The position numbers and the translations under genes were made by a program. This document shows positions 1 to 64,000 of a stretch of DNA of 64,000 nt, in pieces; position 1 is the stretch's first letter; each line of letters opens with the position of its first letter. A model generated the notes under the pieces. The model made no database searches and was not told where the DNA came from. It was given only the letters and a program-made list of their open reading frames with translations. The stretch lies in the IMG/VR virus record IMGVR_UViG_3300013744_000001, positions 1 through 64,000 of that record, one strand, 5' to 3'. The stretch comes from a virus.

Positions 1-84
1 CAACGAGTATGACAACGAGTATGACAACGAGTATGACAACGAGTATGACAACGAGTATGACAACGAGTATGACAACGAGTATGA
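1..84 (+). repeat. 12-bp tandem repeat (caacgagtatga) x7, coding (NEYD)n
   Basis: Direct reading: seven perfect head-to-tail copies at the window start, in frame 2 encoding NEYD repeats. Confidence 0.9.
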
Positions 85-190
85 CGATGACAAGTTCATC
101 ACAATAACAGTTGGAGGGGCAGTGGTCTATACTGTCGCAGTCATGGTATTTGCTGCGCTTGTGACAGTACTATTACTGGATATCATTTGA
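2..190 (+). CDS. 3' end of a gene truncated by the window edge: (NEYD)n repeat protein with a C-terminal hydrophobic anchor
   Basis: Frame 2 is open from the window edge to TGA at 188..190. The translation ends DDKFITITVGGAVVYTVAVMVFAALVTVLLLDII, a predicted C-terminal TM helix. Confidence 0.4.
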   Translation, partial: NEYDNEYDNEYDNEYDNEYDNEYDNEYDDDKFITITVGGAVVYTVAVMVFAALVTVLLLDII

Positions 191-219
191 CTGCTAACCA
201 AGTAACAAGGAGAAATACA

Positions 220-1044
220 ATGGGCAAAGAGAAAACCATGACAGTCACGGAAGCTGTGACTGTCACAGAAGCGGATAGGATCAAGGCCATTCTTGACATG
301 GCGAAAAGATCTATAACTAGTCTCTACGATGGATTAGTCAAGGACATAGGAGAAACGCGAAGAACAAAGGAAAAGCTCGAAAGCGCCTTGCACGATGCAA
401 CAATGGAAGCAGGTGCAATGATCAATACCATTGTCAAAGGCATTGACAATCATGACAAGGCCAGCATGCTTGCCAACTGGAGAATGCGATTCAAGGAAGA
501 GCAAGAGTCGGTAAAGTCAATGGTCGAAGTGAACGATATCAGCTTCGACAAGACTGGCGAACTGTTCCTGGTCCAATTGGACTTCAATTTGCGAGTGATA
601 GATGCGTCAACAGGCTTGTCAACAATCTTTGACGTTGTTGACAAGGCAAGCTACGTTTATCAAAGGAAGAATGCCTTCGAAGAGAAGTATAAGGACTACA
701 TTCCTTTGGCGGCAAAGATTGACAATCTGTCGAACGAGTTGAACGAGGTCAATTCTCGATTGAATCGAAGCCGAAGAGACTTGGCGTACCTCGATGATAT
801 CAATAACTATCTGTTCGGTGGCTTCGATGTCCCAACATTAGCCAATCCTTCCTCCATAGTCGAGAAGATGCGTATCGTCAATATCGACATGGCATCACAG
901 GATCGGTCTGTCCCTTTGACATTGGTCAACAATCCTTCCTCGATAGCCAGCAGAATACGCTCTATCGAGATAGGCATGACGCCACAGGATCGCTTTTTCC
1001 TCATGGCGGCTCTGGTCATTGTGACGGTCACAAGGGAAAGATAA
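220..1044 (+). CDS. hypothetical protein (coiled-coil rich)
   Basis: ATG at 220 follows AAGGAG (208..213). The ORF track shows a 285-aa frame. No recognisable motifs. Confidence 0.5.
   Translation: MGKEKTMTVTEAVTVTEADRIKAILDMAKRSITSLYDGLVKDIGETRRTKEKLESALHDATMEAGAMINTIVKGIDNHDKASMLANWRMRFKEEQESVKSMVEVNDISFDKTGELFLVQLDFNLRVIDASTGLSTIFDVVDKASYVYQRKNAFEEKYKDYIPLAAKIDNLSNELNEVNSRLNRSRRDLAYLDDINNYLFGGFDVPTLANPSSIVEKMRIVNIDMASQDRSVPLTLVNNPSSIASRIRSIEIGMTPQDRFFLMAALVIVTVTRER
255..267 (+). promoter_or_regulatory. palindromic site TGTGACtGTCACA (copy 1 of 3)
   Basis: 13-bp palindrome with half-sites TGTGAC/GTCACA, lying 35 nt into the 220..1044 CDS. Related copies are at 1020..1032 and 1974..1986. 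Confidence 0.3.
1020..1032 (+). promoter_or_regulatory. palindromic site TGTGACgGTCACA (copy 2 of 3)
   Basis: Perfect palindrome at the 3' end of the 220..1044 CDS, upstream of the 1160 gene. Confidence 0.3.
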
Positions 1045-1045
1045 G

Positions 1046-1066
1046 GCAAGACTTGTTGTGTCTTGC
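1046..1066 (+). terminator. short hairpin downstream of 220..1044
   Basis: gcaagac-ttgttgt-gtcttgc inverted repeat immediately after the stop codon. No strong T-run follows. Confidence 0.3.
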
Positions 1067-1077
1067 AAATTCAGTTT

Positions 1078-1121
1078 CACGCTACACAAAGTCTGTTGTG
1101 GAGCGTAGACGCTACACAAAG
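1078..1121 (+). repeat. direct repeat acgctacacaaag x2 flanking a partial inverted copy
   Basis: The 13-mer appears at 1079..1091 and again at 1109..1121, with ttgtggagcgtag between them. The repeat is intergenic, upstream of the 1160 gene. Confidence 0.6.
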
Positions 1122-1159
1122 CAAACATAAGAACAATCACACGTACAAGGAGAAACACC

Positions 1160-1867
1160 ATGGGAGCAAGCAAGGAAACTATCAGGAAGCAGAACGATAA
1201 GACAAGGAAGAACTGGTATGAGTATATTACCAGGGAATCTTCCTCCATTCTGACAAACTTGCGACTCGATCTGGAGGCGAAGTTGGCATATGCCAAGCAG
1301 AGGCGCAATGGGTGGATTCGTGAGTATCACGCAGTTGAAGATCGATTGATCAGAACCAGAGAATACCTGAAGGAACGAGAGCCTGGCTTTGAGGAAGAGT
1401 ACAGCAAAGCAAAGGAACATCTCGACAACGCTTTGAATGTTCTTGTGATGAAACGATATGAAATACAGGAGAGAATTCAGAAGAACAAAGGCAAAGCCAC
1501 AAAGTATCAGGAGTCAGTCAATGCTTTGACTGACTTTACTGCTGAAAAGCGCATAATGAATAGGCTTACAACGAGGGATTACGGTTTCATTAACAACACT
1601 AATGTTTTGAACGAGGCACACAAGCAGGTAGAAGAGCAGGAGTCGAAGATACGGACTCTTGATCTTTGGCTGGAAAGGACATGGGTCTTGACCGACTATC
1701 TTCAAGGTAGAACCAGGCTTGCATTGGACGATGCCTTGACCAGGATCATTGACTTTGAAAAGGAATCGATGATCGACGACAGAGGGTGCCTTGTCCTGTT
1801 GGTTATGATGCTCTTTGTCCATGACAAATACACGGAGGAGGAAAAGGCAATTGAAAAAATAGGTTGA
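1160..1867 (+). CDS. hypothetical protein
   Basis: ATG is preceded by caAGGAGaaacacc. 235-aa ORF with no recognisable motif. Confidence 0.55.
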   Translation: MGASKETIRKQNDKTRKNWYEYITRESSSILTNLRLDLEAKLAYAKQRRNGWIREYHAVEDRLIRTREYLKEREPGFEEEYSKAKEHLDNALNVLVMKRYEIQERIQKNKGKATKYQESVNALTDFTAEKRIMNRLTTRDYGFINNTNVLNEAHKQVEEQESKIRTLDLWLERTWVLTDYLQGRTRLALDDALTRIIDFEKESMIDDRGCLVLLVMMLFVHDKYTEEEKAIEKIG

Positions 1868-1892
1868 CAAAAAGTTGTAAACATGTTATAAT
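1864..1892 (+). promoter_or_regulatory. sigma70-type promoter (TTGACA-17 bp-TATAAT)
   Basis: Exact consensus -35 at 1864..1869 and -10 at 1887..1892 with a 17-bp spacer, in the gap before the 2021 gene. Confidence 0.65.
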
Positions 1893-1973
1893 ACAAGCAC
1901 AAAAATGAGGAAAGACCTGGTCTAAGGTATGGTGCCATGGGCCAGGCAACAAAAACAAGGCTGGTGGATACTT

Positions 1974-1986
1974 TGTGACGGTCACA
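1974..1986 (+). promoter_or_regulatory. palindromic site TGTGACgGTCACA (copy 3 of 3), operator-like
   Basis: Perfect 13-bp palindrome between the consensus promoter and the RBS of the 2021 gene. Confidence 0.45.
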
Positions 1987-2020
1987 AGCTAAAATCAGCC
2001 ACAAGGCAAAGGAGATTGCC

Positions 2021-3970
2021 ATGCAGACCACCATTACAATTAACGAACAAGGTTTCTTTCCGTCGTTCCAAGGTAATATTACAGCACAGGATATCCTTGA
2101 TCATAATCCTGTGTTGAAGGATATGATCAAAAACCAGGCAACGTTCACATTGCCTGTGCAGATATCTGCGTTGCCGGGCTTCTTGGCTGATATGTTTAAC
2201 TACATTAACAGCCAGGAATCATACAAAAACCCAAGGCACAGTCTGTACCGTCACTTCCTTAACGACATCAACATCGAGCGGCATTGCCGTACGGTTATTG
2301 GTGAGGAAGTAAGGGAGACTCTGACCAAAGCCTTGGTTGGTTCGCTCGTCATGCAGGACCAGGAACAAACCAGGGACTGGACCTACGAAGACTACCTTTC
2401 GTTTTTCCAGAAAGGTTTCGTCAGCACATATAAATTTACGCACTTGATGCCTAGCAAGTACGACAGTACAAGGATTGCCGCGTTGACTAAGGTGCAGGTG
2501 CTGCAGTCTTTGTACATTGTTATTGCATCGAGAATCCAAATTCTTGTTCACAATGACTTGGATTGGAGACAGAGTAGAGACGATCTGTATTATACGATCT
2601 GTTATCTTCCTTCCATTCTTTTTCGTGATGGTCTTGGTCGTCAGTTCGGTGCCATCAAGGACGCAATATACACTTCCGGTCTAACTAAGCGGCATATCAT
2701 CAAGCCGGTTAAGTTTCTACGTGCCGCTTTTCCTGCTTTGACAGAGCAGGAAGCTGCACTTGTAGGTCAGACTGTCGCTGATACCTTTCGACAGGAGTTT
2801 TTGAAGAGTATTGAGGCAGTCAAGGTAGCTAACTATCCGTTTGAAATATATACAGGAAGCTACACAAGCTCACTTCGTTCCTGCATGAAGAACAAGGACG
2901 AAGAGATGTTTGAGTTGTACGACGATCTGCCTAATACCAGGATCGCCTATATCACCGATGGTGACGATGGTGGGTGTATTATGGCAAGAGCTCTGCTTCA
3001 CGACGACGTACGCAATGAAGATACAGGCGAAATAATTAAAGTCATGGATCGCATTTATGCTGAAGACGGCGATTGCGAAGCCATGATGATCAACTATGCT
3101 AAAGCGCATGGTTACTATCGCAAGATCAGGCAGGCGCTGAATGTAAACAGGTACGTCGCACCGGACATGAAACCGGGCGATGACTATGTGGATCTGGAAA
3201 GAATGTCCATTGCCGCGCCACATTGTAAACCTGACACGTACAGTCTCGTACCGTACATCGACACGTTCAACGAGTACGCGACAGCTACGCCAGGGAGACT
3301 GTACAGTTCCTTGACGGACGAACAAAGAGAAAATGGTCGTTGCTTTACGTTGTGCAACGAGGACGGAGAAGTGGAAGGATTTACGATGAAGACAGAGAAA
3401 TGCATACATTGTAATTGCACTATCAACGTCAACGATCCCGAGTCGTATTTCCTCATTGAAGATAACGACTACGTTTGCAACAATTGCTTTGAGGACAAAT
3501 ATTTTCGATGTGATTGTTGTGATCAACATTTTTGTAAAGACGATACAGTAATCCACAAGACACCGGACGGTGACACTGTATGTGAAAGTTGTTTCAGCGA
3601 CAAATGGTGTACGTGTGATGCATGCGGTGATGTCATTTCACGTAACGACGCAAATTTTGTTAGTGTAATCAACGATTCCGACGAGTGCTATTGTAAGGAT
3701 TGTTATGACAGTCTTGTCGAAGACAATGAGATTGTCGAGACAATGTCAGGCAACGTAGTTTATATCAATGATGCTGAAAAGATCAACGAAGGTACAGACG
3801 ACGAAGGCTACGAGATTCTGTTGAAATTCTCGAGAATGAATATCAGATTCTGCGAGACTTGCTTACGATTCTTTACACGAGAACATATGTCAGCGGACGA
3901 TGACTTCCGTTGGACGTGTTGTCATTGTCAAAAGAGCAAAGAACAAAAGAGCGAAGAACAAAACAACTAA
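2021..3970 (+). CDS. hypothetical protein with a C-terminal array of CxxC zinc-ribbon-like motifs
   Basis: RBS aAAGGAGattgcc precedes the ATG. The C-terminal ~250 aa carry at least 7 CxxC pairs (CIHCNC, CNNCF, CDCCD, CESCF, CDACG, CKDCY, CETCL, CCHCQ). Confidence 0.55.
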   Translation: MQTTITINEQGFFPSFQGNITAQDILDHNPVLKDMIKNQATFTLPVQISALPGFLADMFNYINSQESYKNPRHSLYRHFLNDINIERHCRTVIGEEVRETLTKALVGSLVMQDQEQTRDWTYEDYLSFFQKGFVSTYKFTHLMPSKYDSTRIAALTKVQVLQSLYIVIASRIQILVHNDLDWRQSRDDLYYTICYLPSILFRDGLGRQFGAIKDAIYTSGLTKRHIIKPVKFLRAAFPALTEQEAALVGQTVADTFRQEFLKSIEAVKVANYPFEIYTGSYTSSLRSCMKNKDEEMFELYDDLPNTRIAYITDGDDGGCIMARALLHDDVRNEDTGEIIKVMDRIYAEDGDCEAMMINYAKAHGYYRKIRQALNVNRYVAPDMKPGDDYVDLERMSIAAPHCKPDTYSLVPYIDTFNEYATATPGRLYSSLTDEQRENGRCFTLCNEDGEVEGFTMKTEKCIHCNCTINVNDPESYFLIEDNDYVCNNCFEDKYFRCDCCDQHFCKDDTVIHKTPDGDTVCESCFSDKWCTCDACGDVISRNDANFVSVINDSDECYCKDCYDSLVEDNEIVETMSGNVVYINDAEKINEGTDDEGYEILLKFSRMNIRFCETCLRFFTREHMSADDDFRWTCCHCQKSKEQKSEEQNN

Positions 3971-3988
3971 GGAAGAAGGGGGTATGCC

Positions 3989-4768
3989 ATGGGATGGTAT
4001 TGGGAGATTGTAAAAAACGATGGGCAGCGTTGTCTACACATTGTCGATACGGCAAAGAACACATCTGTCATAGAATTGTTGCCAAAGCAAATAACCACAG
4101 GCGAGTTTATGGACCTTGTCGTTGGCATTGGTGAGAAGACAACAAGCTATGACTATAAAAACATGGTTCGCAGGATAGAGAGATCAAGGAACAGGATCGA
4201 AAATAAATTGTTACTGTGGAACACACAGTTTGAAACATCGTGGGACATAGCACGGGGCCTGTATTATATCCAAAGGAGTCTTTGTCCGAGCAGACTTGTG
4301 AACAGCTATGGACAATATGCGAATGATGACGTAGGTACAAGGTTTGCAGTTGTGTATCTGGACTCGGACGCTAAAACATTCTGGACATTGAGCACAGACG
4401 ATGCACATACCATGTTGTATGACCATTTGTTTGATACTGAAGATGATGACCACATAAGTGATTTGGAGACATTGATGTCAACAATCGCGCGTTTTGCAGA
4501 CAGAGCCTTTGTGTCGATGTTTGAATATATCATGGAGGAACGTTTGAAGAAAGTTGAAAAGATTTTCAAAGAGCAGGGACAGGAGGCCAGCAACGCTGAA
4601 TTGGAAAAATTCATATCGAAGATAACGGTGGAGGAAGTCGTTGCCGGCTTGGATAGCAAGCGATTGAAGGAGAACCCGACGTCATATCGTACATTGCTTC
4701 GCTGCTGGGAGTTGTCATTAAAGCGGTTGCAGGAAGGAAAGAAAACAAGATTGGAGGTAACGCTATGA
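3989..4768 (+). CDS. hypothetical protein (member of a tandem paralog family)
   Basis: Strong RBS (aaggaagaaggggg). The segment AVVYLDSDAKTFWTLSTDDAHTML is shared with the 5536..6339 product. Confidence 0.5.
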   Translation: MGWYWEIVKNDGQRCLHIVDTAKNTSVIELLPKQITTGEFMDLVVGIGEKTTSYDYKNMVRRIERSRNRIENKLLLWNTQFETSWDIARGLYYIQRSLCPSRLVNSYGQYANDDVGTRFAVVYLDSDAKTFWTLSTDDAHTMLYDHLFDTEDDDHISDLETLMSTIARFADRAFVSMFEYIMEERLKKVEKIFKEQGQEASNAELEKFISKITVEEVVAGLDSKRLKENPTSYRTLLRCWELSLKRLQEGKKTRLEVTL

Positions 4769-5478
4769 CACCATATTTTGATGTCAGGTATACAGAACAG
4801 GGTACGAGGATTACGATTGTAGAATCTGTGATCTCCGCGCGTCAGATCAACAGACTGTTACCACATTACATGTCGTTTTGGGAGTTGCAGACTATTATCT
4901 TTGAGATGCTTAAGAAAATCAATGTGAATTACGCATATGAGCGTTGGATCCAGTTCCTTGAATCACGTAGTTTCAAAGATGATATGGTGATAATCGATGG
5001 ATCGAAGGATATGAGTGTGAACCACATGGTACATCAGTTATATCACACACAGGTGAATGAAGATTGTTCATATTTCCTGATCAGCAATGCATCGCCTTAT
5101 ATATGTATCATGGTAAACTATGAGAACCATGATCTTTGGATATTGACCAAGACAAGAGCGGCAGAGCTTGTTAACAACTATCTGATAGACACCGTAACAG
5201 ATCCAAGGAATGCGATTCGAAGTGTATTGACAATGCTCATACATATGACATCGTTTGTATACAAATTCTTCCTTTGTGACCATGTGCTCTACGATGCAGC
5301 GGCGAATGCTGGAAGTACCACTAACGGTTGGACATCGCTTATGCAGAGGATAACAACAGAAGAATTTGTAAGAAATCTACCGATCGAAGGTAAATCGGAG
5401 AAGGAGATAGAGCGCAAACGTCAGGTGTATAAGCGCTGTTGGGATCTCGTGTTACAAAAACGATGGGGTAAAGCATGA
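4765..5478 (+). CDS. hypothetical protein (possible paralog of flanking genes)
   Basis: ATGA overlap with the upstream gene. Weak similarity (ICIMVNYENHDLWILTKTRAAEL) to the shared motif of its neighbours. Confidence 0.45.
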   Translation: MTPYFDVRYTEQGTRITIVESVISARQINRLLPHYMSFWELQTIIFEMLKKINVNYAYERWIQFLESRSFKDDMVIIDGSKDMSVNHMVHQLYHTQVNEDCSYFLISNASPYICIMVNYENHDLWILTKTRAAELVNNYLIDTVTDPRNAIRSVLTMLIHMTSFVYKFFLCDHVLYDAAANAGSTTNGWTSLMQRITTEEFVRNLPIEGKSEKEIERKRQVYKRCWDLVLQKRWGKA

Positions 5479-5535
5479 CGACGACAAATACAATGCACAA
5501 TGCACAGTAATTCAACAAAGATTGGAGGTAGACAA

Positions 5536-6339
5536 ATGCAAGGATATCCGTTCTTTTTACCCAGTCACGCAGATAATTCGATTTTGAGTATAAAGAAGAA
5601 AGAGATTGTAGATTTTGATATATGCATTGAGTCTTTCAAATCGAGTAACTTTTTTATGAGTACACGATATAATAATGTCAGACCAACGAAACCAGGGAGG
5701 AACGACAGAGTATTGCCGTACGAAATGACAGTCGGGCAGTTTATCGAGGCGTTCATTGAGGTATGCAATCAGGGAGGACTGACAAACGCACAGGAGCATG
5801 AACGTTTCATTCGTGTATCTCGTGAATTTCGTTACGATCCCGGAGCGATGGCGTACAACGCACGGTTTAACATAGTAAAGGAAACAGCAAAGAGGCTGTA
5901 TAACAAAGAGATTAATGCACCCGAAGACCAGGCACTTGGTTATCGCAAGACAGACAATCGCAAGACAGACATTGTGGCTGTGTTTTTGGACGATGATTAT
6001 ATGTTTTGGGTGTTGAACAGAGTAGATGCTGTGAGGTTGACAGACGATTTCGTTCTTGCAATAAGCGAGAGATACGATGTGCCTGTATACGATGTGCTCT
6101 ACACGTTGAAATACTATCCGAAGCATGCGTACTATCGTATATTTTACAGCCACGTTGCACCAACGTTGTTGGACTGTGACAAAGATTGTATTCATAATAG
6201 GGAACAGTTCATGAAACCACTTACCATGTCCCAGTTCTTCTGTTCTTTTGCACCGGGCTTGGTACCTGACGAACATCTGGACATGTACAAAGACTGTTGG
6301 CATGTGGCACTTTCAGAATTTTGCAAAGACAGGAGGTAA
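5536..6339 (+). CDS. hypothetical protein (tandem paralog family)
   Basis: ATG at 5536 follows gattGGAGGtagacaa. Contains VAVFLDDDYMFWVLNRVDAVRLTDDFVL, related to the 3989..4768 product. Confidence 0.5.
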   Translation: MQGYPFFLPSHADNSILSIKKKEIVDFDICIESFKSSNFFMSTRYNNVRPTKPGRNDRVLPYEMTVGQFIEAFIEVCNQGGLTNAQEHERFIRVSREFRYDPGAMAYNARFNIVKETAKRLYNKEINAPEDQALGYRKTDNRKTDIVAVFLDDDYMFWVLNRVDAVRLTDDFVLAISERYDVPVYDVLYTLKYYPKHAYYRIFYSHVAPTLLDCDKDCIHNREQFMKPLTMSQFFCSFAPGLVPDEHLDMYKDCWHVALSEFCKDRR

Positions 6340-6345
6340 CAGATC

Positions 6346-7047
6346 ATGAAGGCGAACAAAAAAACACACAAGTTGATGCAGCGGATAAACGAGGAGAAGA
6401 TCAAGTGCGCAGAGATGCTGGGCTTCGAAGAGAAGTTGGCAAAGAAACTGAGCAAGCGACTGGATGAACTGTCTGCATTGAGCAAGGGAAATTTCACCGA
6501 AGACAAGGTGAAAGATTTGAAACTGTATGTCAAGGTGAAGAAGGCGGAGCGGGAGATGTACTTTACCAGGCGGACATTGTGTCTGAACGAACGAGACAGA
6601 GTTGTACAAGATGCGTTGATCAGATTATCGAATACCAGGTTCTCTTTCTCTGAAATGGTTTTCAGACAGGAGCTTGCGGCAGTTGAGCACGAGCTGAAAG
6701 ACGTGGAGAAGAGCATTGAGAAGGTGGTTCCTGAGTATCTGGATGCAAAGCGGAATCTGGAATGGCATGTCGACTGTCAAAAAGAAGTGTCCGAAGTTAC
6801 AGAGGCGTTGAGCCTTGCCAGAGCAAAGGTGACGAAGCTGCGCAGGGAGTCGTCTGCATTGTCGAACTTGCTTGGGCTTGTCAATGACAGCAGCAATGAC
6901 GAACAGACCGATACACAGAGCCTGGCGGAGGATCTGGAATGTGTCTCACCCAGGTTCAGCGGCAAGGAAGCAAAGGATATGTTGTTGCTCGTTTTGGAGC
7001 GAAGGAATAAAGAGAACGACAACAACGAGGAGGCGATGATCATATGA
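6346..7047 (+). CDS. hypothetical coiled-coil protein
   Basis: RBS gacAGGAGGtaacagatc. Charged heptad-like sequence throughout. Confidence 0.5.
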   Translation: MKANKKTHKLMQRINEEKIKCAEMLGFEEKLAKKLSKRLDELSALSKGNFTEDKVKDLKLYVKVKKAEREMYFTRRTLCLNERDRVVQDALIRLSNTRFSFSEMVFRQELAAVEHELKDVEKSIEKVVPEYLDAKRNLEWHVDCQKEVSEVTEALSLARAKVTKLRRESSALSNLLGLVNDSSNDEQTDTQSLAEDLECVSPRFSGKEAKDMLLLVLERRNKENDNNEEAMII

Positions 7048-7835
7048 ACCACACGGACAAAGTTCTTCTGTCGACACTGTACAGAACCTATGCACCATCG
7101 GGCAGCGAAAGAAACATGCGAAGTGTTGTGCGAATCGCCCTTGCAGGTATGCAACAGTATTGTTCGATTTCTCCAGAAGGCGTTGTATACAGATTAGAGC
7201 CTAGTAAACCTCTGGTCTGTGCCCACATGGATCAGATAGGTATAAGTCCTTGTGTGAGAGTCGAGTTCGAGACAAAGGGCGAACCGATCGTCAGAGGATT
7301 CGATGCTGTGGGTAAGCAGACAAATCTTGGGGCTGACGATAAGAACGGTATCTTTATAGCGTTGAAACTTATCCAGTCGTTTGGGAAGGACATTAACTTC
7401 ATCTTCTCTGTGGAGGAAGAGATCGGTGGGGTGTGTCGTGAGTTTTTGCAGGGCTTCTCCGAAGAGAGAACAAACAGTATTCCATACGGTTTAATCTTCG
7501 ACAGAAGGGGCGGAGGCGATGTCATCGGCACAAGTAACGCATACTGCGAAGGGGATTTCGAAGACGCTGTGCTGGATATTGCGGAGAAATTCGGATATAG
7601 AAGGTCGACAGGTACATTTTCTGACTGTGACCATATCTCCGAATTCATTCCGTGTGTGAATCTGTCCTGCGGATATTATAACGCACACGCGGCAAGCGAG
7701 TACACCGTTCTGCCCGAGCTGGAGAATGCTGTGAACCTGGGTCATGCTCTTGTTCGGGGCTTAGGTACGAAGTTCTTCAAGAGACCCGAATCAATGCCTG
7801 CGTCATGGTGGTGGAAGGATGAATACTACGGATGA
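7044..7835 (+). CDS. compact M42/M28-type (clan MH) metallopeptidase homolog
   Basis: Ordered metal-ligand motifs: AHMDQIG (HxD), GADDKNG, SVEEEIGG (EE), YYNAHAASE (terminal His). The protein lacks the usual large insertion domain of M42 enzymes. Confidence 0.5.
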   Translation: MNHTDKVLLSTLYRTYAPSGSERNMRSVVRIALAGMQQYCSISPEGVVYRLEPSKPLVCAHMDQIGISPCVRVEFETKGEPIVRGFDAVGKQTNLGADDKNGIFIALKLIQSFGKDINFIFSVEEEIGGVCREFLQGFSEERTNSIPYGLIFDRRGGGDVIGTSNAYCEGDFEDAVLDIAEKFGYRRSTGTFSDCDHISEFIPCVNLSCGYYNAHAASEYTVLPELENAVNLGHALVRGLGTKFFKRPESMPASWWWKDEYYG

Positions 7836-8232
7836 GTTGGGCAGAGCCGTTGGTGAATTTCTGAATGAGGTACGGACGACGACCGAGCTTGAGACTAGGC
7901 TGATGAAGACCATGTCCTTTGACGATCTCTGTACATTGCATGGCCTCATGTGCAGAGCAACAAAGCTGATCTGTTCGGCAAGGAATCTGTCCGGAGGAGC
8001 GATGCTGAAGAGCATTCGTCACGGCAGTAAGCTGACAGCAAAGGAGGCGAGCGACGCCTGCAAAACATCAAGGTTAAATTACCTGGCCTTCGAGCGGGGC
8101 AGGTACAATATCACAAGGGCGCGGATGGACAGGATGACAGAGCTTATTTTGAAAACGGCAAGCAACAAGGACAAGGACAAGGACGAAGACACAATTACAA
8201 CCACACAATCAGGAGGAAAGAACGATGCTTGA
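7819..8232 (+). CDS. hypothetical protein
   Basis: RBS ggtggaagg precedes the ATG. 137-aa ORF ending in a KDKDKDED low-complexity tail. Confidence 0.45.
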   Translation: MNTTDELGRAVGEFLNEVRTTTELETRLMKTMSFDDLCTLHGLMCRATKLICSARNLSGGAMLKSIRHGSKLTAKEASDACKTSRLNYLAFERGRYNITRARMDRMTELILKTASNKDKDKDEDTITTTQSGGKNDA

Positions 8233-8626
8233 GATAATCATTCATGATAAACGCTATACTAAGGCAAAGCGTTTTGGGTTCACTCTGTCAAGTGCGAAGA
8301 GCCTGGTATCAAACGGCCATTGGGTGGAGACCGAAGGTGCAAATGATGTCTTTCCGTTTGATGTACTGGACATAGTTTTACAACTTGCTACCCGAAAGTT
8401 GTATGGCAAGACTGCGTTCTTTCATCATGGTGAAAAGAGGTGGACATCGGGGCAGGTGCTCAAATCTGTCGACAAAGGTACGCTCAACATCGCTATTACA
8501 GGTGATGTTGATGTGACATATATCATTCGTTCTCGTCGGGTCAATGTCAAAGACGCACGTTACGAAGCGGCTTATCTGCTTCGTGATGCAGCCAGTGTAC
8601 TGGGACCGATAGCTGACAAACAGTGA
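8225..8626 (+). CDS. hypothetical protein
   Basis: RBS cAGGAGGaaagaacg. 133-aa ORF. Confidence 0.5.
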   Translation: MLEIIIHDKRYTKAKRFGFTLSSAKSLVSNGHWVETEGANDVFPFDVLDIVLQLATRKLYGKTAFFHHGEKRWTSGQVLKSVDKGTLNIAITGDVDVTYIIRSRRVNVKDARYEAAYLLRDAASVLGPIADKQ

Positions 8627-8660
8627 TCAACAAACAGTGAATCTACAGGAGGAACAAACA

Positions 8661-9194
8661 ATGAACGATGTGACAAAGAATGCAGAGATAGTACACGTAA
8701 CTGATAATATTTCACAGCACATACACGCAAAGGATCTGATATCGTACTTTTACGATTGGTTGCCAATGGCACGGAGGGACAGAAGGGAGGACATCAGGAA
8801 TTTGGCAGTCGACTACTATCTGACCATTACAGATGACAAAGGTCTGCCGATTATCGAATTGGATTCTGTGAACAAGAGTGTAAATTTGCGTCGTGAGTTC
8901 CTTGATCCGTTAATAGATAATCTGCAAAAAACCAACGATATACATCAGTCGACCGAACGTAAACTGAACAGTGTGACGAGTGAGCTCAAAAAACTCATTC
9001 AAAGAATTATTCGGACCAAAGATGCCGATAATCCAAACGATACCATCGAAGATTGTCTGAACCAGATTTCGAATCTGCAGAATAACTATGCAGATACCAG
9101 ACAAGAAATGATGGATCAGTTCTCTCAGGTATACAAGGAGATACTTCGAGATGTAGCGAGATATTGTCTTAAAGCAAAGACGAAAAACATTTGA
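8661..9194 (+). CDS. hypothetical protein
   Basis: ATG at 8661 follows cAGGAGGaacaaaca. In-frame upstream codons lack an RBS. Confidence 0.5.
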   Translation: MNDVTKNAEIVHVTDNISQHIHAKDLISYFYDWLPMARRDRREDIRNLAVDYYLTITDDKGLPIIELDSVNKSVNLRREFLDPLIDNLQKTNDIHQSTERKLNSVTSELKKLIQRIIRTKDADNPNDTIEDCLNQISNLQNNYADTRQEMMDQFSQVYKEILRDVARYCLKAKTKNI

Positions 9195-9225
9195 CCATAA
9201 ATCATATCAACAGGAGGAAGGAACG

Positions 9226-9474
9226 ATGGCACAGGCATTACCGAAGAAGATCGCGAAGGTCTCCAGTCTGAAGGCAGTTGACAAGGACGCGGCACAGGTC
9301 GAGCAGCTAAAGGATCTGTGGGAAAAGCTTGGCGACATGTGCGAGGATGCGTTGGACGAAGAGAACTGGGCCAGGCTTGTCAGAACAGGGGTCGAAAGGG
9401 ATAAAATTATTCAGGAAATGGTTGACCTCGAAAATCGGATCGCATCGGGAGCGTTGGATAAACTACTTGGGTGA
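9226..9474 (+). CDS. hypothetical small protein
   Basis: RBS cAGGAGGaaggaacg. 82-aa ORF. Confidence 0.5.
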   Translation: MAQALPKKIAKVSSLKAVDKDAAQVEQLKDLWEKLGDMCEDALDEENWARLVRTGVERDKIIQEMVDLENRIASGALDKLLG

Positions 9475-9510
9475 TCTGCGCCCATAGGTTGTCACTTGAA
9501 TTTTTACCTT

Positions 9511-9559
9511 GAACGAAAGAGGAAGGCAGAGTAATATGGGGTCTCATCCTCTTTCGTTC
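9511..9559 (+). terminator. hairpin terminator after the early gene cluster
   Basis: 13-bp perfect stem gaacgaaagagga / tcctctttcgttc around a 23-nt loop, between the 9474 stop and the primase gene. Confidence 0.5.
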
Positions 9560-9578
9560 AACCTCCGGCGGATGCGAT

Positions 9579-12095
9579 ATGGATAACGAAGAGCTTCAAA
9601 TACGCAGGTACAGAACGGCTTGTGTGTATACAAGTCGGGGCTACAAGGTCGTTCCTGTAGACACAAACGGTGTGCCCTGCTTCTCGGGTTTCTATTCGGA
9701 GCACGTCAGATATACGGCCATCGACATTGCGGCCTGGCAATGGCTGTACCCCACAGCCAGCAACGCTCTGGTCTGCGGCGATCCCAAATCGAAGATCGTG
9801 GCCCTTGACATCGATGTCGATGATTACTTCGCAGTCAAGGAGCTTCTGGATTTCATCTTGGACATGTGCCCCGAGGGCAAACATCCGCTGATACGCAAGC
9901 GCAACTTCTCGATGCGCGCAGCCGTCGTGTTCAAGGCCAAGGACGATCTGTTCAACCGGGTATCGAGGGCCAGGTCGGCTACATACGTTAACCCCAATGG
10001 TGACAAGCAGGTCATCGAGTATCTGGGTTGGAAGAGCCTGCTTACCATGGACGGTGTTAGCAGAAAGAACAAGCTCTCGTGGTACTCCGGTCTTGGTCTC
10101 TGGCACAAGGACAAGGGTGCTCAACTGGACGACAAGATCCGTATGCCGGGCATTCTTGAGCTTGGCTACGACGATCTTATGAAAATATTCGACGCTTACG
10201 AAGCGTCGATGAATCTGACCAAACTGTTTACGAAAGTATCGAACCGAAGGATGGCGCCTTCGAGGTATCAGCCAAAGGAAACAATCACTTCCTCTACAGC
10301 AATATCCACAACAGAAACAATACCCAAAGCACCACTCAAAATTGAAAAAGTTTTTACGGAAGAAAGCAAATCAAAGACAAATTCTGTTCCTCTAAGCGAT
10401 GAGGAAATCGATTTCATTCTGAACAATACCGATGGTAACGACAGAGAGAATTGGTTGAACGTTGGCATCGCACTTTGGAACCATTACAAAGGATCGCTTG
10501 AAGGGTTTGAACGTTGGGACACCTGGTCGCAGCGGTTCAGAGGAAGAAAGAGTGACCAGGATCAGCGGTATCATTGGTCGACCATGGGCAGCTATCCGCA
10601 CATGACGTTGAACGTTCTGAGCTCCCGTATCAACAGAGAGAAGGCACTGACAACAGCCTTCATGAAGGAACCGGATACGTTCTTCGATGCCTTCAGGGCC
10701 AGCGTCAACAACAAAGGCAGTGATGCGCCGGGTTCGGCAGTCCAGAAGAGCGAAGAGGAGTACAAGTGGATGCTGGATAACTTTGTACTCATTGCTCAGG
10801 GCGGGCTGGTAGGCGATATGACCAAGTCCGCTGCGGATTCGACCAGAACCATTGCCCAGATGCGGGATTTTTACAGGAACAAGAAGTATGTGGTCGAAGT
10901 CGTCGGCCCCAATGGACAGAAACAGAAGAAAAAGTTCTCCGCATATGATCGCTGGCTCGAAGATCCCAACCATCTGGAAGCCTGGTGCACAGCCTATGTG
11001 CCCAATGGTCGAAGACTGATTCTTGGTGGCACATTCTCAGGACAGCCGGAGAATTTTTACAATACCTATTGTCCACCGATGCGACGTTGTTTGCAGCCAA
11101 TCAAGGATCCGTATAAGGCAACGCCCAATATCAAGCGTTTTCTGGATCACATGGCCTATCTCTTTCCAAATGACCGGGGTGAGTGGATGCTCAACTGGAT
11201 GGCTCAGATGATTCAGGAACCGGAGGTCAGATACAGAGTCTCACCGTTCTCCATTTCTCTCTTCGAAGGCACAGGGCGTGGCTGGTTGACCGATGTGCTG
11301 GCAAGACTGGTGGGACACAGCAACTTTGCAACGGTGCGGGATGTCATGGACATCGTACGACCGGGAGCCAAATCAGGGTATCTGGACGGCACGGTTCTTC
11401 TGGTAGTCAACGAGGTTTACGTCTCGGGCAACGATAGATTTTCTCTGCTCTCCCAGCTCAAGACCATTCTTTCGGATGACACGCAGGAAATTGACGTCAA
11501 GTACGGCATACATACACATAACCAAAGGATCTATACCAGAGTATTCTTTCAGAGCAACCATCTGGATGGCCTGGTCATCGACGAAACGGACTCTCGCATT
11601 CAGCCCTTTGTCAACAGAGCCGAGCCCAAGTCCAAGGCATACTATGATTCGTTGTACAGCCTGTCGGAGCATGAAGAATTTTTGGACGAGATTTACACAT
11701 ACTTGATAAAGCGCAAGGTCGACATATCCTTGCTCAAACATTCAAGCGATACCGAGGACAGGAAGGCTGTCATTAAAAGTTCCAAGTCGCCTACGGCCTT
11801 GGCCTTCTTCGAGTTTAAAAACCTTGTGGGTGTGAGCGGTGTCTTTACGGAATCGATTGTAAACGACTTCGTCTATGAACACGTGAAAGTATTCTCGCCG
11901 GACGATGCCATGGTAAACAGCAGAGAATTTCGGTTCCTCAAGAATTCACTTAACAAGTTGCAGCGACGAGTACCTGGGCTAGCATCAGCGCCCAGAAGTT
12001 TCGGCTTCTTCGAGAACAAAACAGACAGTGAGATAAAACAGAGTATCAGAAAGACGGAAGTGGCAATTCACAATTACTTTACACGGAGGAGATGA
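9579..12095 (+). CDS. DNA primase-polymerase (AEP family) with PriCT-like domain and C-terminal D5-like region
   Basis: AEP motif I LDIDVDD (DxD), motif II YSGLGLWH (sGxGxH), then a PriCT-like segment NWLNVGIALWNHYKG. No convincing Walker A was found in the C-terminal part. Confidence 0.6.
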   Translation: MDNEELQIRRYRTACVYTSRGYKVVPVDTNGVPCFSGFYSEHVRYTAIDIAAWQWLYPTASNALVCGDPKSKIVALDIDVDDYFAVKELLDFILDMCPEGKHPLIRKRNFSMRAAVVFKAKDDLFNRVSRARSATYVNPNGDKQVIEYLGWKSLLTMDGVSRKNKLSWYSGLGLWHKDKGAQLDDKIRMPGILELGYDDLMKIFDAYEASMNLTKLFTKVSNRRMAPSRYQPKETITSSTAISTTETIPKAPLKIEKVFTEESKSKTNSVPLSDEEIDFILNNTDGNDRENWLNVGIALWNHYKGSLEGFERWDTWSQRFRGRKSDQDQRYHWSTMGSYPHMTLNVLSSRINREKALTTAFMKEPDTFFDAFRASVNNKGSDAPGSAVQKSEEEYKWMLDNFVLIAQGGLVGDMTKSAADSTRTIAQMRDFYRNKKYVVEVVGPNGQKQKKKFSAYDRWLEDPNHLEAWCTAYVPNGRRLILGGTFSGQPENFYNTYCPPMRRCLQPIKDPYKATPNIKRFLDHMAYLFPNDRGEWMLNWMAQMIQEPEVRYRVSPFSISLFEGTGRGWLTDVLARLVGHSNFATVRDVMDIVRPGAKSGYLDGTVLLVVNEVYVSGNDRFSLLSQLKTILSDDTQEIDVKYGIHTHNQRIYTRVFFQSNHLDGLVIDETDSRIQPFVNRAEPKSKAYYDSLYSLSEHEEFLDEIYTYLIKRKVDISLLKHSSDTEDRKAVIKSSKSPTALAFFEFKNLVGVSGVFTESIVNDFVYEHVKVFSPDDAMVNSREFRFLKNSLNKLQRRVPGLASAPRSFGFFENKTDSEIKQSIRKTEVAIHNYFTRRR

Positions 12096-12096
12096 C

Positions 12097-12798
12097 ATGG
12101 ATGCACCCAGCAACGAAATGTACACAGGCAAGGCGATACGATTTCTGGCCCGACTGGCCGGAGGGACAAGACCTCTGGTCGACATTATGAATGTACCGGA
12201 CGACGTTGTCTCTTATCCGACAGTGCAGCGAGCGTCGCTCACAGCCAAAGGCTTTACTAAAGAGAAGCAGTGGCAGAGACTCTTCGATGAGTTGCATTCT
12301 CCCAGCAGTGAACGGGCAAAGGAACTTGTCGAAGACATTCGGTCCTTCGTTTTGGTCATCCGGGACCTGGTTGACGCAGGTATCCTGAAGATCGCCAGCG
12401 AAATGGCCGCCCTCGATGCATTGTGTGAGTCGCAGGAAGAAGCACAAATCGAAGAGACACAAGAAGAGACGCGGGAGGAAGCACAGGCACAGCCAGAAGA
12501 AGATGACGATGACGATGACGATCTGTTCAACTTCATCTCTGTCCCGGAGATCAGAACCATATACGCCAAGCAACAGCACGAAGAGAACGTAGCCGAGCAG
12601 ATGCAACAAGAGCCAGAGCCGGAGAAGAAGCCGGAGGAAAAGAAGGCCGAGAAGAAATCGTTTCTGGAAACGTTTATAAACGGCGGAGAAGAGAAGAAGG
12701 AGCCGGAGATTCAACACGACAAGTCGATAACCGATCCTTTCGAATCCGACCTTGACCGTTTCCCCGATGTCTTTGACAGCGGCGAACACAAGTTTTGA
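12097..12798 (+). CDS. highly acidic hypothetical protein
   Basis: RBS cGGAGGAgatgac. Runs of E/D (EEDDDDDDD, EETQEETREE) and a KK/EE-rich tail. Confidence 0.5.
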   Translation: MDAPSNEMYTGKAIRFLARLAGGTRPLVDIMNVPDDVVSYPTVQRASLTAKGFTKEKQWQRLFDELHSPSSERAKELVEDIRSFVLVIRDLVDAGILKIASEMAALDALCESQEEAQIEETQEETREEAQAQPEEDDDDDDDLFNFISVPEIRTIYAKQQHEENVAEQMQQEPEPEKKPEEKKAEKKSFLETFINGGEEKKEPEIQHDKSITDPFESDLDRFPDVFDSGEHKF

Positions 12799-12814
12799 CA
12801 AACGGGGCACAGCC

Positions 12815-13195
12815 ATGATAACCATGACCGTCAGGGAGTTGGCCGAATACTGCGGGGTCTCGAAGACGGCAGCCAGAAACAGGCTTATGCGCTACGAGTT
12901 GGGTCAGCTGACTGAAGAGCAGGTGTTGACAAAAGGCAAGATGAAAACTCGCAGCAGAGAGTCACACGGGAGAAAGCCGCAGAGAAAGACAGATGGTCAG
13001 GGCACAGCCGAATGGCGAAGATTGAAGAACGAGCCACGAGGCGCAGACAAAAGCGAGAAGGCATTTGATAAATCGCTCAGCGATGAAAAGATACAGCAAC
13101 TCTGGCGCGACGATAAGAAATGGGCAAAGTCGCATGGTGTAAGCTTTGAAGAATCAGCAAACAGGAGACAACATGAACAGGAAGGATTCGATTGA
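12815..13195 (+). CDS. small HTH DNA-binding protein
   Basis: MTVRELAEYCGVSKTAARNRLMRY resembles a helix-turn-helix. The start codon is uncertain (the ORF is open from 12752). Confidence 0.35.
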   Translation: MITMTVRELAEYCGVSKTAARNRLMRYELGQLTEEQVLTKGKMKTRSRESHGRKPQRKTDGQGTAEWRRLKNEPRGADKSEKAFDKSLSDEKIQQLWRDDKKWAKSHGVSFEESANRRQHEQEGFD

Positions 13196-15110
13196 CAGCA
13201 GTATCGTACATTTGCAGGCTATTGTCAGCATCATCGACTTCGATGACAGGAGTCAGACGACGGAGCTTTTACGACAGGCCGCTTTAAGCAAGCTGACCGA
13301 GGTACAGAAACTGATAGCAGGTGATGACCATGAAACAGGACAGCGGCGAGTTGCAACCAAGAAATCTGATGATACAGCCGATCAAAGTTTTTCGTTTGTT
13401 GCGCCGGATACTTCGGAAGCTGAAGAGCCGGCACCCAAGGCAGAGCCCGAAGTAAAAACAGTAGAGCCACCCAAGGCAGAGCCCGAGCCGGCACCTGCAA
13501 TTATTGCTCAGGCCAAACAGGCCATCGAGAAAGCGACGAAGGCCGAGGCTGGGAGCGACGGCGGAAATCTTTGGGAGGAGTTGCAGGAGAGTAACAGACA
13601 GGCTGCGCCGGCACCAGAGCCGGAGCCTGCACTTGCACCCAAACGGCGCAGGAAACGGCGCACCAAAGCAGAGATCGAAGCTGAAGACGTTGCCACAATA
13701 CCAGTTGCTGACGAAGAGCTCAGAGAAAGACTGGAAGCTGAGACACAGGCTAAAGCAGAAGCAGAGGCGCAAGCTAAAGCGGAATCAGAGCCACAGACTG
13801 AGCCGCAGGCAGACACTGTATCTGTCAACAGTGACGATGCTGACTGGATTGCCATGTTGGAGGAGAACAAGGAGCCGGAGGCAACGACTGAAGATGGCAA
13901 TGAAATCGTCGATGCCGATGTCGAGCAGAAAGAGTACACCGCGAAACTGGCCAGGGCAAACGAGAGCAGCGTCAAAGCGGCTGATGCACGGGATGCGCTC
14001 AGGCAGAAGACCACAGATCAGGCACTTCAGATGCTCAATCAACGGCTGGAGGATCCGGAGATTGCCGAGCGATTTCGTAACAAGGGTACGGACGTCAAGG
14101 GAAGTGCCGGCTGGGAGTATCGTGGCTCTGTGCAGGAGGATAGCGGCCTCAGTGAGGAGGCGGAAGCGGTACGTGATGAGATTTTTGTCCGCCCCACTCT
14201 GGACACGGTGAGTGTGTCGGAGATTGTGGTCGAGGGTACCAGGCAACCAGCTTTCACACCGACTGTGCTCTATGCCGACAAGACAGGCAGGGTGACTGAC
14301 TTGGCTCCGCGCCCTGTGCTTGGGAAGAAGTATACGCTGACTACACCTCAAGGTGCACGGATCGCATCGCTTCTGGCCAAACGGACACCGCCCAGGTCAA
14401 AGCTAATGGCCAAGGCCGAGGCAATGTTCCTGCCCCTTATGACGAAGTTTATCATCGATCCCAAGGATGCGCTCTGGGAACCCTATGACCCCGAGCGTTA
14501 CAAATACCCTGAGAGCGAAAGAGACAAAGACAAGAAGGTTATACGTGTAACGTCGGAGACGATGCGTAACAAGTCGTACCTGGAAAACATTGCAAACATT
14601 ACTGACGACTTTATCAAGGCAAACGATGTAACAGCCATCGAGGTGGCCAGAAGCATTCCCAAACAGGGCAATCATCCTCTGTACAAGAGACCGTATTCCT
14701 TCCTCTCTTGTCTGTCGGGCACAGAGGCTGGGCCCTATGTTGCAGTGCTCAGGTCTTATACCAACTACATGGCTGATCCACTCTTCCTCTTCGATACACA
14801 GCGGATCACAGAGGCAAGGCACATCGGTATCTGGATGCCCACGGTTACCTGTGAGGAACATAACTTCGATCTCAGGGCCACAACGCTTGACGACTTCAAG
14901 GCAGAGTGTGGCGGGTGGCCTGCGCCCCACAAGTCTTCCGTGCTCTGGCGCATGTACCGTGACGGAACCATGGAAGAGTTTATTCAGTACTGCGATCCGA
15001 CGGGCGAATTGCTCTGCATGATGATGACGGTACACGTTTGCGAGCGCTTGTACGAAAATATGAAGGTTATGATCGAGCGCTCGAAACTTATGCGTGTACC
15101 ATTCATCTGA
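13173..15110 (+). CDS. hypothetical protein with low-complexity PEPA/AEAQAK N-terminal half
   Basis: ATG at 13173 follows cAGGAGAcaac. The N-terminal ~250 aa are A/E/P/K-rich repeats. The C-terminal ~350 aa are not recognisable. Confidence 0.5.
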   Translation: MNRKDSIDSSIVHLQAIVSIIDFDDRSQTTELLRQAALSKLTEVQKLIAGDDHETGQRRVATKKSDDTADQSFSFVAPDTSEAEEPAPKAEPEVKTVEPPKAEPEPAPAIIAQAKQAIEKATKAEAGSDGGNLWEELQESNRQAAPAPEPEPALAPKRRRKRRTKAEIEAEDVATIPVADEELRERLEAETQAKAEAEAQAKAESEPQTEPQADTVSVNSDDADWIAMLEENKEPEATTEDGNEIVDADVEQKEYTAKLARANESSVKAADARDALRQKTTDQALQMLNQRLEDPEIAERFRNKGTDVKGSAGWEYRGSVQEDSGLSEEAEAVRDEIFVRPTLDTVSVSEIVVEGTRQPAFTPTVLYADKTGRVTDLAPRPVLGKKYTLTTPQGARIASLLAKRTPPRSKLMAKAEAMFLPLMTKFIIDPKDALWEPYDPERYKYPESERDKDKKVIRVTSETMRNKSYLENIANITDDFIKANDVTAIEVARSIPKQGNHPLYKRPYSFLSCLSGTEAGPYVAVLRSYTNYMADPLFLFDTQRITEARHIGIWMPTVTCEEHNFDLRATTLDDFKAECGGWPAPHKSSVLWRMYRDGTMEEFIQYCDPTGELLCMMMTVHVCERLYENMKVMIERSKLMRVPFI

Positions 15111-15160
15111 GTTATTCATCTGAATAATTGGACAGGGATCAAACTTTGGAGGAGAAAGAC

Positions 15161-16396
15161 ATGTCACATTTGGAACAACTCTCAGACTGGTTGCAGGCGC
15201 ATCCGGTACCGAAACATGGTCACGCATATCTTTCTCCTTCCTCCTTCGCCAGATATTTGAAATGTCCGGTGAGTGCGAGGAGGGAGAGTGTAGTCGAACA
15301 ACGACGACTGTACCTGTGCGATTTTCTGGCCAACTCGCCGGACTACGACGTGACGGCGAAGAATCTCATGCAGGTGGAGACCGAAGCTGCGGATGATGGG
15401 AGCTTTTGTCACAGAATATTCGAGGATCTGACCAGAGATACTTCGCTTCTGGCAGAGAACAAAGACCCGATGGCCGAGACTCAGCGGCTCATTACCTTCT
15501 TCCTCAAGCGCTATGGTGCTACGGAGGCTTTGCAGGATGATCTCCAATTCAGGAGTGACTTCGCAAAGCAGATTCTCTGGGTCAAAGAGATTCTGAAGAA
15601 GGCTCTGTGGTTCAGAAACGAGGTACGTATCCCTCTGGTCGGCATGGGTGTCTGGGGTACAGCAGACCTGGTCTTTGAAACGGAGGATCGTATTCATATC
15701 TATGACCTCAAGACCGGTAGGCTTGAAGTAAGCGCAGAGAACAACGAACAATTTATGACCTATGCTGTGGGCATCATGGATGCCATTGACTGGGATGTAA
15801 AGGACATTGAATTCGGCGTAGTCGGTGTACGTTTTGAATCCAATACCTTCCTCATGAGCGCAGAGAAGCTGAAGGTATGGAAGGAGGATGTGCTCAGACC
15901 CGGTATTGCCGAGGCTCACAACCCCGGAGCTGCACCGCTGCCGGGCCTGCATTGTATGCACTGCACGGCCAAGCAGTTCTGCAAAGCCTGGTTCGACATG
16001 GCCAAAGAGACACTCGATAGAAACATGCAGGTTTTCGACAGTGACCATGGCTTTGCAGAGCGAGACAATACGGAGCTGATCGACGCCTACATCTGGGCAA
16101 AGCAGGTGGAGAAATTCACGAACGATATGAAGAACGAGATAGCCCTGCGCTTCGAAGGTCTCTCCGATATCGAGTCCGACGGTCGTGTCCGCTACGTCAG
16201 ACCGAAGCCTATCGCCAAGTACAAGGATGAGAAGGCTGCGGCAAAGTATCTGGAGGAAAACTTCCCCATTCAGGCGGAGGAGTTTGTGGTCAAAAAAGCT
16301 GTCAACCCGGCGCTTTTGAAGGAAGTAGTTGTTGACAAGGTGTACGATGATCTGGTAGAAGTGGAGTCACGGAAGCCGTACATCAAACTTGCATGA
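15161..16396 (+). CDS. PD-(D/E)XK nuclease, Cas4/RecB-like with C-terminal Cys cluster
   Basis: RBS tGGAGGAgaaagac. Motifs TADLVFE ... IYDLKTG (D..D/ExK) and a CMHC...C cluster typical of Fe-S Cas4-like exonucleases. Confidence 0.5.
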   Translation: MSHLEQLSDWLQAHPVPKHGHAYLSPSSFARYLKCPVSARRESVVEQRRLYLCDFLANSPDYDVTAKNLMQVETEAADDGSFCHRIFEDLTRDTSLLAENKDPMAETQRLITFFLKRYGATEALQDDLQFRSDFAKQILWVKEILKKALWFRNEVRIPLVGMGVWGTADLVFETEDRIHIYDLKTGRLEVSAENNEQFMTYAVGIMDAIDWDVKDIEFGVVGVRFESNTFLMSAEKLKVWKEDVLRPGIAEAHNPGAAPLPGLHCMHCTAKQFCKAWFDMAKETLDRNMQVFDSDHGFAERDNTELIDAYIWAKQVEKFTNDMKNEIALRFEGLSDIESDGRVRYVRPKPIAKYKDEKAAAKYLEENFPIQAEEFVVKKAVNPALLKEVVVDKVYDDLVEVESRKPYIKLA

Positions 16397-16713
16397 GGAC
16401 CAGCATGGATGCGAGGGAAATGCACCAGATGATCCGGGAAATTCGGGCCGATTTATACTCCGCAGCAGACGTGTTTAACATGCTTTCGCTTGACGGCTTT
16501 GATATCGAAAGCTCGGGCTTTGGTCAAAGTACTATCAGGACCAATACCAAGTTCTCTGCTATGGCCAGCCTGGCCAGAACTTTATTGCGAGACCTGGCCA
16601 AGGTGCGCAAAGAGTTCAACAAGGCTTCTCTGACAATAGCCAGAGAAGGCATCGAGCAACGGAGGAAGGAAAGAATTCAACGACAAGGAGGTAAACTGAC
16701 AACTGAGACCTGA
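16393..16713 (+). CDS. hypothetical protein
   Basis: Start overlaps the upstream stop (ATGA). 106-aa ORF. Confidence 0.45.
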   Translation: MRTSMDAREMHQMIREIRADLYSAADVFNMLSLDGFDIESSGFGQSTIRTNTKFSAMASLARTLLRDLAKVRKEFNKASLTIAREGIEQRRKERIQRQGGKLTTET

Positions 16714-16724
16714 GATTGTACCGA

Positions 16725-16770
16725 TTGAAATTGAAATTGTACCGATTGAAATTAAGACTGTATCAACTGA
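16725..16770 (+). repeat. ~21-bp tandem repeat (ttgtaccgattgaaattgaaa / ttgtaccgattgaaattaaga)
   Basis: Two adjacent near-identical copies immediately upstream of the SSB-like gene. Confidence 0.7.
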
Positions 16771-16781
16771 TGAGGATCGCT

Positions 16782-17486
16782 ATGAAGAAAGGAACTGTTA
16801 TTGTTTGTGACGCCGCTGCTGGTATTATTCAGCTCAACAACGTGCGCATGGTCTTTGCCCGTTTGTGGGTACCGAACGTGTATCAGGGCAAGACTACGGG
16901 TCGGCAGACGGCTGTGTTCTCTTTCACGCGCGAGGAGGCACAGGAGTTGAAGAAGGCGATGGACGTGGCACTAAATATCATGCGGAAGGTTGATCCCAAC
17001 GTACAGCGGGTCTCCGATGCCACGGACAATCGCTTTCCGGCATGGGAAGATAAGAAAACTCACGAAAAATCTATGCAGCTCAAAACTAGTAATTCTGAGG
17101 CTTATCCTGCGAATTATATTGATAATAAAGGTTTTATCGTACGCAATCCTTCGGAAGCATATGAGAAATATTTCTACGCAGGTTGCCGAGTGAACGCCAA
17201 GTTGCAGTTCACTGCCAGTCCCTCCAACAGGAGTAAGGGTAAGGTCGATCTGTGGTCGAACCTTATCGCCATTCAGTTCGCCGCTCACGATACTCCCATC
17301 GGTGGGATGAGTGACGAGGCAATTACTGATGGCTTCGGAGCTGTGGACGTGGAGCTGCCGGGCGGAACGCCGGTGCAGAACGAAACGAGGATTCAGGATG
17401 CCCCCGCTTCGGCAGCTCCACAATCCACGCAGAGCAATTCCGCTCAGGTTTCGGGCGACGATTTCTTCGCCGAGTTCGAGAGCTGA
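16782..17486 (+). CDS. putative ssDNA-binding protein with acidic aromatic C-terminal tail
   Basis: Sits within the recombination/replication module. The C-terminus ends SGDDFFAEFES, reminiscent of SSB/gp2.5 acidic tails. Assignment is tentative. Confidence 0.35.
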   Translation: MKKGTVIVCDAAAGIIQLNNVRMVFARLWVPNVYQGKTTGRQTAVFSFTREEAQELKKAMDVALNIMRKVDPNVQRVSDATDNRFPAWEDKKTHEKSMQLKTSNSEAYPANYIDNKGFIVRNPSEAYEKYFYAGCRVNAKLQFTASPSNRSKGKVDLWSNLIAIQFAAHDTPIGGMSDEAITDGFGAVDVELPGGTPVQNETRIQDAPASAAPQSTQSNSAQVSGDDFFAEFES

Positions 17487-17512
17487 GTCGAGCTGATTAA
17501 TCAACCATGACC

Positions 17513-17541
17513 ATGACCATGGTTCATCGAGCCATGGTCAT
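17513..17541 (+). terminator. hairpin after the SSB-like gene
   Basis: atgaccatgg / ccatggtcat 10-bp stem with a 9-nt loop. Confidence 0.35.
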
Positions 17542-17561
17542 TACATCCCGACGAGCGCCGT

Positions 17562-17891
17562 ATGGACAGACACGAATACAATGCATTCGTCGAAGGTCTG
17601 ACGGCGCTTTTTCAAAAGCACGGATTGGACGCCGACTGCTCCGACTTGATTCTTCAGGCGGGCGTCGGCGTCACCGAGTCTTACATGCATGACCTTGGCA
17701 TCGCAGTCGATCTGCACAACGACAGAGTTTATGTGAGTGTTCTGGACGATGGTGTAGGCGAGGACTACGCCAGAGAGAAGGTACAGCTCTTCGCCCGCAT
17801 GCTTAAGCGTCGTATCGACTGGATGCAGAACAGGATGCGGAAAAACGAAGCTACGGATTCAGGGAGCTGTGATGAAGGAAATAATTTATGA
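17562..17891 (+). CDS. hypothetical protein
   Basis: 109-aa ORF whose 3' end overlaps the polymerase start. Confidence 0.4.
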   Translation: MDRHEYNAFVEGLTALFQKHGLDADCSDLILQAGVGVTESYMHDLGIAVDLHNDRVYVSVLDDGVGEDYAREKVQLFARMLKRRIDWMQNRMRKNEATDSGSCDEGNNL

Positions 17892-19920
17892 CCTCGAGGT
17901 CATGCCCAATATCTTTCTTGCCGGATTCTACGACCCTGCGAGAGACAAGTGTCTGTTCTTCGAAATGTCACCTTTCCACAACCATTATCACATGCTGATT
18001 CAGTACCTGGAGTATCTGAAGAAACAGGACGTGGTCATGGTGGGGTTTAACAATTACTCTTACGACTACCCTGTCCTTCATTCTCTCCTCCATCTGACCG
18101 AAGACAGACTGGCAGTGCCCAGAGCATGGAAGAAGAGTTGTGATATTATTGGCTCCATGAAAAAGGGTGACAGATTTGGGCATGTGATCTGGGACAGAGA
18201 CATGCACATTCCACAGCTCGATCTTTTCAAGCTGCACCATTTTGACAACAAGACCAAGACTGTATCACTGAAGCGTCTGGAGTTTAACATGCGGCGCAAA
18301 GACATTGTTGAATATACCGAAGGTTTTGACTACATGTTAACAAGTGAGGAAGAGATTCGACAACTCAAGGAGTACAACCGCTCTGATCTTCTGGCCACGG
18401 CCCAGTTCAGGCAGATGAGCGAAGAAGCTGTGTCGTTCAGGGAAACATTGATCCCGGAGTTTGGCATCGAGGTCCTGAATTACAACGACACCAAGATCGG
18501 GGAGAAACTGATTCAGAAGCGACTGGAAGAGCAGTTTGGTTTGGGAGCACTCTATGACTTCGAGGAAGATGAGTCGGGCGTTTGCCGCAGGAAACCCAAG
18601 CAAAGTTTCAAAGAGTACGTCGATCTGAAGGACATTGTCTTTGACAGGGTGTTTCAGTTCGAGGTTCCCGTGTTTCGAAAGGTGTTTCAGTTTATGAAGA
18701 CGCTTCGCATCTTCATTCTGGGTGCTCGTTATGAATGGTCGGACAAGCCTGACTACCTGAAGATGCAGAAACTCATCGAGCGATGCAAGGTGGAGTTGGA
18801 CAGGCTGGACAGAAAGTCGGAAGCATACAGGGAATTGAAAGAACAGATTGCAAAACTTAAGGAAATATATCAGGATTACAACATCTCCGTTGTCCATGAC
18901 GATGTAAGCTTCGAGTTTGGGAAGGGTGGTCTGCATGCCGCCAGACCGTGGAGCGCATTCAGAGCGACGGAGGAGTATAAAATCGTAGACGTTGACGTGG
19001 CATCCTTCTACCCTTCGATCGCTATCGAATACCGGATGCACCCCGAACATCTGCCGGTTGAGTTTACAGACATTTACGGAGCACTCAAGAAGGAACGCAT
19101 TCTGTACAAGAAGACTGATCCTGCCAGAGCCAAGATGTTGAAGCTGGCTTTGAACGGAACCTACGGCAAGACCAACAGCGTGTACTCTATGCTGTATGAT
19201 CCCGAGTATAGTTTACGTACTGTAATAAACGGGCAACTGATGCTTCTCATGTTGTGGGACATGCTGACGACCTCCCTTTCGACTGTTAAGTTGATACAGG
19301 CCAATACAGATGGCATCACATACTGGATTGCAAACGAAGAGATTCAGGCCGCGCAGGAGATATGTGTTAAATGGGAACGCATGACGCGGATGGAGCTTGA
19401 GTTTGCAGAGTATCAGAGTATGTTTGTCAGGGACGTAAACAACTATGTAGCCCTTGGCCTTGATGGCAAGATCAAGGCCAAGGGCGCATACAACTGGAGC
19501 GAATTGTACAGGGACAATGCGTCTGGGATAGCCTGGCACAAGAACCACAGTGCGGTTATCATTCCCATGGCTGCGACGGAAGCGCTTGTGCACGGCGAGG
19601 ATGTGGGAAACTTCATTCGGTCACATGACAATGTATATGACTTCTTCGCCTGCACGAACGTCAACCGGTCATCGCGTCTGCTCTGGGGCAACGACGAGGT
19701 TCAGAGGAACACAAGGTATCTGGTCAGCAAGGAAGGAAAAAACTTTACAAAAATAATGCCTCCGACCAAATCCAAACCTGACCTCGAACGTGCCATCAGA
19801 GTGAACGCGGGCCAGAACGTTACGCCGTGGAACACTGTGGAAAGCGGCAACGCCTCGGACTATGACATTGACTATGATTGGTACATAGCCGAGGCGTTGA
19901 AGCTGATAGAGGGTTTTTAA
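17872..19920 (+). CDS. family B DNA polymerase with 3'-5' exonuclease motifs
   Basis: Exo I YDLEV, Exo II FNNYSYDYPVL, Exo III YNRSDLL. Polymerase motif A DVASFYPSI, motif B KLALNGTYGKTN, motif C ANTDGITY. Confidence 0.7.
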   Translation: MKEIIYDLEVMPNIFLAGFYDPARDKCLFFEMSPFHNHYHMLIQYLEYLKKQDVVMVGFNNYSYDYPVLHSLLHLTEDRLAVPRAWKKSCDIIGSMKKGDRFGHVIWDRDMHIPQLDLFKLHHFDNKTKTVSLKRLEFNMRRKDIVEYTEGFDYMLTSEEEIRQLKEYNRSDLLATAQFRQMSEEAVSFRETLIPEFGIEVLNYNDTKIGEKLIQKRLEEQFGLGALYDFEEDESGVCRRKPKQSFKEYVDLKDIVFDRVFQFEVPVFRKVFQFMKTLRIFILGARYEWSDKPDYLKMQKLIERCKVELDRLDRKSEAYRELKEQIAKLKEIYQDYNISVVHDDVSFEFGKGGLHAARPWSAFRATEEYKIVDVDVASFYPSIAIEYRMHPEHLPVEFTDIYGALKKERILYKKTDPARAKMLKLALNGTYGKTNSVYSMLYDPEYSLRTVINGQLMLLMLWDMLTTSLSTVKLIQANTDGITYWIANEEIQAAQEICVKWERMTRMELEFAEYQSMFVRDVNNYVALGLDGKIKAKGAYNWSELYRDNASGIAWHKNHSAVIIPMAATEALVHGEDVGNFIRSHDNVYDFFACTNVNRSSRLLWGNDEVQRNTRYLVSKEGKNFTKIMPPTKSKPDLERAIRVNAGQNVTPWNTVESGNASDYDIDYDWYIAEALKLIEGF

Positions 19921-20133
19921 CAGCAGTCCTCATTAACTTTTTCTTATGGGAGATTTACCATGGAAACAATCCGGCGATGCGTTAAGTGCGCTAGATTCCG
20001 ACGAAAAAATGACTATATCTAATACCGATAGTCATTCGGGCGAACGTGGCGGAGCACAAAGTTATTTCATCGTGAACGAGTCTGTGCTGAAAGAATTTGA
20101 GTTGCTGTGACACAAGGTAAAGAGGAGAACAAC

Positions 20134-20610
20134 GTGACTGTGATGATTGGAAGAGAGTTGACCTGCCCCTTTGTGGGCAGGATCCCCGCACGGATGAATG
20201 AGGCGGCTTTTCGTAAAGGCTGTCTGGCGTGTCAGCAGAAGGCAAAGCTCAGAAAGCAGGCACTCTGGGGCTTTGTCGATGCGTCGGAGGTCAGGAAGTA
20301 TGCAATGTGTCATAGCTGTAAAGTGGGCAAGGACATTGAATCAGGGAAAGAGTTTGTTCCTCTCCCGAATGTGACCATTGTCAGAGACGATACGCTTCGT
20401 TTTCAGCATGCAGAGACGGTGTGCACAGAAATAAAGCGCAGGTTTGTGGAAGAAGGGATGGACAAAGCATTGGCCCATATGATAAGAACAATCAAGACAC
20501 AAACAAATGAAGCGCTCAGTGTCAGAAAGATGTCGGTGTTGACCGGTGTGCCCAGGCGTTCGCTTCGGGCTATTCTTGCAAACGAGAGATGGAAGGAGGA
20601 AACGGCATGA
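20134..20610 (+). CDS. putative Cys-containing transcriptional regulator with C-terminal HTH
   Basis: GTG at 20134 follows AGAGGAG (ATG at 20143 is an alternative). CxxC-containing N-terminus. C-terminal LSVRKMSVLTGVPRRSLRAIL is HTH-like. Confidence 0.4.
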   Translation: MTVMIGRELTCPFVGRIPARMNEAAFRKGCLACQQKAKLRKQALWGFVDASEVRKYAMCHSCKVGKDIESGKEFVPLPNVTIVRDDTLRFQHAETVCTEIKRRFVEEGMDKALAHMIRTIKTQTNEALSVRKMSVLTGVPRRSLRAILANERWKEETA

Positions 20611-21323
20611 GAATTGTTGACCAGAAGGCAACGATTGAGGACTGGACGAAGATGACTTTGTTCGAACGTGTCGAGCGAGCAGGGCGCATCTGTTACAATA
20701 CGATGAACAAGATCGCTCTGGGCACAGCAGAGCCTTTCGTTCTGGGTCTGATCGAGCGCAGGCATTACTCACCTCTGGAGTTCGGCAGGTTCACGACAGC
20801 AGACGGCAAAGATCTGAGTATCAGAGAAGCTCTGCGACTTGACATGCATGACTGGAAAACCGCCACACCTTCCGACCTCTGGATACCTGTGCACATTGTG
20901 ACCAGCAGAGCGGTGTCCCACGAACTGGTTAGACATAAACACTGGGTTGCTTTCATGCAGGAGAGTCAGCGCTATGTTAAATTTGGCAGACACATTCCCT
21001 TTATTCGTCCGTCTGCATTCTTCAAGCCTGGCTCACCTGCCGAGGACAACTGGGTCGAAGCCATGTTGGTTGCGGAGGAAGGGTACAACGAAGCCATTCG
21101 TGAGAAACAAAGTCCACAGGCTGCACGTCTTGTTCTTCCTAACAGCACGGCGACAAATATTCTGGTCTACGCACATCCCGAGGAGTGGGCCTATATCTTT
21201 CGACTGCGTTGCAGCGCAGCCGCAGATCCCGGCATGCGGGAGCTGATGATACCGCTCAAGGAAGAAATGCTGGCCAGAGGCTTTGTAACACCCACCATGA
21301 TCGAGCAGGCGGGGAGCTACTGA
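20607..21323 (+). CDS. thyX: flavin-dependent thymidylate synthase ThyX
   Basis: ThyX signature RHKHWVAFMQESQRY (RHRx7SxRY-like). ATG follows tGGAAGGAGGaaacggc. Confidence 0.75.
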   Translation: MRIVDQKATIEDWTKMTLFERVERAGRICYNTMNKIALGTAEPFVLGLIERRHYSPLEFGRFTTADGKDLSIREALRLDMHDWKTATPSDLWIPVHIVTSRAVSHELVRHKHWVAFMQESQRYVKFGRHIPFIRPSAFFKPGSPAEDNWVEAMLVAEEGYNEAIREKQSPQAARLVLPNSTATNILVYAHPEEWAYIFRLRCSAAADPGMRELMIPLKEEMLARGFVTPTMIEQAGSY

Positions 21324-21487
21324 TGACAACTTTGCCTTTTGTCTTTGTTCGTTGCCCTTTGCAACGTACTATGATTGCTATCGAGAAGTGCATGCAAACA
21401 CACAGGAAGCGGGATTGCATGTCCAGTGAATGTGCACCCAGATGCGAGTTGGCCATGAAGCGACTGGCCAGAGGGAAGCAGTCATGA
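21323..21487 (+). CDS. small Cys-rich hypothetical protein
   Basis: ATG overlaps the ThyX stop. 54-aa product with four Cys. Confidence 0.3.
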   Translation: MTTLPFVFVRCPLQRTMIAIEKCMQTHRKRDCMSSECAPRCELAMKRLARGKQS

Positions 21488-21768
21488 AGGAAAGCGAACT
21501 GGAACAGGAATGTTGCAAGTTGGCGTGGACCTTTGGTTGGAGCAATCTCAAAGGGTTCGGTCGCAGTGGTGGGGCAGACAGAATCTTCTTTAGAAAAGGC
21601 AGATGTTTCTTCGTTGAATTCAAGGTGGGCCACAACAAACAGAGCGGCAGGCAGGTAAATGAAGAGTTGCTTTGTCAGGAAAATGGTACATCGTATACTG
21701 TGGTGCGAAGCCTGATGGAGATGCGAAACGTTCTTTTACAACAGGAAGCAAGGGAGGAAGTACAATGA
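21484..21768 (+). CDS. VRR-NUC domain nuclease
   Basis: GGADRIFFRKGRCFFVEFKVGHNKQSGRQ matches the D...ExK core of VRR-NUC. Confidence 0.5.
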   Translation: MKESELEQECCKLAWTFGWSNLKGFGRSGGADRIFFRKGRCFFVEFKVGHNKQSGRQVNEELLCQENGTSYTVVRSLMEMRNVLLQQEAREEVQ

Positions 21769-22004
21769 TGACACTACTCAAGGTATTATTTGGTATCTGG
21801 TATGCAGGGTTCTTTGCGGGCTTCGGTCTGTATCTTTTCAAATATTGTGATTATATTTTGCACAGGGATTATTATCTTTCCGACAAACATCTGCGCGAGC
21901 TGTATATCCACGACCATCAGCCCATGATGATCCTGAGGAATTGGCTCTTCTACTGTTGTCTTTCGTGGTATGGTGTGTGGTCCTTCATTGCCAAAGATGA
22001 CTGA
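21765..22004 (+). CDS. small membrane protein (two predicted TM segments)
   Basis: RBS GGGAGGaagtacaATGATG. Hydrophobic stretches LFGIWYAGFFAGFGLYLF and LFYCCLSWYGVWSFI. Confidence 0.4.
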   Translation: MMTLLKVLFGIWYAGFFAGFGLYLFKYCDYILHRDYYLSDKHLRELYIHDHQPMMILRNWLFYCCLSWYGVWSFIAKDD

Positions 22005-22042
22005 GTGATTGAGTAATCGAGCAGGTAATAACCACCGGGATA

Positions 22043-23545
22043 ATGGATATGTTCACGGTAAAAGATTTACATCAGACTCAGAAGGACTGCATCACATGGA
22101 TGCTTGGCAGGCAGTCCGGCTGTGTCGCGTCGGAGTGTGGCAGCGGCAAGACCGTTATGGGTTTGACTGCTTTCCTCATTTACAGAAGGAAGACGGGTAT
22201 CAGGCTGCCCATGCTGGCGGTGTCTGTGCCCAAGGGTGTCAAGGAAACGTGGAGCGTCGAGCATAAGCGCTGGCAGCACTTGAAGAATCTGAGGGTTGCC
22301 ACTCTTGCCGGCACACCTGCCAGACGGGAGAAGATTCTCGAAGATGGCAATTTCGATGTACTCTGTGTATCCTACGGGCTTCTGAACTGGTTGGCAGAGC
22401 TCAAGAAGATAGGTTTCCCAAATACAAATTTCTCCTTCATCTTCGCAGACGAAGGCTCCTGCCTGAAGGGTCACGCCAGCAAATGGCGCGTAGCCCTTTC
22501 GATTCTCAGCATCGGTGCAAATGCCAGGTTCATTGCCACGGCAACCCCTGCACCACATGACGCAATGGATTACTGGGGCCTGGTCAAGTATCTGGACGAC
22601 GGCAGATGCCTGAATGCAAAGACAATAAGTCAGTTCAGAAGTATCTACTGTCAAGCTTTTCCCATACCCAATACAAGTGGTGTTTTCTATCGTATCAAGA
22701 GCAGAGAGACAGCGCGTGAGATCGAAAAGAAAGTGGCCCCTTTTTTCTACAGCTTCGAAACGCCCGAGGTACCTATCGAAACAGTCGATGTACTCTGTTC
22801 GCTGTCACCCGAGTCCATGGCCTTGTACAAGCGCATCGAGAAGGAACAGTGTCTGAACTCGATTGCCGACAAAGAGACAGGCAAACCGGTTATGGATAAG
22901 TCTCTGGGTGCCATGGATCTGGCCAACAAGCTGGCCCAGGTTGCCAACGGCTTTGTCTATGTGGACAAGGTCCTGAAGCTTTCACCCGAGACCATTGCCG
23001 AGTTGGAGCGGACAGAGGATGAGAAGGAAGTCAGACAGATCATGAAGAAGAACAGCGTCAGGGAAACAATCAATCTCTTTCCCGATCGCATCGAGCTCTG
23101 CAAGAAGATGGTCAAAGCTGTACGGACCAAGCACCCCGATTCTTCGATAGCTGTTGCCTATCTTTTCACCCATGATCTGAAAGTTTTGCAGGAAGCGTTC
23201 CCCGAAGGTGTGTCAGATACGGAGGAGGATATTGCTGCCAGATGGAACAGAGGAGAGATACCGCTTCTCTTCCTCCAGTACGCCAGATGCTCCAAAAGTC
23301 TGAACCTGCAACAGAGTGGCTATGTGCTGATTATGTACACCAGTACCTTTAACTGGGAGCATGACTATCAGATAGCCAGACGCTTTGCCAGACAGGGACA
23401 GAAGGCACCCAAGGTCTATGTTTATCGGCTGCATCTGAAAGGCACAGTCGACGATCTGAAGAGCAAGGTGCTGGACAAACGGGGCAACAGTCATGTCCGT
23501 TTTCAGAAGGACATTCTGCGCTATGCCACAACTGCTGCGGCATAG
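22043..23545 (+). CDS. SNF2/DEAD-like superfamily 2 helicase
   Basis: Motif I CGSGKTVMG, motif II IFADEGS (DExx), motif III FIATATP. Confidence 0.6.
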   Translation: MDMFTVKDLHQTQKDCITWMLGRQSGCVASECGSGKTVMGLTAFLIYRRKTGIRLPMLAVSVPKGVKETWSVEHKRWQHLKNLRVATLAGTPARREKILEDGNFDVLCVSYGLLNWLAELKKIGFPNTNFSFIFADEGSCLKGHASKWRVALSILSIGANARFIATATPAPHDAMDYWGLVKYLDDGRCLNAKTISQFRSIYCQAFPIPNTSGVFYRIKSRETAREIEKKVAPFFYSFETPEVPIETVDVLCSLSPESMALYKRIEKEQCLNSIADKETGKPVMDKSLGAMDLANKLAQVANGFVYVDKVLKLSPETIAELERTEDEKEVRQIMKKNSVRETINLFPDRIELCKKMVKAVRTKHPDSSIAVAYLFTHDLKVLQEAFPEGVSDTEEDIAARWNRGEIPLLFLQYARCSKSLNLQQSGYVLIMYTSTFNWEHDYQIARRFARQGQKAPKVYVYRLHLKGTVDDLKSKVLDKRGNSHVRFQKDILRYATTAAA

Positions 23546-23553
23546 CGCAGAAT
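23513..23553 (+). terminator. 15-bp perfect inverted repeat overlapping the helicase stop codon
   Basis: attctgcgctatgcc - 11-nt loop - ggcatagcgcagaat. Confidence 0.4.
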
Positions 23554-23631
23554 GTTACATAAAGCTTGTGCTTTACACGACAGGACGTTATACTTCTTCA
23601 ATACTTTTTATAACCTTACAAGGAGGTTACC

Positions 23632-23820
23632 ATGGCATGTGGATCGTGTGGCAAGGCCCGTCAGGGTACAGGTGCTGTCAAGAGTCGCAGGCGCGAGAGT
23701 GCAGGCGATGTGTCGCAGGCTCTGGCCAACGAGCAGAGCTCCCCTCTGGCCGGTGATACCACCGGTTACAGCGACAGATTGCGCAACTATTTGCAGGAGC
23801 TCAGACGCCGGCGAGGCTGA
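23632..23820 (+). CDS. small basic hypothetical protein
   Basis: RBS cAAGGAGGttacc precedes the ATG. Confidence 0.4.
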   Translation: MACGSCGKARQGTGAVKSRRRESAGDVSQALANEQSSPLAGDTTGYSDRLRNYLQELRRRRG

Positions 23821-23831
23821 GAGGACAGATT

Positions 23832-24368
23832 ATGGAACTGGTGCCGACGGACAAGGCGAAATTTACACTGGCGAAAGGGATTCTTCTTTCGGTGGAGAAC
23901 ATCAGAGACAAGGCCATCGTGATTCAGAATACGGTGGGCCTTGAATTTGTATTCACCCTCATAGCAAACGGTTTATCCGAGCAGCAGATAGCCTCGGACC
24001 TGGGTCTGATGCCCAACGAGTTGAAAATTATCTGCTGCTCGAATCCGACGCTTCGTAAACGTTATATCGAAGCCCACGCATTTCGTTTCGCCGACACCAG
24101 TATTCGCACCCTCGACAAGAGCGGCCTCGCTGCGGCAGAGGCGCTGGACAAATACGAGAAGAACGCAACCGACTTCCATTCAAACAACATCGACCGCGTT
24201 ATGAAGGCGAACGTTTCCGACGGTGCGCAGGCCGGTGTTGTTATCAACAATACCGTTGTGGTCAGGGATAAAAGCGAAGTTCCCGACGTACCTGCGGACA
24301 TCAAAAACATTCTCGACATGGAGGTAAAACATGTTGATTCTGACATCGACGCCCGGCATAGCGGATGA
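23832..24368 (+). CDS. putative terminase small subunit (HTH-like)
   Basis: Immediately upstream of the large terminase. An HTH-like segment is present. The call rests mainly on position. Confidence 0.3.
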   Translation: MELVPTDKAKFTLAKGILLSVENIRDKAIVIQNTVGLEFVFTLIANGLSEQQIASDLGLMPNELKIICCSNPTLRKRYIEAHAFRFADTSIRTLDKSGLAAAEALDKYEKNATDFHSNNIDRVMKANVSDGAQAGVVINNTVVVRDKSEVPDVPADIKNILDMEVKHVDSDIDARHSG

Positions 24369-24561
24369 GGAATGCGACGACGAAATCATCATCGGTACAG
24401 ATATTGTGGTCAGGATATTGAATATCGACCATGAACACAAGACTGTGAGCCTTGGTATCACCGCACCCAGTGGCACAATCATCGATCGGAGAAAGGTGCG
24501 CAACATGCGCATCGAACGTATCAAACGACTCTTGGGTGATCTGTTGCCGAACAATCCCTGA
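24331..24561 (+). CDS. csrA: CsrA-like protein (carbon storage regulator homolog) with ~8-aa insertion
   Basis: N-terminal MLILT, core IIIGTDIVVRIL...KTVSLGITAPSGTIIDRRKV aligns with CsrA MLILTR..IGD.I.V.VL.V.G.QV.LGI.AP. Strong RBS GGAGGTaaaac. Confidence 0.55.
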   Translation: MLILTSTPGIADEECDDEIIIGTDIVVRILNIDHEHKTVSLGITAPSGTIIDRRKVRNMRIERIKRLLGDLLPNNP

Positions 24562-24575
24562 CATCCGAGGTTGCA

Positions 24576-26258
24576 ATGCAGGACAGAATCGAACACAGAC
24601 GATTTGTCGATCCGTTCTTCGAGCGGTGCTTCGAGCAGATATTCCTGCAACGTGACAAATCGCTCTTCGCCATGGACGGTGCGGTGGGCACAGGCAAGTC
24701 CTCTGAGTTTACCGTTCGTTCGGCATACAACCTGGCCTGTCTGGTAGAGCCCATGCGTATCGGGGCCAGACAGGTGCGGGAAAGCAAGTGGGCGTTTATC
24801 CGACAGTCGGAGCAGAGTGCCTACAACACCGTGCGGGGTATCTTCACCGAGGCTATCTTCTCTCCGGAGATTGTGGCCAACGATGCCAGGCTCATCACTA
24901 CGCATTCGATGCATCCCAAGGAACTGCACATCGAACATAATCTGGGCGATGATACTGTGGTCAGGATGCTCATCGAATGCCACGGCTTTGACAACGAGCA
25001 GGCGTTCGAGCGTCTGAAGACGCACGAGTTTCTGGGTGCTATGATTCCCGAGGCACAAAGTATTCCGTGGAACATTATCACAACAGCCATCGAACGCTGC
25101 GGTCGCTGGCGCGCAGCATCCCTAGTTATCAAAAAGACCATCGATGGCAGAGAGTATATGCTCTCGGGTCAGAGCAGTCTCTCCATTGTCCTTGCCGATA
25201 TCAACATCCCGGCCAGACCGCATGCACTCTATGAGGAGTGGTACGATAAAAAGGACAGAAGCAATCTGCCTTTTGTCTTTTTCACTCCTCCCCAGCCCAT
25301 CATCCCGATCAAGACAGAGAACATCAAGGACCTCGAACGACTGAAAGAAAAGTATCCGGTCTCTGTTTACGGTGGGGAAGAAGTCATCTGGGTGCCCAAC
25401 CCCGAGGCTTATAATTTTACCCGCCACTACGAAGAATTGGACGCTAACATGCAGCGTATCCCGTGGACCGGGTACAACTACTGGCTGAGACAGATATACA
25501 GAGACGACTCGCAGGTGAGACGCTACATCGTTGGTCTCCCGGACACCATGAGCGGAGAGGCTGCGATATACAGAAACTTTGTCAGAGACGAGAAGACTCT
25601 TGTGACGAAGGAGATTCTGCCCGGCAAACCTGTTTACGTGGGCTACGATCCCGGTGGGCACAGTGCGTTCATCTGTCTGCAAAAACAGGACGACGGGGTT
25701 TTGCACTTCTTCAAAGAATTCATTTTCACACTGGCTGATAACGTCAGCACCAGAGAACAGATCGGCGACTTCCTCATCCCCTGGTGTGAGCAGGAACTGA
25801 AGCATATGAACATTGTCGTTGTCCCCGACCCTGCGTCCGCGTGGCTTGGCAAAAGTCGCATGTCGGATACGACAGAATCTGCATTGAATGTTCTGCAACT
25901 GCTGATCAAGGATGCCAACAATCGTGGACGTTGTCATTTCGCCATCGAGCTGCCCAGAGTACGCAATCAGGAAGAAGATGTCAGACAGCAGAGCCTAAAG
26001 TATTTCATCGACCAGAAGAAGCTGACCATCGATCCTTCCTGCGAAACTTTTATAGATGGCCTGATGGGCGGTTATCATTACAAGATGACCAGGAGCAAAA
26101 TCCTCTCCAACCAGATTGACAAAGACGACCCGACCTGCGACGTGGTCGAAGCGGCGCAGTATCCTGTGGTCAATATCCTGAAAAACATCAACAGGAAACG
26201 ACGCAATGAAAGCAGCTACAATTATAAAGCCAGACAGGGAAGCATCCGGCGAAGGTAA
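24576..26258 (+). CDS. terL: terminase large subunit
   Basis: Walker A GAVGTGKS near the N-terminus. The size and its position before a portal-sized gene are typical of TerL. Confidence 0.7.
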   Translation: MQDRIEHRRFVDPFFERCFEQIFLQRDKSLFAMDGAVGTGKSSEFTVRSAYNLACLVEPMRIGARQVRESKWAFIRQSEQSAYNTVRGIFTEAIFSPEIVANDARLITTHSMHPKELHIEHNLGDDTVVRMLIECHGFDNEQAFERLKTHEFLGAMIPEAQSIPWNIITTAIERCGRWRAASLVIKKTIDGREYMLSGQSSLSIVLADINIPARPHALYEEWYDKKDRSNLPFVFFTPPQPIIPIKTENIKDLERLKEKYPVSVYGGEEVIWVPNPEAYNFTRHYEELDANMQRIPWTGYNYWLRQIYRDDSQVRRYIVGLPDTMSGEAAIYRNFVRDEKTLVTKEILPGKPVYVGYDPGGHSAFICLQKQDDGVLHFFKEFIFTLADNVSTREQIGDFLIPWCEQELKHMNIVVVPDPASAWLGKSRMSDTTESALNVLQLLIKDANNRGRCHFAIELPRVRNQEEDVRQQSLKYFIDQKKLTIDPSCETFIDGLMGGYHYKMTRSKILSNQIDKDDPTCDVVEAAQYPVVNILKNINRKRRNESSYNYKARQGSIRRR

Positions 26259-28263
26259 GGACCTGCTGGGTGAACTCAATCTGCTCCTCCTTTCGGCCAT
26301 TGGGTATCGCGGTCTCTGCGGTGCCACCCATGATATTCAGTGCGCATATCTGAGAGCCTGCGAGGAAGGAGCACAGAACGGTATGCCCGACTTCGAAGTC
26401 AAGCCGGACAATCCGCAAGGAGGCAGTGACGGTTGCACCGAAGATGACGGGGAATGTTCGCTCTGTAACCCGGAGCTTCAGAATATCTGTTCCACAGATG
26501 AGCTGGCTTGTTCACTGGAGAAGAGTTCTCCGTTCCGTTCCGTTCCGGGTCTGATATCGACCATCAAGGTTTACGACTACACGAGTCTGGTCGAGTATGC
26601 CTATGCCAAGGTGGGTAACAAACCCTTCAAACTCAAGAGTAACAAGGAAGTGACGGTGCGGGAGGAAGAGCTCGAAGAACTGGCTTCCATTTTTGCAGAG
26701 AACATTGAATCCTTCATCGAAATGAACGATGTTCGGATAGACGAGATTCCGGATGCTTTCAATTTCAAAGCTATGAGCGATCTGGTCACAGCCTTTGACG
26801 ACTACCTGATGAAGCGGGCTGTCAAGCACAATGACAAGGAGCTTCAGCATTATGAAGATGGCATCGAGCGGAGCTTCAATCGGACAAACTTCATGTCCCA
26901 GTATATCGAGGTGCTGAAGGATACTGCCAACTACCCCATCGGTGTGTTTTGGATAGATGACAACAGTGTCAAGAAGCAGAAACGCATTACAGCTTCCGGT
27001 CAGGTTGTTATCGATCGCAAGATTCAGGCTACGGCCGAAAGAGTGCATCCGGCCAATGTCTGGTTCACCTCCGATTTTACTCTTTCTACCGTCGGTCGCG
27101 CAGTTTTCAGAGTCAAGCGCTATACCAGAGGCGACATCCTGAGGTGGAAAGAACTGGGCATCGCCGGCAGCAAAAAGCTGGAGAAGAACATCGACGATTA
27201 TCTGGATGAATACGAAGATGGTTGTTATATCCCCAACATATTTCTTTTCCGTAATCTGAATCCCATAGTCAATTACGATTATGATGTGATGATTGCCCGA
27301 GGCAATTTCAAAAAGGAACATGTGCAAGAACTGGGCATTGACATTCCGGAGAGCATGCAACACGAGATGTTCGTTCCCTGCGAGATTTATTTCTCCGGTT
27401 CCCATGTACTGCGGGCCAGGGTCATGGATGTTCTGGACGAGCATCTGGGTGTCTTTACCACAGTGTTCAGACGCAACTGCGACAGTATCTACGGGTATTC
27501 GGTCTATGATTTCTGCTATCCCTTTGCCAGGCTCTACGGCAACGTCATCGATTCTCTGGACAGAAGCGTTGGCAAATCTGTCGGCATGATTCTACAGGTG
27601 GACAGAAGTGTCATCGAAGATCCGGACAGATATTTCAGACGGGATAAAGATGGGCAGATTGTCCTCGATATCTCGCAGGACCAGCTCATTGAGTTCGATT
27701 CTACACAGGCCTTCGGTGCTCCGAATTTCAAGGGCTTTCCCATAACCGTTACTGCTTTGCCTTCGAACATCGAGAAACTGATGCCCGTGCTCCAGATGGC
27801 CGTCGATGAGATGGAACGTCTGACCAAGATACCCAACATGCTGACCGATGGTACCGACATCAGCTCCGCACTCAGGACCACCAGTAATATGAACATGGCC
27901 TACAACAGTAGCGCCAAGGTCGTACAGGCGCTGCTCAGAGAGGCGGAGAACCGGGTACTGAAGCCCGGTATAGTTTACATGTTCGACTGCGAAGTACTGG
28001 GTCAGAGAGTGCCCAAGGGTCTTCTGGACATGGATCCGGAGATTCTTCTTTCCGATACTCTCCTGCGCGAGAGCAACGATGCGCAGGAACTGCTTGCGAA
28101 TCTGCAGATTCTTGCCCAGTATCGTGACATTATTCCTCCCGAGAAGTTCAAGACCCTGCTCAATACCGTTGCACGTAAGAGTCTTGGCTTCAGGGAGGAC
28201 ATTGTACCAGATGCCGGTGTCTTCGACATCGAGCGCAAACCACAACAGCAGACAATTGTCTGA
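26206..28263 (+). CDS. putative portal protein
   Basis: 685-aa ORF directly downstream of terL. The call rests on synteny and size only. Confidence 0.35.
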   Translation: MKAATIIKPDREASGEGKDLLGELNLLLLSAIGYRGLCGATHDIQCAYLRACEEGAQNGMPDFEVKPDNPQGGSDGCTEDDGECSLCNPELQNICSTDELACSLEKSSPFRSVPGLISTIKVYDYTSLVEYAYAKVGNKPFKLKSNKEVTVREEELEELASIFAENIESFIEMNDVRIDEIPDAFNFKAMSDLVTAFDDYLMKRAVKHNDKELQHYEDGIERSFNRTNFMSQYIEVLKDTANYPIGVFWIDDNSVKKQKRITASGQVVIDRKIQATAERVHPANVWFTSDFTLSTVGRAVFRVKRYTRGDILRWKELGIAGSKKLEKNIDDYLDEYEDGCYIPNIFLFRNLNPIVNYDYDVMIARGNFKKEHVQELGIDIPESMQHEMFVPCEIYFSGSHVLRARVMDVLDEHLGVFTTVFRRNCDSIYGYSVYDFCYPFARLYGNVIDSLDRSVGKSVGMILQVDRSVIEDPDRYFRRDKDGQIVLDISQDQLIEFDSTQAFGAPNFKGFPITVTALPSNIEKLMPVLQMAVDEMERLTKIPNMLTDGTDISSALRTTSNMNMAYNSSAKVVQALLREAENRVLKPGIVYMFDCEVLGQRVPKGLLDMDPEILLSDTLLRESNDAQELLANLQILAQYRDIIPPEKFKTLLNTVARKSLGFREDIVPDAGVFDIERKPQQQTIV

Positions 28264-28275
28264 AGGAGGAAGGAA

Positions 28276-29109
28276 ATGAAACTCAAAACCAAAGTGCTTG
28301 TCATCTGTTCCTTGCTGGCTCTGACCATGCTCCTTGTGGCCTGCCCTAAGAACAAACACAAGCCGGACAACTCGGCAATTCCACCACCGCAAACCTTCGT
28401 GGGCTATGGCATTGTCAACAAGTGGCACACCATCGACCCCGAGAAGCTAGCCAACGAGCTTGCAGCCAGAGGCTTGAACATTACGCACATCGAATACGCG
28501 GCGATGAACGACGGACCGATGAATGCATCGTTCGATTTCCATCATGATGCGTACAGGAAGTTCATCACTGCCATGCGGGCTAAAGGCATCTGGACCTTTG
28601 TCAATGTCATCAACTGGAATCGGGTCGACATGTGCAGTGAGGCGTTGAACGATGCCTGGTACATGAACGAGCTGAACTTTATCAAGAGCATGGGTACCAG
28701 CCGCATCATTCTGCAACCGGTCAGCGAATGGGTAGGAGGAAGAAATCACGCCTGTTGGCCGAAGGCCAAGCGCTGGCATGATCTGACCAAGGCCAATTGG
28801 GCGGGTCTGACCTCGTGGAACAGGACCTCCAGACCCAAAAGCCCCGAAGGCTGGGGACATTACTTCGAGTATCATCCCTGCAACATCAACGACCTTGGTC
28901 CCAAATTCGCCATCATGACCACCGACTGCGGCGGGCCTATCCAGTATTACCAGGGTGGCAACGACGAAGGCATGGTGGTACGCAAGGCCGAATTGGAGCG
29001 GTATGTACGAAATGTCTTGCGCTCTGGTCACCATTTCATTTATTATGGGTTCAGGCAACGCACCATCGACACTGGTGCGATGGATGCGATTGCCAGAGGT
29101 AAGCAGTAA
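28276..29109 (+). CDS. lipoprotein (signal peptidase II lipobox LLVAC)
   Basis: MKLKTKVLVICSLLALTMLLVAC is a signal peptide plus lipobox. The mature domain is W/H-rich and its function is unknown. Confidence 0.55.
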   Translation: MKLKTKVLVICSLLALTMLLVACPKNKHKPDNSAIPPPQTFVGYGIVNKWHTIDPEKLANELAARGLNITHIEYAAMNDGPMNASFDFHHDAYRKFITAMRAKGIWTFVNVINWNRVDMCSEALNDAWYMNELNFIKSMGTSRIILQPVSEWVGGRNHACWPKAKRWHDLTKANWAGLTSWNRTSRPKSPEGWGHYFEYHPCNINDLGPKFAIMTTDCGGPIQYYQGGNDEGMVVRKAELERYVRNVLRSGHHFIYYGFRQRTIDTGAMDAIARGKQ

Positions 29110-29157
29110 GCGGTATTCATCGGGCAGGGCTGCTCTGGCCCTGCCCACCTTCATTCT

Positions 29158-29439
29158 TTGGAGACGAACATGAACGAAGACAGACTGAAATTCTATCTGG
29201 AGAGAAGAAAGCAATTTAGCGACTGGTGCCTGCGCGTTGTCTTTGACGACGAGTGGCACAACTCTATGGTCGTAACAGAATGGTCGAAGAAACCTGATGA
29301 AAAAACAATCGACGATATTGTTCAACTTGTGAACAGATCCTTTGAGATACTGTCTAGATATCTGGGAAGAGCTGTAGTAAGAGAAATGGATACCCTCCGT
29401 CAGGGTATGTTACAGAGCGGAATTATCGGAGACAAGTGA
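29158..29439 (+). CDS. hypothetical protein
   Basis: RBS tttGGAGAcgaac. 93-aa ORF. Confidence 0.45.
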   Translation: METNMNEDRLKFYLERRKQFSDWCLRVVFDDEWHNSMVVTEWSKKPDEKTIDDIVQLVNRSFEILSRYLGRAVVREMDTLRQGMLQSGIIGDK

Positions 29440-29864
29440 TGACTCTTACAAAAGACGATGTGATGAATTTTAACTTCGGCGAACGTACGGATACGACTGT
29501 CGGCTTCGCCACTCCCGAGGACTGGATATTCGACGGCCTGAAGGCCTACGCTCAAATGGTGCTCATGGTTGTGCCCCAGTCGTTCAGAGACAAAAGCACC
29601 GAAGAGCTCGAAGCGATGACGCTTGCGGGCCTCAGGAACGCACACGACAAAATCCTGCGCATCGAGCGCGGAGCCCACACGCATCAGCCCATTGAATCAG
29701 TTACCACTATGCAGGCATGGGTGGAGGAAGCGATAATGGATTTTCTCTACAGTGATGTCTTTGTGCTCAAGGGCGAAGGCGCTGCCAGGTGGTCTCAGTT
29801 CTCGGTTGAGATTGCCAAGGCTCCTGCCTTGGCCAGACTGATTGATTTTCTGGAAACGAAATAA
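29436..29864 (+). CDS. hypothetical protein
   Basis: ATGA overlap with the upstream gene. 142-aa ORF. Confidence 0.45.
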   Translation: MMTLTKDDVMNFNFGERTDTTVGFATPEDWIFDGLKAYAQMVLMVVPQSFRDKSTEELEAMTLAGLRNAHDKILRIERGAHTHQPIESVTTMQAWVEEAIMDFLYSDVFVLKGEGAARWSQFSVEIAKAPALARLIDFLETK

Positions 29865-29871
29865 CCGAACT

Positions 29872-29904
29872 ACGATGGGGGTAACGAAACGTTACCCCCA
29901 TCGT
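29872..29904 (+). terminator. rho-independent terminator
   Basis: 15-bp perfect stem acgatgggggtaacg / cgttacccccatcgt with an aaa loop, followed by ttgtattcgttttcg. Confidence 0.7.
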
Positions 29905-29949
29905 TTGTATTCGTTTTCGCTGTAAACACATACACAACAGGAGCAAAGC

Positions 29950-30696
29950 ATGAATGAAGTAACTGTATTCAGATTCGAAGGCACTCGCGAAATTCGTACC
30001 GTTCTCAAAGACGGAGAGCCTTGGTTCGTCGCCAAGGATATTTGTGATATTCTGGAGTTGACAAATCCAACGGTAGCGATCGAATCTTTGGACGACGATG
30101 AACGGTCTAAGTATTTCTTAGGTCGTCAGGGAGAAGTAAATATCATTAACGAGTCCGGACTTTACGCACTGGTGTTCAAATCCCGAAAGCCTGAGGCCAA
30201 GGCGTTTCGCAAGTGGGTTACGTCGGAAGTGCTCCCGGCAATTCGAAAGACTGGACAGTATACAGTAACTGCAACGAATATGATTTCGGAGGAATTCACA
30301 TCCAGAGCTTTCGCAGCTCTGAGGAGTATTGCTGTTACTGCCGGGCTGGAAGGTAACGCTGCTACTGTGTCTGCGGATAATGCGATGAAGCGTATCCATA
30401 ACATTTCTCCACTGAACCTTTTACAGATCGAATTAAAGACTCCCGACCAACAGAGACTTCTGACTCCAACCCAGATTGCCGAGCGACTGAAGCTTTCCGG
30501 TCCCAGAGAAGCGAATCTGATTCTTGCTGCTAAAGGGTTCCAGATCAGAGAAGGTAAACAGTGGTTGCCAACAGACACAGGCAAACCATTTGCAGTACTT
30601 CTGGACACAGATAAACAACACAGCTCGGGCGTCATGATTCAGCAGCTCAAGTGGAAAGAAAGTATTCTGAGTGAGCTCGAAAATCTGGGCAACTGA
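29950..30696 (+). CDS. Bro-N domain antirepressor-like protein
   Basis: N-terminal MNEVTVFRFEGTREIRTVLKDGEPWFVAKDICDIL is the Bro-N signature. C-terminal half is KilAC/ORF6C-like. Paralogs occur at 36693, 62135 and 63356. Confidence 0.75.
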   Translation: MNEVTVFRFEGTREIRTVLKDGEPWFVAKDICDILELTNPTVAIESLDDDERSKYFLGRQGEVNIINESGLYALVFKSRKPEAKAFRKWVTSEVLPAIRKTGQYTVTATNMISEEFTSRAFAALRSIAVTAGLEGNAATVSADNAMKRIHNISPLNLLQIELKTPDQQRLLTPTQIAERLKLSGPREANLILAAKGFQIREGKQWLPTDTGKPFAVLLDTDKQHSSGVMIQQLKWKESILSELENLGN

Positions 30697-30701
30697 GCAA
30701 C

Positions 30702-31556
30702 ATGATTAGAACAGCACATTTATTTGCAGGAGCGGGAGGTGGAATCCTTGCAGACCTTATACTCGGACACGAGCCAAAGCTTGCAGTCGAAATCAGCAAA
30801 CCCTGCTGTCGAATGCTCGAAGCCAGACAACGTGAAGGATGGTTGCCAAGAGACATGCATATCCACTGCGGAGACATCAGGCAATTCGACTGGGAGCCAT
30901 GGGCTGGAAAAGTGGATTGCATCGCAGCGGGGTTCCCTTGTCAGGATATTTCGTGTGCAGGCAAAGGCGTCGGAATTGCCGGAGAGCGAAGCGGACTTGT
31001 CTGGGAAGTGTTTCGGGCAATCGATGCGATCAAGCCCTCCCTTGTCTTCCTCGAAAATTCGCCCTACGTCCGCACCAGAGGGCGGAAAGAAGTTACAGCA
31101 GCTCTGGTGGAGAGGGGATACTGCTGGAGAGACGGAGTCCTTGCCGCGTCTGATGTCGGTGCTCCCCATAAACGGGACAGGTGGTGGCTCCTCGCTGCCA
31201 ACACTGACGGTCTCAGGCAACTGGAACAGGAAAGGGGCCAGCAAGACGAGTGGGGATGGTCTGGCGACAGCGCTGAGACGTCTGCCGACACTCCTTGCAT
31301 CGGACTTCAGAGGGCCGTGCGGTGCGGAGTATTATCGAATATCGATGCAGGAGCGATCGAGGGTGCTGCGCGATACACTACCGCATACTCTTGGTCACCG
31401 CCTGACGCCGGCTTTTGCGGAATGGTGGATGGGGTGGCCAATCAACTGGACTCTGTTTTCAGAGACAGCAAAAGAAACCGCATCGCAGCAGCGGGCAACG
31501 GCCAAGTCCCGCTTCAAGCCGCAGCAGCGTGGCTGATTCTGGCACATACTGTATAA
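30702..31556 (+). CDS. dcm: DNA (cytosine-5)-methyltransferase
   Basis: Motif I FAGAGG, motif IV GFPCQDIS, motif VI ENSP. Confidence 0.85.
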   Translation: MIRTAHLFAGAGGGILADLILGHEPKLAVEISKPCCRMLEARQREGWLPRDMHIHCGDIRQFDWEPWAGKVDCIAAGFPCQDISCAGKGVGIAGERSGLVWEVFRAIDAIKPSLVFLENSPYVRTRGRKEVTAALVERGYCWRDGVLAASDVGAPHKRDRWWLLAANTDGLRQLEQERGQQDEWGWSGDSAETSADTPCIGLQRAVRCGVLSNIDAGAIEGAARYTTAYSWSPPDAGFCGMVDGVANQLDSVFRDSKRNRIAAAGNGQVPLQAAAAWLILAHTV

Positions 31557-31575
31557 TCATGGAGGAGGAAACAAA

Positions 31576-32607
31576 ATGGCCAAAATACTTTTTTCACATT
31601 CCGTTTTTCCCATGCAGTTCACTCGCATTGCAACCTTCATGGCAAATCTCGGTCACGAATGTCTCTTCGTAGCACCGGAGGCTGGGAGCGACATACGTTT
31701 GCCGGGTGTACAGTTTCTTCAGCATCAGGCCTTTGATTACGACAGCATGAAGCTGTTCTGTGAACGGTTGCGAGACAGAGGCTTTGTTCCCGATGTCATC
31801 TATGCTGCGTCATGGTGTGGGGATTTCCCTGCGTTCAAGGAAGTATTCCCTCTCGCCAGACTGGTCGGCTATTTCAGATGGCCCAGCGGTGAGTATAATT
31901 TGCTGGACCTCTCTGTCTGTGACAGAGCCGTTTCGCCCACAGAGTTTCAGAAAACAATGTTCCACAGTGACAAGATTGAAGTCGTGCACGAAGGCATAGA
32001 CACAGAGTACTTCGCAACTGTGGATGAACGATGGAAGGACGAAGACGTCATCACATACACCACCAGAGGAATGGAACCGCTCAGATGTTTCCCTGAGTTC
32101 ATGGAATCGATGGAGTATGTGCTTGGTCGTATGCCTCAAGCCCATGTTGTCATCGCAGGCGAGGACAAGTGCTTTTACGGTGGTAGCCGGATAGACGGTA
32201 AAGGTTGGGGAGAACACATGCTGGAAATATTATCCTTACCCAGAGACCGGGTACACTTTGTCGGTACGCTTCCGTATGAGAGGTACAGGGATCTCTTGCG
32301 CAAATCCGCTGTCCATGTGTACCTGACTAAGCCATACGTGTTGTCATGGTCTCTCTTGGAAGCTATGTCCTGCGGTTGCCTTGTTGTCAGCAATGCTGTA
32401 GCTCCTGTGAAGGAAGTAATAGTGAACAGTAAGAACGGTATTCTGTCCAACACATGGTCCGACCTATCGTTTCATATCCTCGATGCTCTGGTCAACAAAG
32501 CATCCAGCAAAATGCTTGCGATGCGACAACAAGCAAGGCAGACGATAGAGAAGAGGTTTGAGTTGAAGAAGTGTCTCTGTAAACTGGAAAGGATTCTGAT
32601 GTCATAA
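31576..32607 (+). CDS. GT-B fold glycosyltransferase (GT4-like)
   Basis: C-terminal EAMSCGCLVVSNAVAPVKEVIVNSKNGIL matches the E-x7-E sugar-donor motif. RBS atGGAGGAGGaaacaaa. Confidence 0.6.
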   Translation: MAKILFSHSVFPMQFTRIATFMANLGHECLFVAPEAGSDIRLPGVQFLQHQAFDYDSMKLFCERLRDRGFVPDVIYAASWCGDFPAFKEVFPLARLVGYFRWPSGEYNLLDLSVCDRAVSPTEFQKTMFHSDKIEVVHEGIDTEYFATVDERWKDEDVITYTTRGMEPLRCFPEFMESMEYVLGRMPQAHVVIAGEDKCFYGGSRIDGKGWGEHMLEILSLPRDRVHFVGTLPYERYRDLLRKSAVHVYLTKPYVLSWSLLEAMSCGCLVVSNAVAPVKEVIVNSKNGILSNTWSDLSFHILDALVNKASSKMLAMRQQARQTIEKRFELKKCLCKLERILMS

Positions 32608-32614
32608 AACAAAC

Positions 32615-32645
32615 GACCCTCTGTAGCACCTGGCCACAGAGGGTC
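32615..32645. terminator. bidirectional hairpin terminator at the strand switch
   Basis: gaccctctgt - 11-nt loop - acagagggtc, between convergent genes ending at 32607 (+) and 32707/32912 (-). Confidence 0.65.
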
Positions 32646-32706
32646 TCGACTGTCACCCCAACCACTAGAGTAACGGATGACTTTGTAACACAGACTATTT
32701 GCTCTG

Positions 32707-32910
32707 TCAAGGGAACAACATCCTCATTTCCCGCATACACCATCCATACAAAGCAATCTTCACCTCCTTCTCCTCTGCTACGAATGGCAGAGTAAACAGC
32801 ATGCGTTCGCTGCTGTCCAGAATGTCTGTCGTACTCTTCGTCCTGCCCCAGAAGAAGACAGTATCGAAGAGCCTGATGATGCGAAAATCATAGTCGTGTG
32901 TCGTTTCCAT
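32707..32910 (-). CDS. small hypothetical protein downstream of tail fibre (possible fibre chaperone)
   Basis: ATG overlaps the tail-fibre stop (TGAtATG). 67 aa. Support is weak. Confidence 0.2.
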   Translation of the reverse strand: METTHDYDFRIIRLFDTVFFWGRTKSTTDILDSSERMLFTLPFVAEEKEVKIALYGWCMREMRMLFP

Positions 32911-32911
32911 A

Positions 32912-35185
32912 TCACTTCAGATCCGGTCTGGCGTCGAACGTCAGTTTGAGATTATCAACAGAATATGCATGCTGAGTAGCAGTACCAACATCGACCAAAA
33001 CTGTATAGTCGCGATTGGTTACTTCGACTTTGTCGAATGTGCATTCGTCAAACGTTGCATCTGTCTGATCAACAATGACCATTGGTACTTTGACCATCTG
33101 CCTGATGAGCGAGCCACTCTTGCCGATGAACCCTTTACCATTTATGTCGCCACCATTCGGGTGCTCTTTTCCCAGCCTGCGACCGCTGAGCTGCGTGTTA
33201 ATAACCTGGAAGTATCGTTGGCAATCGTACAGAGCATTCTGGTACGCCTGCCTGTCGGAGCAAGGCTCTTCGCCTTCGCGGAGTACACGGTAGCGAAGCA
33301 ACATGAACAGTCCTTCCTGATGCGCCAGTTCCCCAGCGGCTTCGCTGAGCGTCAGAGTCACTTTTAGATAGCCAAAGCTTTTCAGCATATCGTCGGAAAC
33401 AGATGGCAGCGGCAAATTGGCAAATGCCTTGCTGGGGTCAAACTCGGCAATGAACCATCCGCCTTCAGGATAATCAGCCTGCGATGTATTCAATGTGAGA
33501 ATAACCGGCTCCGGTTGATTCATACCGGGGATTGAGGTGTTGCCAACATGAATGCTCAGGCCGACTTTTACTTTCTTCCAGCCCATCGCTCCATTCAATT
33601 GCGCCACACAGAACGCTACCTTGATCTTTTGGAACTTCTTGGGATAACTACTGAGATCAACAGGAGTACAATACGCAAATGCATCCGGTACAAAGAACTT
33701 CAGTGCCGCAGTATTATTAGCATTGCCATCGTTAGGATTGGTCACTTCCGCACTAAGATAAGCAAGATGATTCGGCGAACCTTCTACACCGCTCTGCGCG
33801 TAACTCTGAGGATTGAAGTTTCTGCTCACCCGAATCGAAGCAGTGCCGTTTTTCTCGGCCCAGACACCGTCGACGCCAGTGTATCCGCCAACAAAGCCTG
33901 TGCCGCCTCCGGCTGTGTATTCCGCAGGACCTTGGTTAACAAGGAAATCACCGTTGAATTCATGAGGCAGAGATCCGCGTACGCAAACGCCCTTGCTCTT
34001 CTTCAGCGCCTCGATAGCAGCATCGATGCGGGCGATTTCGGAGAGCGTAGCAGCTCTGTCAGCCTTGCCGGCCAGAGCCGTCGTAGTCTCGGCGGCGTCT
34101 GCCTTGGTATCGGCATGCGCATTGGCAGCGGCAAGAGTAGTTGCGTCGTGCTCATCGCTATGCTTGTTGGCAGCACTCAGCGTCTCGGTGGCCTTGGTGT
34201 CGGCATATGCCTTGGCTCCGTTCAACGCAGCGTCTGCAGCGTCGGTAGCGAAGTCTTTGGCACTCTGCAGAGTCTGTGCATTCTGATCGTCTACATAGGT
34301 CTTGGTCGTAAACTCGCTGACGTCGGGTACAGTGGCAGAGACCTTGTAATCAACTGTGCCACTAGGCAACGTAGCCTTCTCAACCGTGATATTGTCACCC
34401 TGGCTAACCTGTACATTGGCACCAGTGCCCGCAGCGGTGGAGGAAACAGTGAAGGTATGCGTATCACCGACCACATCCTCAGAGACTGTGACATTGGCAC
34501 CGGCCTTGACCACTGTCTTGGTATCCGTATCAACAAACGTACCATCGGGAACGGATACCTTATAGTTGATTGTGTCAGCAAGTGTTTCCTTGTCGACCTG
34601 AATACCTTTGCCACCCTTGACCTCGACTGTGGGTTCTGTGGATGCCACGGTAAAGGTTGTTTTGCCTGCGACTTCGGTCTTCTGTACGTCAATCCCACGA
34701 CCGGCTTCGACTTCGACCGTACTGACAGGAGTAGTAGTAGCAGTAGCGTTGACCGTGTAGGTATGTGTATCGTTGACCACTTCCTCGGAGACCGTCACAT
34801 TTGTGCCGGCCTTGACCACCGTCTTGGTATCGGTACCAGGCAGAGCGTCGATCTTCTGCTCCAGCTCCTCGATCTTCATCTGCAGATCGTTGCAGCAATC
34901 GGGCCCGGCCGCAGAGGCGGCATTGACGGAGACCATAATGCGACCGCGGGTGTTCACACCTTTGATGCAGATCTTGTAACGCCCCGGAGCTTTGATAGTA
35001 AAGGTTTCGTTGCCTTTGCTCAGACGCACCAACTCATTCAGAGCCGTGTCCTGAATGGTGGCGTAGCACAGATCGTCGCAGGTCTCCAGCCTGAAGGTCG
35101 CGTAGACCAGAGGAGAGACCGTGTACCAGTCACAGGTACGAGGAGAGAATGCAGAATCTTTTGTCAGAAAAGTTTCCCAGCCCAT
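32912..35185 (-). CDS. tail fibre / receptor-binding protein
   Basis: ATG at 35185 follows AAGGGGttctact. An internal ~60-aa repeat occurs twice (KTVVKAG(T/A)NVTVSE(E/D)VV(N/G)DTHT(Y/F)TV), then an Ala-rich coiled segment. The longer ORF-track frame from 35572 overlaps the endolysin and was trimmed. Confidence 0.6.
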   Translation of the reverse strand: MGWETFLTKDSAFSPRTCDWYTVSPLVYATFRLETCDDLCYATIQDTALNELVRLSKGNETFTIKAPGRYKICIKGVNTRGRIMVSVNAASAAGPDCCNDLQMKIEELEQKIDALPGTDTKTVVKAGTNVTVSEEVVNDTHTYTVNATATTTPVSTVEVEAGRGIDVQKTEVAGKTTFTVASTEPTVEVKGGKGIQVDKETLADTINYKVSVPDGTFVDTDTKTVVKAGANVTVSEDVVGDTHTFTVSSTAAGTGANVQVSQGDNITVEKATLPSGTVDYKVSATVPDVSEFTTKTYVDDQNAQTLQSAKDFATDAADAALNGAKAYADTKATETLSAANKHSDEHDATTLAAANAHADTKADAAETTTALAGKADRAATLSEIARIDAAIEALKKSKGVCVRGSLPHEFNGDFLVNQGPAEYTAGGGTGFVGGYTGVDGVWAEKNGTASIRVSRNFNPQSYAQSGVEGSPNHLAYLSAEVTNPNDGNANNTAALKFFVPDAFAYCTPVDLSSYPKKFQKIKVAFCVAQLNGAMGWKKVKVGLSIHVGNTSIPGMNQPEPVILTLNTSQADYPEGGWFIAEFDPSKAFANLPLPSVSDDMLKSFGYLKVTLTLSEAAGELAHQEGLFMLLRYRVLREGEEPCSDRQAYQNALYDCQRYFQVINTQLSGRRLGKEHPNGGDINGKGFIGKSGSLIRQMVKVPMVIVDQTDATFDECTFDKVEVTNRDYTVLVDVGTATQHAYSVDNLKLTFDARPDLK

Positions 35186-35207
35186 AGTAGAACCCCTTGT
35201 TTTAAGG

Positions 35208-35702
35208 TTAGACGGGTAAGCGGACAAAGCCTTCTTTGTCCAGAGGTAATTTCGCAAGTCTTGAAACACTGAGACCAAAGGTCTTTTGCACATGACAGTA
35301 CTCCCTGAATGTCTTCCAGTCTCCGGCCCACTCCCAACCGGCCTCCTTGAACTGGCCCACAATCTCCATCCAGTCTGCCTTGCCGTCATGGTCAAAGTCC
35401 TGCATCGTATCCCACGAAGCATACTTGCCACCGTCAATAATGAGGCAGAAGTCCATGGCCAGACCATAGTTGTGCACAGACTGACCACCCTGTGCATTGG
35501 TGACAATTTTGCCCGGTCGGGCTCGGCCCATGCTGTACAGTACGTTCTGTTCGGCAACGCTCCTGAACCCACAGGTCACCCGCATTTTGGCTCTGCCGGT
35601 CAGCATCTCGTTGTTGATTTTCTCGAATAACAGAATCGCTTCATCCCGAAGTTTGGGATGAAGCGATGCAATTCGTCGTTCGCTTAAAGGATCACTGTGC
35701 AT
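35208..35702 (-). CDS. endolysin, peptidase M15 family (L-Ala-D-Glu peptidase / D,D-carboxypeptidase fold)
   Basis: Zn-ligand motifs GQSVHNYGLAMDF (HxxxxxxD) and WEWAGDW...HV. The start may instead be the GTG at 35711. Confidence 0.65.
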   Translation of the reverse strand: MHSDPLSERRIASLHPKLRDEAILLFEKINNEMLTGRAKMRVTCGFRSVAEQNVLYSMGRARPGKIVTNAQGGQSVHNYGLAMDFCLIIDGGKYASWDTMQDFDHDGKADWMEIVGQFKEAGWEWAGDWKTFREYCHVQKTFGLSVSRLAKLPLDKEGFVRLPV

Positions 35703-36078
35703 CGTTCTCACTCTGCATGGTAATTTCGAGAGCTTTGGAAGCGTCGTTCATTTCCATCAGCACATCACGAAGCCGCTTGGCAGCAGCTTTGAGGATACCG
35801 CGGAAGGTGTCGTCGTGAACCGTGTCCGCATACTTATCAATCCATTCCACAAACTTCAGTTCCTGTTCCTTGAACATGCCCTCGAAGAGAACAAGACCGG
35901 CAGTGTACTCCCAGATCTTGTCATCCAAAGTACCCGGAATCTTGTTCGTTACTTTGGTACCACCTTCGTAAATCTTCTGCTTGAGTGCATAGATATTCTT
36001 GGGTGTGATGTGAGAAAGCGCCCAATCGACGAGGGCAGGAAGAACCAGCTGGATAATTCGTTTCTGTAGGATGTTCAT
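35692..36078 (-). CDS. hypothetical protein with one hydrophobic segment (lysis-cassette associated)
   Basis: ATG at 36078 follows AAGGGGGaatgac. Hydrophobic stretch IIQLVLPALVDWAL. Confidence 0.4.
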   Translation of the reverse strand: MNILQKRIIQLVLPALVDWALSHITPKNIYALKQKIYEGGTKVTNKIPGTLDDKIWEYTAGLVLFEGMFKEQELKFVEWIDKYADTVHDDTFRGILKAAAKRLRDVLMEMNDASKALEITMQSENDAQ

Positions 36079-36079
36079 G

Positions 36080-36412
36080 TCATTCCCCCTTTTCACTGTA
36101 CATGGTGTCTGTGTAAAAATACGCTCCTGCAATCTCGCAGTAGCTTTCGCTCTGCTCGATATCATTGATGTCGTCGGTTACATAGATGCGCGCAGGCTTC
36201 AAAACAGTTACTTTCAGGTCCAGAACCTTGAAAGCGTCTGCAATGTTGGCAGCAAACTGCCTGCCGATGTGGTCAAAGACTTTGCCGTTCTTGACACTGT
36301 AACCCTTGTTCCTCAGCAGATCGGCATCGTAGACTTCTCGGCTGAGCGTCTTCATGACTACGTCGCCGTAGGCCAGAACAAACTCGGTCACGTTTACGCG
36401 TTTTCTTGCCAT
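36080..36412 (-). CDS. hypothetical protein
   Basis: RBS AGAGGGGGaatcttcg. 110-aa ORF. Confidence 0.4.
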   Translation of the reverse strand: MARKRVNVTEFVLAYGDVVMKTLSREVYDADLLRNKGYSVKNGKVFDHIGRQFAANIADAFKVLDLKVTVLKPARIYVTDDINDIEQSESYCEIAGAYFYTDTMYSEKGE

Positions 36413-36696
36413 CGAAGATTCCCCCTCTTTTCGAGCTTGTTAAAATTTTCTGCTATGTTCTTGAGGTCTCGTGCCATCTCGTTCAATTTGTTTTCCAGAG
36501 TCTTGTACTGATACTGTGATACTGCATTGTCAGTTTTGAGGTTGCTCAGTGTATGCTCTGTCTCATCCACCCTTCGTTTAATTTCATCTATCTGCATCGT
36601 CACCGACCTCAGGGAAACTTTTATCGTTGCATACGCTGTGCCGCAGGAGAAGATGACACAGAGTATCGCCCACATGCCGTTCAGCTCGTCAATCAT
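36394..36696 (-). CDS. membrane protein: N-terminal TM helix plus coiled coil (holin- or i-spanin-like)
   Basis: MWAILCVIFSCGTAYATI is a TM segment followed by a charged coiled-coil region. It lies within the lysis cluster. RBS cAAAGAGGcaaagcct. Confidence 0.4.
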   Translation of the reverse strand: MIDELNGMWAILCVIFSCGTAYATIKVSLRSVTMQIDEIKRRVDETEHTLSNLKTDNAVSQYQYKTLENKLNEMARDLKNIAENFNKLEKRGNLRWQENA

Positions 36697-37457
36697 AGGC
36701 TTTGCCTCTTTGGTTTGAGCTTGTCACAAATCTTCTCCTTCCACTTCATCTGCTGGATCATGACACCGTCCGAATGTCGTTTGCCTGTGTCCAGAAGAAC
36801 CACATAATCCCGACCCTTGTCCGTAGGTACCCATGTACCGTTTATATTACTCTGAAATCCTTCATGTGCAAGAAGTTTGTTTACTTCTCTTGGACCGAAG
36901 AAACCAAGACGCTGTGCAATCTGTGTAGGAGTGAGGAAGAATTGCTGGTCAGGGTTCTTCAGTTCAATCTGCAAAAGCTTCAGGGGAGACACTTTATAAA
37001 TGCGCATCATCGCATTGTCAGCCGACACTGTGGCCGCATTACCTTCGAGTCCGGCAGTAATAGCTATGCTCCTCAGAGCTGCAAACGTTCTGGATGTAAA
37101 CTCTTCCGAAGTCATATTCGCTGTTGCCACTTTATACTGCCCAGTCTTGCGAATGGTCGGAAGTACTTCCTCGAAGATCCAAGCCTCAAACGCTTGGGCG
37201 GCCGGCAACTGGGAGCTTACGATTAATCTGTACAGATCAGGCTCTGTCAGGAAACGTATGTCCTGCACACCACCTGCTGTTTGAAGGGGGTAGCATTTTG
37301 CTACCCCCTTGCAATGTTGCTTGATGGCATCAGACGCATTGACATAGCCCAGAATTTCACAGACATCCTTGCCGCAGAAGAGAGGGTTTCCGTCGATATC
37401 AACGATAGTGCGAACCTGACCCTGACCATTGAAACTGAATACTGTCATTTCATTCAT
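36693..37457 (-). CDS. Bro-N domain antirepressor-like protein (GNPLFCGKDVCEILGY subfamily)
   Basis: MNEMTVFSFNGQGQVRTIVDIDGNPLFCGKDVCEILGY is Bro-N. The C-terminal half parallels the 29950 product. Confidence 0.7.
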   Translation of the reverse strand: MNEMTVFSFNGQGQVRTIVDIDGNPLFCGKDVCEILGYVNASDAIKQHCKGVAKCYPLQTAGGVQDIRFLTEPDLYRLIVSSQLPAAQAFEAWIFEEVLPTIRKTGQYKVATANMTSEEFTSRTFAALRSIAITAGLEGNAATVSADNAMMRIYKVSPLKLLQIELKNPDQQFFLTPTQIAQRLGFFGPREVNKLLAHEGFQSNINGTWVPTDKGRDYVVLLDTGKRHSDGVMIQQMKWKEKICDKLKPKRQSL

Positions 37458-37477
37458 GATAATTTCCTTTTAAGATT

Positions 37478-37643
37478 CATCTAAAATAAAATTTCCCAAC
37501 ATCGGTATTACCGATGTTGGTGCTGACCAATTACATGGGCCGTCCGCCCCGACGCATTTCAGGAAACGTCGTATATCTGTCAAAGTTAGACTCGTCTAAA
37601 ATAGGATTCCCAACATCGGTAATACCGATGTTGGGATTAATAC
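37478..37643. repeat. two copies of a ~45-bp element containing the perfect palindrome ccaacatcggta(tt/at)accgatgttgg
   Basis: Copy 1 at 37478..37526, copy 2 at 37589..37643. Both share tc(a/g)tctaaaata...ttcccaacatcggtaNNaccgatgttgg. Confidence 0.8.
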
Positions 37644-37803
37644 TTGATTTTTCGTCATTATCGAGAGTGCTTAACGCATCACTCAAGTTAACAATTTCCA
37701 GAATATCGCAGATGTCCTTGGCTACGAACCAGGGTTCTCCGTCTCTGACCACAGTGCGAATCTCGTGCTGGTTCTGAAAACTGAATACTGTTACTTCATT
37801 CAT
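37531..37803 (-). pseudogene. truncated Bro-N paralog
   Basis: The first 55 aa (MNEVTVFSFQNQHEIRTVVRDGEPWFVAKDICDILEIVNLSDALSTLDNDEKS) match the other Bro-N proteins. After that the frame runs into the palindromic repeat element and loses homology. Confidence 0.5.
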
Positions 37804-37853
37804 GTTTTGCTCCTTTGGGCAAAGATTGAAAAAATGCGCCTCTCGGCACTTCA

Positions 37854-37880
37854 GATGGGGTGGTATTTTGCCACCCCATC
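37854..37880 (-). terminator. terminator of the giant gene
   Basis: gatggggtgg - loop - ccaccccatc hairpin, followed on the minus strand by a ttttttc run and then the RBS of the next gene. Confidence 0.6.
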
Positions 37881-37915
37881 CTCACTGTACCACGTACACT
37901 GTTTATAGTCATCTG

Positions 37916-40900
37916 CTATTCGACGCTGATTCGCAACGACTGTCGCATAAGTTTGATTGCCCGATCCGTGTTGGCAATGGCGATGTCAATGGAATCCTTG
38001 TCCATGCGACTGGTGGGTACAGATTTGAGCAGATTGCGTTTCTTCTCCTCTAAAGAATTCAGCAACATAATGTCGAAGATGTTCTGCCCCTTGAGGAAAG
38101 CCATGGCGTTATCTTTGCTCACAAGCGTTGCCGCGTTCTTGCGACTGGTGGTCAGGTACTTATGAATCTCCTTCTCACTCAGACCGAAATCACGAATACC
38201 TTTGAGGAGGTAAACAGCCTTGTTCAGATCTTCGCGATTCTTCTCCCGAAGTTTTGCAATCCGCTCTGCAATATCCCGTGCCGGCAAAGGTTGACCCTTG
38301 GACAGATCATCGACAAAAGCCCGCTTCTTGACGTTTTTGCTCAAGCTCCCCTGCTCTCTGATAAAGTAACCCAGATGATTGGTCACATCTCTGACGTCAT
38401 ACTTGTTGACTGTAATGCCAGCGAGCTGGGGAACCTTTATCGCCCGACCCTTGCGAAAGTCAGTGTCTGTAGACGGAAGCCCCACAGTCGCCTGAAGTAT
38501 CTGGGTCATTACACCAGGCACCATCATACGTTTGCCAATAGCCGTGGCAGCCTCAGCAGGAGAAATCTCCCTGCCGAACTTGTCCTTGCCCATCAGATTA
38601 TTGACCAACTCCTGTGTCATTGTACCCTGAGACAGATCCATGAAGTTCTTCATGGCCTCGATGATGCGCTGCTCAAATGTCGGATCCTCGGTCGCAGCCA
38701 TAATGGGCGCATGGGTCAGCATGACGTTGTTACGGGCATAGTTGTAACCAAAGAACGAATACGGATCGTCGTGGTCACGCATGACAGGAAGGAACAGATT
38801 ATTTCCTCCGTTCAACCAGTTCGTTATCCTCGTCGCACCGTGATACTCCGACGGATAGAAGAAGGAACGAGCACGTCGTTTTTTCCGTTCATCATCGTCG
38901 TCATCCAGCTTAATAGCACCGAGCATGGTACCTAGTGCATAGGGCAGATAGGCGATGACACCCTTGGCTGCACCGAAGAGACCGTAGTACGTAGCCGTTG
39001 TCAAACCAACACCGATGCCTCTCTGTACAGCCTCCTTCGTCAAAGCGTCTTTGTACTCCTTCATTGCAGGTTCGTTTACATCGTCTCTGGCAGAGACCTT
39101 GCCCAGCTCCTCCATGACGTCGAAGAAGCGGGTATAGATCGCAGCGGTGATTCTGGCCATCTGGAAGTTATGCATCAGGAAGTCCGGCGTAATCATGCGG
39201 ATGGAATTCATCGACATGTGCCTGATGAGCTTGGGCGTATATTCCCATGACGTCGTTTCCTGTAGCGTCATCTCCGCAGCATCCTTGCCCGCCAGTCGTT
39301 CGTACTGCTCTTCTCTCAAACCAGGCGTGAGTGCCTTATGCTTGGCTAGCATGTTGTTGTAGTTGTTCATGAAGACCCAAGGCTTCAGCCACTCGTCACC
39401 GAATGCGTAGAACTGACGCATCTTGTCCAGAGCATTCTTGACGATGTTCTCCAAACCATTCTGACTCATGTTGGAAACGACATTCAGGTCACGCAAGTAG
39501 GAAAAAATTGCGTGTATCGCCTTCTCGTGCCAGCCCTTGTTCCTGATCTGCATCATAGTGTCGGATGTCGTAGCGCCCCAGATATGGTACTTGTACATCA
39601 TTTGCAGGAACTTGTTCTCAGCTTCGCTCAGGTTTTTGCTGTTTAGAAGCATTTTGTCTGCAAACTGTTTCCACGATACATGACCGGCTTTCTTCATCAT
39701 GCCGATGCGGAAGAGATGGCCTGACGACATGAGAATACCCAGACTGCCGATGTGGTTGCTGACTGCCAGGCGCAGACTGTAAATGGTACTGTTGGCCTTC
39801 ATCGAGTCGATGGCACCGGACCAGGCAGCTTCGCGCACATTCCTGTTGACTTCGTACTCGTTGTCAAGCGCGTGCTGGAAAATGGGATCGACGGCCACAT
39901 ACTTCAAAATGGAACCGTCTTCGGCCCACGAAAGGCTGTCGCTGTAACTGCGGTCATGCTCGATAGATTGTCGCAGTACGCCCATGCCAGTGTCCAGAAT
40001 ATGTTCCGCCATCTCCTGGTTGAACGTTAGCTTTTGTAAAATCTTCTCCTGCTGATCAACAGAGTAGAGCAGTGACTCGAAGAAGTTGGTGTTGGGATCG
40101 AGGAAGGTACGATAGAAGTTATCTTCCTCAGTATCTTCGAGTGTTCTGCCCCGAACAGCGGAGATGCGGTTCAGATGATCCTCGCCGTAACCGTTGTTAT
40201 TGTTACTCCTCGACGCTTCCATGATGAGCTGTTTGATTTCGGCACGCATGTTTCGAAGCAGCATCGTACGCCAGTCACTGCCGGCACGAATTTTGACTGC
40301 ATTTGAGGTGCGCAGCTCGAAGTAATGCTTCAGAGCATCCAGCCGTTCTTTGTCTTTCAGCACCGTCCTTGCGTCCCTGGTACTGCTGAGGAACTGCTTG
40401 TAGGTAATCAGACCCGCCTGTTCCTGCTGTGTCGCCGCTTCGATGATACGTTCCGCATCTCTGGCCCGCTCGTTCACTGTCATCTCGCCAGCACCGGTGT
40501 CCGTCTCCAGATAGGAGAGCAAACGCTGCAAATCACGTACACCTGTCTCACCGTTGAAAACATTGTACATGCGATGATCCCAGTCGGCGTGGAACCGGGA
40601 CTCGAATTGCGCCATGCTCTTACGCATCCTGCCAATTGTTCGCTCATCGATCTTGGCAATGCGCATGCGCTTCTCCAGCTCCAGAGCCTGACCACGAATC
40701 GCACGCCTGATGTCCAGTGCATTGCGATACTTCATGGACGAAAGCTCAAGTGCTGTCGCATCGGCGAGTCTGGCCTTCTGCATCATAGCAGAATCGGGAG
40801 CAAAGCCTAGCCGGGTAAAAACCTGAGCAAAGGTCTCATTACCTCTGCCGCCAATGAGATTGGGATCGAAGTGTGCATCAAGCAGAGCAGACTTCAGATC

Positions 40901-43900
40901 CAGAAGATCGAGGAAACGTTTCCTCTGCTTGCTGGCCACAGTCTCCGAAACTTTGTTCCAGAAATTGCCGATCAGTCTGGAAGCATAGGCTGTGCCTACC
41001 GACTCGCCAAGCACCGCATGCTCAACGTTCAGGCTGGGGAAGAAACCCCAACCTTTCAGTCGATTGTGCATGGGGAAGTTGTTGAGAATGAATTCAGCTA
41101 TAACATCGCCCTTCGAAAAAAACCTCCCCCACTTGCGAATAACCTCTCTGGTCTCGGCAACCTGCAAGGCTTCTCTAGTCTGCGGCACAGTCCTTCTGGT
41201 CTGACCGTAGTCGTTGGTTATGATCTGAATCTTCGAAAGCGGTGCTCTGGCACCCGTGGGTGACTGAAGTGTATTCTGAATCAGCCTTGCGCCTCGGCCA
41301 ACGACCGTACCCATTGTCAGAGCAATCAGATCTTTGGCAAACTTGTCTATCGCAGTGCGATCACCTATATTGACAAGCAGGCTGTTACCGATCTTTCGCT
41401 CGATCTCTGCCATTACGCCCCAGAGTCTCTCGCGCATCGCTCTATACTCTTCGTCGCTGATGTGAAAAGCATTGGCGATCTGCGGACTGTCGTCCATAAG
41501 CGACGCATTGACATGAGCGAAGAATTCGTTGACCAGATACACCTTCCACTTGTCCGGTACAAGGTATGGGTCAGATATACCCAGCATCTCAAAGTATTGC
41601 GGCAACTCGGCATAGATGGTTTCCGTATAGGCGTTGTAAATCCGCACAATTTCTGCATCCAGCGCCTTGCTGCCCCACATGGTCCAGCCGTAGTGAGAGC
41701 ACTCGTGCATGACAGTTGCCAGCACCTGCGGAATGCTTCTGTCCCAGGCTCTGATGTGGATGGATTTGTCAGTTGCTCTGTAGGGGAAGAACAGACCGAA
41801 AGCGTTTCGCAGTATGGCTTTAGCCGTCCGGGTCTCTTCCCAATGAATCTCGATCTGCTCATACAGTTCGGGTGGGAGAATCCTTTGAAGGAATGCCTCC
41901 AGTTCCTCGGGCGTTGTAAGTCCCGGAATCTTTCGCACAGTACCGTCTTCATTTGTGCTGAAGAGCGTACCATCGTCGTAGTTCGTCGTCAGCTCGCTCA
42001 GACTGTCCAGAGCAGCTCTGAAATTCTCGTCCTTGCCATTGACATCTTCGAACACATACTCAGTATTGCCGCTTTCGGTACGCACAGATGCTGTACCATC
42101 TGCATTGTACTCAGGAACAACACTGTCATTCTCCTCGATGCCGGCCTGAATCGCTTCGTCCAAAATTTCATTCCGGGTAAGCTCGGATGCCGGAGGAGGA
42201 ACAGGATGAGCAACATCGATCTCGCTGACATTGTTCTCCAGAGCACCGATGGCATTGGCAGCGCTCAACAGCTCAGCATCGGTGAGGGAGAGTGACGAAG
42301 GAGCTACGTGCAGAGCAAGCCCTGCGGCATCGTAAAGAGCATCGCGCACTTCGTTGAAGTGCGGATTCTCTTCACCTTCGAAAATAACTTCCCGCATCAT
42401 GGAGGCGAAGATACCTTTGCGATCAAAGGACTCTCCGTTCTGAGATTCTCTGACCAACATGCCGACAGTCGAGTCCAGAAGATCCTTGTCCGCTTCCAGG
42501 CTGGTCTGAAGTGCCCGCAGCAGATCGGTATCTCTGGCGTTGTCCGTCATCAGCACAGCACCATAGACCAGACTCTCCCGCTCATGGCCGGGCACAGTTT
42601 CGTCATACCGCATCGCAAAGCCACCGCCCTTGCGATTGTAGACACCAGGTGCACCCTGTATCTGCTGCCCTTCGACAGTCTCGTCAGACGAACGTCCGGT
42701 ATCCTGAATAGAAAAGAGTGGGAAGCCTTTGCTCTGAATACTGTTCCTTATCTCGTCGGTCAGCATCAGAGCCTGTCTAACGCCGATGTCCTGAATATCG
42801 ACGTTCTCCAATTTCGCGTCAGGCGAATGATCGGAAAGAATATTCTGCATGGCTTTGGGTAGAGTCTTCTGATACACCTCCAGTCTGCGCTTGCCCATGG
42901 TGTGCCAACGGTTGCTCTGATCTTCGGCACTGGTCCACGAAATACCGTCGATGTCACCCTGCTCCACAGCATGTGCGATAACCTGCTTTGCAACCATGGT
43001 AACCCATGCCTTCTGATATTTGACATAAGGCGCTTCGGGTCGCAGCTTACCAAAGAGCAAGTCGTTAGCCCAGTCACTCTGCACCTCTTCGACAAAGAGA
43101 ATGCGTTTGCCGTCGGTCGTCTCTCTAGTATCGAATCGGGTATGTGCAACGAGATCTTTGCCCTCTCTGGGAAAATGTCCCTGGTTAAACTCATCAGCTA
43201 CGAGCTGCTCGTTCATGTCTTGCTCGACGACAAAATCAGAAGCACGTTTTAACGCCTCTTCGAGTGTGTCAGTAGTATATGTAACAGTTGTACCATCGGA
43301 AACGTTGGATATGTCATAAAAATCATCGTCACTAAAAACTTCTATGGTAAGCGCATACTTGTTGTCCTTCTCCACATAATCTATATGCATATCTCGTCCC
43401 AGCATAGCATCTTCGGACAAAGTATAACGCAGCCCCCCATTAACAACCTCTTTGCGCCAATGACGAGGATCAATCACAAACTCGTGCAAATACTCAAGTG
43501 TCGGCGTTTTCTTGTTCTGATAGAACAGAAGCTCCGCATAATCGGTTTTTCTTCCTTCCATTACGGAACCGGAGTAATGCGTAGGTAGATAAGAGCTCGT
43601 ATCAGATGTAAGATATGCCAGTTCAGGATTGTTGTATATGTTTTGATTAAACCAATCGTTGAAATATGTTATAGCATCCTTGTAATTTTTGAACTGCTTT
43701 GCCCATTGCTTCCGAGCATTTCCGACAGCCTGCTGATTTGCCACAGGTTTGAACGTAGCATCAAGTATATTTTCGAGGCGAGTCTGCACATCATTGTTAT
43801 TCAGCAACGTCGTAATATCATCGTTATTTATGGCAAGTATAACACGTCTGATCCCAGTGCCTGCAGAATGAACACTCAATCTGCTCAACAAAGCATATGC

Positions 43901-46900
43901 AATCGGCTGATCAGCGAACAAATCACTGCTGACAGCAGCAAAAACATAATCTGACGACTCATGTTTTCTGATCCGAAGATCCCAGTCAGTGTTGTCAAGC
44001 GGCACACTTTGTCTGGCGTATCTGCCAAGCTTGCTGCGCGGACCGCCAAGCATTACATTTTTGAATTCAACATTGTTGCCGACCAGAAAATCATAGAGCT
44101 CTGCTGGCTCCACTATGTCGTTCGGGTCTTTGATTTCCAGCCACTCACGAACACCTGTCCAATACACCTCCTGATTGAACGGTGAACTCTCGCCTCTGTT
44201 CTTGCTTTCATTGCCCCACTGTACCAGTCTGGACAACCATTTGGCAGCAGGAAGATTGCGAGATTGTTCTCCTACCAACTCGGCCAGAGACGAATACCAA
44301 GGTACAGGTGATACCTGTTCACCGATATCATCTTCCGTAATTTCGCGTTCAACAAAATCTGCACGTGCCTTCAACTGCTGAATGTACAAATCAATATCAG
44401 CCTGAGGCGTGTTGTTCTCGGCCAAAATATAAACGTGCTTGTGTTGTCTGGAAAGACCGGAACTGTACTGCTGCCCGATGTACGATACGTTGAAACCAAA
44501 CAAACCTGGGTTGTTCATTTCGTTCAGATCAATCTCTTCGTCATATGCAAGCGCAGTTACAAACGGTACTCCGTTTTCCGTCATCTCGTGCATAAACACA
44601 TACTCTGACATGTGTTCTCTGTCGACAGAGAGATAGTCGATAACAAACGTATCGTTGATAAATCGACCAAGCGCAAAATCAGCAGAAGTGGTGCCCGGCA
44701 ACATCGCCTGTTGTCTGCGCATGATTATGTTCTGCAGCGCATCTATGCTTGACACTCTGTCGTTGAGCGAAGCATATATAAACCCGTAGCGCCTAAGTCT
44801 GTCAAACCGAGTATTGAAGTTCGATATAGTTTCAGGGCTATAAAACACTACACCCTTGTCTCGCAGCTTCTTCGGTATTGCACTTTCCTTGGGTACAATG
44901 TGCTTAGCATTCGGTCCAAGATGAACAATACCGCTGTCCATCTCCTCGTACTGAACAGGCTTGTTCGATATGGCCATCGAGAACTTCGGCGTCGCCTCGT
45001 CAAAAACCTTGAACTCTCCCTTGCTGTTCTTCACCACAAGATTACCGTCCTCGGCCTGCTGTACCGCAGGAGGAGAAAGAGACGAATCCGTCTGCCAATC
45101 TCCATACCACGCCTTGAAGGAAGGTGTTTGAACGAAGTCCACCATGAGATCGCTTCGAGAACGAAGTTCCTGATGAGCACTGAACAACTGAACAAAGCCC
45201 CGAAGCTCTTTTTCGAGGATGTGCTGGTCCTCCCGTGCAATATCTTCGGTCTGATACGCGGCAGATTCTCTACGCTCAGTTGCAGTCATATCGAGGCGGG
45301 TCTCTACATTGCGAGCCTCCGTCTCTCCGGCAATGGACTTGTACCATTTGATCGCAGCCAATTCCTGTTCATACTCTTCCTTCCACGAACGAACGACACC
45401 CCATTGAGCGTCGAACTTCGTCTTGTCCATGCCTCTGAACGCGGGTACATTCCGCCTGACATAGTCGTAGAAATGATCCCAGCCTACATTGTACAACTTT
45501 CTATAAATATCTCGCTCATATCGCTTTTCATTATAGTACGGAGTTTTTACAGCGAAGAGACGATTGATCAGTTTAACAAGTCGATTGATACTTGAGGCTT
45601 TGTACTTGTCAATCCGTACCTTTCGGGACAAATCTCCATTGGCTTTGACAGAAATCCCATGTGTTTTGAGATAGCCTGTCAGAAGAGATTTGTCCGTCAT
45701 CAGTTTCAACCATGGGCCAGGAGCATTCTCTCTGGCTTTCTCCCTGTTTACATTTACAGGTGCTTCCTCAACACTGCCCCCATTTGCAAAGCCTTCAATG
45801 TCCTGCACAGCATGCTGAATCTCATGCATCAATACCTGCTTTGCTTTCTCGGGCTTCTTCAGTAAATCATCGCGCAAATGAATACCGCGTTTTGGGCCAA
45901 AATATGTGCCTGCAACTCTGCTGTCGTCGTCAGCGCGATATGCAAAACGCATCTGCTGAAGCTCTGGGTACGCTGCGAACAATTCAGGTGCGTCGATTAT
46001 TTTGCGCAAAGCCACAGGTACAACTTGCGCAAGTGCATGTATTGCTTCGTTTGTACGAACTGTAATACCAGAGTCGTCAAGCTCATAGCGCCACTTCCCG
46101 TCTTTGCCTCGCTCCCAACCTGTCGCCAGCTTGATGAGACTCACGCTCTTGTTGGCAGCTTCCATCTCTCTTGCTACAACCAGATTGTCAAGCCGCGTCG
46201 TTGCCGCTTCAGCGTTGTCCAAAGCAGCAGCACCACGTTCTCCGGCAAAGGAGAACTGTACATCTGATTCTTCAGAGGCTGTACGCTCATGAATTTTGTC
46301 CAACTCTTTACGCAACTCATCGATTGGCACACCCAGATTACGAGCCAAACCGTAAATCTGAGCATTCCTCGATATTGTCTGACTGACATTGCGATCAAAG
46401 TCGCCGCGCCTGGCTGTACGCACAGCACCTCTGGCGAAGTTGACAATGTCCTGGTTAGTCAAACTGTCCGTATCGATGACACTCAGCTTGTACAAGTACG
46501 TCTTTATCCAGCTTACAATGCGACTAACGATACTCGTCGGGTTGCCGGCATTGGCCTCGACCAAATACGCTCCAACCTCTTCCCAGAAATGACGATCGTT
46601 CGAATTAAGTCTGTTGCCTTCCTGCACCCGCCTGATGGCTTCCCGAATCTGACGACCTTCTTCACTGTCATCATTCTGCCTATTCTTCAACTCATCCAGA
46701 ATGCCTGTGAACTCCTCATCGCTGAAGCCAAAACGTCTGACATGCGCGCCAAGCTCGTGCATAAGCACAGCACCGGCGTCGCCTACCCTGATACCGTCAC
46801 CCACAAGAACAACCTGCCCAGTTTCCGGAATAACAAAGCCCTGAATCAAACCTTCTCTGGAGTAGAACGGAGCTGTACCGTAGGCGGCAGCAATCAGTTC

Positions 46901-49900
46901 CTCGGCCTCTTCCTGTGTATCCACAAGTATCAGCGTCTCCGAACCCAGAAGATTGGCCAGACGACTGTCGCTCATCAGCCGTGTACGTAGCAACTCTCTC
47001 AGAAGCGAGATACCTTTGGTACCTGCGCGACGAACTCTAGCAGCTCTGGTGTTTCGTGAAAACAGAGGCCCTGCCAGCACACTCACACGTGCGTTCATGG
47101 CAACAAGTGCGTCGACATCTTTTACGTCTGGAAGCGGCTTGGTCACTGGAAAACTGCGATTGAACAGATCCTCGACCTTGCGCACCAGGTTCTGCATATC
47201 TTCCAGTGTCGAATTTCTGTCGTTCATGACCTCAGCAACTTCCTGACCCAGCTCACTGTTACTATCGAGGCGAGAACCAAGGACACCAGCGTAGATGCGC
47301 ACGGCGTTGCGATAGAAATTGCGCTCCATCCTGTCGGCGATCTCTTCCAGCGCAGCAGCTTTCTCCTCGGGCGTTGACAGTTGATTCGCTGCTTCGACCT
47401 TTTTAGCCACACCAGAGAGTGCACTCATAGCACCCTTGCTGAGCCTCATCTGCTCCCGAATGGCTGCTTCCAAATTTTGAATACGCTCGGTCTGCGTTTT
47501 TACAGCAAGTTCCGGTTGACCGGAAGTCACAGCATCTTCTGTACTGACAGACGTTGTCGCCTGGTCGTTGCTATGACCCATCGGATGCAGAAGCGACTCA
47601 TTAACAGAAGAGAAGAAGCCTTTTTTCGACGGCGTCCATGTCCAGCCCTGCGGCTCACCGAGCGGACTGAGGAGATGAACATACTCTTTGACCTTGGCCA
47701 GAATATCGGCAAAGGGCGTATCCTCGCCGAACATCACAAGACTGTTGTCATTGTTGAACTGACTGAGAATGGCGTGAACGCTGACCAACTCGCCTGTCGC
47801 AGCTTCGGAGTTACGGCCTATATCCTCAAGCTTTGTATCATTGCTGAAAAGCTTTGCCTTGCTGATATCCTTTGTCCAGTAAATACCCGTATTACCAGAC
47901 TTGGCAGAAACATACTCCGTTTCCCCGTCAGTGTTTACACGAGCAACAACGCGAGCGTCGATCCAGTTGGTACCAAAGACACTGCGCAAATCATCGAGAC
48001 TGGTTGCGTTGAACAAACGTTCGAGTCTTGCAGGGAACGAATCTTCTTCCGCAGACCATTCAATGACGCGGTGCAGAGGTCGCTTGTCGCCGGTTGTCTT
48101 GCCACTCGTACGCCAGACAGCGTAAATCTTTCGTTTCGCACTATCCTTCTGATTGCGAGGATAGACGAAAATGATTTCATCAGATACACCGGATTCAACA
48201 GGGAGAGAAATAGTCTCATATCCCTGGCGGCTCTTGCCCTGTAAAACACCGACGACATACTCGATACCTTGTCTGGCGTCGATCTCGTCGGTCATCTCAT
48301 CCATGAATCTGGTGAGATTACCCTTGGTCAGAAGACGACCACGCTGGTTGCGAAGAATCACCTTGCCGCTATCGGTGACATAGAGACTTAGTAATGCGCC
48401 ATTGTCTGTCACAAGAGAACGATAGTTGACATCGTTTCGACCCTCGTCATCAATGATTCTACTGAGACGAAGTCTGCGAATATCGTCATCGTTAAACTGC
48501 CACCAGGCTTTAGAGCCCTTCATCTGTCGCTGTACACGAATGCCTTCGGCAGGTGGACCAATGTAGATGCTCTTCGCAACCACCGTGCCCTGTCCTTCCT
48601 GATTGTTGGCATCGGGCTTGGCGTAAGCTGTGCGGATTTCCTGTCTCGCAACACGGTCATCCAGCTTTATCTGTGCACCTGTCTCCACATCATAGCCGTC
48701 AACCGTGGCATAGAGAGCACTGCTGTTGTTACTCTCGTGAAGCCTTGCATGATAAAGAATACCGTCTTTATAGGCATAGATGTCCCGACTTCCGATACCT
48801 CTGGACTTTCTTGTTTTGGCAGAAACCTGCTCAGGCGAGATGACAAAGTAACCCTGTTCTCTGAGCGTCTGCTCGATGTTTCTGGTGTCCTGAAGTTCTT
48901 CTCGCTTTGTGACGTTGCCGTCGTCATCCGTCTCTTCGACCTCCACCAACTCAAGGAAAGAAGCTCTGGTGCCTGATGCTCCCTGTCTGGGCACATCGGT
49001 CACGACGGGAATGGATACTGCCCCCGCAGGCGCAGTGTCTGTTACAAGCTCGGGAGGCGCAGTACCCTTGTATGTGTACAGCTCACGTTCCAGATAAGAC
49101 AGCAGACCCTCATCACTCTGATCCTCGATCTTGCTGGCATCGATGGTCGTGCTCTTGTGAAACACAACCGCATTGTCGTTTGCATTATGCAGAGCAACGA
49201 TTCTCTCGATCAGTCTGCCCGAACGATCACCGCGCACCGTAAGCGTCTGACCGGACGAGAATTTGACAGAAGCTTCGTCATTCTCGTTACGATGCTCTAT
49301 CTGCTTTGCGTCGATTGTCTTCTTGGTTTGAGGATCGTTGATTGTAGCCAGAAGGCGTAAATATGCCTCGCGATCCGAAGAACCTTCGGCAATGTACTTG
49401 CCGATAGACACAACACTGTCCTCCTGACCGGTAGCAGCATTTGTCAAACTGTCCCACTCGTACATGCCGTCCTTGCGTTTGGCATGAGGAAGTGTTGTCA
49501 CCTCTTTGTCAGACACACCTGCGATAACATCCGTACCATCATCAGTGGGACTGAGATCGTCCCGATTGACACCTTTGATGTCTGTACGCTTGGGAAAACC
49601 GGCAGCAGGTCCAACGTCCAGCGGTCCTTCGTCGTCTCCTCTGATGATGCGATCGTTGAACTCTTTTTCTTCAGCACGCGATGTCAGTTTGTCCCCTGCC
49701 TCGGAAACTGTATGAATGCCTGCACCGGACGCTGCACCGACGAGGAAGGTATCGATACTCCTGTCAACAACGTCCATCGCACCATAGGTCGCACCCTTCA
49801 GGGCAGCAGAACCCATGGCAACATGTTCCTGCGCCGTTTCGGTTACACCTTCAAAGAGAGCGGCTCTGCCGGTGCGTTGCAGAATATTCCGATCTGCTTC

Positions 49901-51064
49901 CCGCATTGCGGCAATCTCTGCCCGCCTTGCCGATATCCTGCTCAGTTCGACTCTCGTGGCATTGCGAGCTGTAACACCTCCGCGTGTGAACAAAGCCTTG
50001 GCTTCGTTAACAACACCGCCACCAACGACGTTGAGAGTACCGACAATATCCAACGACGCCGACGCAAGACCTGCGACAAGTGTGCTGGTCGGATGCTCGG
50101 GGTCGTAAACACCCTTTGCTCTTTCTTCCCCGCGTATTGCGCCCAGTTCCTGTGCAGAGGCAAAGATGCCCAGACCGGTAAGAATACGACGGGCAATGCC
50201 CAAGCGCCCCGTCTTGGGAAGGAATCTGGCAACGCCTACAAGACCAAGAGATGGAGCAATCGATGCCCAGTTCTCGATCAGCATCTCGTTGACCTTGCCG
50301 ACCAGAGCACCGAAACCCTCTTCCAGAAGCGTTTCTCTGGCACTCTTGCCATACGTCCGCTCATAGTTGCCGTTTTTGATATCTTCTTCAGTCTTGATCA
50401 CAGCCTGATTGGCCCAGTCGCTGATCTGCTTCGATCCAAGCTGATCACCCACAAGACCAATAGCATCTGCCCAATTCTGCGTAGCCTGCTTGACAGAATG
50501 CACAGCAGCACTGTCCCGCTTGACCGTTTCACCTTCCGCATCGGGCAGTGCCAGAGTTTTGGCATTGGACTTCAGAACCTCATCGACTGTCGTATACTCG
50601 TCGATACCCGATTTCTCAAAGAACAGCTTCTTGAAGTTGGCCTTGCTGACACCTTTCAGATACGGGAACTCATACTTGGTCGTTCTGCCGATGACCCTGT
50701 TGGCCATCTTGTCCATGTAGTAGTCAAGGTTCTCGGTCTTTACCGGGTCCGCTTCGATGAACGCTCTCAAAGTTTGAAGATTCAGAACATCGTCCGGATT
50801 CTCCGATGGCTTCTGCAAACCAAAGGTACTGTGCGCATCGGGGAAGATATCAAAGGTCGTGTTCAATGCAAAGTCTTCGCGCTCTTCCTTGCTGGCCAGC
50901 GTAGGATCGCTCTTGGCAACCTTGAGCGCAGCGCCATATGCCTGCTTGATAGCATGGTCGTAGAGATAATTCTTCTGCTCGGCACTCAAATCATCGGCGC
51001 TGCCTTCAACACCCAGCGCTGCCAAATACGACTGATAATCGAACGTGTCCCTTGAATTTGCCAT
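37916..51064 (-). CDS. giant 4382-aa protein with repeated zincin-like HExxH motifs (polyvalent, probably virion-delivered)
   Basis: Uninterrupted 13.1-kb frame. HExxH-type motifs LMHEIQHAV, VMHECSHYG and variant LMHELGAHV lie in separate regions. No Walker A or polymerase motifs were recognised. Its start is coupled to the upstream stop (TGAgATG). Confidence 0.7.
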   Translation of the reverse strand: MANSRDTFDYQSYLAALGVEGSADDLSAEQKNYLYDHAIKQAYGAALKVAKSDPTLASKEEREDFALNTTFDIFPDAHSTFGLQKPSENPDDVLNLQTLRAFIEADPVKTENLDYYMDKMANRVIGRTTKYEFPYLKGVSKANFKKLFFEKSGIDEYTTVDEVLKSNAKTLALPDAEGETVKRDSAAVHSVKQATQNWADAIGLVGDQLGSKQISDWANQAVIKTEEDIKNGNYERTYGKSARETLLEEGFGALVGKVNEMLIENWASIAPSLGLVGVARFLPKTGRLGIARRILTGLGIFASAQELGAIRGEERAKGVYDPEHPTSTLVAGLASASLDIVGTLNVVGGGVVNEAKALFTRGGVTARNATRVELSRISARRAEIAAMREADRNILQRTGRAALFEGVTETAQEHVAMGSAALKGATYGAMDVVDRSIDTFLVGAASGAGIHTVSEAGDKLTSRAEEKEFNDRIIRGDDEGPLDVGPAAGFPKRTDIKGVNRDDLSPTDDGTDVIAGVSDKEVTTLPHAKRKDGMYEWDSLTNAATGQEDSVVSIGKYIAEGSSDREAYLRLLATINDPQTKKTIDAKQIEHRNENDEASVKFSSGQTLTVRGDRSGRLIERIVALHNANDNAVVFHKSTTIDASKIEDQSDEGLLSYLERELYTYKGTAPPELVTDTAPAGAVSIPVVTDVPRQGASGTRASFLELVEVEETDDDGNVTKREELQDTRNIEQTLREQGYFVISPEQVSAKTRKSRGIGSRDIYAYKDGILYHARLHESNNSSALYATVDGYDVETGAQIKLDDRVARQEIRTAYAKPDANNQEGQGTVVAKSIYIGPPAEGIRVQRQMKGSKAWWQFNDDDIRRLRLSRIIDDEGRNDVNYRSLVTDNGALLSLYVTDSGKVILRNQRGRLLTKGNLTRFMDEMTDEIDARQGIEYVVGVLQGKSRQGYETISLPVESGVSDEIIFVYPRNQKDSAKRKIYAVWRTSGKTTGDKRPLHRVIEWSAEEDSFPARLERLFNATSLDDLRSVFGTNWIDARVVARVNTDGETEYVSAKSGNTGIYWTKDISKAKLFSNDTKLEDIGRNSEAATGELVSVHAILSQFNNDNSLVMFGEDTPFADILAKVKEYVHLLSPLGEPQGWTWTPSKKGFFSSVNESLLHPMGHSNDQATTSVSTEDAVTSGQPELAVKTQTERIQNLEAAIREQMRLSKGAMSALSGVAKKVEAANQLSTPEEKAAALEEIADRMERNFYRNAVRIYAGVLGSRLDSNSELGQEVAEVMNDRNSTLEDMQNLVRKVEDLFNRSFPVTKPLPDVKDVDALVAMNARVSVLAGPLFSRNTRAARVRRAGTKGISLLRELLRTRLMSDSRLANLLGSETLILVDTQEEAEELIAAAYGTAPFYSREGLIQGFVIPETGQVVLVGDGIRVGDAGAVLMHELGAHVRRFGFSDEEFTGILDELKNRQNDDSEEGRQIREAIRRVQEGNRLNSNDRHFWEEVGAYLVEANAGNPTSIVSRIVSWIKTYLYKLSVIDTDSLTNQDIVNFARGAVRTARRGDFDRNVSQTISRNAQIYGLARNLGVPIDELRKELDKIHERTASEESDVQFSFAGERGAAALDNAEAATTRLDNLVVAREMEAANKSVSLIKLATGWERGKDGKWRYELDDSGITVRTNEAIHALAQVVPVALRKIIDAPELFAAYPELQQMRFAYRADDDSRVAGTYFGPKRGIHLRDDLLKKPEKAKQVLMHEIQHAVQDIEGFANGGSVEEAPVNVNREKARENAPGPWLKLMTDKSLLTGYLKTHGISVKANGDLSRKVRIDKYKASSINRLVKLINRLFAVKTPYYNEKRYERDIYRKLYNVGWDHFYDYVRRNVPAFRGMDKTKFDAQWGVVRSWKEEYEQELAAIKWYKSIAGETEARNVETRLDMTATERRESAAYQTEDIAREDQHILEKELRGFVQLFSAHQELRSRSDLMVDFVQTPSFKAWYGDWQTDSSLSPPAVQQAEDGNLVVKNSKGEFKVFDEATPKFSMAISNKPVQYEEMDSGIVHLGPNAKHIVPKESAIPKKLRDKGVVFYSPETISNFNTRFDRLRRYGFIYASLNDRVSSIDALQNIIMRRQQAMLPGTTSADFALGRFINDTFVIDYLSVDREHMSEYVFMHEMTENGVPFVTALAYDEEIDLNEMNNPGLFGFNVSYIGQQYSSGLSRQHKHVYILAENNTPQADIDLYIQQLKARADFVEREITEDDIGEQVSPVPWYSSLAELVGEQSRNLPAAKWLSRLVQWGNESKNRGESSPFNQEVYWTGVREWLEIKDPNDIVEPAELYDFLVGNNVEFKNVMLGGPRSKLGRYARQSVPLDNTDWDLRIRKHESSDYVFAAVSSDLFADQPIAYALLSRLSVHSAGTGIRRVILAINNDDITTLLNNNDVQTRLENILDATFKPVANQQAVGNARKQWAKQFKNYKDAITYFNDWFNQNIYNNPELAYLTSDTSSYLPTHYSGSVMEGRKTDYAELLFYQNKKTPTLEYLHEFVIDPRHWRKEVVNGGLRYTLSEDAMLGRDMHIDYVEKDNKYALTIEVFSDDDFYDISNVSDGTTVTYTTDTLEEALKRASDFVVEQDMNEQLVADEFNQGHFPREGKDLVAHTRFDTRETTDGKRILFVEEVQSDWANDLLFGKLRPEAPYVKYQKAWVTMVAKQVIAHAVEQGDIDGISWTSAEDQSNRWHTMGKRRLEVYQKTLPKAMQNILSDHSPDAKLENVDIQDIGVRQALMLTDEIRNSIQSKGFPLFSIQDTGRSSDETVEGQQIQGAPGVYNRKGGGFAMRYDETVPGHERESLVYGAVLMTDNARDTDLLRALQTSLEADKDLLDSTVGMLVRESQNGESFDRKGIFASMMREVIFEGEENPHFNEVRDALYDAAGLALHVAPSSLSLTDAELLSAANAIGALENNVSEIDVAHPVPPPASELTRNEILDEAIQAGIEENDSVVPEYNADGTASVRTESGNTEYVFEDVNGKDENFRAALDSLSELTTNYDDGTLFSTNEDGTVRKIPGLTTPEELEAFLQRILPPELYEQIEIHWEETRTAKAILRNAFGLFFPYRATDKSIHIRAWDRSIPQVLATVMHECSHYGWTMWGSKALDAEIVRIYNAYTETIYAELPQYFEMLGISDPYLVPDKWKVYLVNEFFAHVNASLMDDSPQIANAFHISDEEYRAMRERLWGVMAEIERKIGNSLLVNIGDRTAIDKFAKDLIALTMGTVVGRGARLIQNTLQSPTGARAPLSKIQIITNDYGQTRRTVPQTREALQVAETREVIRKWGRFFSKGDVIAEFILNNFPMHNRLKGWGFFPSLNVEHAVLGESVGTAYASRLIGNFWNKVSETVASKQRKRFLDLLDLKSALLDAHFDPNLIGGRGNETFAQVFTRLGFAPDSAMMQKARLADATALELSSMKYRNALDIRRAIRGQALELEKRMRIAKIDERTIGRMRKSMAQFESRFHADWDHRMYNVFNGETGVRDLQRLLSYLETDTGAGEMTVNERARDAERIIEAATQQEQAGLITYKQFLSSTRDARTVLKDKERLDALKHYFELRTSNAVKIRAGSDWRTMLLRNMRAEIKQLIMEASRSNNNNGYGEDHLNRISAVRGRTLEDTEEDNFYRTFLDPNTNFFESLLYSVDQQEKILQKLTFNQEMAEHILDTGMGVLRQSIEHDRSYSDSLSWAEDGSILKYVAVDPIFQHALDNEYEVNRNVREAAWSGAIDSMKANSTIYSLRLAVSNHIGSLGILMSSGHLFRIGMMKKAGHVSWKQFADKMLLNSKNLSEAENKFLQMMYKYHIWGATTSDTMMQIRNKGWHEKAIHAIFSYLRDLNVVSNMSQNGLENIVKNALDKMRQFYAFGDEWLKPWVFMNNYNNMLAKHKALTPGLREEQYERLAGKDAAEMTLQETTSWEYTPKLIRHMSMNSIRMITPDFLMHNFQMARITAAIYTRFFDVMEELGKVSARDDVNEPAMKEYKDALTKEAVQRGIGVGLTTATYYGLFGAAKGVIAYLPYALGTMLGAIKLDDDDDERKKRRARSFFYPSEYHGATRITNWLNGGNNLFLPVMRDHDDPYSFFGYNYARNNVMLTHAPIMAATEDPTFEQRIIEAMKNFMDLSQGTMTQELVNNLMGKDKFGREISPAEAATAIGKRMMVPGVMTQILQATVGLPSTDTDFRKGRAIKVPQLAGITVNKYDVRDVTNHLGYFIREQGSLSKNVKKRAFVDDLSKGQPLPARDIAERIAKLREKNREDLNKAVYLLKGIRDFGLSEKEIHKYLTTSRKNAATLVSKDNAMAFLKGQNIFDIMLLNSLEEKKRNLLKSVPTSRMDKDSIDIAIANTDRAIKLMRQSLRISVE

Positions 51065-51065
51065 C

Positions 51066-51587
51066 TCAGTTCTGCTCCAGAATACCTTTGATTACATTGA
51101 CCACATTGCGACCAGCCTTGTTTCTGCCGGCAAGCTGTTTGGACAGCATCCCGATGACATCGGCAAGTGTGGCTCTTGGAGGAATGACAATCGAACGAAC
51201 TTCGGGCCTTGACTCGTTTATAACGTCAAGGAAACGCTTAATAGTACCCGAGTATATATCGTCACCGACAATCACGGCATCTTCACCGAAGTGAAACGCC
51301 ACTATCATATCGTCGATAGAACCGTACTGCTCGAAAAACATCCTGTCCATGATGGCTGTAGTACTGACATTGTCAGCCAGAGCGTAGACATTGACGTTGC
51401 CTGTCATCTGCGCAGCACGCTCAGGAAGCACAGGCATAAAGCCCTGCTTCCCGTCGATATCGTAGTACTCATCATCTCCGCCGCTCACATACAAAGCCCT
51501 TGCGATATAGCCAAAAGGGTCGGGGTGCCCGAGCGGAAGAAGAATCCCGTTGTAAACTTCCTTGAGCTGCGCAGCACTCAGTTCCAT
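51066..51587 (-). CDS. hypothetical protein
   Basis: 173 aa. The stop overlaps the giant gene's start. Confidence 0.45.
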   Translation of the reverse strand: MELSAAQLKEVYNGILLPLGHPDPFGYIARALYVSGGDDEYYDIDGKQGFMPVLPERAAQMTGNVNVYALADNVSTTAIMDRMFFEQYGSIDDMIVAFHFGEDAVIVGDDIYSGTIKRFLDVINESRPEVRSIVIPPRATLADVIGMLSKQLAGRNKAGRNVVNVIKGILEQN

Positions 51588-52096
51588 TACGGTGCCTCTT
51601 TCGGTACTTCAGTTATTGTCGTAGTCGTCGTGCTCATATTGGCACCGGTGGTGGGCGAGTTGTCCTTGCCCGAACCATACGTGTGACCTTTGCCCACCAT
51701 TGTAACCTTGTCACCGGCACTTTTCAACGCCTGTTTCATCACGTTGGCACCGGCAACAATGCCGGTTACAGCAATGCCTCCGGTGACGGCACTACCAACA
51801 ACCTGCGCCAAAGCCTGATTCTGCGCATCGGCAACATAATTGATGGCATCATAGGCATTGGTCTTAACCAGATCAGCACACCGATCCGCCTTACCGGCCA
51901 ACGCTTCGACAGCCACAAGCAAAGCCTGGTCCTTAACATCGGCATACTGCGGCGCCTGTGCCTGTTTGCTTTTATAACAGCTCTCCACCATCCTTGCCTG
52001 CGCATTGGCTATCTCCACATCATACTGTGTAAGCTTGTGTCCTGCGCAGGAGGAAAGGAAGAGAACGGGTAAAACGAACAATGTCGTACGTTTCAT
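51587..52096 (-). CDS. lipoprotein (lipobox LSSC)
   Basis: MKRTTLFVLPVLFLSSCAGHK is a signal peptide plus lipobox Cys. The mature part is A/V/G-rich. Confidence 0.55.
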   Translation of the reverse strand: MKRTTLFVLPVLFLSSCAGHKLTQYDVEIANAQARMVESCYKSKQAQAPQYADVKDQALLVAVEALAGKADRCADLVKTNAYDAINYVADAQNQALAQVVGSAVTGGIAVTGIVAGANVMKQALKSAGDKVTMVGKGHTYGSGKDNSPTTGANMSTTTTTITEVPKEAP

Positions 52097-54507
52097 TTCG
52101 CACCTCGCAACTTGTTAAGATACGTAGCCCAGTAAATCTTTTCCTCGTTAGCAATGTCCAACCCCGACTGCTGTAAATTGTCGAGAATTGAAAATACCTC
52201 TTCGTCGTTTGCAGCAGAGAGAAGTGCTTTCTTGTCAGCGTCACTAAGCGAAGCAAACTGTGGCGGCTCAACCATGGCATCGTCCTGTTGCTCAGGCGTC
52301 GGTGTCACAGGCTGAGCAGGCTGAGCAGGCTGAGCAGGCTGAGCAGGCTGAGCAGGCTGAGCAGGCTGAGCAGGCTGAGCAGGCTGAGCAGGCTGAGCAG
52401 ACTCCGAATTATTGAAACCTGCAAAATTCAACCATTCATTTGCACCGGCATCCGATATTCTCCCTGCCTTGCGCAAATTTCCAAGCTGCACTTTGGCATC
52501 TTCCAGTGTCGTTGCATTAACCAGATCTCTGCGCTCCGCAAAAGACAGGTCCTTATAAAACGAAGGAAACCTGGGAGGCTTGTTCGGACCCATCCAGTAT
52601 GTGTAAGAAGCACCCGGTGCGTTCAACATTGCCCGTTCGCCACGCATAAGATCGTCATTGGACTGGCCCAAGGCGCTGGACATCAAATCATTTACACCTT
52701 CCTTTGTAGCGTCGAGCAGAGGCTTGGCTACTGTGGCAACAGTCGCAGCGCCCCCGCCGAGTCGACCGGCAACTCCCAGCGCACGCCCGACACCGCCCTT
52801 TGCTGCACTGGAAGCGACTGCCTCAGCCGCTTCGGCGGCACCCTTGGCTGCACGGCCTCTGAAATACTTCCACGCAGCAAGACCGCCGACGCCAATACCA
52901 ATGCCTGCACCAACACCGATGTTTCTGTCTTTCTTTGACTCTGCCTGAGCTGTTGCAGGTTCGGCAGGCTGCGGCGTCACTGTCTCTGTCGACGGTTGAG
53001 CACCACCAGCATTGCTTGCCTGCTGTCCAGTCTGTGCTTGAGCCTGTGCCTGAGCCTGTTCCTGTTGCTGCAACCACAAAGACTTCTGCTGTCCGTGGTG
53101 ATTCCACGCTTTGTCATAATTATCGATGGTCTTCTGGTCTGGTTGCGACGCAAAATGTTCTTTCAAATAAATGGTCTTCAAACCTTCGCCATAACCATCG
53201 ATGTCACCATTCGACCCAGCGACAACTGTTGTTCTGAACTCCTTTGTAAACCTGGCAGGACTACGACCAACGGCCAACAGCACAGCCAGCGTCGCTTGAT
53301 CCTCCTCACTCAGATCCATTGCACGCTTCGCAGCCAGCACCCGCTGTGCAAATTCACCCTTCATGTCAACGTATCGAGGCATAATACGATTCTTCAGATC
53401 GCCGAAGGTTTCGTTTGTTATCTGATAGAACCCGTTGGCCGTAGAGTCGGGATCATTTGACACAGCCTGACCGTCACCGCGGGATTCTGCGTACTTGACA
53501 ATGTTCAAATAATCGTTGAATACCTCCTTGACAATAGCAGGCGACACACCCTGTTGCTGAGCAACTTTCGAAACAAAGCCATTCATAAGTTCGTTGTCGC
53601 CTATGAGATCAAACTCTCCCTGATCAGTGGCGGCTGAAGCAGCTTTGATATTATTGTCTGCGGGTTTCAACCCCGCAGGATTCTTGCCACCTGCCATAGC
53701 TGCAAGCTGCGAAAGTACGTCCTCTGCGCCCTGACTGTCCTGCTGCGCCCGACTTTGTCGATACATACGATCGGATTCATTGAATTTCAAAAGTGTATTC
53801 TCCGTATCAATTTCAGCTTTGGTAGTAAAGTCAAGCGCCTTGGCCTCAGCTTCCAGAACGGCCTTGTTGTTTTCGTACTGCTGACGCTTGTGCTCGTTCC
53901 TCAGCTTCTGCAACTCAAGCAATGTGTTCGTATACTGCTCATCCAGTTTGCCCAGCTTATCGATGGTTGCCATATCATGTTGCAACCTGCGTTCCTCACG
54001 CTCAGCGGCACTGGCTCTGGCCATCTCGTACCCGGCCATGATAGATGTGAGCGTAGGTGCCGGGATATTCGACTGCTGCTGAAGAAATGCAAGGGTTTTA
54101 TCGTTCAGAACACCTGCGAACTTGGTGAAATGTTCGTTATATCTCTCCTGTAACGTCTGAATCTCCTGTGCACGTCTGGCGTAAAGTGCCTGCTGATTGC
54201 TGATACCGGCAAGCCCTGCCTCGATATCGAGGTCAGCTATGGCCATGTTCTGCTTCGCAGCACGTGTGGCAAGCCTGGTTGTCTCGCCCTGATACCGTTT
54301 GATGATCTGTCGCATACGACCGGCGAAAGTATTAGCAGCTTTATCTGCCCGCTGCTGAATATCCTTGTTCAATCGCTCCTGATCGCTCGTCGGTCTGATC
54401 AGTTGGAAACGAAGACGCTCCTTTCCAGCCTCGGCCAGTTGCTCCTTGTTCTGCGCCTGCACCTGTGCCTGTTGCTGCACCGGAAGCGGTGTTGGGATGT
54501 CAGCCAT
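52093..54507 (-). CDS. internal virion/ejection protein with lytic transglycosylase (SLT-like) segment, TM segment and (PAQ)10 repeat
   Basis: YAESRGDGQ...GFYQITNETF resembles SLT motifs E-S and GLMQ. A Gly-rich TM stretch GVGAGIGIGVGGLAAW is present. RBS cAAGGGGtaaatc. Confidence 0.5.
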   Translation of the reverse strand: MADIPTPLPVQQQAQVQAQNKEQLAEAGKERLRFQLIRPTSDQERLNKDIQQRADKAANTFAGRMRQIIKRYQGETTRLATRAAKQNMAIADLDIEAGLAGISNQQALYARRAQEIQTLQERYNEHFTKFAGVLNDKTLAFLQQQSNIPAPTLTSIMAGYEMARASAAEREERRLQHDMATIDKLGKLDEQYTNTLLELQKLRNEHKRQQYENNKAVLEAEAKALDFTTKAEIDTENTLLKFNESDRMYRQSRAQQDSQGAEDVLSQLAAMAGGKNPAGLKPADNNIKAASAATDQGEFDLIGDNELMNGFVSKVAQQQGVSPAIVKEVFNDYLNIVKYAESRGDGQAVSNDPDSTANGFYQITNETFGDLKNRIMPRYVDMKGEFAQRVLAAKRAMDLSEEDQATLAVLLAVGRSPARFTKEFRTTVVAGSNGDIDGYGEGLKTIYLKEHFASQPDQKTIDNYDKAWNHHGQQKSLWLQQQEQAQAQAQAQTGQQASNAGGAQPSTETVTPQPAEPATAQAESKKDRNIGVGAGIGIGVGGLAAWKYFRGRAAKGAAEAAEAVASSAAKGGVGRALGVAGRLGGGAATVATVAKPLLDATKEGVNDLMSSALGQSNDDLMRGERAMLNAPGASYTYWMGPNKPPRFPSFYKDLSFAERRDLVNATTLEDAKVQLGNLRKAGRISDAGANEWLNFAGFNNSESAQPAQPAQPAQPAQPAQPAQPAQPAQPAQPVTPTPEQQDDAMVEPPQFASLSDADKKALLSAANDEEVFSILDNLQQSGLDIANEEKIYWATYLNKLRGAK
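52311..52400. repeat. 9-bp tandem repeat (gctgagcag) x10 encoding (PAQ)n on the minus strand
   Basis: Direct reading of ten perfect copies inside the 52093..54507 CDS. Confidence 0.9.
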
Positions 54508-54510
54508 GAT

Positions 54511-55122
54511 TTACCCCTTGAGAAAATTATGCAGAGCAACGCCGAATGCCGTGCCTGCCGAATTGAAACCGTAACCAAAGGCATAAGTCGAACGCATATA
54601 AGAATCTGCAATACCCGGAAAATACTGGGCGTCACCCTCGCGCTCCACAGGAATGCCGACAACAACTTTCCAACGACTGAGCAGATCGGTGTTAACCCTT
54701 GTGCTCTCACTGTTATGCGTTACGGCGCGGACATGTGCAACCGCGGGTACGACACTAGTGGCAGCTCTGCCTGCGTAACCCACCATCGCCAGAGGACGAT
54801 ACCCGTCATTGCCCCGTCTGATCTTGCGCATCGACTCGCCGAAACCCCGAAACACAGCGCCCTTGGCCCGCTTGACACTGGAATCGCAGTACTTGTACGC
54901 GTTGGCAAAGAACTTGCGGTACCAGTTATAAAAGTCTGCGTCTGCGTCCCTGAACTCATAATAAATGTCTCTGGTCTCATCACCCAACTCTTCCAGCTTC
55001 TCAGCCAGTTGCTTGAGCTTCTTGATGTACTTGCGAAGCGCAATGAGATAAAAAGCCATCTGGGCAATGGAAAGCACCAGAGCCGATATCTCATAAAACT
55101 TGACAGCAGAACCACCAGCCAT
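54511..55122 (-). CDS. membrane-anchored protein, paralog of 55124..55930
   Basis: N-terminal TM helix ISALVLSIAQMAFYLIAL. The C-terminal motif GFNSAGTAFGVAL is shared with its neighbour. Confidence 0.45.
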   Translation of the reverse strand: MAGGSAVKFYEISALVLSIAQMAFYLIALRKYIKKLKQLAEKLEELGDETRDIYYEFRDADADFYNWYRKFFANAYKYCDSSVKRAKGAVFRGFGESMRKIRRGNDGYRPLAMVGYAGRAATSVVPAVAHVRAVTHNSESTRVNTDLLSRWKVVVGIPVEREGDAQYFPGIADSYMRSTYAFGYGFNSAGTAFGVALHNFLKG

Positions 55123-55123
55123 G

Positions 55124-55930
55124 TCATCCTCGTATCGCCTGAGACGCAGGCATGCCTATCTGAATCGGATTGGGCGAAGCGTTACTACCCAGACCCAGAT
55201 TATTCGTACTTATCTGCTGACCACCCTGCGGCAAGGTTGCCATCCGACCCAGGCTCACGCCGAGTGCTGCACCAGCAGAGTTAAACCCGCTGATGAATAT
55301 ATCGGAGAGACCCTGAAAAATAGCACCGCTCTGCTGATAATACTTCATCACATTGTCCGCGTTGAATACAGCTTTCATGCTCGACTGCGCAACCTGAACA
55401 ATGCGGGCCTTTTCCCACTTGAAGTTCAAAGCTTCCCGCTTTGCATGCGCTTCCATCAGCGATCCGGCAGAGCCTGTGCCCAAAGCCGCCGCAAGCTGCC
55501 CGTCGTGCAATCCCCACCCTGAAGGAATACCACAACAACTCGCTCGGGACAACTGAAATTGCATAGACGTCACAGCATTGCCATCAGAATCTGTCTCTTT
55601 GGCAAAGCGTGTGGCATTGCCACAAGGGTTCGAGCTGGGCTCTGGAATACCCAAAGCCTGCTTCTTCCAACGCAGAATCGGCAAGTCCTGATTCATCCGA
55701 TACTCGTGAAGCTTGTCGATGAACTCCATCTGTTTGTCGATCAACCTATCTCTGTCCTCAATGGCGTCGTCAAACATCTTCCAATAAATGATGAGCTGTG
55801 CCAACGCAAAGACGAGCTGAATCATCGTTTCAATCTGGAGCTCCTTCTCATACTGAAGCCGCTCCCGAAAGTACATGTTCGTTTCCATATTGAACATGTT
55901 TGCGTTTACAACCGTTACTGGAATACCCAT
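55124..55930 (-). CDS. membrane-anchored protein, paralog of 54511..55122
   Basis: TM helix MIQLVFALAQLIIYW. The C-terminus carries GFNSAGAALGVSL. Confidence 0.45.
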   Translation of the reverse strand: MGIPVTVVNANMFNMETNMYFRERLQYEKELQIETMIQLVFALAQLIIYWKMFDDAIEDRDRLIDKQMEFIDKLHEYRMNQDLPILRWKKQALGIPEPSSNPCGNATRFAKETDSDGNAVTSMQFQLSRASCCGIPSGWGLHDGQLAAALGTGSAGSLMEAHAKREALNFKWEKARIVQVAQSSMKAVFNADNVMKYYQQSGAIFQGLSDIFISGFNSAGAALGVSLGRMATLPQGGQQISTNNLGLGSNASPNPIQIGMPASQAIRG

Positions 55931-55981
55931 CGTCTCTGCCTCAACCGTTAACTAAATTTTATTACGCAAATCCAAGTACTT

Positions 55982-56010
55982 CCACAAAGTGAGTGTGGCT
56001 CACTTTGTGG
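55982..56010 (-). terminator. hairpin ccacaaagtgag / ctcactttgtgg
   Basis: 12-bp perfect stem with a 5-nt loop between two minus-strand genes. Confidence 0.4.
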
Positions 56011-56022
56011 ATATGTCTGTTT

Positions 56023-56322
56023 TCATTGAACAATTTGTTTCGTCTCAGAAGCAAACAATTGTTTCGCCTCCAAATGCGTTGCCATATAATTTATAAGCTC
56101 GGTCTTTCGTTCCACATACTCAACACCTTGACCAATGAGAACACCGTTAAGCGTTTCCAACTCTCCCAAAATATCGAGCTGCTTAACTGTCAACTTTTCT
56201 CTATCGAGTCCTGTGTACTTACCTGTCAGCGTCCAATTTATAAGCTTGGCCTCGTTCATATAATGCCTGGCATCTGTCGACTTTCCTCGCTTATCGCGAG
56301 TCAATTTTAACAACTTGCACAT
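56023..56322 (-). pseudogene. C-terminal half of a split KilA-N family paralog
   Basis: ARHYMNEAKLINW...GLDREKLTVKQLDILGELE aligns to the C-terminal region of the 61391..62116 product (ARMINQIMFG...GLDKETLDILAKIEE). Confidence 0.4.
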
Positions 56323-56365
56323 TGTCTTAAACGAACAGGTCGCAACACTTCGTAAACGTTTCCAT

Positions 56366-56644
56366 TCAAATTGAGGATGATCGCCGCGAAGAACTTTGTA
56401 AAATCGTCAATGATTTCGCATACTTCCAAATGGGGGGATTTTCCCCCATTTGGAAGTTATTGTTTTCATTATACATTTTACAAAGCTCATTTATATATGT
56501 TTTCGTCGACGGAAGTTTGAACCACTCTTTCAAATCCCTGCCAAAATTTTTCGCAGCTTCTGTAGCATTGAACCAACCATCCTCCATAAAGAAAACATCC
56601 ATATCCTCATACTGACTAACCACCAGCTCATTCTTCTTTCCCAT
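56366..56644 (-). pseudogene. N-terminal KilA-N domain fragment of the same split paralog
   Basis: EDGWFNATEAAKNFGRDLKEWFK parallels DEGWFNATEVGVHFGKRVDHWLA. The frame degenerates into SSSRRSSSI after the embedded palindrome. Confidence 0.45.
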
Positions 56645-56661
56645 AACGCACCTCCGAAAAA

Positions 56662-57150
56662 TTATAATTTCTGTTCAAAATACATCTCAGCCTCAGGCGA
56701 CAATCTGAACACCAACCGCAACTTGGCCATAAACTCGGCTGCGAATTCATAGCCTTTCCAGAGGAAAGCAAGCATAACCAGAGCATCCATCTTGCAGAAC
56801 ATCAGATGTTGAATCGCCTTGAACGCATCTTTGTCATTCTCCTTATCGGCAACGATGAACATCTTCCTGAGTGCAGCGATGCGAATCTTGTCGAAGATAA
56901 CAAAGGCCCGCAGTACCGAGTAATGTTTGAGGAAGAACTCATTCGTTGTCAGAGCACTATCATATTCATAGGCCAATTGTAACGCATGGGGCGAAAGACC
57001 CGATATCTCCGACTGTCTGCCCATAATGGCCTGTTCCGTTACCTCAGTGACAGCCTGAGCCGAGACAATGTACATGGCAATATCCAGAACATCCTTCTCG
57101 TTAAACGTATCCTGAATGAGGGTCATTACTTCCTTGCCGAATCCATCCAT
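56662..57150 (-). CDS. hypothetical protein
   Basis: ATG at 57150 follows cAGGAGAatgca. 163-aa ORF. Confidence 0.4.
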   Translation of the reverse strand: MDGFGKEVMTLIQDTFNEKDVLDIAMYIVSAQAVTEVTEQAIMGRQSEISGLSPHALQLAYEYDSALTTNEFFLKHYSVLRAFVIFDKIRIAALRKMFIVADKENDKDAFKAIQHLMFCKMDALVMLAFLWKGYEFAAEFMAKLRLVFRLSPEAEMYFEQKL

Positions 57151-57166
57151 TGCATTCTCCTGTTGT

Positions 57167-58933
57167 TTATTCAACTTCCTCACCCTCGCCCCGAACAGCC
57201 GAGGACGAGGAATAACTAAGCTCCTGCGCACTGGTGGCAACCTTTATCTCGTGCACAATACCCGAGCCCCTCAGATATGCATAACAGCTCTGGTACGATA
57301 CATTGGTAAAAGACAGACCGAAGCCTCGTGAGCTGACGACTTCCATATTGTCGGAGTGTTCTATCTCCCGACCAAACTCATGTATGTGGAAGGAAAGGAT
57401 GAGCGAAGGTGCAGACCTCTCATCCCATTCTATCCGCATATGTGTAAAATGATTCTTCCCCTCGCTGTCCAGATAGAACTTCACCGACCACGGACAAGTC
57501 CTGCACTGCTCGCAGACCACTGGACGCACATGATCGAAGGGGTCGAAGGGGCTGCACACCAGACGCCTGTAATCCCAGCGATAAACCCTGTTGTCCTGTG
57601 CGTAGACAATGTGCCCGTCCTGATCCAGCGCAAAGGCTGTGGGTCGAATGTAGGTGATGGGCATGATATGCGTTTCCTGAATAGTGTCCGTTCCATCATC
57701 ACCGAACTCCAACATGAGCGAGCAGGCCAGCTCATCGGAAGTGAAGATGTAACCGAACTCGTAACAGGTACCGCGCACAGTCTTTGAATTGATATTCATC
57801 CATTGCTCCGAGCTGAGCAATGGCTTGAGCGCAAAGTCGATGCTCCTGCTGACACCTGCCGACGTTCTGGTGACCCTCCATGTGTAGAGACCGTAGGTCG
57901 AAGCAAAGACAATGGTATCACCCCAAACAGAGAGCGAAGCTCTGGATGCCAACGGGAGTCGTCTCTCGACTACTATTCGCTCGGCAACCAATTCATTCTC
58001 CCTGATCGTGTAGGATATGACCACCGGCCTGTTATCGGTGAACACAAAAATCTGGTCGTGCACAGCAACGATGGCCAGAATATTGTCCTCGATGCTTACG
58101 ACATTCTCCCACGTAAACTGCGGTTTGCCGTTCTCGCTGATATACACCTCATGGTCTGTGGCTACCGCAAGTCCATGTTCCGTTCTGGCCACATCGACAA
58201 GACCCCACGGTGCGGGGAAAGCCATGGGACTGTATGTAAGTAGCGGCCCACCTGTGCCGCTGCTAGGCGCATTATCCCTGTAAATTCTGGCCTTGCCGCC
58301 CGAGAACTCGGCTACAAAGACAAACTCGGTGTCATTCGCAGACGCTGCCTCGGGATCCGCATAGTTGGTCTCTGTCCGATAAAGTCTGGTGGCGACAATG
58401 GCATAACCGGGAGGTGCAGCGGCCCAGCTCACCGTAGCGTTGGGTACAGCACCGGTCGCAGCCACGGGGGAAGAAGGTGGTGAAGGCGCGCTCTCCACCT
58501 CGATACCTGCATGCCTTGTCACGTAGGTTATGACGTAGCTCACCGCCTGAGCGTCGCAGCCCGAGCACCCAGCCTTTGCCTTGGGTGCCTCAGGACAGAA
58601 AGGTGCACCTGCCAGCCACGACTCCCCGCGACAAAGCTCCGACGATGTGGCCTGATGCAACCTGCCACCGGCGATGAAGAAGTACTGATCGGAGCAAAAA
58701 CCCTTGACCACTGTGGTATGTGTCGTGAAACCAAGGCAAGGACAGTTGGGTAAAGGAAACAGCGAACGATAAGCCGGCACACCCTCGCAGAGACTTTCCG
58801 GACAGGCGAAAGGACGAATGTCACCGTGGTGCAGATTGGCGTCCTGAATACTGAATATGCCCCGACCCCGCATGTAGCGGTTGCGCCATGGTGTGATGTT
58901 GGCAATGTTTCTGAAAATAACGTTCGTTGCCAT
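57167..58933 (-). CDS. hypothetical virion protein (Cys-rich N-terminus)
   Basis: ATG at 58933 lies 2 nt after the upstream stop. 588 aa with no recognisable motif. Confidence 0.45.
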   Translation of the reverse strand: MATNVIFRNIANITPWRNRYMRGRGIFSIQDANLHHGDIRPFACPESLCEGVPAYRSLFPLPNCPCLGFTTHTTVVKGFCSDQYFFIAGGRLHQATSSELCRGESWLAGAPFCPEAPKAKAGCSGCDAQAVSYVITYVTRHAGIEVESAPSPPSSPVAATGAVPNATVSWAAAPPGYAIVATRLYRTETNYADPEAASANDTEFVFVAEFSGGKARIYRDNAPSSGTGGPLLTYSPMAFPAPWGLVDVARTEHGLAVATDHEVYISENGKPQFTWENVVSIEDNILAIVAVHDQIFVFTDNRPVVISYTIRENELVAERIVVERRLPLASRASLSVWGDTIVFASTYGLYTWRVTRTSAGVSRSIDFALKPLLSSEQWMNINSKTVRGTCYEFGYIFTSDELACSLMLEFGDDGTDTIQETHIMPITYIRPTAFALDQDGHIVYAQDNRVYRWDYRRLVCSPFDPFDHVRPVVCEQCRTCPWSVKFYLDSEGKNHFTHMRIEWDERSAPSLILSFHIHEFGREIEHSDNMEVVSSRGFGLSFTNVSYQSCYAYLRGSGIVHEIKVATSAQELSYSSSSAVRGEGEEVE

Positions 58934-58935
58934 GT

Positions 58936-59431
58936 TCAACACACAATGTCCGAAGGCGGAATGGACTTCAGCTCGCAGTTATCATCGACAGTCAGTATCC
59001 TGTCACCTGCGACCAGATGTCCCTTGGGAATACCGTTCTTGTAACCGTACAGCTCACAGAGATTGACTGCCTTCTTGATCAGATCGCCCAGCTTGACCCA
59101 GCCTTTGAGACAACCCTTATCGTCCAGCACGGCCAGTCTGGTGTCCGCTGTAAGTGTCAGCTCTTCGTCCTTGCAGCCCGTGTCCGCCGGAGCATCGTCA
59201 CAGTCGAACACTATGCAGATGCCGGGTGGAAAGACGACCAGCGCATCGAAGCTGACGATAATTTCGTCACCCAGCGCAATGGACTTGCCAAACGAGTCCT
59301 GCCCGTTGTATGTCACACGGACTTTGCAGATCTGTCCGTCGTAAAACTGGGCACGAACAGCAGCAAAGTTATTGGTATTCTTCGGACTGAATACAAAACT
59401 CTGACCGACAAGCGGTGTAAGGACTTCCAGA
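58936..59431 (-). CDS. hypothetical protein
   Basis: ATG at 59431 follows GGAGGGAccttta. Confidence 0.4.
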
Positions 59432-59435
59432 TCTA

Positions 59436-59978
59436 TCATGGTAAAGGTCCCTCCGGGATGTTGAGATCGGGAGCGTACTCTTTCCTGACGCTGGCCTTCT
59501 TCAGTATAAGCTTTGTTCTGCAAACACCTGTCTGACAGGATACAACCTTGTCCGGATCGCACTCGTCCGTAACACAAGGCGGCTCGACGAAGGTACTGGT
59601 GTCGATGCACTGCTCGGACACCGCCTCTCCGCTGGCAATCCATGTGCCCGGCGCTTTGATGATTTCAATCTTGTCGACCAGGCAATCTTTCCAGTAGAGT
59701 GCTCCGATATAAAAACCTCTGGGAAACTTCTTGGGATCCGTCATGAACTCCCCGTCGAGGAGGAAGAAGTAAGTATCTCCCTCATTGCCGTAAGGTTTGA
59801 AAACGACGGGCTTTTCCCTGCAGGGTCCACAGTAAAGACGCTCGACCTTGAGCTCCAGCGGTATGGTTTTGGGCAGACCGGCATATCTGTTTCGTCCAAT
59901 TTCCAGCGCTATTTCGACACTTTTGGGTCCAATGTAGAAGCGTTCCCGGTAGTGTCTTGGTTCTCTGTTACATTGCAT
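59436..59978 (-). CDS. hypothetical protein
   Basis: 180-aa ORF in an operon-like series. Confidence 0.4.
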   Translation of the reverse strand: MQCNREPRHYRERFYIGPKSVEIALEIGRNRYAGLPKTIPLELKVERLYCGPCREKPVVFKPYGNEGDTYFFLLDGEFMTDPKKFPRGFYIGALYWKDCLVDKIEIIKAPGTWIASGEAVSEQCIDTSTFVEPPCVTDECDPDKVVSCQTGVCRTKLILKKASVRKEYAPDLNIPEGPLP

Positions 59979-60594
59979 CGGTGAGCCTCTTGTACTTTAT
60001 ACCGATCGGTCTCGAAGCGTCAGTGCCGCCTCTCGCCGCCCGATTGCGCAACTTCCTGTACTCATGCTCCTTCAATCTGAACATCTGCACGTCATACCAT
60101 GTCCTGCGCACCATGCCAAAGAGCCGCATCTCCATGCCTGCGAGAATGGCATCGTAGTAACGAGACAGGAAAGACGCCTCAAAGAGACAGTTCATATTCG
60201 TCACATCCGGCACCAATGCCACTTCGACATACAGCGCTTTATCAATATCGGTTTTCGGACAGCAACCGAGGACCAGCTCATGCTCGTCAAGAACGTAGGA
60301 AGAAGGAATGTGAGCCTTGCCAGTCTTCAGCCCCATGCTGGCATCGATGAAAAAGCCCTCAGGTGCAAAGAGTTCATACCTATCGACTTCGGCGTAGAGA
60401 TCTATGGGAATATCGATACGATAGAGATGAGTCTCTTTGGTAAAAGCGATCAGTGTATCCCTGAAGATGACAGCTATCAGGGCCTTGAACTCGGCATCTG
60501 AAAGCTGGTCATCCCGCTTTTCCTTCTCTCTTACGATGGCCGTCAGTGCGGGGAGGAAAAGTTCATAGCCCGCAAGCTTTGTCCGCCTATTCAT
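59968..60594 (-). CDS. hypothetical protein
   Basis: 208-aa ORF overlapping both neighbours by a few nt. Confidence 0.4.
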   Translation of the reverse strand: MNRRTKLAGYELFLPALTAIVREKEKRDDQLSDAEFKALIAVIFRDTLIAFTKETHLYRIDIPIDLYAEVDRYELFAPEGFFIDASMGLKTGKAHIPSSYVLDEHELVLGCCPKTDIDKALYVEVALVPDVTNMNCLFEASFLSRYYDAILAGMEMRLFGMVRRTWYDVQMFRLKEHEYRKLRNRAARGGTDASRPIGIKYKRLTDAM

Positions 60595-61277
60595 TTGTCC
60601 TCCACCTTCCTGTGCCCAAAGAGATAGTCATCCTCCCTGAGCGAGAACTCGATCATCAGCTTGGTCTGCACCAGATACTGCACGGCAGTCCAGTGATGCG
60701 CCGCCCGTTCGAGATTACTCTTACTCTCGGAGTCTGTGCGGAAAAGCCAGAACGCCGCATACTCGGCAATGATGGAAAGATACTCGGCCAGCAGATCCGT
60801 TTCGAGATCCTCGATACCGGGAGCTTTGGCACAGAGATATCTGACAATAGTACCTTTCGGCAAAGGATGATCGAAACGAATGACGCAAGCGGAATTGTCA
60901 ACGTACGACCAGGTATAATCCCTGTCTCCGGGTCCCGAGACTGTGCAGCCTATGTCGAGAGAAGCAAAGAGACTGTTGGTATTGGCCTTGTTCTCAGAGA
61001 TATTCAGACAACTCCTGCCGTCGATTTCGATATCGACGATGCCAAGAAACTTCCCACACTCCTCGCAGAAGCTGATGATGCAGTCCTCTTTCTGAATGGT
61101 AAAGGTCTTCAGCTTGCCAAACTTCTCGGGTACAATTGAATAGAGAAAAGTCAGCGCAAGCGTTACAGCTTCGGTGACGTGTGCTTTGGACCAGGTAAAG
61201 AAGGTAGGTTGACGAACACCACGAGCAGATTCTTCATGGTCGTTCAGATGTCTGGCTAGAAAATCACGGATGTCCAT
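60591..61277 (-). CDS. hypothetical protein
   Basis: 228-aa ORF. Confidence 0.4.
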   Translation of the reverse strand: MDIRDFLARHLNDHEESARGVRQPTFFTWSKAHVTEAVTLALTFLYSIVPEKFGKLKTFTIQKEDCIISFCEECGKFLGIVDIEIDGRSCLNISENKANTNSLFASLDIGCTVSGPGDRDYTWSYVDNSACVIRFDHPLPKGTIVRYLCAKAPGIEDLETDLLAEYLSIIAEYAAFWLFRTDSESKSNLERAAHHWTAVQYLVQTKLMIEFSLREDDYLFGHRKVEDK

Positions 61278-61347
61278 AACGCATCCTCACACTTTTGAAG
61301 GTTTGGAGGAAGGATACAGACAAATGTGCGATATGTCAATGACAAAG

Positions 61348-61384
61348 GTGAAACAAGGGCGACAGCATATTGCTCTTGTTTCAC
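61348..61384 (-). terminator. hairpin downstream of the KilA-N gene
   Basis: gtgaaacaag / cttgtttcac 10-bp stem with a 17-nt loop. Confidence 0.4.
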
Positions 61385-61390
61385 GATCAT

Positions 61391-62116
61391 TCATTTTTGT
61401 TCTACCTGCCGTGCACCGGCACGAACAAGGGCTTCATACATGCTGGTAATCAATTCCTTTCGCTGTTGATAAGGTACTCGCGCACCAACGAGTACCAAAT
61501 CATGCTCTTCAATTTTAGCCAAAATATCCAACGTTTCTTTGTCCAAACCATGTCTGTCCTGCTTGTCACAACCAAACATGATTTGGTTTATCATACGCGC
61601 CTCATTTGAATAATCATAAAACTTGGGCTCTTTGCCGTCTGCTTCCTTTGCAAACTTAATTGTATCACACAGCACTTTGTACGAACTCGCCGCCTGATGC
61701 CGAAGTCGCCACCACTCCTGTCGAGGATGTTTGTTACGCAAAATTTTCTCAATCTGAATGTCGCACCATATGCCAAATCTTGGCGAACACCATCGCGCAA
61801 ACAGAACAGCAAGCCGAGGATGAAGCCACGTTCCACCATGCTTTCCGCGTTTTGTTTTTATAAAAAATTTCGACGTAATTTCGGGCACTTGTAAATACCC
61901 GGAATTCCGGGTATTTACAAGTTGTTGATTTTCCGATGTTATTTTACATAGTTCTGCAATATACTCCCGTGTATCTTCGTTAGCCAACCAATGATCTACA
62001 CGCTTGCCAAAATGAACACCCACCTCAGTAGCATTGAACCAGCCTTCGTCCCCGAAAGAGATCTCAATGCCCTCGTACTCAGAAATCATAAGTTCTTCCA
62101 TACCGTCCTCCATCAC
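61391..62116 (-). CDS. KilA-N domain protein
   Basis: GWFNATEVGVHFGK ... GTWLHPRLAVLFARWCSPRFGIW matches the KilA-N core. Confidence 0.65.
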   Translation of the reverse strand: MMEDGMEELMISEYEGIEISFGDEGWFNATEVGVHFGKRVDHWLANEDTREYIAELCKITSENQQLVNTRNSGYLQVPEITSKFFIKTKRGKHGGTWLHPRLAVLFARWCSPRFGIWCDIQIEKILRNKHPRQEWWRLRHQAASSYKVLCDTIKFAKEADGKEPKFYDYSNEARMINQIMFGCDKQDRHGLDKETLDILAKIEEHDLVLVGARVPYQQRKELITSMYEALVRAGARQVEQK

Positions 62117-62134
62117 AAAAAATCAAAGCAACAA

Positions 62135-62893
62135 TTACTTCAACATAGATATAATACTTTCCTTCCAGCGCAACTGTTGAACCATCGAACCGTCGTGATG
62201 TGCCTTGCCTGTATCCAGAATAACAGCGTAGGCTCTGCCCTTCTCGGTCGGTCGCCATTCGTTACGCTCATTCTTGAACTGAAAACCCTCTTCGGCTAAT
62301 AGAAGATTGGCGTGCCTGGCGGCCTTTCGTCCAATACCCATGTGTAACCGTTCGCCGATCTCTGTCGCCAGTAGATAGTTGCTGTTGTCCTCGGCAATCA
62401 GCTTTACATCCAGCTCCGCCTGAAAGTCGATGCCGGTTCGTTTCCTTGTGGTAACATTGGCAGAAATCAAAGCCCTATTTCCGCTCAATCCAAACGCCTC
62501 AGCAACTCGCTTCAGCGCTAAAAACTCCCGTTCCGCAAACTCAATGGGAATAGGCTGAGATATCGAAGGCGACTCATATTTCCCAGTTTTGCGAATAGCT
62601 GGGAGCACCTCAGACGTTACCCATTCAATAAACGGTTCTGCCTGCGGCTTGTCCGACCTGAGCACAAGTCGATATAACCCAGACTCAGAAATAACGGAAA
62701 TTCGCTGCTTTCCACCAAGGGTGTCAGTCAGGCTGACACCCTTGTGGTGATCGGGTATTCTTGCAAGGGCTTGGCCAACATTGTCCAAGCCCAAAATGTC
62801 ACAGATGTCCTTGGCGACGAACCAAGGCTCTCCGTCTTTGATCACAGTACGAACCTGACTTTGGTTAAAATTGAATACTGTTACTTCGTTCAT
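62135..62893 (-). CDS. Bro-N domain antirepressor-like protein
   Basis: MNEVTVFNFNQSQVRTVIKDGEPWFVAKDICDILGL. RBS cAAGGAGGaatc. The 5' leader matches the 63214 gene. Confidence 0.7.
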   Translation of the reverse strand: MNEVTVFNFNQSQVRTVIKDGEPWFVAKDICDILGLDNVGQALARIPDHHKGVSLTDTLGGKQRISVISESGLYRLVLRSDKPQAEPFIEWVTSEVLPAIRKTGKYESPSISQPIPIEFAEREFLALKRVAEAFGLSGNRALISANVTTRKRTGIDFQAELDVKLIAEDNSNYLLATEIGERLHMGIGRKAARHANLLLAEEGFQFKNERNEWRPTEKGRAYAVILDTGKAHHDGSMVQQLRWKESIISMLK

Positions 62894-62920
62894 GATTCCT
62901 CCTTGTAGAGTGATAAAAAA

Positions 62921-63214
62921 TCAAGTGACAATTACTTCAACACATTCCTGGGCCGCAGGCAATTGTGAACCCACAATCAATCGATACAAATCAGGTTCTG
63001 TCAGAAAACGAGCCTCTTGCGTACGCCCAAGGCTATCGACGATGGGGTAGCGTTTTGCTACCCCACGGCAACGTTTGGACATAGCATCGGACGCGTTGAC
63101 ATAGCCCAGAATCTCACAGACATCCTTACCGCAGAATAGTGGATTTCCGTCAGCGTCAATGATGGTGCGAACTTCGTGCCGGTCCTGAAAATTAAATACT
63201 GTTACTTCGTTCAT
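62921..63214 (-). CDS. Bro-N domain only (short or truncated paralog)
   Basis: ATG at 63214 has the same leader and RBS as 62893. MNEVTVFNFQDRHEVRTIIDADGNPLFCGKDVCEILGY stops after QLPAAQ, where the 36693 paralog continues. Confidence 0.45.
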   Translation of the reverse strand: MNEVTVFNFQDRHEVRTIIDADGNPLFCGKDVCEILGYVNASDAMSKRCRGVAKRYPIVDSLGRTQEARFLTEPDLYRLIVGSQLPAAQECVEVIVT

Positions 63215-63355
63215 GATTCCTCCTTGTAGAGTAGATTTGATGGGATGACTGTCGGAATTTAGCACACTCGATGTCCGACGTCAAGGTTCCGTCGGTAATA
63301 GCGACGGAACCACCGTACCCATGATTCCTCTCTGACCATAAAAATCAAGCGACAA

Positions 63356-64000
63356 TTACTTCAATACATCAAGAACAGTTTCCTTCCACTTCAACTGCTG
63401 AATCATGACACCGGAGCTGTGACGTTTGCCTGTATCCAAAAGCACCGCATGAACCTTGCCCTTCTCTGTCGGCAACCATTGCCCGCCGGACTTGACCTGA
63501 TAACCTCCGATCTCAAGCAGCTTGTTTACCTCCCTCGGTCCGGAGAGATGCAGCATCTCAGCAATCTGAGTGGGTGAAAAGAAATATTTCTGGTCGGGGT
63601 TCTTCAACTCGATCTGCAAGGTCTGAAGCAACGAGATACCATGCTCCCTGCGAATGGCATTGTCGGCAGAGACGATGGCCGCATTCCCTTCCAACCCGCA
63701 GAGCTCGGCCACAGCCTTCAACGCCGCAAACTCGCGGGCCGCCACCTCTTTGTTCAAAAGCTCAGACCGTGGCAGGACATACGCACCGGTTTTACGAATA
63801 GTTGGGAGTACTTCCGATGTTACCCACTTGCGAAATGCCTGAGCCTCGGGCTTCCGGGATTTGAAAACAAGTGCATAAAGCCCAGACTCAGAAATGACGG
63901 ACATTCGCTGACTTCCGCCAAGGGTACGTATACTGTACGTACCCTTTTCATCGTCACCTAACGACTGAACTGTCTGACTCACATCTGTCAGCTCCAGAAT
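63356..64000 (-). CDS. Bro-N family gene, 5' end beyond the window
   Basis: The frame stays open to position 64000. Upstream in-frame codons read ILELTDVSQTVQSLGDDEKGTY, matching Bro-N ILELTNPTVAIESLDDDERSKY. The ORF-track start at 63982 is an artefact. Confidence 0.55.
   Translation of the reverse strand: MLELTDVSQTVQSLGDDEKGTYSIRTLGGSQRMSVISESGLYALVFKSRKPEAQAFRKWVTSEVLPTIRKTGAYVLPRSELLNKEVAAREFAALKAVAELCGLEGNAAIVSADNAIRREHGISLLQTLQIELKNPDQKYFFSPTQIAEMLHLSGPREVNKLLEIGGYQVKSGGQWLPTEKGKVHAVLLDTGKRHSSGVMIQQLKWKETVLDVLK

Follow-up and report, generated by a model that had tools for sequence, protein, structure and literature searches.

A conserved palindromic element within the coding sequence of viral Bro-N genes

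The Bro-N locus and its palindromes

The window analysed here is a stretch of 64,000 nucleotides, positions 1 to 64,000 of the IMG/VR virus record IMGVR_UViG_3300013744_000001. Within it, the locus at 36693–37880 follows a giant 4382-aa ORF that encodes a polyvalent protein (LPD23), and according to the list of open reading frames all genes of the locus lie on the minus strand. The genes and palindromes are the following.

36693..37457, minus strand: full-length Bro-N gene, 254 aa (Pfam PF02498, E=2.4e-23)
37284..37310, minus strand: palindrome within that gene, 12-bp arms and 3-nt centre, encoding KGVAKCYPL
37496..37520, minus strand: orphan second copy of the 37608–37636 palindrome with about 22 nt of 3' flank, terminator-like
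37531..37803, minus strand: truncated Bro-N copy (from alignments; the Pfam match covers profile positions 1–46 of 96)
37608..37636, minus strand: 13-bp-arm palindrome, TCCCAACATCGGT-ATT-ACCGATGTTGGGA, which the truncated copy carries at the homologous codons
37836..37849, minus strand: small GTGCC-GAGA-GGCGC hairpin followed by ATTTTTT (terminator scan), conserved in a 97% relative
37854..37880, minus strand: intergenic hairpin after the 4382-aa gene, 10-bp stem, GATGGGGTGG/CCACCCCATC

The palindromes described in the original prediction are real, although several of their details have changed. The segment encoding GVAKCYP in the full-length gene is indeed a perfect palindrome, AAGGGGGTAGCA-AAA-TGCTACCCCCTT, with arms of 12 bp rather than the 10 bp first given and a span of 37284–37310; its minimum free energy is -24.6 as against -14.3 in synonymous shuffles (z=-3.2). 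The CCAACATCGGTAWTACCGATGTTGG palindrome is found twice, at 37608–37636 and 37496–37520, and the similarity between the two copies begins exactly at the 5' edge of CCAACATCGGTAWTACCGATGTTGG and extends for about 22 nt 3' of it. This repeated element had been taken to mark the point where the truncated copy loses homology. The repetition stands, whereas the palindrome at 37608–37636 is the truncated copy's own family palindrome, located at the homologous codons, and alignments place the end of Bro-N homology about 5 codons past it. Its inner core, GTCGGTATTACCGAC, is common to the loci L240, L246, L268 and L270. The second copy lies in the spacer that precedes the full-length gene and, judged from its sequence, appears to be a Bro-N fragment that starts exactly at the palindrome, at 37520.

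The hairpin at 37854–37880, proposed earlier as a free-standing terminator of the giant gene, belongs to the GGGGTRGC..GCYACCCC sequence family and does lie in a terminator position, beginning 36 nt past the stop codon of the 4382-aa ORF and ending 51 nt before the start of the truncated Bro-N copy. However, it has no U-tract of its own, and the 97%-identical relative L126 carries a canonical A6-stem-T5 terminator in its place. Intrinsic termination downstream of the giant gene is probably due instead to the small hairpin at 37836–37849, located 5 nt beyond.

Bro-N paralogs elsewhere in the window

Six ORFs of the window match Pfam PF02498 with 40–95 bits, against a gathering cut-off of 25.6. 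Besides the two genes described above, the relevant features are these.

29872..29904, plus strand: perfect hairpin between genes, 15-bp stem and T-rich tail, related to the in-CDS palindrome with 3 mismatches
29950..30696, plus strand: Bro-N paralog of the shorter 'ERSxxxLGRQG' subfamily
62135..62893, minus strand: Bro-N paralog, 252 aa (Pfam E=3.1e-25)
62716..62744, minus strand: palindrome within 62135..62893, 12-bp arms, CAAGGGTGTCAG-CCTGA-CTGACACCCTTG, encoding HKGVSLTDTLG (z=-4.0)
62921..63214, minus strand: short Bro-N paralog, 97 aa (E=1.7e-16), with an out-of-frame internal deletion
63043..63065, minus strand: palindrome within 62921..63214, 9-bp arms, TGGGGTAGC-AAAAC-GCTACCCCA, encoding GVAKRYP (z=-3.8)
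63356..64000, minus strand: Bro-N/KilAC paralog (profile search), its 5' end beyond the window
63920..63946, minus strand: palindrome within 63356..64000, 11-bp arms, AAGGGTACGTA-CAGTA-TACGTACCCTT, encoding KGTYSIRTL

Five of the six paralogs carry a perfect palindrome of 9–13 bp at the same codons (about 50–59), with four different arm sequences. The gene at 29950..30696 presents only a weak two-tier hairpin at this site (30091–30127, with an inner 5-bp stem at 30107–30121; z=-1.9). The short paralog had been annotated as 62921..63265; its palindrome is confirmed, its true start is the ATG at 63214, and its final 35 nt correspond to the 3' end of the following Bro gene. A search for the GGGGTRGCAAAAYRCYACCCC pattern with at most 3 mismatches returned four sites in the window, where 0.01 would be expected. 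The fourth, at 29872–29904, is new; it lies 8 nt past the stop of the ORF at 29436..29864, as the terminator of that ORF, and 46 nt upstream of the Bro-N gene at 29950..30696.

All the palindromes listed have a GC-rich stem of at least 5 bp and a loop of 3–8 nt. A 3' U-rich tract on the sense strand is nevertheless limited to 29872–29904, 37608–37636 (which the terminator scan also calls terminator-like) and 37496–37520. At 37284–37310, 62716–62744, 63043–63065 and 63920–63946 the stem is followed by CAAACAGC, GTGGAAAG or similar, and the scan did not call the Bro-N palindromes of full-length genes. A position just after a stop codon is found for 29872 and 37854 and not for the in-CDS copies. 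The copies at 29872–29904, 37496–37520 and 37608–37636 resemble Rho-independent terminators in their GC stem, T-rich tail and intergenic setting, unlike the in-CDS palindromes and 37854–37880. The free-standing copies in terminator positions look like remnants of decayed Bro genes, so that, for annotation purposes, orphan hairpins beside bro genes may be gene remnants and not de novo terminators.

Conservation across the Bro-N family

The Bro-N coding sequence contains a dyad-symmetric DNA element of about 27 nt at codons ~50–59. In the main subfamily its frame is AAG GGK ... ACC CTT, with arms of 9–13 bp and a centre of 3–7 nt. The arm sequences vary among paralogs and lineages while complementarity is kept, and substitutions in the protein come in pairs with complementary codons (K/L, G/T or P, V/D or Y, R/P, N/I); the constraint is thus on the nucleic acid and not on the protein.

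Among 127 non-redundant Bro-N genes, the 48-nt window at nt 145–192 is the only one that folds better than synonymous shuffles, with a mean z of -1.69, z below -2 in 35% of genes and a perfect stem of at least 8 bp in 23%. The 15 other windows, including the unconstrained linker, range from -0.43 to +0.29. Codon choice in the stem departs strongly from the background: AAG accounts for 96% (56% in the background), ACC for 97% (37%), CTT for 97% (23%), and GGG plus GGT for 96% of the glycine codons (39%), while usage is ordinary at the two glycine codons just 3' of the stem. The codon outliers of the domain are accordingly G52, T58 and L59, and to a lesser degree K51, with G statistics of 118–121 as opposed to at most 48 elsewhere. 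In 92 aligned sequences, 77% of the cells are paired, compared with 67.3±0.8 in shuffles (0/500), and the covariation score is 0.281, compared with 0.130 in shuffles and 0.095–0.116 for slid partners; because the homologs share phylogeny and are not independent, these z-scores and shuffle counts overstate the significance. The inner pairs show up to six pair types, and a G.A opposition occurs at a synonymous site of the stem in about half of the canonical genes (GGG in 53%).

The palindromic site is found in IMG/VR phages and prophages of many bacterial phyla (Clostridia, Proteobacteria, Bacteroidota, Cyanobacteria, Actinomadura, Streptococcus, Planctomycetota and Spirochaetes), in divergent Bro-N subfamilies and in contigs labelled as giant-virus MAGs (GVMAG). 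Cultured phages that carry it include Listeria A006 (z=-6.4), Gordonia Utz (12 bp) and mycobacteriophage Trixie (gp70). In some lineages a strong local palindrome is present in the same loop despite changed outer residues or the insertion of 10–25 codons, and only weak hairpins are seen in Paenibacillus HB10c2, ICP1 gp89, L204 and L256. A nucleic-acid element co-evolving with Bro-N genes had been put forward, to be tested by looking in the homologs of other genomes for covariation and for conservation at synonymous sites; both are observed, and the symmetry recurs in those homologs where non-palindromic codons or a loss of the hairpin would have spoken against it.

Synonymous shuffles, site-wise codon statistics and slid-partner controls rule out chance or codon usage as the cause. 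A protein β-hairpin mirrored in the DNA is likewise rejected, since in the AlphaFold2 model codons 51–58 form a single β strand and the predicted protein turn lies at residues 59–60, away from the centre of the palindrome at codon 55. No Rfam covariance model reached its gathering score anywhere in the window. Full-text literature searches returned no description of a palindrome in Bro-N genes, and neither the DdmABC palindrome paper nor a survey of viral mRNA structures mentions the element.

Centre, strand and an apparent templating signature

The symmetry extends into the centre of the element. Positions 1 and 3 of the central codon are symmetric in 53 of the 92 sequences, as against 30.1±3.9 expected from amino acid and codon usage (z=5.8). 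Overall, G.T (65) and A.C (79) oppositions are balanced, and the minimum free energies are equal for the sense and antisense strands. An RNA-level structure would be expected to show an excess of G.U. As the symmetry reaches the central codon and the G.T/A.C bias is lacking, the pattern points to what would be a DNA-level palindrome, maintained by arm-to-arm templating. Symmetry at the centre exceeds what a hairpin can use, and fits a mutational origin as well as selection. Hairpins are known to arise and to be repaired through template switching (Monttinen and Loytynoja 2022, PMC8794818), and the Bro-N palindromes appear to share with those hairpins perfect stems, one-step 'compensatory' changes and palindromy beyond folding needs. 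The published examples lie in rRNA and non-coding sequences, in contrast to the Bro-N hairpin, which occupies a protein-coding β strand and dictates its amino acids.

Two local features are less balanced. The glycine codon opposite the A of ACC is GGT or GGG and almost never GGC (1–2% as against 40% in the background), and pair 20/26 is G.T 24 times and A.C only twice. As GGC would form a wobble in the antisense strand, its avoidance, together with the skew at pair 20/26, hints that the sense strand is the folding strand.

A proposed selected hairpin and its main rival

The most likely function of the element would be that of a selected cis-acting stem-loop, maintained by templating together with purifying selection, which limits or times bro expression; we tentatively favour this reading, with a probability of about 0.45. 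Intramolecular template switching during replication would repeatedly copy one arm onto the other, as the symmetry signature suggests, and purifying selection would then purge variants without complementarity. The element would fold in cis wherever the strand is single-stranded, and would most probably act on the sense transcript: some 150 nt into the bro mRNA, the hairpin could form a ribosome or RNase barrier for its own gene. Once a bro gene decays, the hairpin may persist and be reused intergenically in terminator positions, as could be the case at 29872, 37496, 37608 and 37854. No textbook mechanism applies, since the sense strand lacks a U-tract and the spacing to a slippery site is wrong. 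A -1 frameshift stimulator was rejected on the latter ground: no slippery heptamer lies 5–9 nt upstream, and the only slippery-like motif, A AAG, belongs to the stem base, which leaves a spacing of 0. Hairpin promoters of the N4 type for a virion RNA polymerase were also discarded, as the giant ORF encodes the polyvalent protein and not such a polymerase, and so was an internal translation start after the hairpin (L-G-G as 'GGAGG' followed by Met), where Gly is mostly GGC and Met is not conserved.

The main rival of the selected hairpin is a self-perpetuating palindrome without function, in which one arm would be rewritten again and again, through template-switch errors, to complement the other. 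The conserved residues K-G...T-L, whose codons happen to be complementary, would seed a quasi-palindrome by coincidence, and a drive akin to biased gene conversion would spread palindromy inward through a protein segment that tolerates change. Such a drive would account for symmetry up to the central codon, which thermodynamic selection cannot explain, for the missing strand bias, and for the occurrence of the element in hosts as unlike as bacteria and giant-virus MAGs. It is also in keeping with the long perfect palindromes that this phage carries in unrelated genes and that are missing from distant homologs, with a pair number that is independent of genomic GC3 (no stability compensation with GC content is seen), and with the documented template-switch mechanism (PMC8794818). 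Nonetheless, the prevalence of the element is very high, three independent synonymous sites being 96–97% fixed across phyla, and a strong drive should have fixed GGT too, yet GGG, with its G.A opposition, holds that position in 53%. The equally unconstrained linker (nt 313–408) has no palindromes, and the palindrome is retained where outer residues have changed or 10–25 codons have been inserted. Moreover, palindromes carry known costs, such as those imposed by SbcCD and Lamassu (PMC11707656). A purely mutational origin is somewhat unlikely, though a serious contender.

Bro-N is one of the commonest accessory domains of phages, prophages and large eukaryotic DNA viruses, with 1,195 matching GenBank phage records, and despite this frequency little of its biology is well defined. 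It is unexpected to find protein sequence overridden by a nucleic-acid element at a fixed site, across many phyla and in GVMAG-labelled contigs. If the element is functional, it would offer a concrete handle on the control of antirepressor-type genes; if it is non-adaptive, it would represent a clean natural case of template switching shaping protein sequence over deep time, and a caution for tests that take covariation as proof of function.

Less likely readings: recognition by protein, antisense termination and recombination

A different possibility, which we regard as doubtful, is that the selected cis element is recognised by the Bro-N domain itself as a hairpin, a cruciform or a symmetric duplex. 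Each bro gene would then carry its own target within its coding sequence, much as the origin of lambda lies within O, and divergence among paralogs would produce orthogonal protein–site pairs. A widespread but functionally obscure family of Bro proteins and antirepressors would gain a defined nucleic-acid ligand, and a nucleic-acid constraint would be dictating a protein strand across bacterial and eukaryotic viruses. In the more specific form of a duplex site bound by a protein dimer, for which the Bro-N protein itself is the most plausible candidate, acting on an autoregulatory operator or cis site in its own gene, the proposal seems improbable. Family specificity, independence from the host, the absence of strand bias and the differing palindromes among the paralogs of one genome would all be accounted for. 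The outer boxes AAGGG/CCCTT are conserved in sequence, the third position of the glycine codon prefers G over C or A regardless of pairing, and related palindromes lie upstream of two other bro genes of the window. On the other hand, the inner arms vary freely while staying complementary, so that protein specificity would have to co-evolve in every lineage; arms of 12–16 perfect bp exceed typical half-sites; and within ±1.5 kb of 91 loci, extra copies of a gene's own arm number 2 as against 1.25 expected. A search by sequence found no solved Bro-N structure.

An intrinsic terminator directed against antisense transcription appears equally improbable. Read antisense, the hairpin runs into CCC-UUUUCAUC, contributed by the D-E-K-G codons, and such a terminator would halt antisense transcription, or form the 3' end of an antisense RNA, within bro genes. 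The consensus codons GAT GAA AAG GG give an antisense tail, TTTTCATC, with 5 T in 8; the two codons preceding the stem show a mild preference for GAA and GAT (G of about 10 each); and both in-CDS palindromes of the KilA-N genes are antisense terminator-like in the scan, with tails TATTGTTTTC and TGTTGATTTT. The bias of these flanking codons is, however, not above that of many other sites, the Bro-N palindromes of the window were not called as antisense terminators, and the T tail is missing from the GVAKCYP subfamily and from GVMAG-type members. In the antisense hairpin, GGC would pair through a G.U wobble; this codon, the commonest for glycine in the background, is nevertheless almost never used there. 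Neither a conserved antisense promoter signal nor any further synonymous constraint that could mark such a promoter was found in the Bro-N domain.

A recombination or cassette-exchange site, at which Bro modules are swapped or structure-specific nucleases initiate recombination, had been suggested originally and is very unlikely, because mosaic breakpoints avoid the palindrome and no recombinase was found among the window ORFs scanned. Palindromes are known deletion hot spots, and three decayed copies in the window end or begin at a palindrome (the truncated gene 37531..37803, the orphan at 37520 and a split KilA-N gene at 56366..56644). Across 230 Bro-N genes, however, the ends of mosaic blocks concentrate in three places, the start of the gene, the domain boundary near +300 and the end of the gene, and none of 159 collapsed high-identity ends falls at +100..+275, where the palindrome lies. 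The window and its 97% relative diverge from codon ~105 and not from the palindrome, and no integrase, invertase or other recombinase family was detected in the roughly 40 window ORFs scanned. A site that breaks itself would also be expected to be lost by conversion (the hot-spot paradox).

Comparison with known elements

Cis-acting structures within coding sequences include the MS2 operator hairpin, the dnaX frameshift hairpin and the picornavirus cre. The Bro-N element resembles them as an in-ORF stem-loop in a fixed place where synonymous variation is suppressed and changes are compensatory. It differs in having no slippery site or start codon, in a sequence conserved only in the outer AAGGG/CCCTT frame and not in the loop or the inner arms, in its presence throughout a domain family that spans bacterial phyla and giant-virus MAGs, and in a symmetry of the DNA palindrome type that runs to the centre and shows no G.U bias. 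Rickettsia palindromic elements are 100–150-bp copies of one mobile sequence in many unrelated genes; as with these and other in-frame palindromic repeats, palindromic DNA is translated within a tolerant protein segment. The Bro-N element nevertheless occupies one homologous site in one family, with about 27 nt, a lineage-specific sequence and no insertion polymorphism. Since arms differ among paralogs and the site is homologous in all family members, it does not behave as a mobile repeat of the RPE or MITE kind.

The ori-lambda iterons within O and the pT181 origin within repC are origins that lie inside the gene of their binding protein. Like them, the Bro-N palindrome is a dyad-symmetric element with an A-rich centre in the coding sequence of a phage DNA-binding protein, and it diverges between relatives. 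In contrast to the lambda O origin, there is a single palindrome per gene, with no iteron array, AT-rich region or arm repeats within ±1.5 kb. Integron attC sites and the sites of invertases and shufflons also keep their structure while their sequence varies, have conserved outer boxes and occur in arrays of accessory genes. Unlike attC, the Bro-N element has no integrase or invertase and no extrahelical bases, breakpoints lie elsewhere, and its size does not match the 57–141 bp of attC.

Other palindromes in the window

Long perfect palindromes also occur in unrelated genes of the window, among them the DNA polymerase gene (19450–19485) and the endolysin gene (35635–35667). The DNA polymerase palindrome is less than perfect in 95% relatives, from which it has two arm differences, and it is missing at 38% identity. 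Both KilA-N paralogs of the window carry in-CDS palindromes as well; the KilA-N alignment query found one relative, and for the KilA-N#1 protein none was found in IMG/VR. Within IMG/VR, CCAACATCGG... is confined to this phage lineage. In total, the window contains 17 perfect hairpins with a stem of at least 10 bp (loop 3–9), where simple arithmetic would predict about 0.4.

Genomic context of the Bro-N genes

The window is a phage genome with a GC content of 49.7%, encoding a DNA polymerase, primase, helicase, terminase, portal, endolysin, ThyX, C5 methylase and PD-(D/E)XK nuclease. No close relative was found among GenBank phages; the IMG/VR contig IMGVR_UViG_3300013750_000001 is 95-97% identical to the window across the retrieved parts. 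This contig is 58.9 kb long and by coordinate offset would end near ~53.7 kb of the window. No homolog of the first KilA-N paralog (KilA-N#1) was detected in it, nor a close one of the Bro genes at 62-64 kb, which implies either different accessory content or an incomplete contig. Pfam identifies six Bro-N ORFs in the window, and the Bro-N region of the 37-kb locus is transcribed from the minus strand.

Bro-N genes and associated features of the window (first five in 5' to 3' order of the 37-kb locus)
37916..51064, minus: ORF of a 4382-aa polyvalent protein, LPD23 domain
37880-37854, minus: hairpin, 3' of the 4382-aa ORF
37849-37836, minus: small hairpin, then T-run
37803..37531, minus: truncated Bro-N gene, followed by a spacer
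37457..36693, minus: full-length Bro-N gene, 3' of the spacer (Pfam)
29950..30696, plus: Bro-N ORF (Pfam)
62135..62893, minus: Bro-N ORF (Pfam)
62921..63214, minus: short Bro-N ORF (Pfam)
63356..>64000, minus: Bro-N ORF (Pfam)
61391..62116, minus: KilA-N gene (Pfam)

Besides LPD23, a 'large polyvalent protein' domain, the 4382-aa ORF shows several HExxH motifs by eye; Pfam does not identify it as a virion RNA polymerase.

A palindrome at one site of the Bro-N coding sequence

All the palindromes listed in the original prediction are present in their places, although the one at 37284-37310, described as a 10-bp stem, has arms of 12 bp. With at most three mismatches allowed, a 21-nt pattern common to both in-CDS copies and the intergenic one occurs four times in the window, where 0.01 occurrences are expected. 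The fourth, newly found at 29872-29904, is a perfect 15-bp stem with a T-rich tail, with a stop codon 8 nt before it and another Bro-N gene 46 nt after. When the paralogs are aligned, the perfect palindromes of five of the six Bro-N copies fall at matching codons, at a site bounded by '...DA..L.DDEK' and 'LGG.Q..ISESGLY'. Four different arm sequences are represented, and the encoded peptides differ (KGVAKCYPL, KGVSLTDTL, KGTYSIRTL and PNIGITDVG). In the sixth paralog, 29950..30696, a member of a subfamily that is shorter by four codons, the hairpin is two-tier and weak.

Palindrome arms of the window Bro-N paralogs
AAGGGGGTAGCA/TGCTACCCCCTT
TGGGGTAGC/GCTACCCCA
CAAGGGTGTCAG/CTGACACCCTTG
AAGGGTACGTA/TACGTACCCTT
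TCCCAACATCGGT/ACCGATGTTGGGA

Conservation in other genomes

Bro-N genes were gathered independently of the hairpin from 80 IMG/VR loci and, via peptide patterns of the C-terminal half of the domain, from a further 80 loci of GTDB species genomes (Clostridia, Proteobacteria, Bacteroidota, Cyanobacteria, Actinomadura, Streptococcus, Lactobacillales, Planctomycetota, Spirochaetes and others). In nearly all genes of the GTDB set the homologous codons form a hairpin, with stems that differ, for instance GGGTGTCACT-gtt-AGTGACACCC, GGGTATCATT-tca-AATGATACCC, GGGTCTGCG-tactg-TGCAGACCC and CACCACCCTCA-tcagt-AGTGAGGGTGG. Strong local palindromes are kept in divergent subfamilies in which the loop has other residues or is 10-25 codons longer, including contigs labelled as giant-virus MAGs; one such locus, L190, has 13 perfect base pairs. 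Among cultured phages, the palindrome is found in Listeria A006 Ant (z=-6.4), Gordonia Utz gp39 (12 bp), Mycobacteriophage Trixie gp70 and Staphylococcus phages 69 and B_UFSM4, with a weak hairpin in a few others (Paenibacillus HB10c2, ICP1 gp89). Furthermore, an exact scan of IMG/VR with the degenerate pattern GGGGTRRCRAAAYRYYACCCC returned 97 stretches, 40 of them within Bro-N genes at the palindrome position.

Hairpins also occur beside Bro-N genes elsewhere. An unrelated contig (IMGVR_UViG_2889618138_000017, locus L128) has at 11885-11905 a hairpin, GGGGTGGCAAAACACCACCCC, almost identical to that at 37854-37880 and lying 42 nt upstream of a Bro-N start, an arrangement as in the window. Three to four GGGGT..ACCCC hairpins, ~105 nt apart and alternating in strand, form arrays at a distance of 200-450 nt from a Bro-N gene in IMG/VR contigs 2816332307_000001 (L087, 965-1196) and 2595698351_000001 (L113, 81-375).

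Folding, codon usage and covariation

Synonymous-site conservation and covariation at the hairpin, the two signs that the original prediction proposed to look for in homologs, are both present. Folding was compared with synonymous-codon shuffles in 16 windows of 48 nt across 127 non-redundant Bro-N genes. The sole deviating window is nt 145-192 (mean z -1.69; z<-2 in 35% of genes; a perfect stem of at least 8 bp in 23%), and all others, the unconstrained inter-domain linker among them, lie between -0.43 and +0.29. In the 92 canonical cores, the stem codons depart from usage elsewhere in the same genes: AAG for Lys (96% versus 56%), ACC for Thr (97% versus 37%), CTT for Leu (97% versus 23%) and GGG+GGT for Gly (96% versus 39%). 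The two Gly codons directly 3' of the stem show ordinary usage. These stem sites are the outliers of the domain, with G statistics of 118-121 versus at most 48 elsewhere.

With regard to pairing in the same cores, 77% of cells are paired versus 67.3+-0.8 after shuffling (0/500), and the covariation score is 0.281 versus 0.130 shuffled (0/500) and 0.095-0.116 with slid partners, the significance being inflated by the kinship of the sequences. The inner stem pairs comprise four to six pair types. Since the sequences are related, the folding, codon and covariation figures overstate independence; the site specificity and the slid-partner control are valid regardless.

Nature of the constraint

The Bro-N family thus carries a palindrome at one site, and the constraint on it acts on nucleic acid, not protein. 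An AF2 model (pLDDT 81) places codons 51-58 in one beta strand and a turn at residues 59-60, while the palindrome is centred on codon 55, so that the nucleic-acid centre is not the protein turn. Amino-acid pairs track codon complementarity (AAG/CTT, GGT/ACC, GTC/GAC, CGG/CCG, AAT/ATT).

Sense-strand oppositions are balanced (G.T 65 versus A.C 79), and the MFE is equal for both strands. Bases 1 and 3 of the central codon are symmetric in 53/92 sequences versus 30.1+-3.9 expected from the amino acid and background codon usage (z=5.8), Ile being ATT in 8/9, Thr ACT in 8/9 and Asn AAT in 7/7. This strand balance and central-codon symmetry point to a DNA-level constraint. Binding of the duplex by Bro-N itself is an improbable explanation. 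The central-codon pairs are not usable by a hairpin and are the mark of a true palindrome, as from arm-to-arm copying; template switching is such copying of one palindrome arm from the other (PMC8794818).

Two observations weakly favour folding of the sense strand: the Gly third position is T (Watson-Crick) or G and almost never C, and one inner pair shows 24 G.T versus 2 A.C. A third-position C would wobble-pair in antisense RNA, yet it is nearly absent. An antisense terminator seems as improbable as duplex binding by Bro-N.

Our tentative preference, at a probability of about 0.45, is a selected cis-acting hairpin. Arm-to-arm templating plus selection would maintain the palindrome, which would act in cis as a stem-loop, most likely on the bro transcript, limiting expression; action at the DNA level is likewise possible. 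The alternative that survives best, itself rather unlikely, is a non-adaptive, self-perpetuating palindrome: it is in keeping with the central symmetry, the absence of strand bias and the young, non-conserved palindromes of other genes of this phage (DNA polymerase, endolysin), but sits poorly with three independent synonymous sites near-fixed across phyla, with a local palindrome that persists after loop remodelling and is absent from the equally free linker, and with the failure of the supposed drive to fix GGT.

A recombination site is very improbable, and the cassette exchange envisaged originally did not hold up: among 230 Bro-N genes, high-identity blocks end at the gene start, ~+300 and the gene end, with none ending at +100..+275, the block in which the window diverges from its relative begins near codon 105, and no recombinase was found among the ~40 window ORFs scanned. 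The in-CDS palindrome is not a sense-strand terminator, because it has no U-tract. Readings as a frameshift site, an internal start, part of a local operator set or a mobile repeat (four arm sequences among the window paralogs) were rejected, and no known Rfam family matched in the window.

A full-text literature search found no description of the Bro-N palindrome; in a survey of conserved viral mRNA structures, KilA-N serves only as an illustration. Conserved structure embedded in coding sequence is a known kind, of which the Bro-N palindrome is a variant not found described, notable for its breadth and for being directly testable.

Free-standing copies and decayed genes

The copy at 29872-29904 is a good terminator. 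That at 37854-37880, predicted to be a free-standing terminator, is indeed a hairpin but lacks a U-tract; the conserved small hairpin and T-run at 37836-37849 may do the terminating there. In the 97%-identical relative (L126) the spot holds AAAAAAGGGGTGTGGTAAAACACCACCCCCTTTTT, a canonical bidirectional terminator, inside a short patch of dense differences. Differences from this relative are unevenly spread: 48 substitutions are packed densely into 36861-37143, within the C-terminal half of the Bro gene, a second patch at 37847-37887 replaces the intergenic hairpin, and the stretch in between (37143-37714) is nearly identical, a pattern of local mosaicism.

The element reported as present twice is a duplication whose start coincides exactly with the 5' boundary of the palindrome CCAACATCGGTAWTACCGATGTTGG and which takes in ~22 nt of 3' flank; the orphan copy at 37496-37520 starts exactly at the palindrome. 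Homology of the truncated Bro-N copy ends ~5 codons past its palindrome, which lies at the codons homologous to those of the paralogs and is therefore this copy's own version of the family palindrome, not a foreign element. The last ~35 nt of the short gene 62921..63214 match those of the next Bro gene (63356..) at 33/35 positions in different frames (62901-62940 and 63331-63370), which marks it as a decayed copy derived from a full-length gene by out-of-frame internal deletion. The split KilA-N paralog is broken right after its palindrome. These decayed copies suggest that in this phage palindromes outlive genes or serve as deletion end-points; the survivors would then be used between genes.

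KilA-N and other palindromes of the phage

Both KilA-N paralogs of the window carry perfect palindromes of 15-16 bp at one homologous position, just past '..ELCK..EN..', with T-rich tails on the antisense (plus) strand, where they were called terminator-like.

KilA-N palindromes
61887-61922: in ORF 61391..62116, minus
56422-56457: in ORF 56366..56644, minus

The same loop has a palindrome in homologs of a Salmonella P22-like phage (10 bp), Planktothrix PaV-LD (8 bp) and Moraxella Mcat15 (6 bp), and none in ~8 further homologs. The split paralog (56023..56644, minus) lacks the domain middle: the match of ORF 56366..56644 to KilA-N#1 covers the N-terminal 60 aa and extends to the palindrome, and ORF 56023..56322 resembles the C-terminal part of KilA-N#1. 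A third hairpin, of 13 bp, follows at 55981-56011, preceded by the same AATGAAAACA.

Long perfect palindromes seem unusually abundant in this phage: 17 perfect hairpins with a stem of at least 10 bp (loop 3-9) occur in the window versus ~0.4 expected, several inside ORFs without a family match (239-265 and 615-645 in 187..1044; 1512-1535 in 1160..1867). The DNA polymerase ORF (17869..19920, plus) has a 15-bp perfect in-frame palindrome at 19450-19485, ALGLDGKIKAKG. In two IMG/VR relatives of ~95% identity, differences at two positions of the arms give one wobble and one mismatch (L->V), and a homolog at 38% identity has no hairpin; this palindrome is lineage-specific. The M15-type endolysin ORF (35208..35711, minus) has a 13-bp perfect palindrome at 35635-35667 in its N-terminal part (SLHPKLRDEA), with a T-rich tail on the sense strand; its stem is identical in the 95% relative, and the loop shows a single difference.

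Follow-up and report, generated by a model that had tools for sequence, protein, structure and literature searches.

Phage T7 gp16 (IVP-D) is an internal core protein that is ejected to span the envelope, and DarB of phage P1 is a packaged anti-restriction giant. Among the phage polyvalent proteins (Iyer et al. 2017, J Bacteriol, PMC5512222), zincin-like MPTases are the commonest domain, with one to five copies per protein and an HEXXXH variant described, and coliphage N4 gp50, the virion RNA polymerase (vRNAP), is an encapsidated, injected giant of about 3500 aa with an MPTase domain (PMC5512222). Stx phage phi24B gp47 is a polyvalent protein of 2811 aa that was detected by virion proteomics and for which ejection has been proposed (bioRxiv 10.64898/2026.04.10.717836). 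Gp60 of Pseudomonas phage H66 (3787 aa) is a virion protein by mass spectrometry, and cultured phages of the F116 group, the source of the PLxRFG giants (IVP-D homologues in which cytoplasmic domains are embedded; Hardies et al. 2016, PMC4819975), encode giants of 3000 to 5000 aa.

We examined a 64,000-nt stretch of an IMG/VR virus record (IMGVR_UViG_3300013744_000001, positions 1 to 64,000; here called the window). It encodes a giant that is probably both a phage polyvalent protein and an internal, ejected virion protein, from an uncultured podovirus-like lineage whose tail genes are distantly related to those of F116 and H66. Its likeness to the polyvalent proteins (Iyer et al. 2017) lies in an LPD23 domain, several MPTase modules including one of HEXXXH type, a late or structural gene context, and relatives among which ART-PolyVal, ddrB-ParB, Kinase-PolyVal and NADAR domains are shuffled. 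It differs from them in lacking portal and ArdC-N domains and also MuF, a module that the preliminary description had anticipated, and in its length (4382 aa, with relatives reaching 6309 aa), compared to at most 2619 aa for the polyvalent proteins among the matches listed.

The other described giants resemble it in part. With H66 gp60 it shares LPD23 and a zincin module (E 2e-16), and the second MPTase of gp60 is matched by modules in the giant's relatives. Like the F116-group PLxRFG giants, it belongs to the 3000 to 5000 aa size class and has a homologous tubular tail B gene upstream, but it lacks the PLxRFG motif and domain, no methylase or helicase was detected in it, and the genes that follow it are Bro-N genes, compared to a lysis cassette after the giants of H66, Parlo and Pavtok. 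Phi24B gp47 is likewise large and polyvalent, carries a metallopeptidase domain and is present in podovirus virions, but differs in having LPD5, LPD1, LPD38 and MuF-C, the sequence comparison being solely a phage tblastn search, which was negative. N4 gp50 is similar in its giant size and MPTase domain and differs in that the window's giant has no polymerase signal. The roles proposed here are also analogous to those of T7 gp16 and P1 DarB, and no sequence or fold similarity of the giant to either was detected.

The giant gene and its neighborhood

The giant gene is a single uninterrupted minus-strand frame, as the preliminary description had stated, and it follows several small genes and a tail gene:

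57167..58942, minus strand: 591-aa homologue of tubular tail B/nozzle (F116 homology group; phrog_511, E 2.7e-25)
52093..54507, minus strand: 804-aa protein with an SLT-like lytic transglycosylase motif (Pfam SLT E 0.008, sub-threshold)
51587..52096, minus strand: 169-aa predicted lipoprotein (lipobox LSSC), syntenic in relative L002
51066..51587, minus strand: 173-aa ORF, 1 nt upstream of the giant's ATG, syntenic in relatives
37916..51064, minus strand: giant ORF with ATG start, 4382 aa plus stop codon
37829..37880, minus strand: terminator-like hairpins, 36 to 90 nt past the giant's stop codon

Intact versions of the giant are found in three independent assemblies (L001, L009/P0121 and the window), and pN/pS between the giant and L009 is 0.02 to 0.30 in each 400-codon block; purifying selection acts over the full length of the ORF. 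What had been read as a coupling overlap with the upstream gene (TGAgATG) is instead a 1-nt gap, with the TGA of the 173-aa ORF followed by a G and then by the giant's ATG. On the 3' side of the stop codon, a 10-bp GC-rich hairpin (37854-37880), and a 5-bp stem with a T-run (37836-37849, the T-run at about 37829-37834) make the suggested terminator plausible, although not a strong one.

The 591-aa protein matches PBC5 gp17 and Itty13 by tblastn, and PBC5 p17 is tubular tail B (PMC4819975); through this homologue the phage is linked to the F116 homology group. Counting downstream from it, the giant is the sixth gene, and the order of tail-B homologue, four small genes including the SLT-like one, 173-aa ORF and giant is kept in L002 and L005, where the ORFs preceding the giants share 52% and 44% identity, respectively, with the 173-aa ORF. 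The lipoprotein reported among the neighbors is borne out by the start of the 169-aa ORF, MKRTTLFVLPVLFLSSC, which is a lipobox. The 804-aa ORF carries a canonical YAESRG...GFYQIT motif and its syntenic L005 protein has an SLT match on record, but it lies two genes upstream of the giant and not directly beside it as first described, and the two neighbors taken for paralogues (54511-55122 and 55124-55930) show no more than faint mutual similarity (E 0.007). A tape measure protein was considered for the giant and rejected, there being no TMP match in PHROGs or Pfam and the neighbors being podovirus-type tail-B and SLT genes.

By analogy, the position of the giant corresponds broadly to the site of the giant ejection protein in F116-group podoviruses, the parallel with IVP-D being one of gene position and helical character alone because the giant's scaffold is not detectably related. 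From such counterparts we infer that the giant may be packaged and injected. It is unlikely that it is instead an unpackaged, cytoplasmic anti-defence protein, DarB-like but without injection, made late or early and located among structural genes incidentally. Databases label related giants as methyltransferase, helicase or DarB-like antirestriction proteins, and no known ejection protein matches its C-terminal scaffold, as such a reading would have it. However, the position past the tail-B, SLT and small genes is conserved in relatives down to 23% identity, only 1 nt separates the giant from the preceding ORF, and comparable proteins are found in virions: the H66 protein with LPD23 and a zincin module by mass spectrometry, phi24B gp47, and P1 DarB, which is packaged.

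Zincin-like modules and exchanged cassettes

The middle of the packaged polyvalent protein that we favor consists of an HExGxH module, LPD23 with an HExxH module, and about 1900 aa of further cassettes; a third zincin-like module follows:

47075..49654, minus strand: region aa 471-1330, conserved in closer relatives only
46304..47062, minus strand: zincin-like module 1, aa 1335-1587, with HExGxH at aa 1436-1441 and W.EV.AY..E at aa 1494-1503
46058..46210, minus strand: LPD23 domain (PF18838), aa 1619-1669, Pfam E 1.4e-12
45185..45997, minus strand: zincin-like module 2, aa 1690-1960, with HEIQH at aa 1747 and a GETEARNVETR...TEDIAREDQ tail
41945..45184, minus strand: variable cassette region, aa 1961-3040, in near-identical relatives only
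42686..43216, minus strand: domain of about 180 aa, aa 2617-2793, tblastn E 1e-8 to 3e-3
41375..41887, minus strand: zincin-like module 3, aa 3060-3230, with HECSH at aa 3120 and LVNEFFAH at aa 3178, opening the C-terminal scaffold

The well-separated HExxH motifs and their variant, on which the zincin-like modules were first proposed, are all located in the giant: HExxH at aa 1747 (LMHEIQHAV) and aa 3120 (VMHECSHYG), and HExxxH at aa 1436 (LMHELGAHV). From composition, 0.11 HExxH would be expected compared to two observed (Poisson P for two or more, 0.0056). Another HExxxH, absent from the preliminary description, is found at aa 3846. AF2 models place three strands followed by a motif-bearing helix in all three motif regions, an order compatible with zincins, with pLDDT of 85 to 94 in module 1 and 76 to 93 in module 2. 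The HExGxH at aa 1436 is invariant in nine of nine homologous modules, two of them within P0132, with W.EV.AY..E conserved downstream, and module 1 copies in relatives match the second MPTase of H66 gp60. Module 2 matches phrog_13543 and, weakly, Pfam SprT-like (E 0.13), and its HE.QH at aa 1747 and downstream GE.EARNV are at least 80% conserved over 109 homologous segments. Among 32 relatives, the aa 3120 motif reads HExxH in some and EExxH in others or has disappeared, while the downstream NE[YF]F is kept. Thus, conservation of the motifs, which had been named as the test of the zincin reading, holds at aa 1436 and 1747 but not at aa 3120, where many relatives are degenerate, and a conserved HExxH or HExxxH on a helix, the mark of an MPTase, is present in modules 1 and 2 and partly in module 3. 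The Glu-bearing motifs conserved downstream of the sites (W.EV.AY..E, GE.EARNV and NE[YF]F) are candidate metal ligands, and we infer from the sequence motifs that the modules may be active as proteases.

The giant holds several zincin-like modules, about 15% of the protein together, but they are not the recent repeats that the preliminary description suggested: BLAST finds no internal repeats and no mutual similarity, and hhalign relates the modules at E 8e-5 and 2e-4 only, the alignment of module 3 with module 2 (E 1.9e-4) spanning a strand and the motif helix. Foldseek against PDB with a two-module model gave nothing significant (best E 0.79), with zincins solely among the non-significant matches (MATCAP E 1.4, PPEP-3 E 4.2, selecase E 7.0).

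LPD23 scores 47.6 bits in the giant (Pfam gathering cutoff 27) and is also on record for P0121 and P0122. The segment of LPD23 and module 2 (aa ~1590-1960) recurs in 191 classical polyvalent proteins of many different architectures, whose Pfam content includes ART-PolyVal, LPD3, PBECR, InPase, Kinase-PolyVal and ddrB-ParB. An exhaustive HMMER search recovered 41 cluster representatives, mostly giants of 1680 to 6309 aa and one of them 98% identical; the C-terminal region is common to these 41 relatives and the N-terminal region to many of them, while the middles differ. Among 13 scanned relatives, we found ddrB-ParB, Kinase-PolyVal, LPD23, NADAR, SNase and DUF6782, and one relative with flanks 95 to 99% identical carries an extra 345-aa ART-PolyVal cassette (E 3e-15) at aa ~1600. 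The view of the giant as a multi-domain polyvalent protein is thus upheld. By the description of the class (Iyer et al. 2017), such proteins carry an LPD or PolyVal Pfam family, here PF18838, and several unrelated effector or catalytic domains shuffled between relatives, here three zincin-like modules and LPD23 with varied cassettes. They are also delivered into the host from the virion, which for the giant is suggested by its conserved place among the tail and ejection genes.

More doubtful still than the unpackaged alternative is a reading in which the giant has a structural task alone, in ejection or in the tail, as a conduit or an internal core, and its HExxH motifs are inactive relics. 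In its favor, many relatives keep the domain around aa 3120 while the motif there is EExxH or gone, helical scaffold makes up most of the protein, and a peptidase fold was not confirmed by Foldseek. However, HExGxH-1436, HExxH-1747 and the downstream Glu motifs are conserved across distant homologues, and a purely structural role makes no sense of relatives that swap bona fide enzyme cassettes (ART-PolyVal, Kinase-PolyVal, ddrB-ParB, NADAR and SNase).

The remaining cassettes are of narrow distribution. The region aa 471-1330 is partly common to P0122, P0123, P0125, P0126 and P0134, evolves slowly (pN/pS 0.02 to 0.03), and found no match among plasmids or in a 5.8-billion-protein word search whose index may miss long proteins. 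A TPSFKAWYGDW junction motif at aa 1983 starts the variable cassette region; motifs of this type occur at 21 sites in polyvalent matches and family members, often preceding ART-like segments. In this region, aa 2001-2800 is the fastest-evolving part of the giant (pN/pS 0.24 to 0.30 with L009), and the domain at aa 2617-2793 recurs in hypothetical proteins, about 570 aa long, that Burkholderiales plasmids encode and for which a Pfam search was empty.

Searches with the giant beyond its family returned little. IMG/VR yielded one 99% relative only, and no prophage copy turned up in GTDB genomes. Querying the word index with aa 1-1500 and with aa 3001-4382 gave zero matches; the longest protein that this index listed, for the segment of LPD23 and module 2, had 2619 aa, so it may miss longer ones, and the two negatives do not amount to absence. 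PADLOC, NCBIfam and PDB sequence searches were all negative, and tblastn and megablast against INPHARED (50,697 phage records for tblastn) matched aa 1589-1777 alone. A phmmer search of the whole giant against all PDB chains, which we take to include the N4 mini-vRNAP, found nothing at E<=1. The reading as a vRNAP giant of N4 type, with aa 1961-3040 a very divergent single-subunit enzyme, injected for early-gene transcription, to which MPTases are attached, was judged unlikely in the preliminary description and is now very improbable. In its favor, fusion to MPTase domains is invariable among N4-like vRNAPs (PMC5512222), the N4 vRNAP sits inside an IVP-D homologue (PMC4819975), the aa 1961-3040 block is about the size of mini-vRNAP and no phage RNAP was recognized elsewhere in the window, but neither these sequence searches nor Pfam and PHROGs gave any polymerase match, and aa 1961-3040 is missing outside near-identical relatives and fastest-evolving, unlike an essential polymerase.

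The conserved ends

Most of the giant is made of two conserved scaffolds and further cassettes, and about 60% of the protein is without functional assignment. The two ends that frame the exchanged middle of this probable polyvalent virion protein are as follows:

49655..51064, minus strand: conserved N-terminal region, aa 1-470 (BLAST against the family; alignment consensus lines)
37919..41944, minus strand: conserved C-terminal scaffold, aa 3041-4382 (about 1330 aa), predicted to be almost all alpha-helical
38879..39025, minus strand: aa 4014-4062, with R..G, a Gly/Ala-rich hydrophobic stretch of about 35 aa, and acidic and basic clusters

At the N-terminal end, aa 1-165 is common to many of the 41 relatives, short ones included, and a Gly/Ala-rich stretch with a G.TE..QE motif reaches about aa 470. 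This region has a match to H66 gp60 aa 111-376, which is not relied on because it is weak and compositionally biased. At the other end, the aa 4014-4062 segment is present in 33 of 33 aligned family members, and no other conserved part of the scaffold is as hydrophobic. No clear transmembrane helix was predicted in the scaffold, its Kyte-Doolittle maximum being 1.35 at this segment, for which a role in membrane insertion may be envisaged.

The C-terminal scaffold has no match among solved structures, cultured phages or PLxRFG/IVP-D proteins. Homology to the PLxRFG/IVP-D region of H66 gp60 (aa ~2650-3787) was considered and rejected: the family C-terminal HMM scored 2 bits against gp60, which is no match, hhalign of the scaffold with an 11-phage PLxRFG alignment gave a probability of 0.2%, and a reverse HMM search found nothing. 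This large end scaffold represents a family not described before, confidently modelled as a new, predicted helical architecture of about 1300 aa, and none of the polyvalent-protein domains described in Pfam corresponds to the roughly 1800 aa of scaffold conserved at the N- and C-terminal ends. We tentatively suggest, at lower confidence than the class assignment, that the N-terminal ~470 and C-terminal ~1330 aa might together form an undescribed protein-delivery chassis of this uncultured podovirus lineage, unlike solved structures, unrelated to the T7 gp16 or PLxRFG ejection proteins, and bringing interchangeable effector cargo of up to about 4500 aa into host cells.

Proposed delivery and its meaning

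In the mechanism we propose, the two end scaffolds would direct incorporation of the giant into the capsid and later its exit through the tail. The SLT-like protein would open the peptidoglycan first, and the scaffolds may add to a trans-envelope conduit by way of the hydrophobic aa 4014-4062. The middle of the giant would then enter the cytoplasm along with the DNA, where the metallopeptidase modules could cut the polyprotein into active pieces, host defence proteins, or both. In relatives, the cargo would instead consist of ADP-ribosyltransferase, ParB-like nuclease, kinase, NADAR or SNase cassettes.

Giant internal virion proteins with enzymes destined for the cytoplasm have already been published, so the giant described here is an extension and not a new principle. 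Within that frame, the scaffold could extend knowledge of how podoviruses eject very large proteins. If the chassis is real, it would be an independent solution for ejecting very large cargo via a short tail, and would offer a natural vehicle with which engineered proteins could be injected into bacteria.

Experiments have addressed hardly any of the polyvalent virion proteins, which are regarded as the first strike of a phage against host defences. With its ends fixed and its middle swapped, this family is an unusually clean natural experiment: since giants 95 to 99% identical in their flanks stand one ADP-ribosyltransferase cassette apart, cassette function and the limits of cargo size become directly testable.

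The giant gene and its genomic setting

The frame at 37916-51064 (-) is a single uninterrupted ORF of 4382 aa with an ATG start in the ORF listing, and its translation contains one stop, at the end. The frame is intact in three independent assemblies, namely the window, IMG/VR contig L001 with its near-identical giant, and Logan contig L009, which carries the relative P0121. Comparison with L009 gives pN/pS of 0.02-0.12 in 9 of 11 400-codon blocks and 0.24-0.30 over aa 2001-2800. Since it is intact in all three assemblies and pN/pS against L009 is low, the frame is a genuine gene, and the single minus-strand ORF of the preliminary description stands. The overlap with the upstream gene described there (TGAgATG) does not: the upstream 173-aa ORF ends in AAC TGA, followed by one G and then the giant's ATG, giving a spacing of 1 nt and an overlap of 0. 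Two features lie past the stop codon:

37854-37880: 10-bp GC hairpin, 3' of the giant's stop codon
3' of that hairpin: short stem and T-run

The window is phage DNA, with genes for primase, exonuclease, DNA polymerase, helicase, large terminase and a portal-like protein on the plus strand. The large terminase (24576-26258 (+)) has a single weak cultured relative among 50,697 records, that of Pasteurella phage Pmp11 at 23% identity, and the phage is from an essentially uncultured lineage. The minus-strand block that includes the giant reads, in order:

591-aa protein (-): phrog_511; tblastn matches to Sinorhizobium PBC5 gp17 and Pseudomonas Itty13
two small proteins (-)
804-aa protein (-): lytic-transglycosylase motif YAESRG...GFYQIT
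lipoprotein, 173-aa protein and giant (-), in that order

The same gene order is found at the relatives P0122 (40% identical, 60-79 kb contigs) and P0134 (about 23% identical), showing that the position of the giant in the tail/ejection block is conserved; its packaging, ejection and targets are putative.

Elsewhere, the 64-kb window carries at least six Bro-N/KilA-N/ANT-type genes:

29950-30696 (+)
36693-37457 (-)
37530-37802 (-)
61391-62116 (-)
62135-62893 (-)
63356-63982 (-)

One of them, a short copy directly 3' of the giant, is apparently truncated; it is under the 100-aa limit for ORFs and begins like the next Bro-N gene. A perfect 27-nt palindrome, CCAACATCGGTAWTACCGATGTTGG, occurs twice, 114 nt apart (37494-37520 and 37610-37636), one copy inside this short ORF and the other just past it; both are followed by a T-rich run and may act as terminators or bind a protein. 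The plus-strand block ends, beside a Bro-N gene, with a C5 cytosine DNA methylase (30702-31556 (+)) and a GT4/GT1 glycosyltransferase (31576-32607 (+)), which may serve DNA modification or host-surface modification. Within the 886-aa ORF at 32912-35572 (-), which has no family match, a diverged repeat recurs at 306-nt spacing (34433-34532, 34739-34838). This ORF is the stretch most divergent from L001 (about 80% nt identity; 972 aa in L001) and is likely a tail fibre or receptor-binding protein.

Zincin-like modules in a polyvalent protein

The only above-threshold Pfam match in the giant is LPD23 (PF18838) at aa 1619-1669, with a weak SprT-like match at the aa 1747 motif; phrog_13543 covers aa 1589-1764, and searches of NCBIfam, PADLOC and PDB sequences gave no useful match. 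With aa 1201-2700 as query against 5.8 billion proteins, 191 matches were obtained, all confined to aa ~1590-1960. Their precomputed domains are the repertoire of polyvalent proteins: ART-PolyVal, LPD3, PF18819, InPase, PBECR1-4, Kinase-PolyVal, ddrB-ParB, SprT-like domains and methyltransferases. Two motifs, HE.QHAIQ..EGF and Y..AGE.EARNV..R..M..EERR...ETEDVAREDQ, are at least 80% conserved across 109 aligned segments of these homologues. Zincin-like metallopeptidases are the commonest domain of polyvalent proteins, each of which has one to five of them, and include a known HEXXXH variant; they have been proposed to process the polyprotein or to work after injection (Iyer et al., PMC5512222). 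The giant thus belongs to the polyvalent-protein class, and its initial interpretation as a multi-domain protein of this kind was essentially right.

The motifs first noted as LMHEIQHAV, VMHECSHYG and the variant LMHELGAHV are present at aa 1747, 3120 and 1436, respectively. Counting all sites, there are two HExxH motifs, at aa 1747 and aa 3120 (0.11 expected from composition; P about 0.006 for at least two), and two HExxxH motifs, at aa 1436 and aa 3846.

Motif conservation in the three zincin-like modules
Module 1, aa 1436: HExGxH, invariant in 9 homologous modules; downstream W.EV.AY..E conserved
Module 2, aa 1747: HExxH, at least 80% in 109 segments; downstream GE.EARNV
Module 3, aa 3120: HExxH in some relatives, EExxH in many; downstream LVNE[YF]F[AS]K kept

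Two of the three motifs are therefore conserved in homologues, but the one at aa 3120, where the conserved C-terminal region starts, is EExxH in many relatives and lost in P0124, P0125, P0127, P0128, P0131 and P0152. BLAST finds no similarity among the three modules, so they are not recent duplicates. By profile-profile alignment, modules 1 and 2 are linked at E 7.6e-5 and modules 2 and 3 at E 1.9e-4, both links spanning one strand and the motif helix, and AlphaFold predicts each module as three strands followed by the motif-bearing helix. The model of aa 1330-1965 (27 sequences) has pLDDT 85-94 in module 1 and 76-93 in the LPD23 and module 2 core; that of aa 3041-4240 (34 sequences) has pLDDT 78.4 and pTM 0.69. 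Foldseek gave no confirmation of a zincin fold: its best E was 0.79, and the zincins MATCAP, PPEP-3 and selecase were among the non-significant matches. The proposal of several zincin-like modules holds for three motif regions with the same predicted fold order, but not as recent duplication. Modules 1 and 2 are probably active metallopeptidases. Module 3 looks like a zincin derivative, and the family can apparently do without its catalysis.

Further along, aa 2617-2793 (window 42686-43216 (-)) form a discrete domain of ~180 aa containing ...ILFVEEVQSDW..., which also occurs in uncharacterised ~570-aa proteins encoded by plasmids of Achromobacter, Caballeronia and Janthinobacterium; these proteins matched no Pfam family. 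This sharing fits the phage-plasmid exchange typical of polyvalent-protein domains, and the plasmid homologues may point to hosts among the betaproteobacteria. A separate motif, (W.QV)RTP.FK.WFGDW, marks a cassette start at aa 1983-1990 (about 45095-45118); it was found at 21 sites among polyvalent matches and family members, often preceding ART-like segments, and may be a signature of recombination or of a linker.

Fixed ends and a variable middle

With aa 3001-4200 as query, exhaustive HMMER searching of 1.84 billion cluster representatives yielded a family of 41 proteins: one 98% identical (4387 aa), 11 of 1680-6309 aa with 27-40% identity over the entire tile, about 20 of 1900-3200 aa with 22-26% identity, and a few short fragments. 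A word-index search missed the 98%-identical protein; it may hold no proteins longer than about 2700 aa, making its negatives for giant proteins unreliable. In every full-length member the match is the C-terminal end. By BLAST of the giant against the family, aa 1-165 are common to relatives, reaching about aa 900 in closer ones, and aa ~2800/3050-4382 are in all full-length members; aa ~1335-1587 occur in 9 relatives, with two copies in P0132, and the remainder varies by member. Pfam domains in 13 members comprise ddrB-ParB (2), SNase (2), LPD23 (2), Kinase-PolyVal, NADAR and DUF6782. The two HExGxH copies of P0132 lie at aa 1946-2170 and 2405-2582, and P0128 (6309 aa) and P0131 (5705 aa) rank with the largest phage proteins predicted in the analysis.

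Cassettes are gained or lost even between near-identical phages. The L001 giant is 95-99% identical in protein to that of the window on either side of aa ~1600, where, directly ahead of LPD23, it carries 345 extra residues (L001 4145-5263, equivalent to window 46253-46294) that match ART-PolyVal above threshold (E 3e-15). Moreover, synonymous divergence between the two is about 0 at aa 2000-3200 and 0.23-0.29 at aa 1-1600, making the gene a recent recombination mosaic.

The C-terminal scaffold (aa 3041-4382) is modelled as almost wholly helical, and Foldseek against PDB gave nothing below E 0.7. With aa 2001-4382, tblastn against 50,697 phage records found no match, and the sole IMG/VR match to the scaffold was one close relative. 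None of 185,579 representative genomes holds a copy, and thus the scaffold is not seen as prophage. Every family member has, at aa 4014-4062, R..G, a Gly/Ala-rich hydrophobic stretch of ~35 residues, and acidic and basic clusters, a candidate membrane-interacting element.

Relation to other phage giants

An N4-type virion RNA polymerase, already doubted in the preliminary description, is unlikely, because tblastn against phages and PDB sequence search gave no polymerase signal anywhere in the giant, and the only block big enough, aa 1961-3040, is absent from all but near-identical relatives and is the fastest-evolving.

PBC5 p17 is listed as a tubular tail protein B in the F116 homology group; this group's internal virion protein D, which is like T7 gp16, is a giant, H66 gp60, bearing domains that must work in the cytoplasm (Hardies et al., PMC4819975). 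H66 gp60 has 3787 aa and is annotated in its record as a virion protein verified by mass spectrometry; cultured ~60-kb phages of this group have giants of 3000-5000 aa. Likewise, the 2811-aa polyvalent protein phi24B gp47 is in virions by proteomics, and its ejection has been proposed (bioRxiv 10.64898/2026.04.10.717836). The giant has the LPD23 and zincin module in common with H66 gp60 (E 2e-16), whose second metallopeptidase matches module 1 of several relatives. Membership in the PLxRFG/H66 gp60 family was rejected: the giant has no PLxRFG motif, an HMM of the family's C-terminal region fails to match H66 gp60, hhalign of that region against an 11-phage PLxRFG alignment gave a probability of 0.2%, and the reverse HMM search found nothing.

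The principle itself is already published; the scaffold family and the phage lineage are new. The giant occupies the same genomic slot as the H66 gp60-type giants and probably shares their role, though built on another scaffold.

Follow-up and report, generated by a model that had tools for sequence, protein, structure and literature searches.

What are two long palindromes doing at corresponding places within two KilA-N genes of one virus, and why is one of these genes split where its palindrome lies? Both genes are in the window, which is the whole 64-kb stretch of viral DNA analyzed here. The features concerned are:

61391..62116, minus strand: intact KilA-N gene of 241 aa, with a KilA-N domain and a conserved C-terminal helical domain.
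61888-61921, minus strand: 34-bp core of a perfect palindrome in the intact KilA-N gene (36 bp with the flanking A/T, 61887-61922; 18+18).
56366..56644, minus strand: 92-aa ORF, the N-terminal fragment of a decayed KilA-N paralog.
56422..56457, minus strand: 15+6+15 hairpin (14+6+14 = 56423-56456) within this 92-aa ORF.
56023..56322, minus strand: 99-aa ORF in the third frame, the C-terminal fragment of the decayed paralog.

Both palindromes are real, as the preliminary description had reported, and they are the two longest inverted repeats of the window. They also exceed chance as it had supposed, since, by simple arithmetic, 64 kb should by chance contain only about 0.003 perfect stems that reach 14 bp and enclose a loop of at most 10. 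A DNA alignment places them in the same columns, which agrees with the homologous positions claimed for them, but they cannot be called unrelated: 20 of 34 bases (CTT..AAAT / ATTT..AAG) are common to both, and the remaining positions differ between the two copies in a compensatory manner. The palindrome of the intact gene lies about 190 nt inside the ORF, centrally in the KilA-N domain, and codes for aa 64-75 (LVNTRNSGYLQV). It corresponds to the canonical AATACCCGG..CCGGGTATT hairpin of the family, extended outward, and it belongs to the peptide-anchored alignment A7 used below. At the level of sequence, these comparisons establish the two palindromes as copies of one inherited stem-loop within KilA-N coding sequence.

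As RNA, the 92-nt context of the 61887..61922 palindrome has a predicted folding energy of -29.5 kcal/mol (z = -5.6), and an extended 98 nt at the 56422..56457 hairpin reaches -47.2 kcal/mol (z = -11). Neither palindrome, nor either arm, has an extra copy in the window at up to 2 mismatches, where only self-matches are found, and searches of the window for the AAGGGT..ACCCTT and AAAT..ATTT motifs return KilA-N and Bro-N sites only. This distribution speaks against both a set of operators and a dispersed repeat. A scan of 55500-64000 with Rfam 15 (E ≤ 5) gives only spurious matches to miRNA precursors, scoring 22-27 bits against cutoffs of 100-211.

The product of the intact gene matches PF04383 over profile positions 6-106 (E = 1.5e-20; 73.4 bits, cutoff 23.8) and has 482 homologs. 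PDB sequence searches with both family profiles find no solved relative, and the hairpin is mapped onto the protein by an AF2 model only (mean pLDDT 86.8). Residues 64-85 of this model are a low-confidence coil that takes in the palindrome-encoded aa 64-75, with disorder predicted for the encoded loop. A DNA similarity search of cultured phages with 55100-63000 reveals no relatives except for a 39-nt match to a Mycobacterium phage Ant gene.

Palindromes at this loop, which the preliminary description had proposed to look for in related phages, are present family-wide. Many phages and prophages, the cultured phages SE1 and D3 among them, have the stem-loop in their KilA-N genes, always where the sequence codes for a flexible loop that separates helix 3 from the KTKRG-GGTW beta-hairpin. 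In most members at IMG/VR and GTDB loci, no hairpin of the ORF is longer than the one found 12-19 codons before GTW. It persists at this one position although the genes share only 35-50% identity and their hosts range from Pseudomonas to Neisseria. The hairpins have many different sequences in different reading frames, such as CTTCCAAATGGGGGGAAAATCCCCCCATTTGGAAG in the related phage L001 and CTTCCAAATCCGGGctaaaCCCGGATTTGGAAG in L002 at the equivalent place, and the hairpin of one paralog or ortholog differs from the next on a common base. That stem base (..AAAT.. / ..ATTT..) is preserved, and the upper stem is swapped by compensatory substitutions, even at the cost of an amino-acid or local reading-frame change. 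The palindrome core aligns with the conserved NTRxSG[YD]L segment of the family; only the outer extension and the downstream ~10 aa are specific to subfamilies. The window's own subfamily has a stem that has grown to 34-37 bp and, next to it, a second hairpin.

Stem length varies from 4 to 18 bp across the family, many members have only imperfect hairpins, and some have no hairpin. This is looser than one would expect of a precise functional element and fits a mutational process.

Could the palindromy simply be the codons of a conserved peptide, or chance? Both NTRxSG[YD]L and KG.....TLGG are indeed conserved as peptides. We used synonymous recoding of 132 unique KilA-N genes as a null, with two control regions per gene. 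At the target region, 36% of these genes have p ≤ 0.05 and 21% have p ≤ 0.01, and 42 of the genes have a perfect stem that reaches 8 bp or more. The control regions yield 0.8% and 0% at p ≤ 0.05 and no stem of 8 bp. Recoding that preserves the peptide gives a mean maximum stem of about 4.7 bp, compared with up to 18 observed, and this refutes an origin in peptide constraint or chance. The same hairpin core is moreover read in different frames (NTRNSGY and KYGKIPY), amino acids covary as reverse-complement codon pairs, and the loop that they form is predicted to be disordered. We consider the probability of this explanation to be negligible.

Covariation was examined in gapless, peptide-anchored alignments that were not fitted to the structure, A7 for KilA-N and A5 for Bro-N (55 sequences). 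Paired cells amount to 83.1% in A7 versus 73.2% in its shuffles (0/500). Both sides have changed in 8 of 12 pairs of A7, and its covariation score is 0.286 versus 0.129 (slid controls ≤ 0.132). Corresponding values for A5 are 72.6% versus 62.6% paired cells and a score of 0.271 versus 0.108 (slid controls ≤ 0.117). Significance from shuffles is inflated because the sequences are phylogenetically related, and slid and in-gene controls are only a partial remedy. Both alignments show the excess pairing and two-sided changes that are generally expected of a structure-constrained stem-loop, and the in-gene control regions of the recoding test are negative.

Both the stem and the A-rich apex have frozen synonymous sites. 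Among sequences of the KYGKIPY set, with a locus GC content of 36-63%, the first Tyr is TAC in 21/24, the second is TAT in 21/21, and Lys is AAA in 18/18. The apex Lys codon is AAA 50 times and AAG twice, versus 541 AAA and 692 AAG elsewhere in the same genes (p = 2e-15), and A makes up 58% of hairpin loop bases. Together, the compensatory changes of the upper stem and the frozen synonymous sites demonstrate, as far as sequence comparison can, that base-pairing itself is maintained. Whether RNA or DNA folds, and on which strand, is less consistently indicated. Interior mismatches of KilA-N stems are G.T rather than A.C (20 to 2), and this excess and the A-rich loops favor the sense strand, whereas Bro-N stems favor A.C over G.T (51 to 29), so the strand test gives inconsistent answers.

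The Bro-N genes of the window carry these counterparts:

62716..62744, minus strand: perfect 12+5+12 hairpin coding for KGVSLTDTL, in the Bro-N gene at 62135-62893 (minus strand).
63920..63946, minus strand: perfect 11+5+11 hairpin, AAGGGTACGTA..TACGTACCCTT, coding for KGTYSIRTL, in the third Bro-N gene at 63356-63982 (minus strand).
63011..63034, minus strand: weaker quasi-palindrome at the corresponding place in the 114-aa Bro-N gene at 62921-63265 (minus strand).

The first of these is codon-aligned (AAG GGT GTC AG..CT GAC ACC CTT) and has covariation support from the 55 sequences of A5. Thr is encoded by ACC in 54/55 of them, and Leu is nearly always CTT. Covarying amino acids form reverse-complement codon pairs (V/D, T/R, R/P and N/I), and K/L changes to R/P. 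Five of the window's few strong intragenic hairpins are in its five KilA-N/Bro-N genes. The alignment and codon data establish that Bro-N genes, including the three in the window, carry an analogous codon-aligned stem-loop.

The split copy can be read against an intact syntenic ortholog in phage L001 (L001:10001-10750), to which its N-terminal fragment ORF is about 94% identical in nucleotides (alignment A3). This fragment matches only positions 3-59 of the KilA-N profile (35 bits), and the C-terminal half continues as a separate ORF in another frame, as first described. There are two lesions. The L001 hairpin is 17+3+17 with G6/C6, and the coding-strand G-run of the split copy is G5 (plus-strand C-run 56443-56447); the one G missing from the hairpin's G-run shifts the frame. 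The second lesion is a 127-bp deletion (junction 56393|56394) that removes the KilA-N core and starts within the loop of a second hairpin, of which one arm is left:

56394..56403, minus strand: left arm of the second hairpin, TTTTACAAAG on the coding strand, identified from the L001 sequence in A3.

The complete second hairpin in L001 is TTTTACAAAgactgctTTTGTAAAA and adjoins KTRRG. Close relatives of the split copy have two to three tandem hairpins in this loop. The preliminary description had the reading frame decay immediately downstream of the palindrome. The split does coincide with the hairpin, but the frame is lost inside it. The split, for which a sequencing frameshift had been named as a refutation, is not an assembly error: four independent assemblies share exactly this allele. 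Its 92-aa product is on record for 12 contigs. From these alignments the split copy is a dead allele, or pseudogene. The observed coincidence of palindrome and gene split extends to both lesions, which makes palindrome-associated breakage plausible. We estimate a probability of about 0.9 that a family-wide maintained stem-loop exists and that the split copy is a pseudogene.

Originally, the palindromes had been taken as a hint of targeted cleavage or recombination sites, either of a homing-endonuclease-like system or for palindrome-mediated cassette exchange. KilA-N genes are variable cargo, as this model would have it: the intact gene is a whole-gene indel relative to L001, where it is absent, and relatives hold a KilA-N gene at other positions. 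The two lesions at hairpins would also suit it. However, the indel boundaries are intergenic and away from the palindrome, and a homing-endonuclease target at an insertion boundary was rejected for this reason. No nuclease domain (HNH, GIY-YIG, LAGLIDADG and similar) was found in or beside the genes, for which Pfam and PHROGs give KilA-N or transcription-regulator families only. The hairpin core is homologous to the family motif NTRxSGY, with no insertion, the hairpin is inherited with the gene, and a gene cut by cruciform cleavage would be the recipient of repair, not the donor. These comparisons leave the cleavage or cassette-exchange model largely refuted, and it appears most improbable. 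Almost as doubtful are antisense-strand intrinsic terminators that would stop transcription running against the minus-strand gene block. A terminator scan does flag both KilA-N hairpins on the plus strand, with T-rich tails TATTGTTTTC and TGTTGATTTT, as well as an intergenic hairpin at 55981-56011, and the G+C-rich stem with its A/T-rich base resembles a Rho-independent terminator. Yet terminator-like matches number 7, versus 7.1 expected from shuffles, and the T-rich tail derives from the N/E/Q-rich peptide of the subfamily; neither the wider family nor the Bro-N hairpins have it. Unlike Rho-independent terminators, these hairpins lie inside ORFs, in the first third, and have an A-rich sense tail with no U-tract; the antisense tail is T-rich in the window's two copies only and is unconserved. 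Also dropped for a poor fit to the sequences were a lambda boxB-like nut hairpin, a programmed frameshift on GGGAAAA, masking of an SD-like sequence, a CsrA site and a recombinase core site.

Whether the maintained stem-loop has a function is a more even question, and we see about equal chances that it is a selected cis-acting structure and that it is a functionless one. If selected, the element would be a folded single strand under purifying selection, probably helped by intra-strand template switching that re-perfects its arms. It would most likely act in cis on the expression of its own gene as an mRNA hairpin, perhaps as a processing site or a brake on DNA-binding proteins that could be harmful, or else be a ligand of the encoded protein. 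A selected function at the mRNA level is a tentative proposal to which we give somewhat less than even odds. Long perfect hairpins would at the same time be fragile sites, prone to slips and deletions. Without function, an inverted repeat inherited from an ancestor might have perpetuated itself in a loop-coding segment that tolerates it, being continually re-perfected, extended and duplicated by intra-strand template switching as the DNA replicates. Each mismatch would be reverted or copied to the other arm, giving covariation and frozen synonymous sites without structural selection, and slippage and deletions would then break down the long versions. That hairpins can arise and be kept up through template switching is documented (PMC8794818), and near-perfect inverted repeats, multi-base compensatory changes, outward stem growth, and slips or deletions are all features in common with such mutagenesis. 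Consistent with it are the wide spread of stem lengths, perfect and imperfect versions among close relatives, single-mismatch intermediates (L086 versus L014, for example), outward extension and two to three tandem hairpins in the window's subfamily, the homopolymer slip and deletion at the split copy's hairpins, and G.T and A.C mismatches that are equally frequent overall. As a mutational mechanism alone, though, homogenization of the arms leaves unexplained the bias to AAA over AAG, the frozen, A-rich unpaired apex and the concentration of strong hairpins in genes of two families. Retention of one position at 35-50% identity, in diverse hosts and in a second domain family, would require very high correction rates everywhere. 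We regard such a self-perpetuating, functionless repeat as unlikely. A cognate DNA or RNA ligand, a homolog-specific cis hairpin recognized by the KilA-N/Bro-N domain that it helps encode, could serve autoregulation or discrimination of self from non-self. BstA, which is KilA-N-like, has as its self-immunity element a short piece of DNA within its own locus, and every homolog has a cognate element of its own (PMC8585504). The product of the intact gene matches PDC-S22, a defence candidate in PADLOC (3e-14), hairpin sequences on the common base differ from one paralog or ortholog to the next, and a gene-specific factor would explain restriction to two DNA-binding families. In temperate relatives the KilA-N gene adjoins a repressor/cro pair, as bstA does. 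Against this, the BstA element is no hairpin, variable stem length and loop size fit poorly with a fixed double-stranded half-site geometry, and the motifs have no extra copies elsewhere in the window. By analogy, the domain might bind the folded hairpin of its own gene as a private cis signature of each paralog, a hairpin-type BstA/aba analogue, but we judge this rather improbable.

Phages, prophages and satellites have few accessory DNA-binding domains that are as widespread as KilA-N and Bro-N, of whose biology little is understood. For a stem-loop that is kept at a fixed place in their genes, forces amino-acid covariation and freezes synonymous sites, literature searches on KilA-N/Bro-N hairpins, palindromes and inverted repeats, and on antirepressor stem-loops and RNase III, found no earlier report. 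If functional, it would provide a concrete handle on control of these genes or on self recognition. If it is not, it would be a clear natural example of a palindrome within coding sequence that perpetuates itself, grows and duplicates, and in the end destroys its gene. In annotation, the hairpin accounts for KilA-N and Bro-N genes that are frameshifted or split and cautions against calling such hairpins terminators or mobile elements.

Rickettsia palindromic elements offer one comparison. They are dispersed mobile repeats of 100-150 bp, inserted into many unrelated genes, whose palindromic DNA is translated in frame in permissive surface segments and can multiply. The present palindrome is likewise translated in frame within a gene, but its core has no dispersed copies in the window, aligns to the family's conserved segment and is inherited with the gene family, and a MITE- or RPE-like mobile element was rejected on these grounds. 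As a stem-loop in a CDS with covariation, it resembles the cis-acting RNA structures of viral coding regions collected in RNASIV (PMC6563262). The KilA-N example of that survey concerns poxvirus, mimivirus and iridovirus genes, and the survey describes no phage KilA-N/Bro-N hairpin. Unlike described RNA families, the present hairpin has no Rfam match.

The aba (anti-BstA) self-immunity element of prophage BTP1 is 63 bp long, lies at the start codon, has direct repeats at its ends and works as DNA (Owen et al. 2021, PMC8585504). The present element, known here from its sequence, is built as an inverted repeat and occupies the middle of the KilA-N domain. No equivalent hairpin exists in bstA of BTP1, and the PADLOC search, in which PDC-S22 was the sole match, gave no match to the BstA model; membership in BstA/aba was rejected on that result and on the position within the ORF. 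Even so, both systems feature a KilA-N-type phage protein, often encoded beside a repressor/cro pair, whose own locus contains a short cis nucleic-acid element that overlaps coding sequence and differs in sequence for each homolog. If self recognition were true of the stem-loop as well, then discrimination of self from non-self between competing phages would be spread over two of their commonest accessory gene families.

The two longest inverted repeats of the 64-kb window are palindromes inside KilA-N paralogs, present as the preliminary description had reported. Shuffled sequence folds much less stably than either of them (z = -5.6 and -11).

61888-61921: 34 bp, perfectly palindromic (cttgtaaatacccggaattccgggtatttacaag), located in the intact KilA-N gene (61391-62116, minus strand) and encoding LVNTRNSGYLQV
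56423-56456: 14+6+14 hairpin inside the ORF 56366-56644 (minus strand) of the split copy
56023-56322 (minus strand): C-terminal part of the split KilA-N gene, a separate ORF in another frame

These palindromes had been called unrelated, but in a DNA alignment of the two paralogs they fall in identical columns. Their coding-strand versions (CTTgtAAATacccggaattccgggtATTTacAAG and CTTccAAATgggggaaaatccccccATTTggAAG) are identical at 20 of 34 positions, and the other positions are altered on both arms with pairing preserved. The two palindromes are homologous.

The KilA-N profile match of ORF 56366-56644 is restricted to positions 3-59, and the continuation of the gene in another frame at 56023-56322 is confirmed. 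An intact syntenic counterpart lies at locus L001 on a related 69-kb phage contig, where the gene for the 249-aa protein P0009, found in the homolog search, is flanked by the same 162-aa and 268-aa genes. The window is ~94% identical to this gene, and the alignment contains exactly two lesions. The first is in the 5' arm of the hairpin, which is 17+3+17 in L001 (ACTTCCAAATGGGGGGAaaaTCCCCCCATTTGGAAGT); because the coding-strand G-run there is G5 and not G6, the frame is lost within the palindrome and not just after it, as was initially thought. The second is a 127-bp deletion, with its junction between 56393 and 56394, that takes away the KTRRG-GGTWLHP domain core. In L001, the deleted stretch starts within the loop of a second hairpin (TTTTACAAAgactgctTTTGTAAAA) that adjoins KTRRG. 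One base was lost by slippage and 127 bp by deletion at the hairpins of the split copy, which is best regarded as a pseudogene. The dead allele is real and not an assembly error, since its 92-aa product is recorded on 12 contigs and four independent assemblies match the window base for base across this region. Directly downstream of the stop codon of the decayed gene there is also a perfect 13+5+13 hairpin (55981-56011) that is terminator-like on the plus strand.

Comparison with related phages shows that the hairpin belongs to the KilA-N gene family as such. In P0002, which at 52% identity is the nearest relative of the intact copy, the equivalent position is occupied by CTTCCAAATCCGGGctaaaCCCGGATTTGGAAG, with the same stem base and a different top. 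Homologous loci were compared from IMG/VR (~80) and from GTDB genomes (80), the latter being prophages of Pseudomonas, Acinetobacter, Halomonas, Neisseria, Nitrotoga and others. As in L001 and P0002, most members have a hairpin at this place: 12-19 codons before the GTW(L)HP motif, and better than any other in the entire ORF. Its stem can be as long as 18 bp, and its sequence is highly diverse (AAATACCCGGaaaTCCGGGTATTT, AAATACGGGAaaaTCCCGTATTT, CTTAGAAGCGAGAaaaTCTCGCTTCTAAG, TAAATCACTCcaaagaGAGTGATTTA and GATTTAAATAGCTCAgatgTGAGCTATTTAAATC are examples). Among cultured phages, the P22-like Salmonella phage SE1 carries TACATACCCGtgattcCGGGTATGTA, and orf11 of Pseudomonas phage D3 contains a version with one mismatch. 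One DNA core of the hairpin is translated in different frames, as NTRNSGY or as KYGKIPY, so conservation is at the level of the nucleic acid rather than the peptide.

AlphaFold2 modelling of the intact copy (mean pLDDT 86.8) places the palindrome-encoded residues 64-75 within a low-confidence coil (64-85) between a helix (47-63) and a beta-hairpin (86-98). This loop is the most gapped and most variable part of the KilA-N family alignment. The close relatives P0003, P0005 and P0006 have two or three hairpins in tandem within it, and the window's KilA-N subfamily likewise has a two-hairpin layout; the loop is therefore a permissive site that keeps, extends and duplicates palindromic DNA.

Pairing was evaluated against peptide-preserving synonymous recoding of a 28-codon target region in 132 unique genes, with two control regions of equal length from the same genes. 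The mean longest stem under this null is ~4.7 bp. The target region exceeds the null at p <= 0.05 in 36% of genes and at p <= 0.01 in 21%, and in 42 of the 132 the stem is perfect over 8 bp or more; in the two control regions, p <= 0.05 occurs in 0.8% and 0% of genes and stems of at least 8 bp are absent. Thirty unique genes, the window's intact copy among them, were aligned without gaps, with the peptide motif N-T-x...[DY]-L as the sole anchor; 83.1% of cells pair versus 73.2% in shuffles (0/500). Both sides change in 8 of 12 pairs, and the covariation score is 0.286 versus 0.129 in shuffles and at most 0.132 in slid controls. Some of this covariation changes amino acids (ACC CGA..TCG GGG, ACC TCA..TGA GG, ACC CCT..AGG GG and ACC TCG..CGA GG). 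Synonymous sites of the hairpin are also frozen. In the 24 genes that have the KYGKIPY motif (locus GC 36-63%), TAC encodes the first Tyr (21/24) and TAT the second (21/21), each fitting its pairing partner, and Lys is encoded by AAA (18/18). At the unpaired apex, AAA outnumbers AAG as the Lys codon by 50 to 2, versus 541 to 692 elsewhere in the same genes (p = 2e-15), and A makes up 58% of the bases in the hairpin loop.

Bro-N genes display the same phenomenon. Those of the window have hairpins at the corresponding place:

62716-62744: 12+5+12 hairpin
63920-63946: 11+5+11 hairpin
63011-63034: weaker hairpin

In Bro-N homologs from IMG/VR the palindrome is in register with the codons (AAG GGT xxx ... 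xxx ACC CTT), and residues change together through codons that are reverse complements of each other: V(GTC)/D(GAC), T(ACG)/R(CGT), T(ACT)/S(AGT), R(CGG)/P(CCG) and N(AAT)/I(ATT). K/L (AAG/CTT) changes to R/P (AGG/CCT) in the same manner. When 55 unique sequences are aligned without gaps on peptide anchors, 72.6% of cells are paired versus 62.6% in shuffles, and the covariation score is 0.271 versus 0.108 (shuffles) and at most 0.117 (slid controls). Thr is encoded by ACC in 54 of 55 sequences and Leu nearly always by CTT, and the adjacent Gly codons are free to vary.

Two of the window's three Bro-N genes appear incomplete. ORF 62921-63265 (114 aa) is Bro-N only, and ORF 63356-63982 begins at Bro-N profile position 38 and runs on into an ANT-like C-terminus; the cluster seems to be decaying or undergoing reshuffling. 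Inside the Bro-N gene, 39 nt (62798-62836, in the region coding for ..DGEPWFVAKD..) share 97% identity with the antirepressor gene of Mycobacterium phage Anthony. No other part of 55100-63000 matches a cultured phage at the DNA level, and such nucleotide conservation over very distant hosts is striking.

The covariation, frozen synonymous sites and biased apex show that a stem-loop is maintained at a fixed position across these two large gene families. It would act as a folded single strand, either of the mRNA or of the DNA. Interior stem mismatches in KilA-N genes are G.T in 20 cases and A.C in 2, and this excess, with the A-rich AAA apex, points to the sense strand; the Bro-N mismatches (51 A.C, 29 G.T) do not. 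We give a probability of about 0.5 to the hairpin being a selected cis element that acts on expression of its own gene or is recognised by its own product. A self-perpetuating quasi-palindrome that lacks function and is maintained by template switching (PMC8794818) is a tentative alternative, about half as probable.

Other explanations are much less plausible. In a terminator scan both KilA-N hairpins score on the antisense strand, but the scan has as many hits in total as expected from shuffles and only the window's KilA-N subfamily has the T-rich tail, so antisense terminators are unlikely. The homing-endonuclease-like or palindrome-mediated cassette exchange initially put forward is more doubtful still: no associated nuclease was found, and the intact gene as a whole is an indel in comparison with L001, with boundaries that are intergenic, away from the palindrome. 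Peptide constraint or chance is the least credible source of the palindromes. No dispersed copies of the palindromes or their motifs were found in the window, so the hairpin is not a dispersed repeat.

The indel spans 61277-62135 (the intact gene with short flanks), which is absent at L001:5257-5366. In L001 the Bro-N gene and a 228-aa gene are joined there by 36 nt that contain a small hairpin of their own, and both phages share, just downstream, a promoter-like TTGACA..TATCCT. Elsewhere in the window, perfect 12-15-bp hairpins cluster at 37284-37310, 37496-37520 and 37599-37645, just upstream of a giant ORF (37916-51064, minus strand, 4382 aa) whose 4735-aa L001 counterpart has precomputed Pfam matches to PF18838 (LPD23) and, faintly, PF18760 (ART-PolyVal). 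The arms CCAACATCGGTA/TACCGATGTTGG occur twice in this cluster, and AAGGGGGTAGCA/TGCTACCCCCTT resemble ACGATGGGGGTAACG/CGTTACCCCCATCGT at 29872-29904; a phage-specific role in regulation or termination is possible. A strong intragenic 15+6+15 hairpin (GCCCTTGGCCTTGAT/ATCAAGGCCAAGGGC, perfect) occurs at 19450-19485 in a 683-aa ORF (17869-19920, plus strand).

Rfam has no family matching the KilA-N hairpin, and no description of the KilA-N/Bro-N hairpin was found there or in the searchable literature. Conserved nucleic-acid structure within coding sequence is a known kind of element; what is unusual here is its breadth, the codon-aligned Bro-N form and the way it drags protein sequence along. 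The one characterised KilA-N-type protein with a cis element inside its own locus is BstA; the element (aba) is 63 bp, lies at the start codon and has direct repeats (PMC8585504). This is a conceptual parallel and not the same thing: bstA of BTP1 lacks a hairpin at the corresponding place, and the PADLOC match of the window's KilA-N protein is the candidate PDC-S22, not BstA. In temperate relatives (loci L297 and L299) the KilA-N gene directly follows a cro-like or HTH gene, opposite an S24 or HTH repressor, and BTP1 bstA likewise adjoins the c1 repressor gene.
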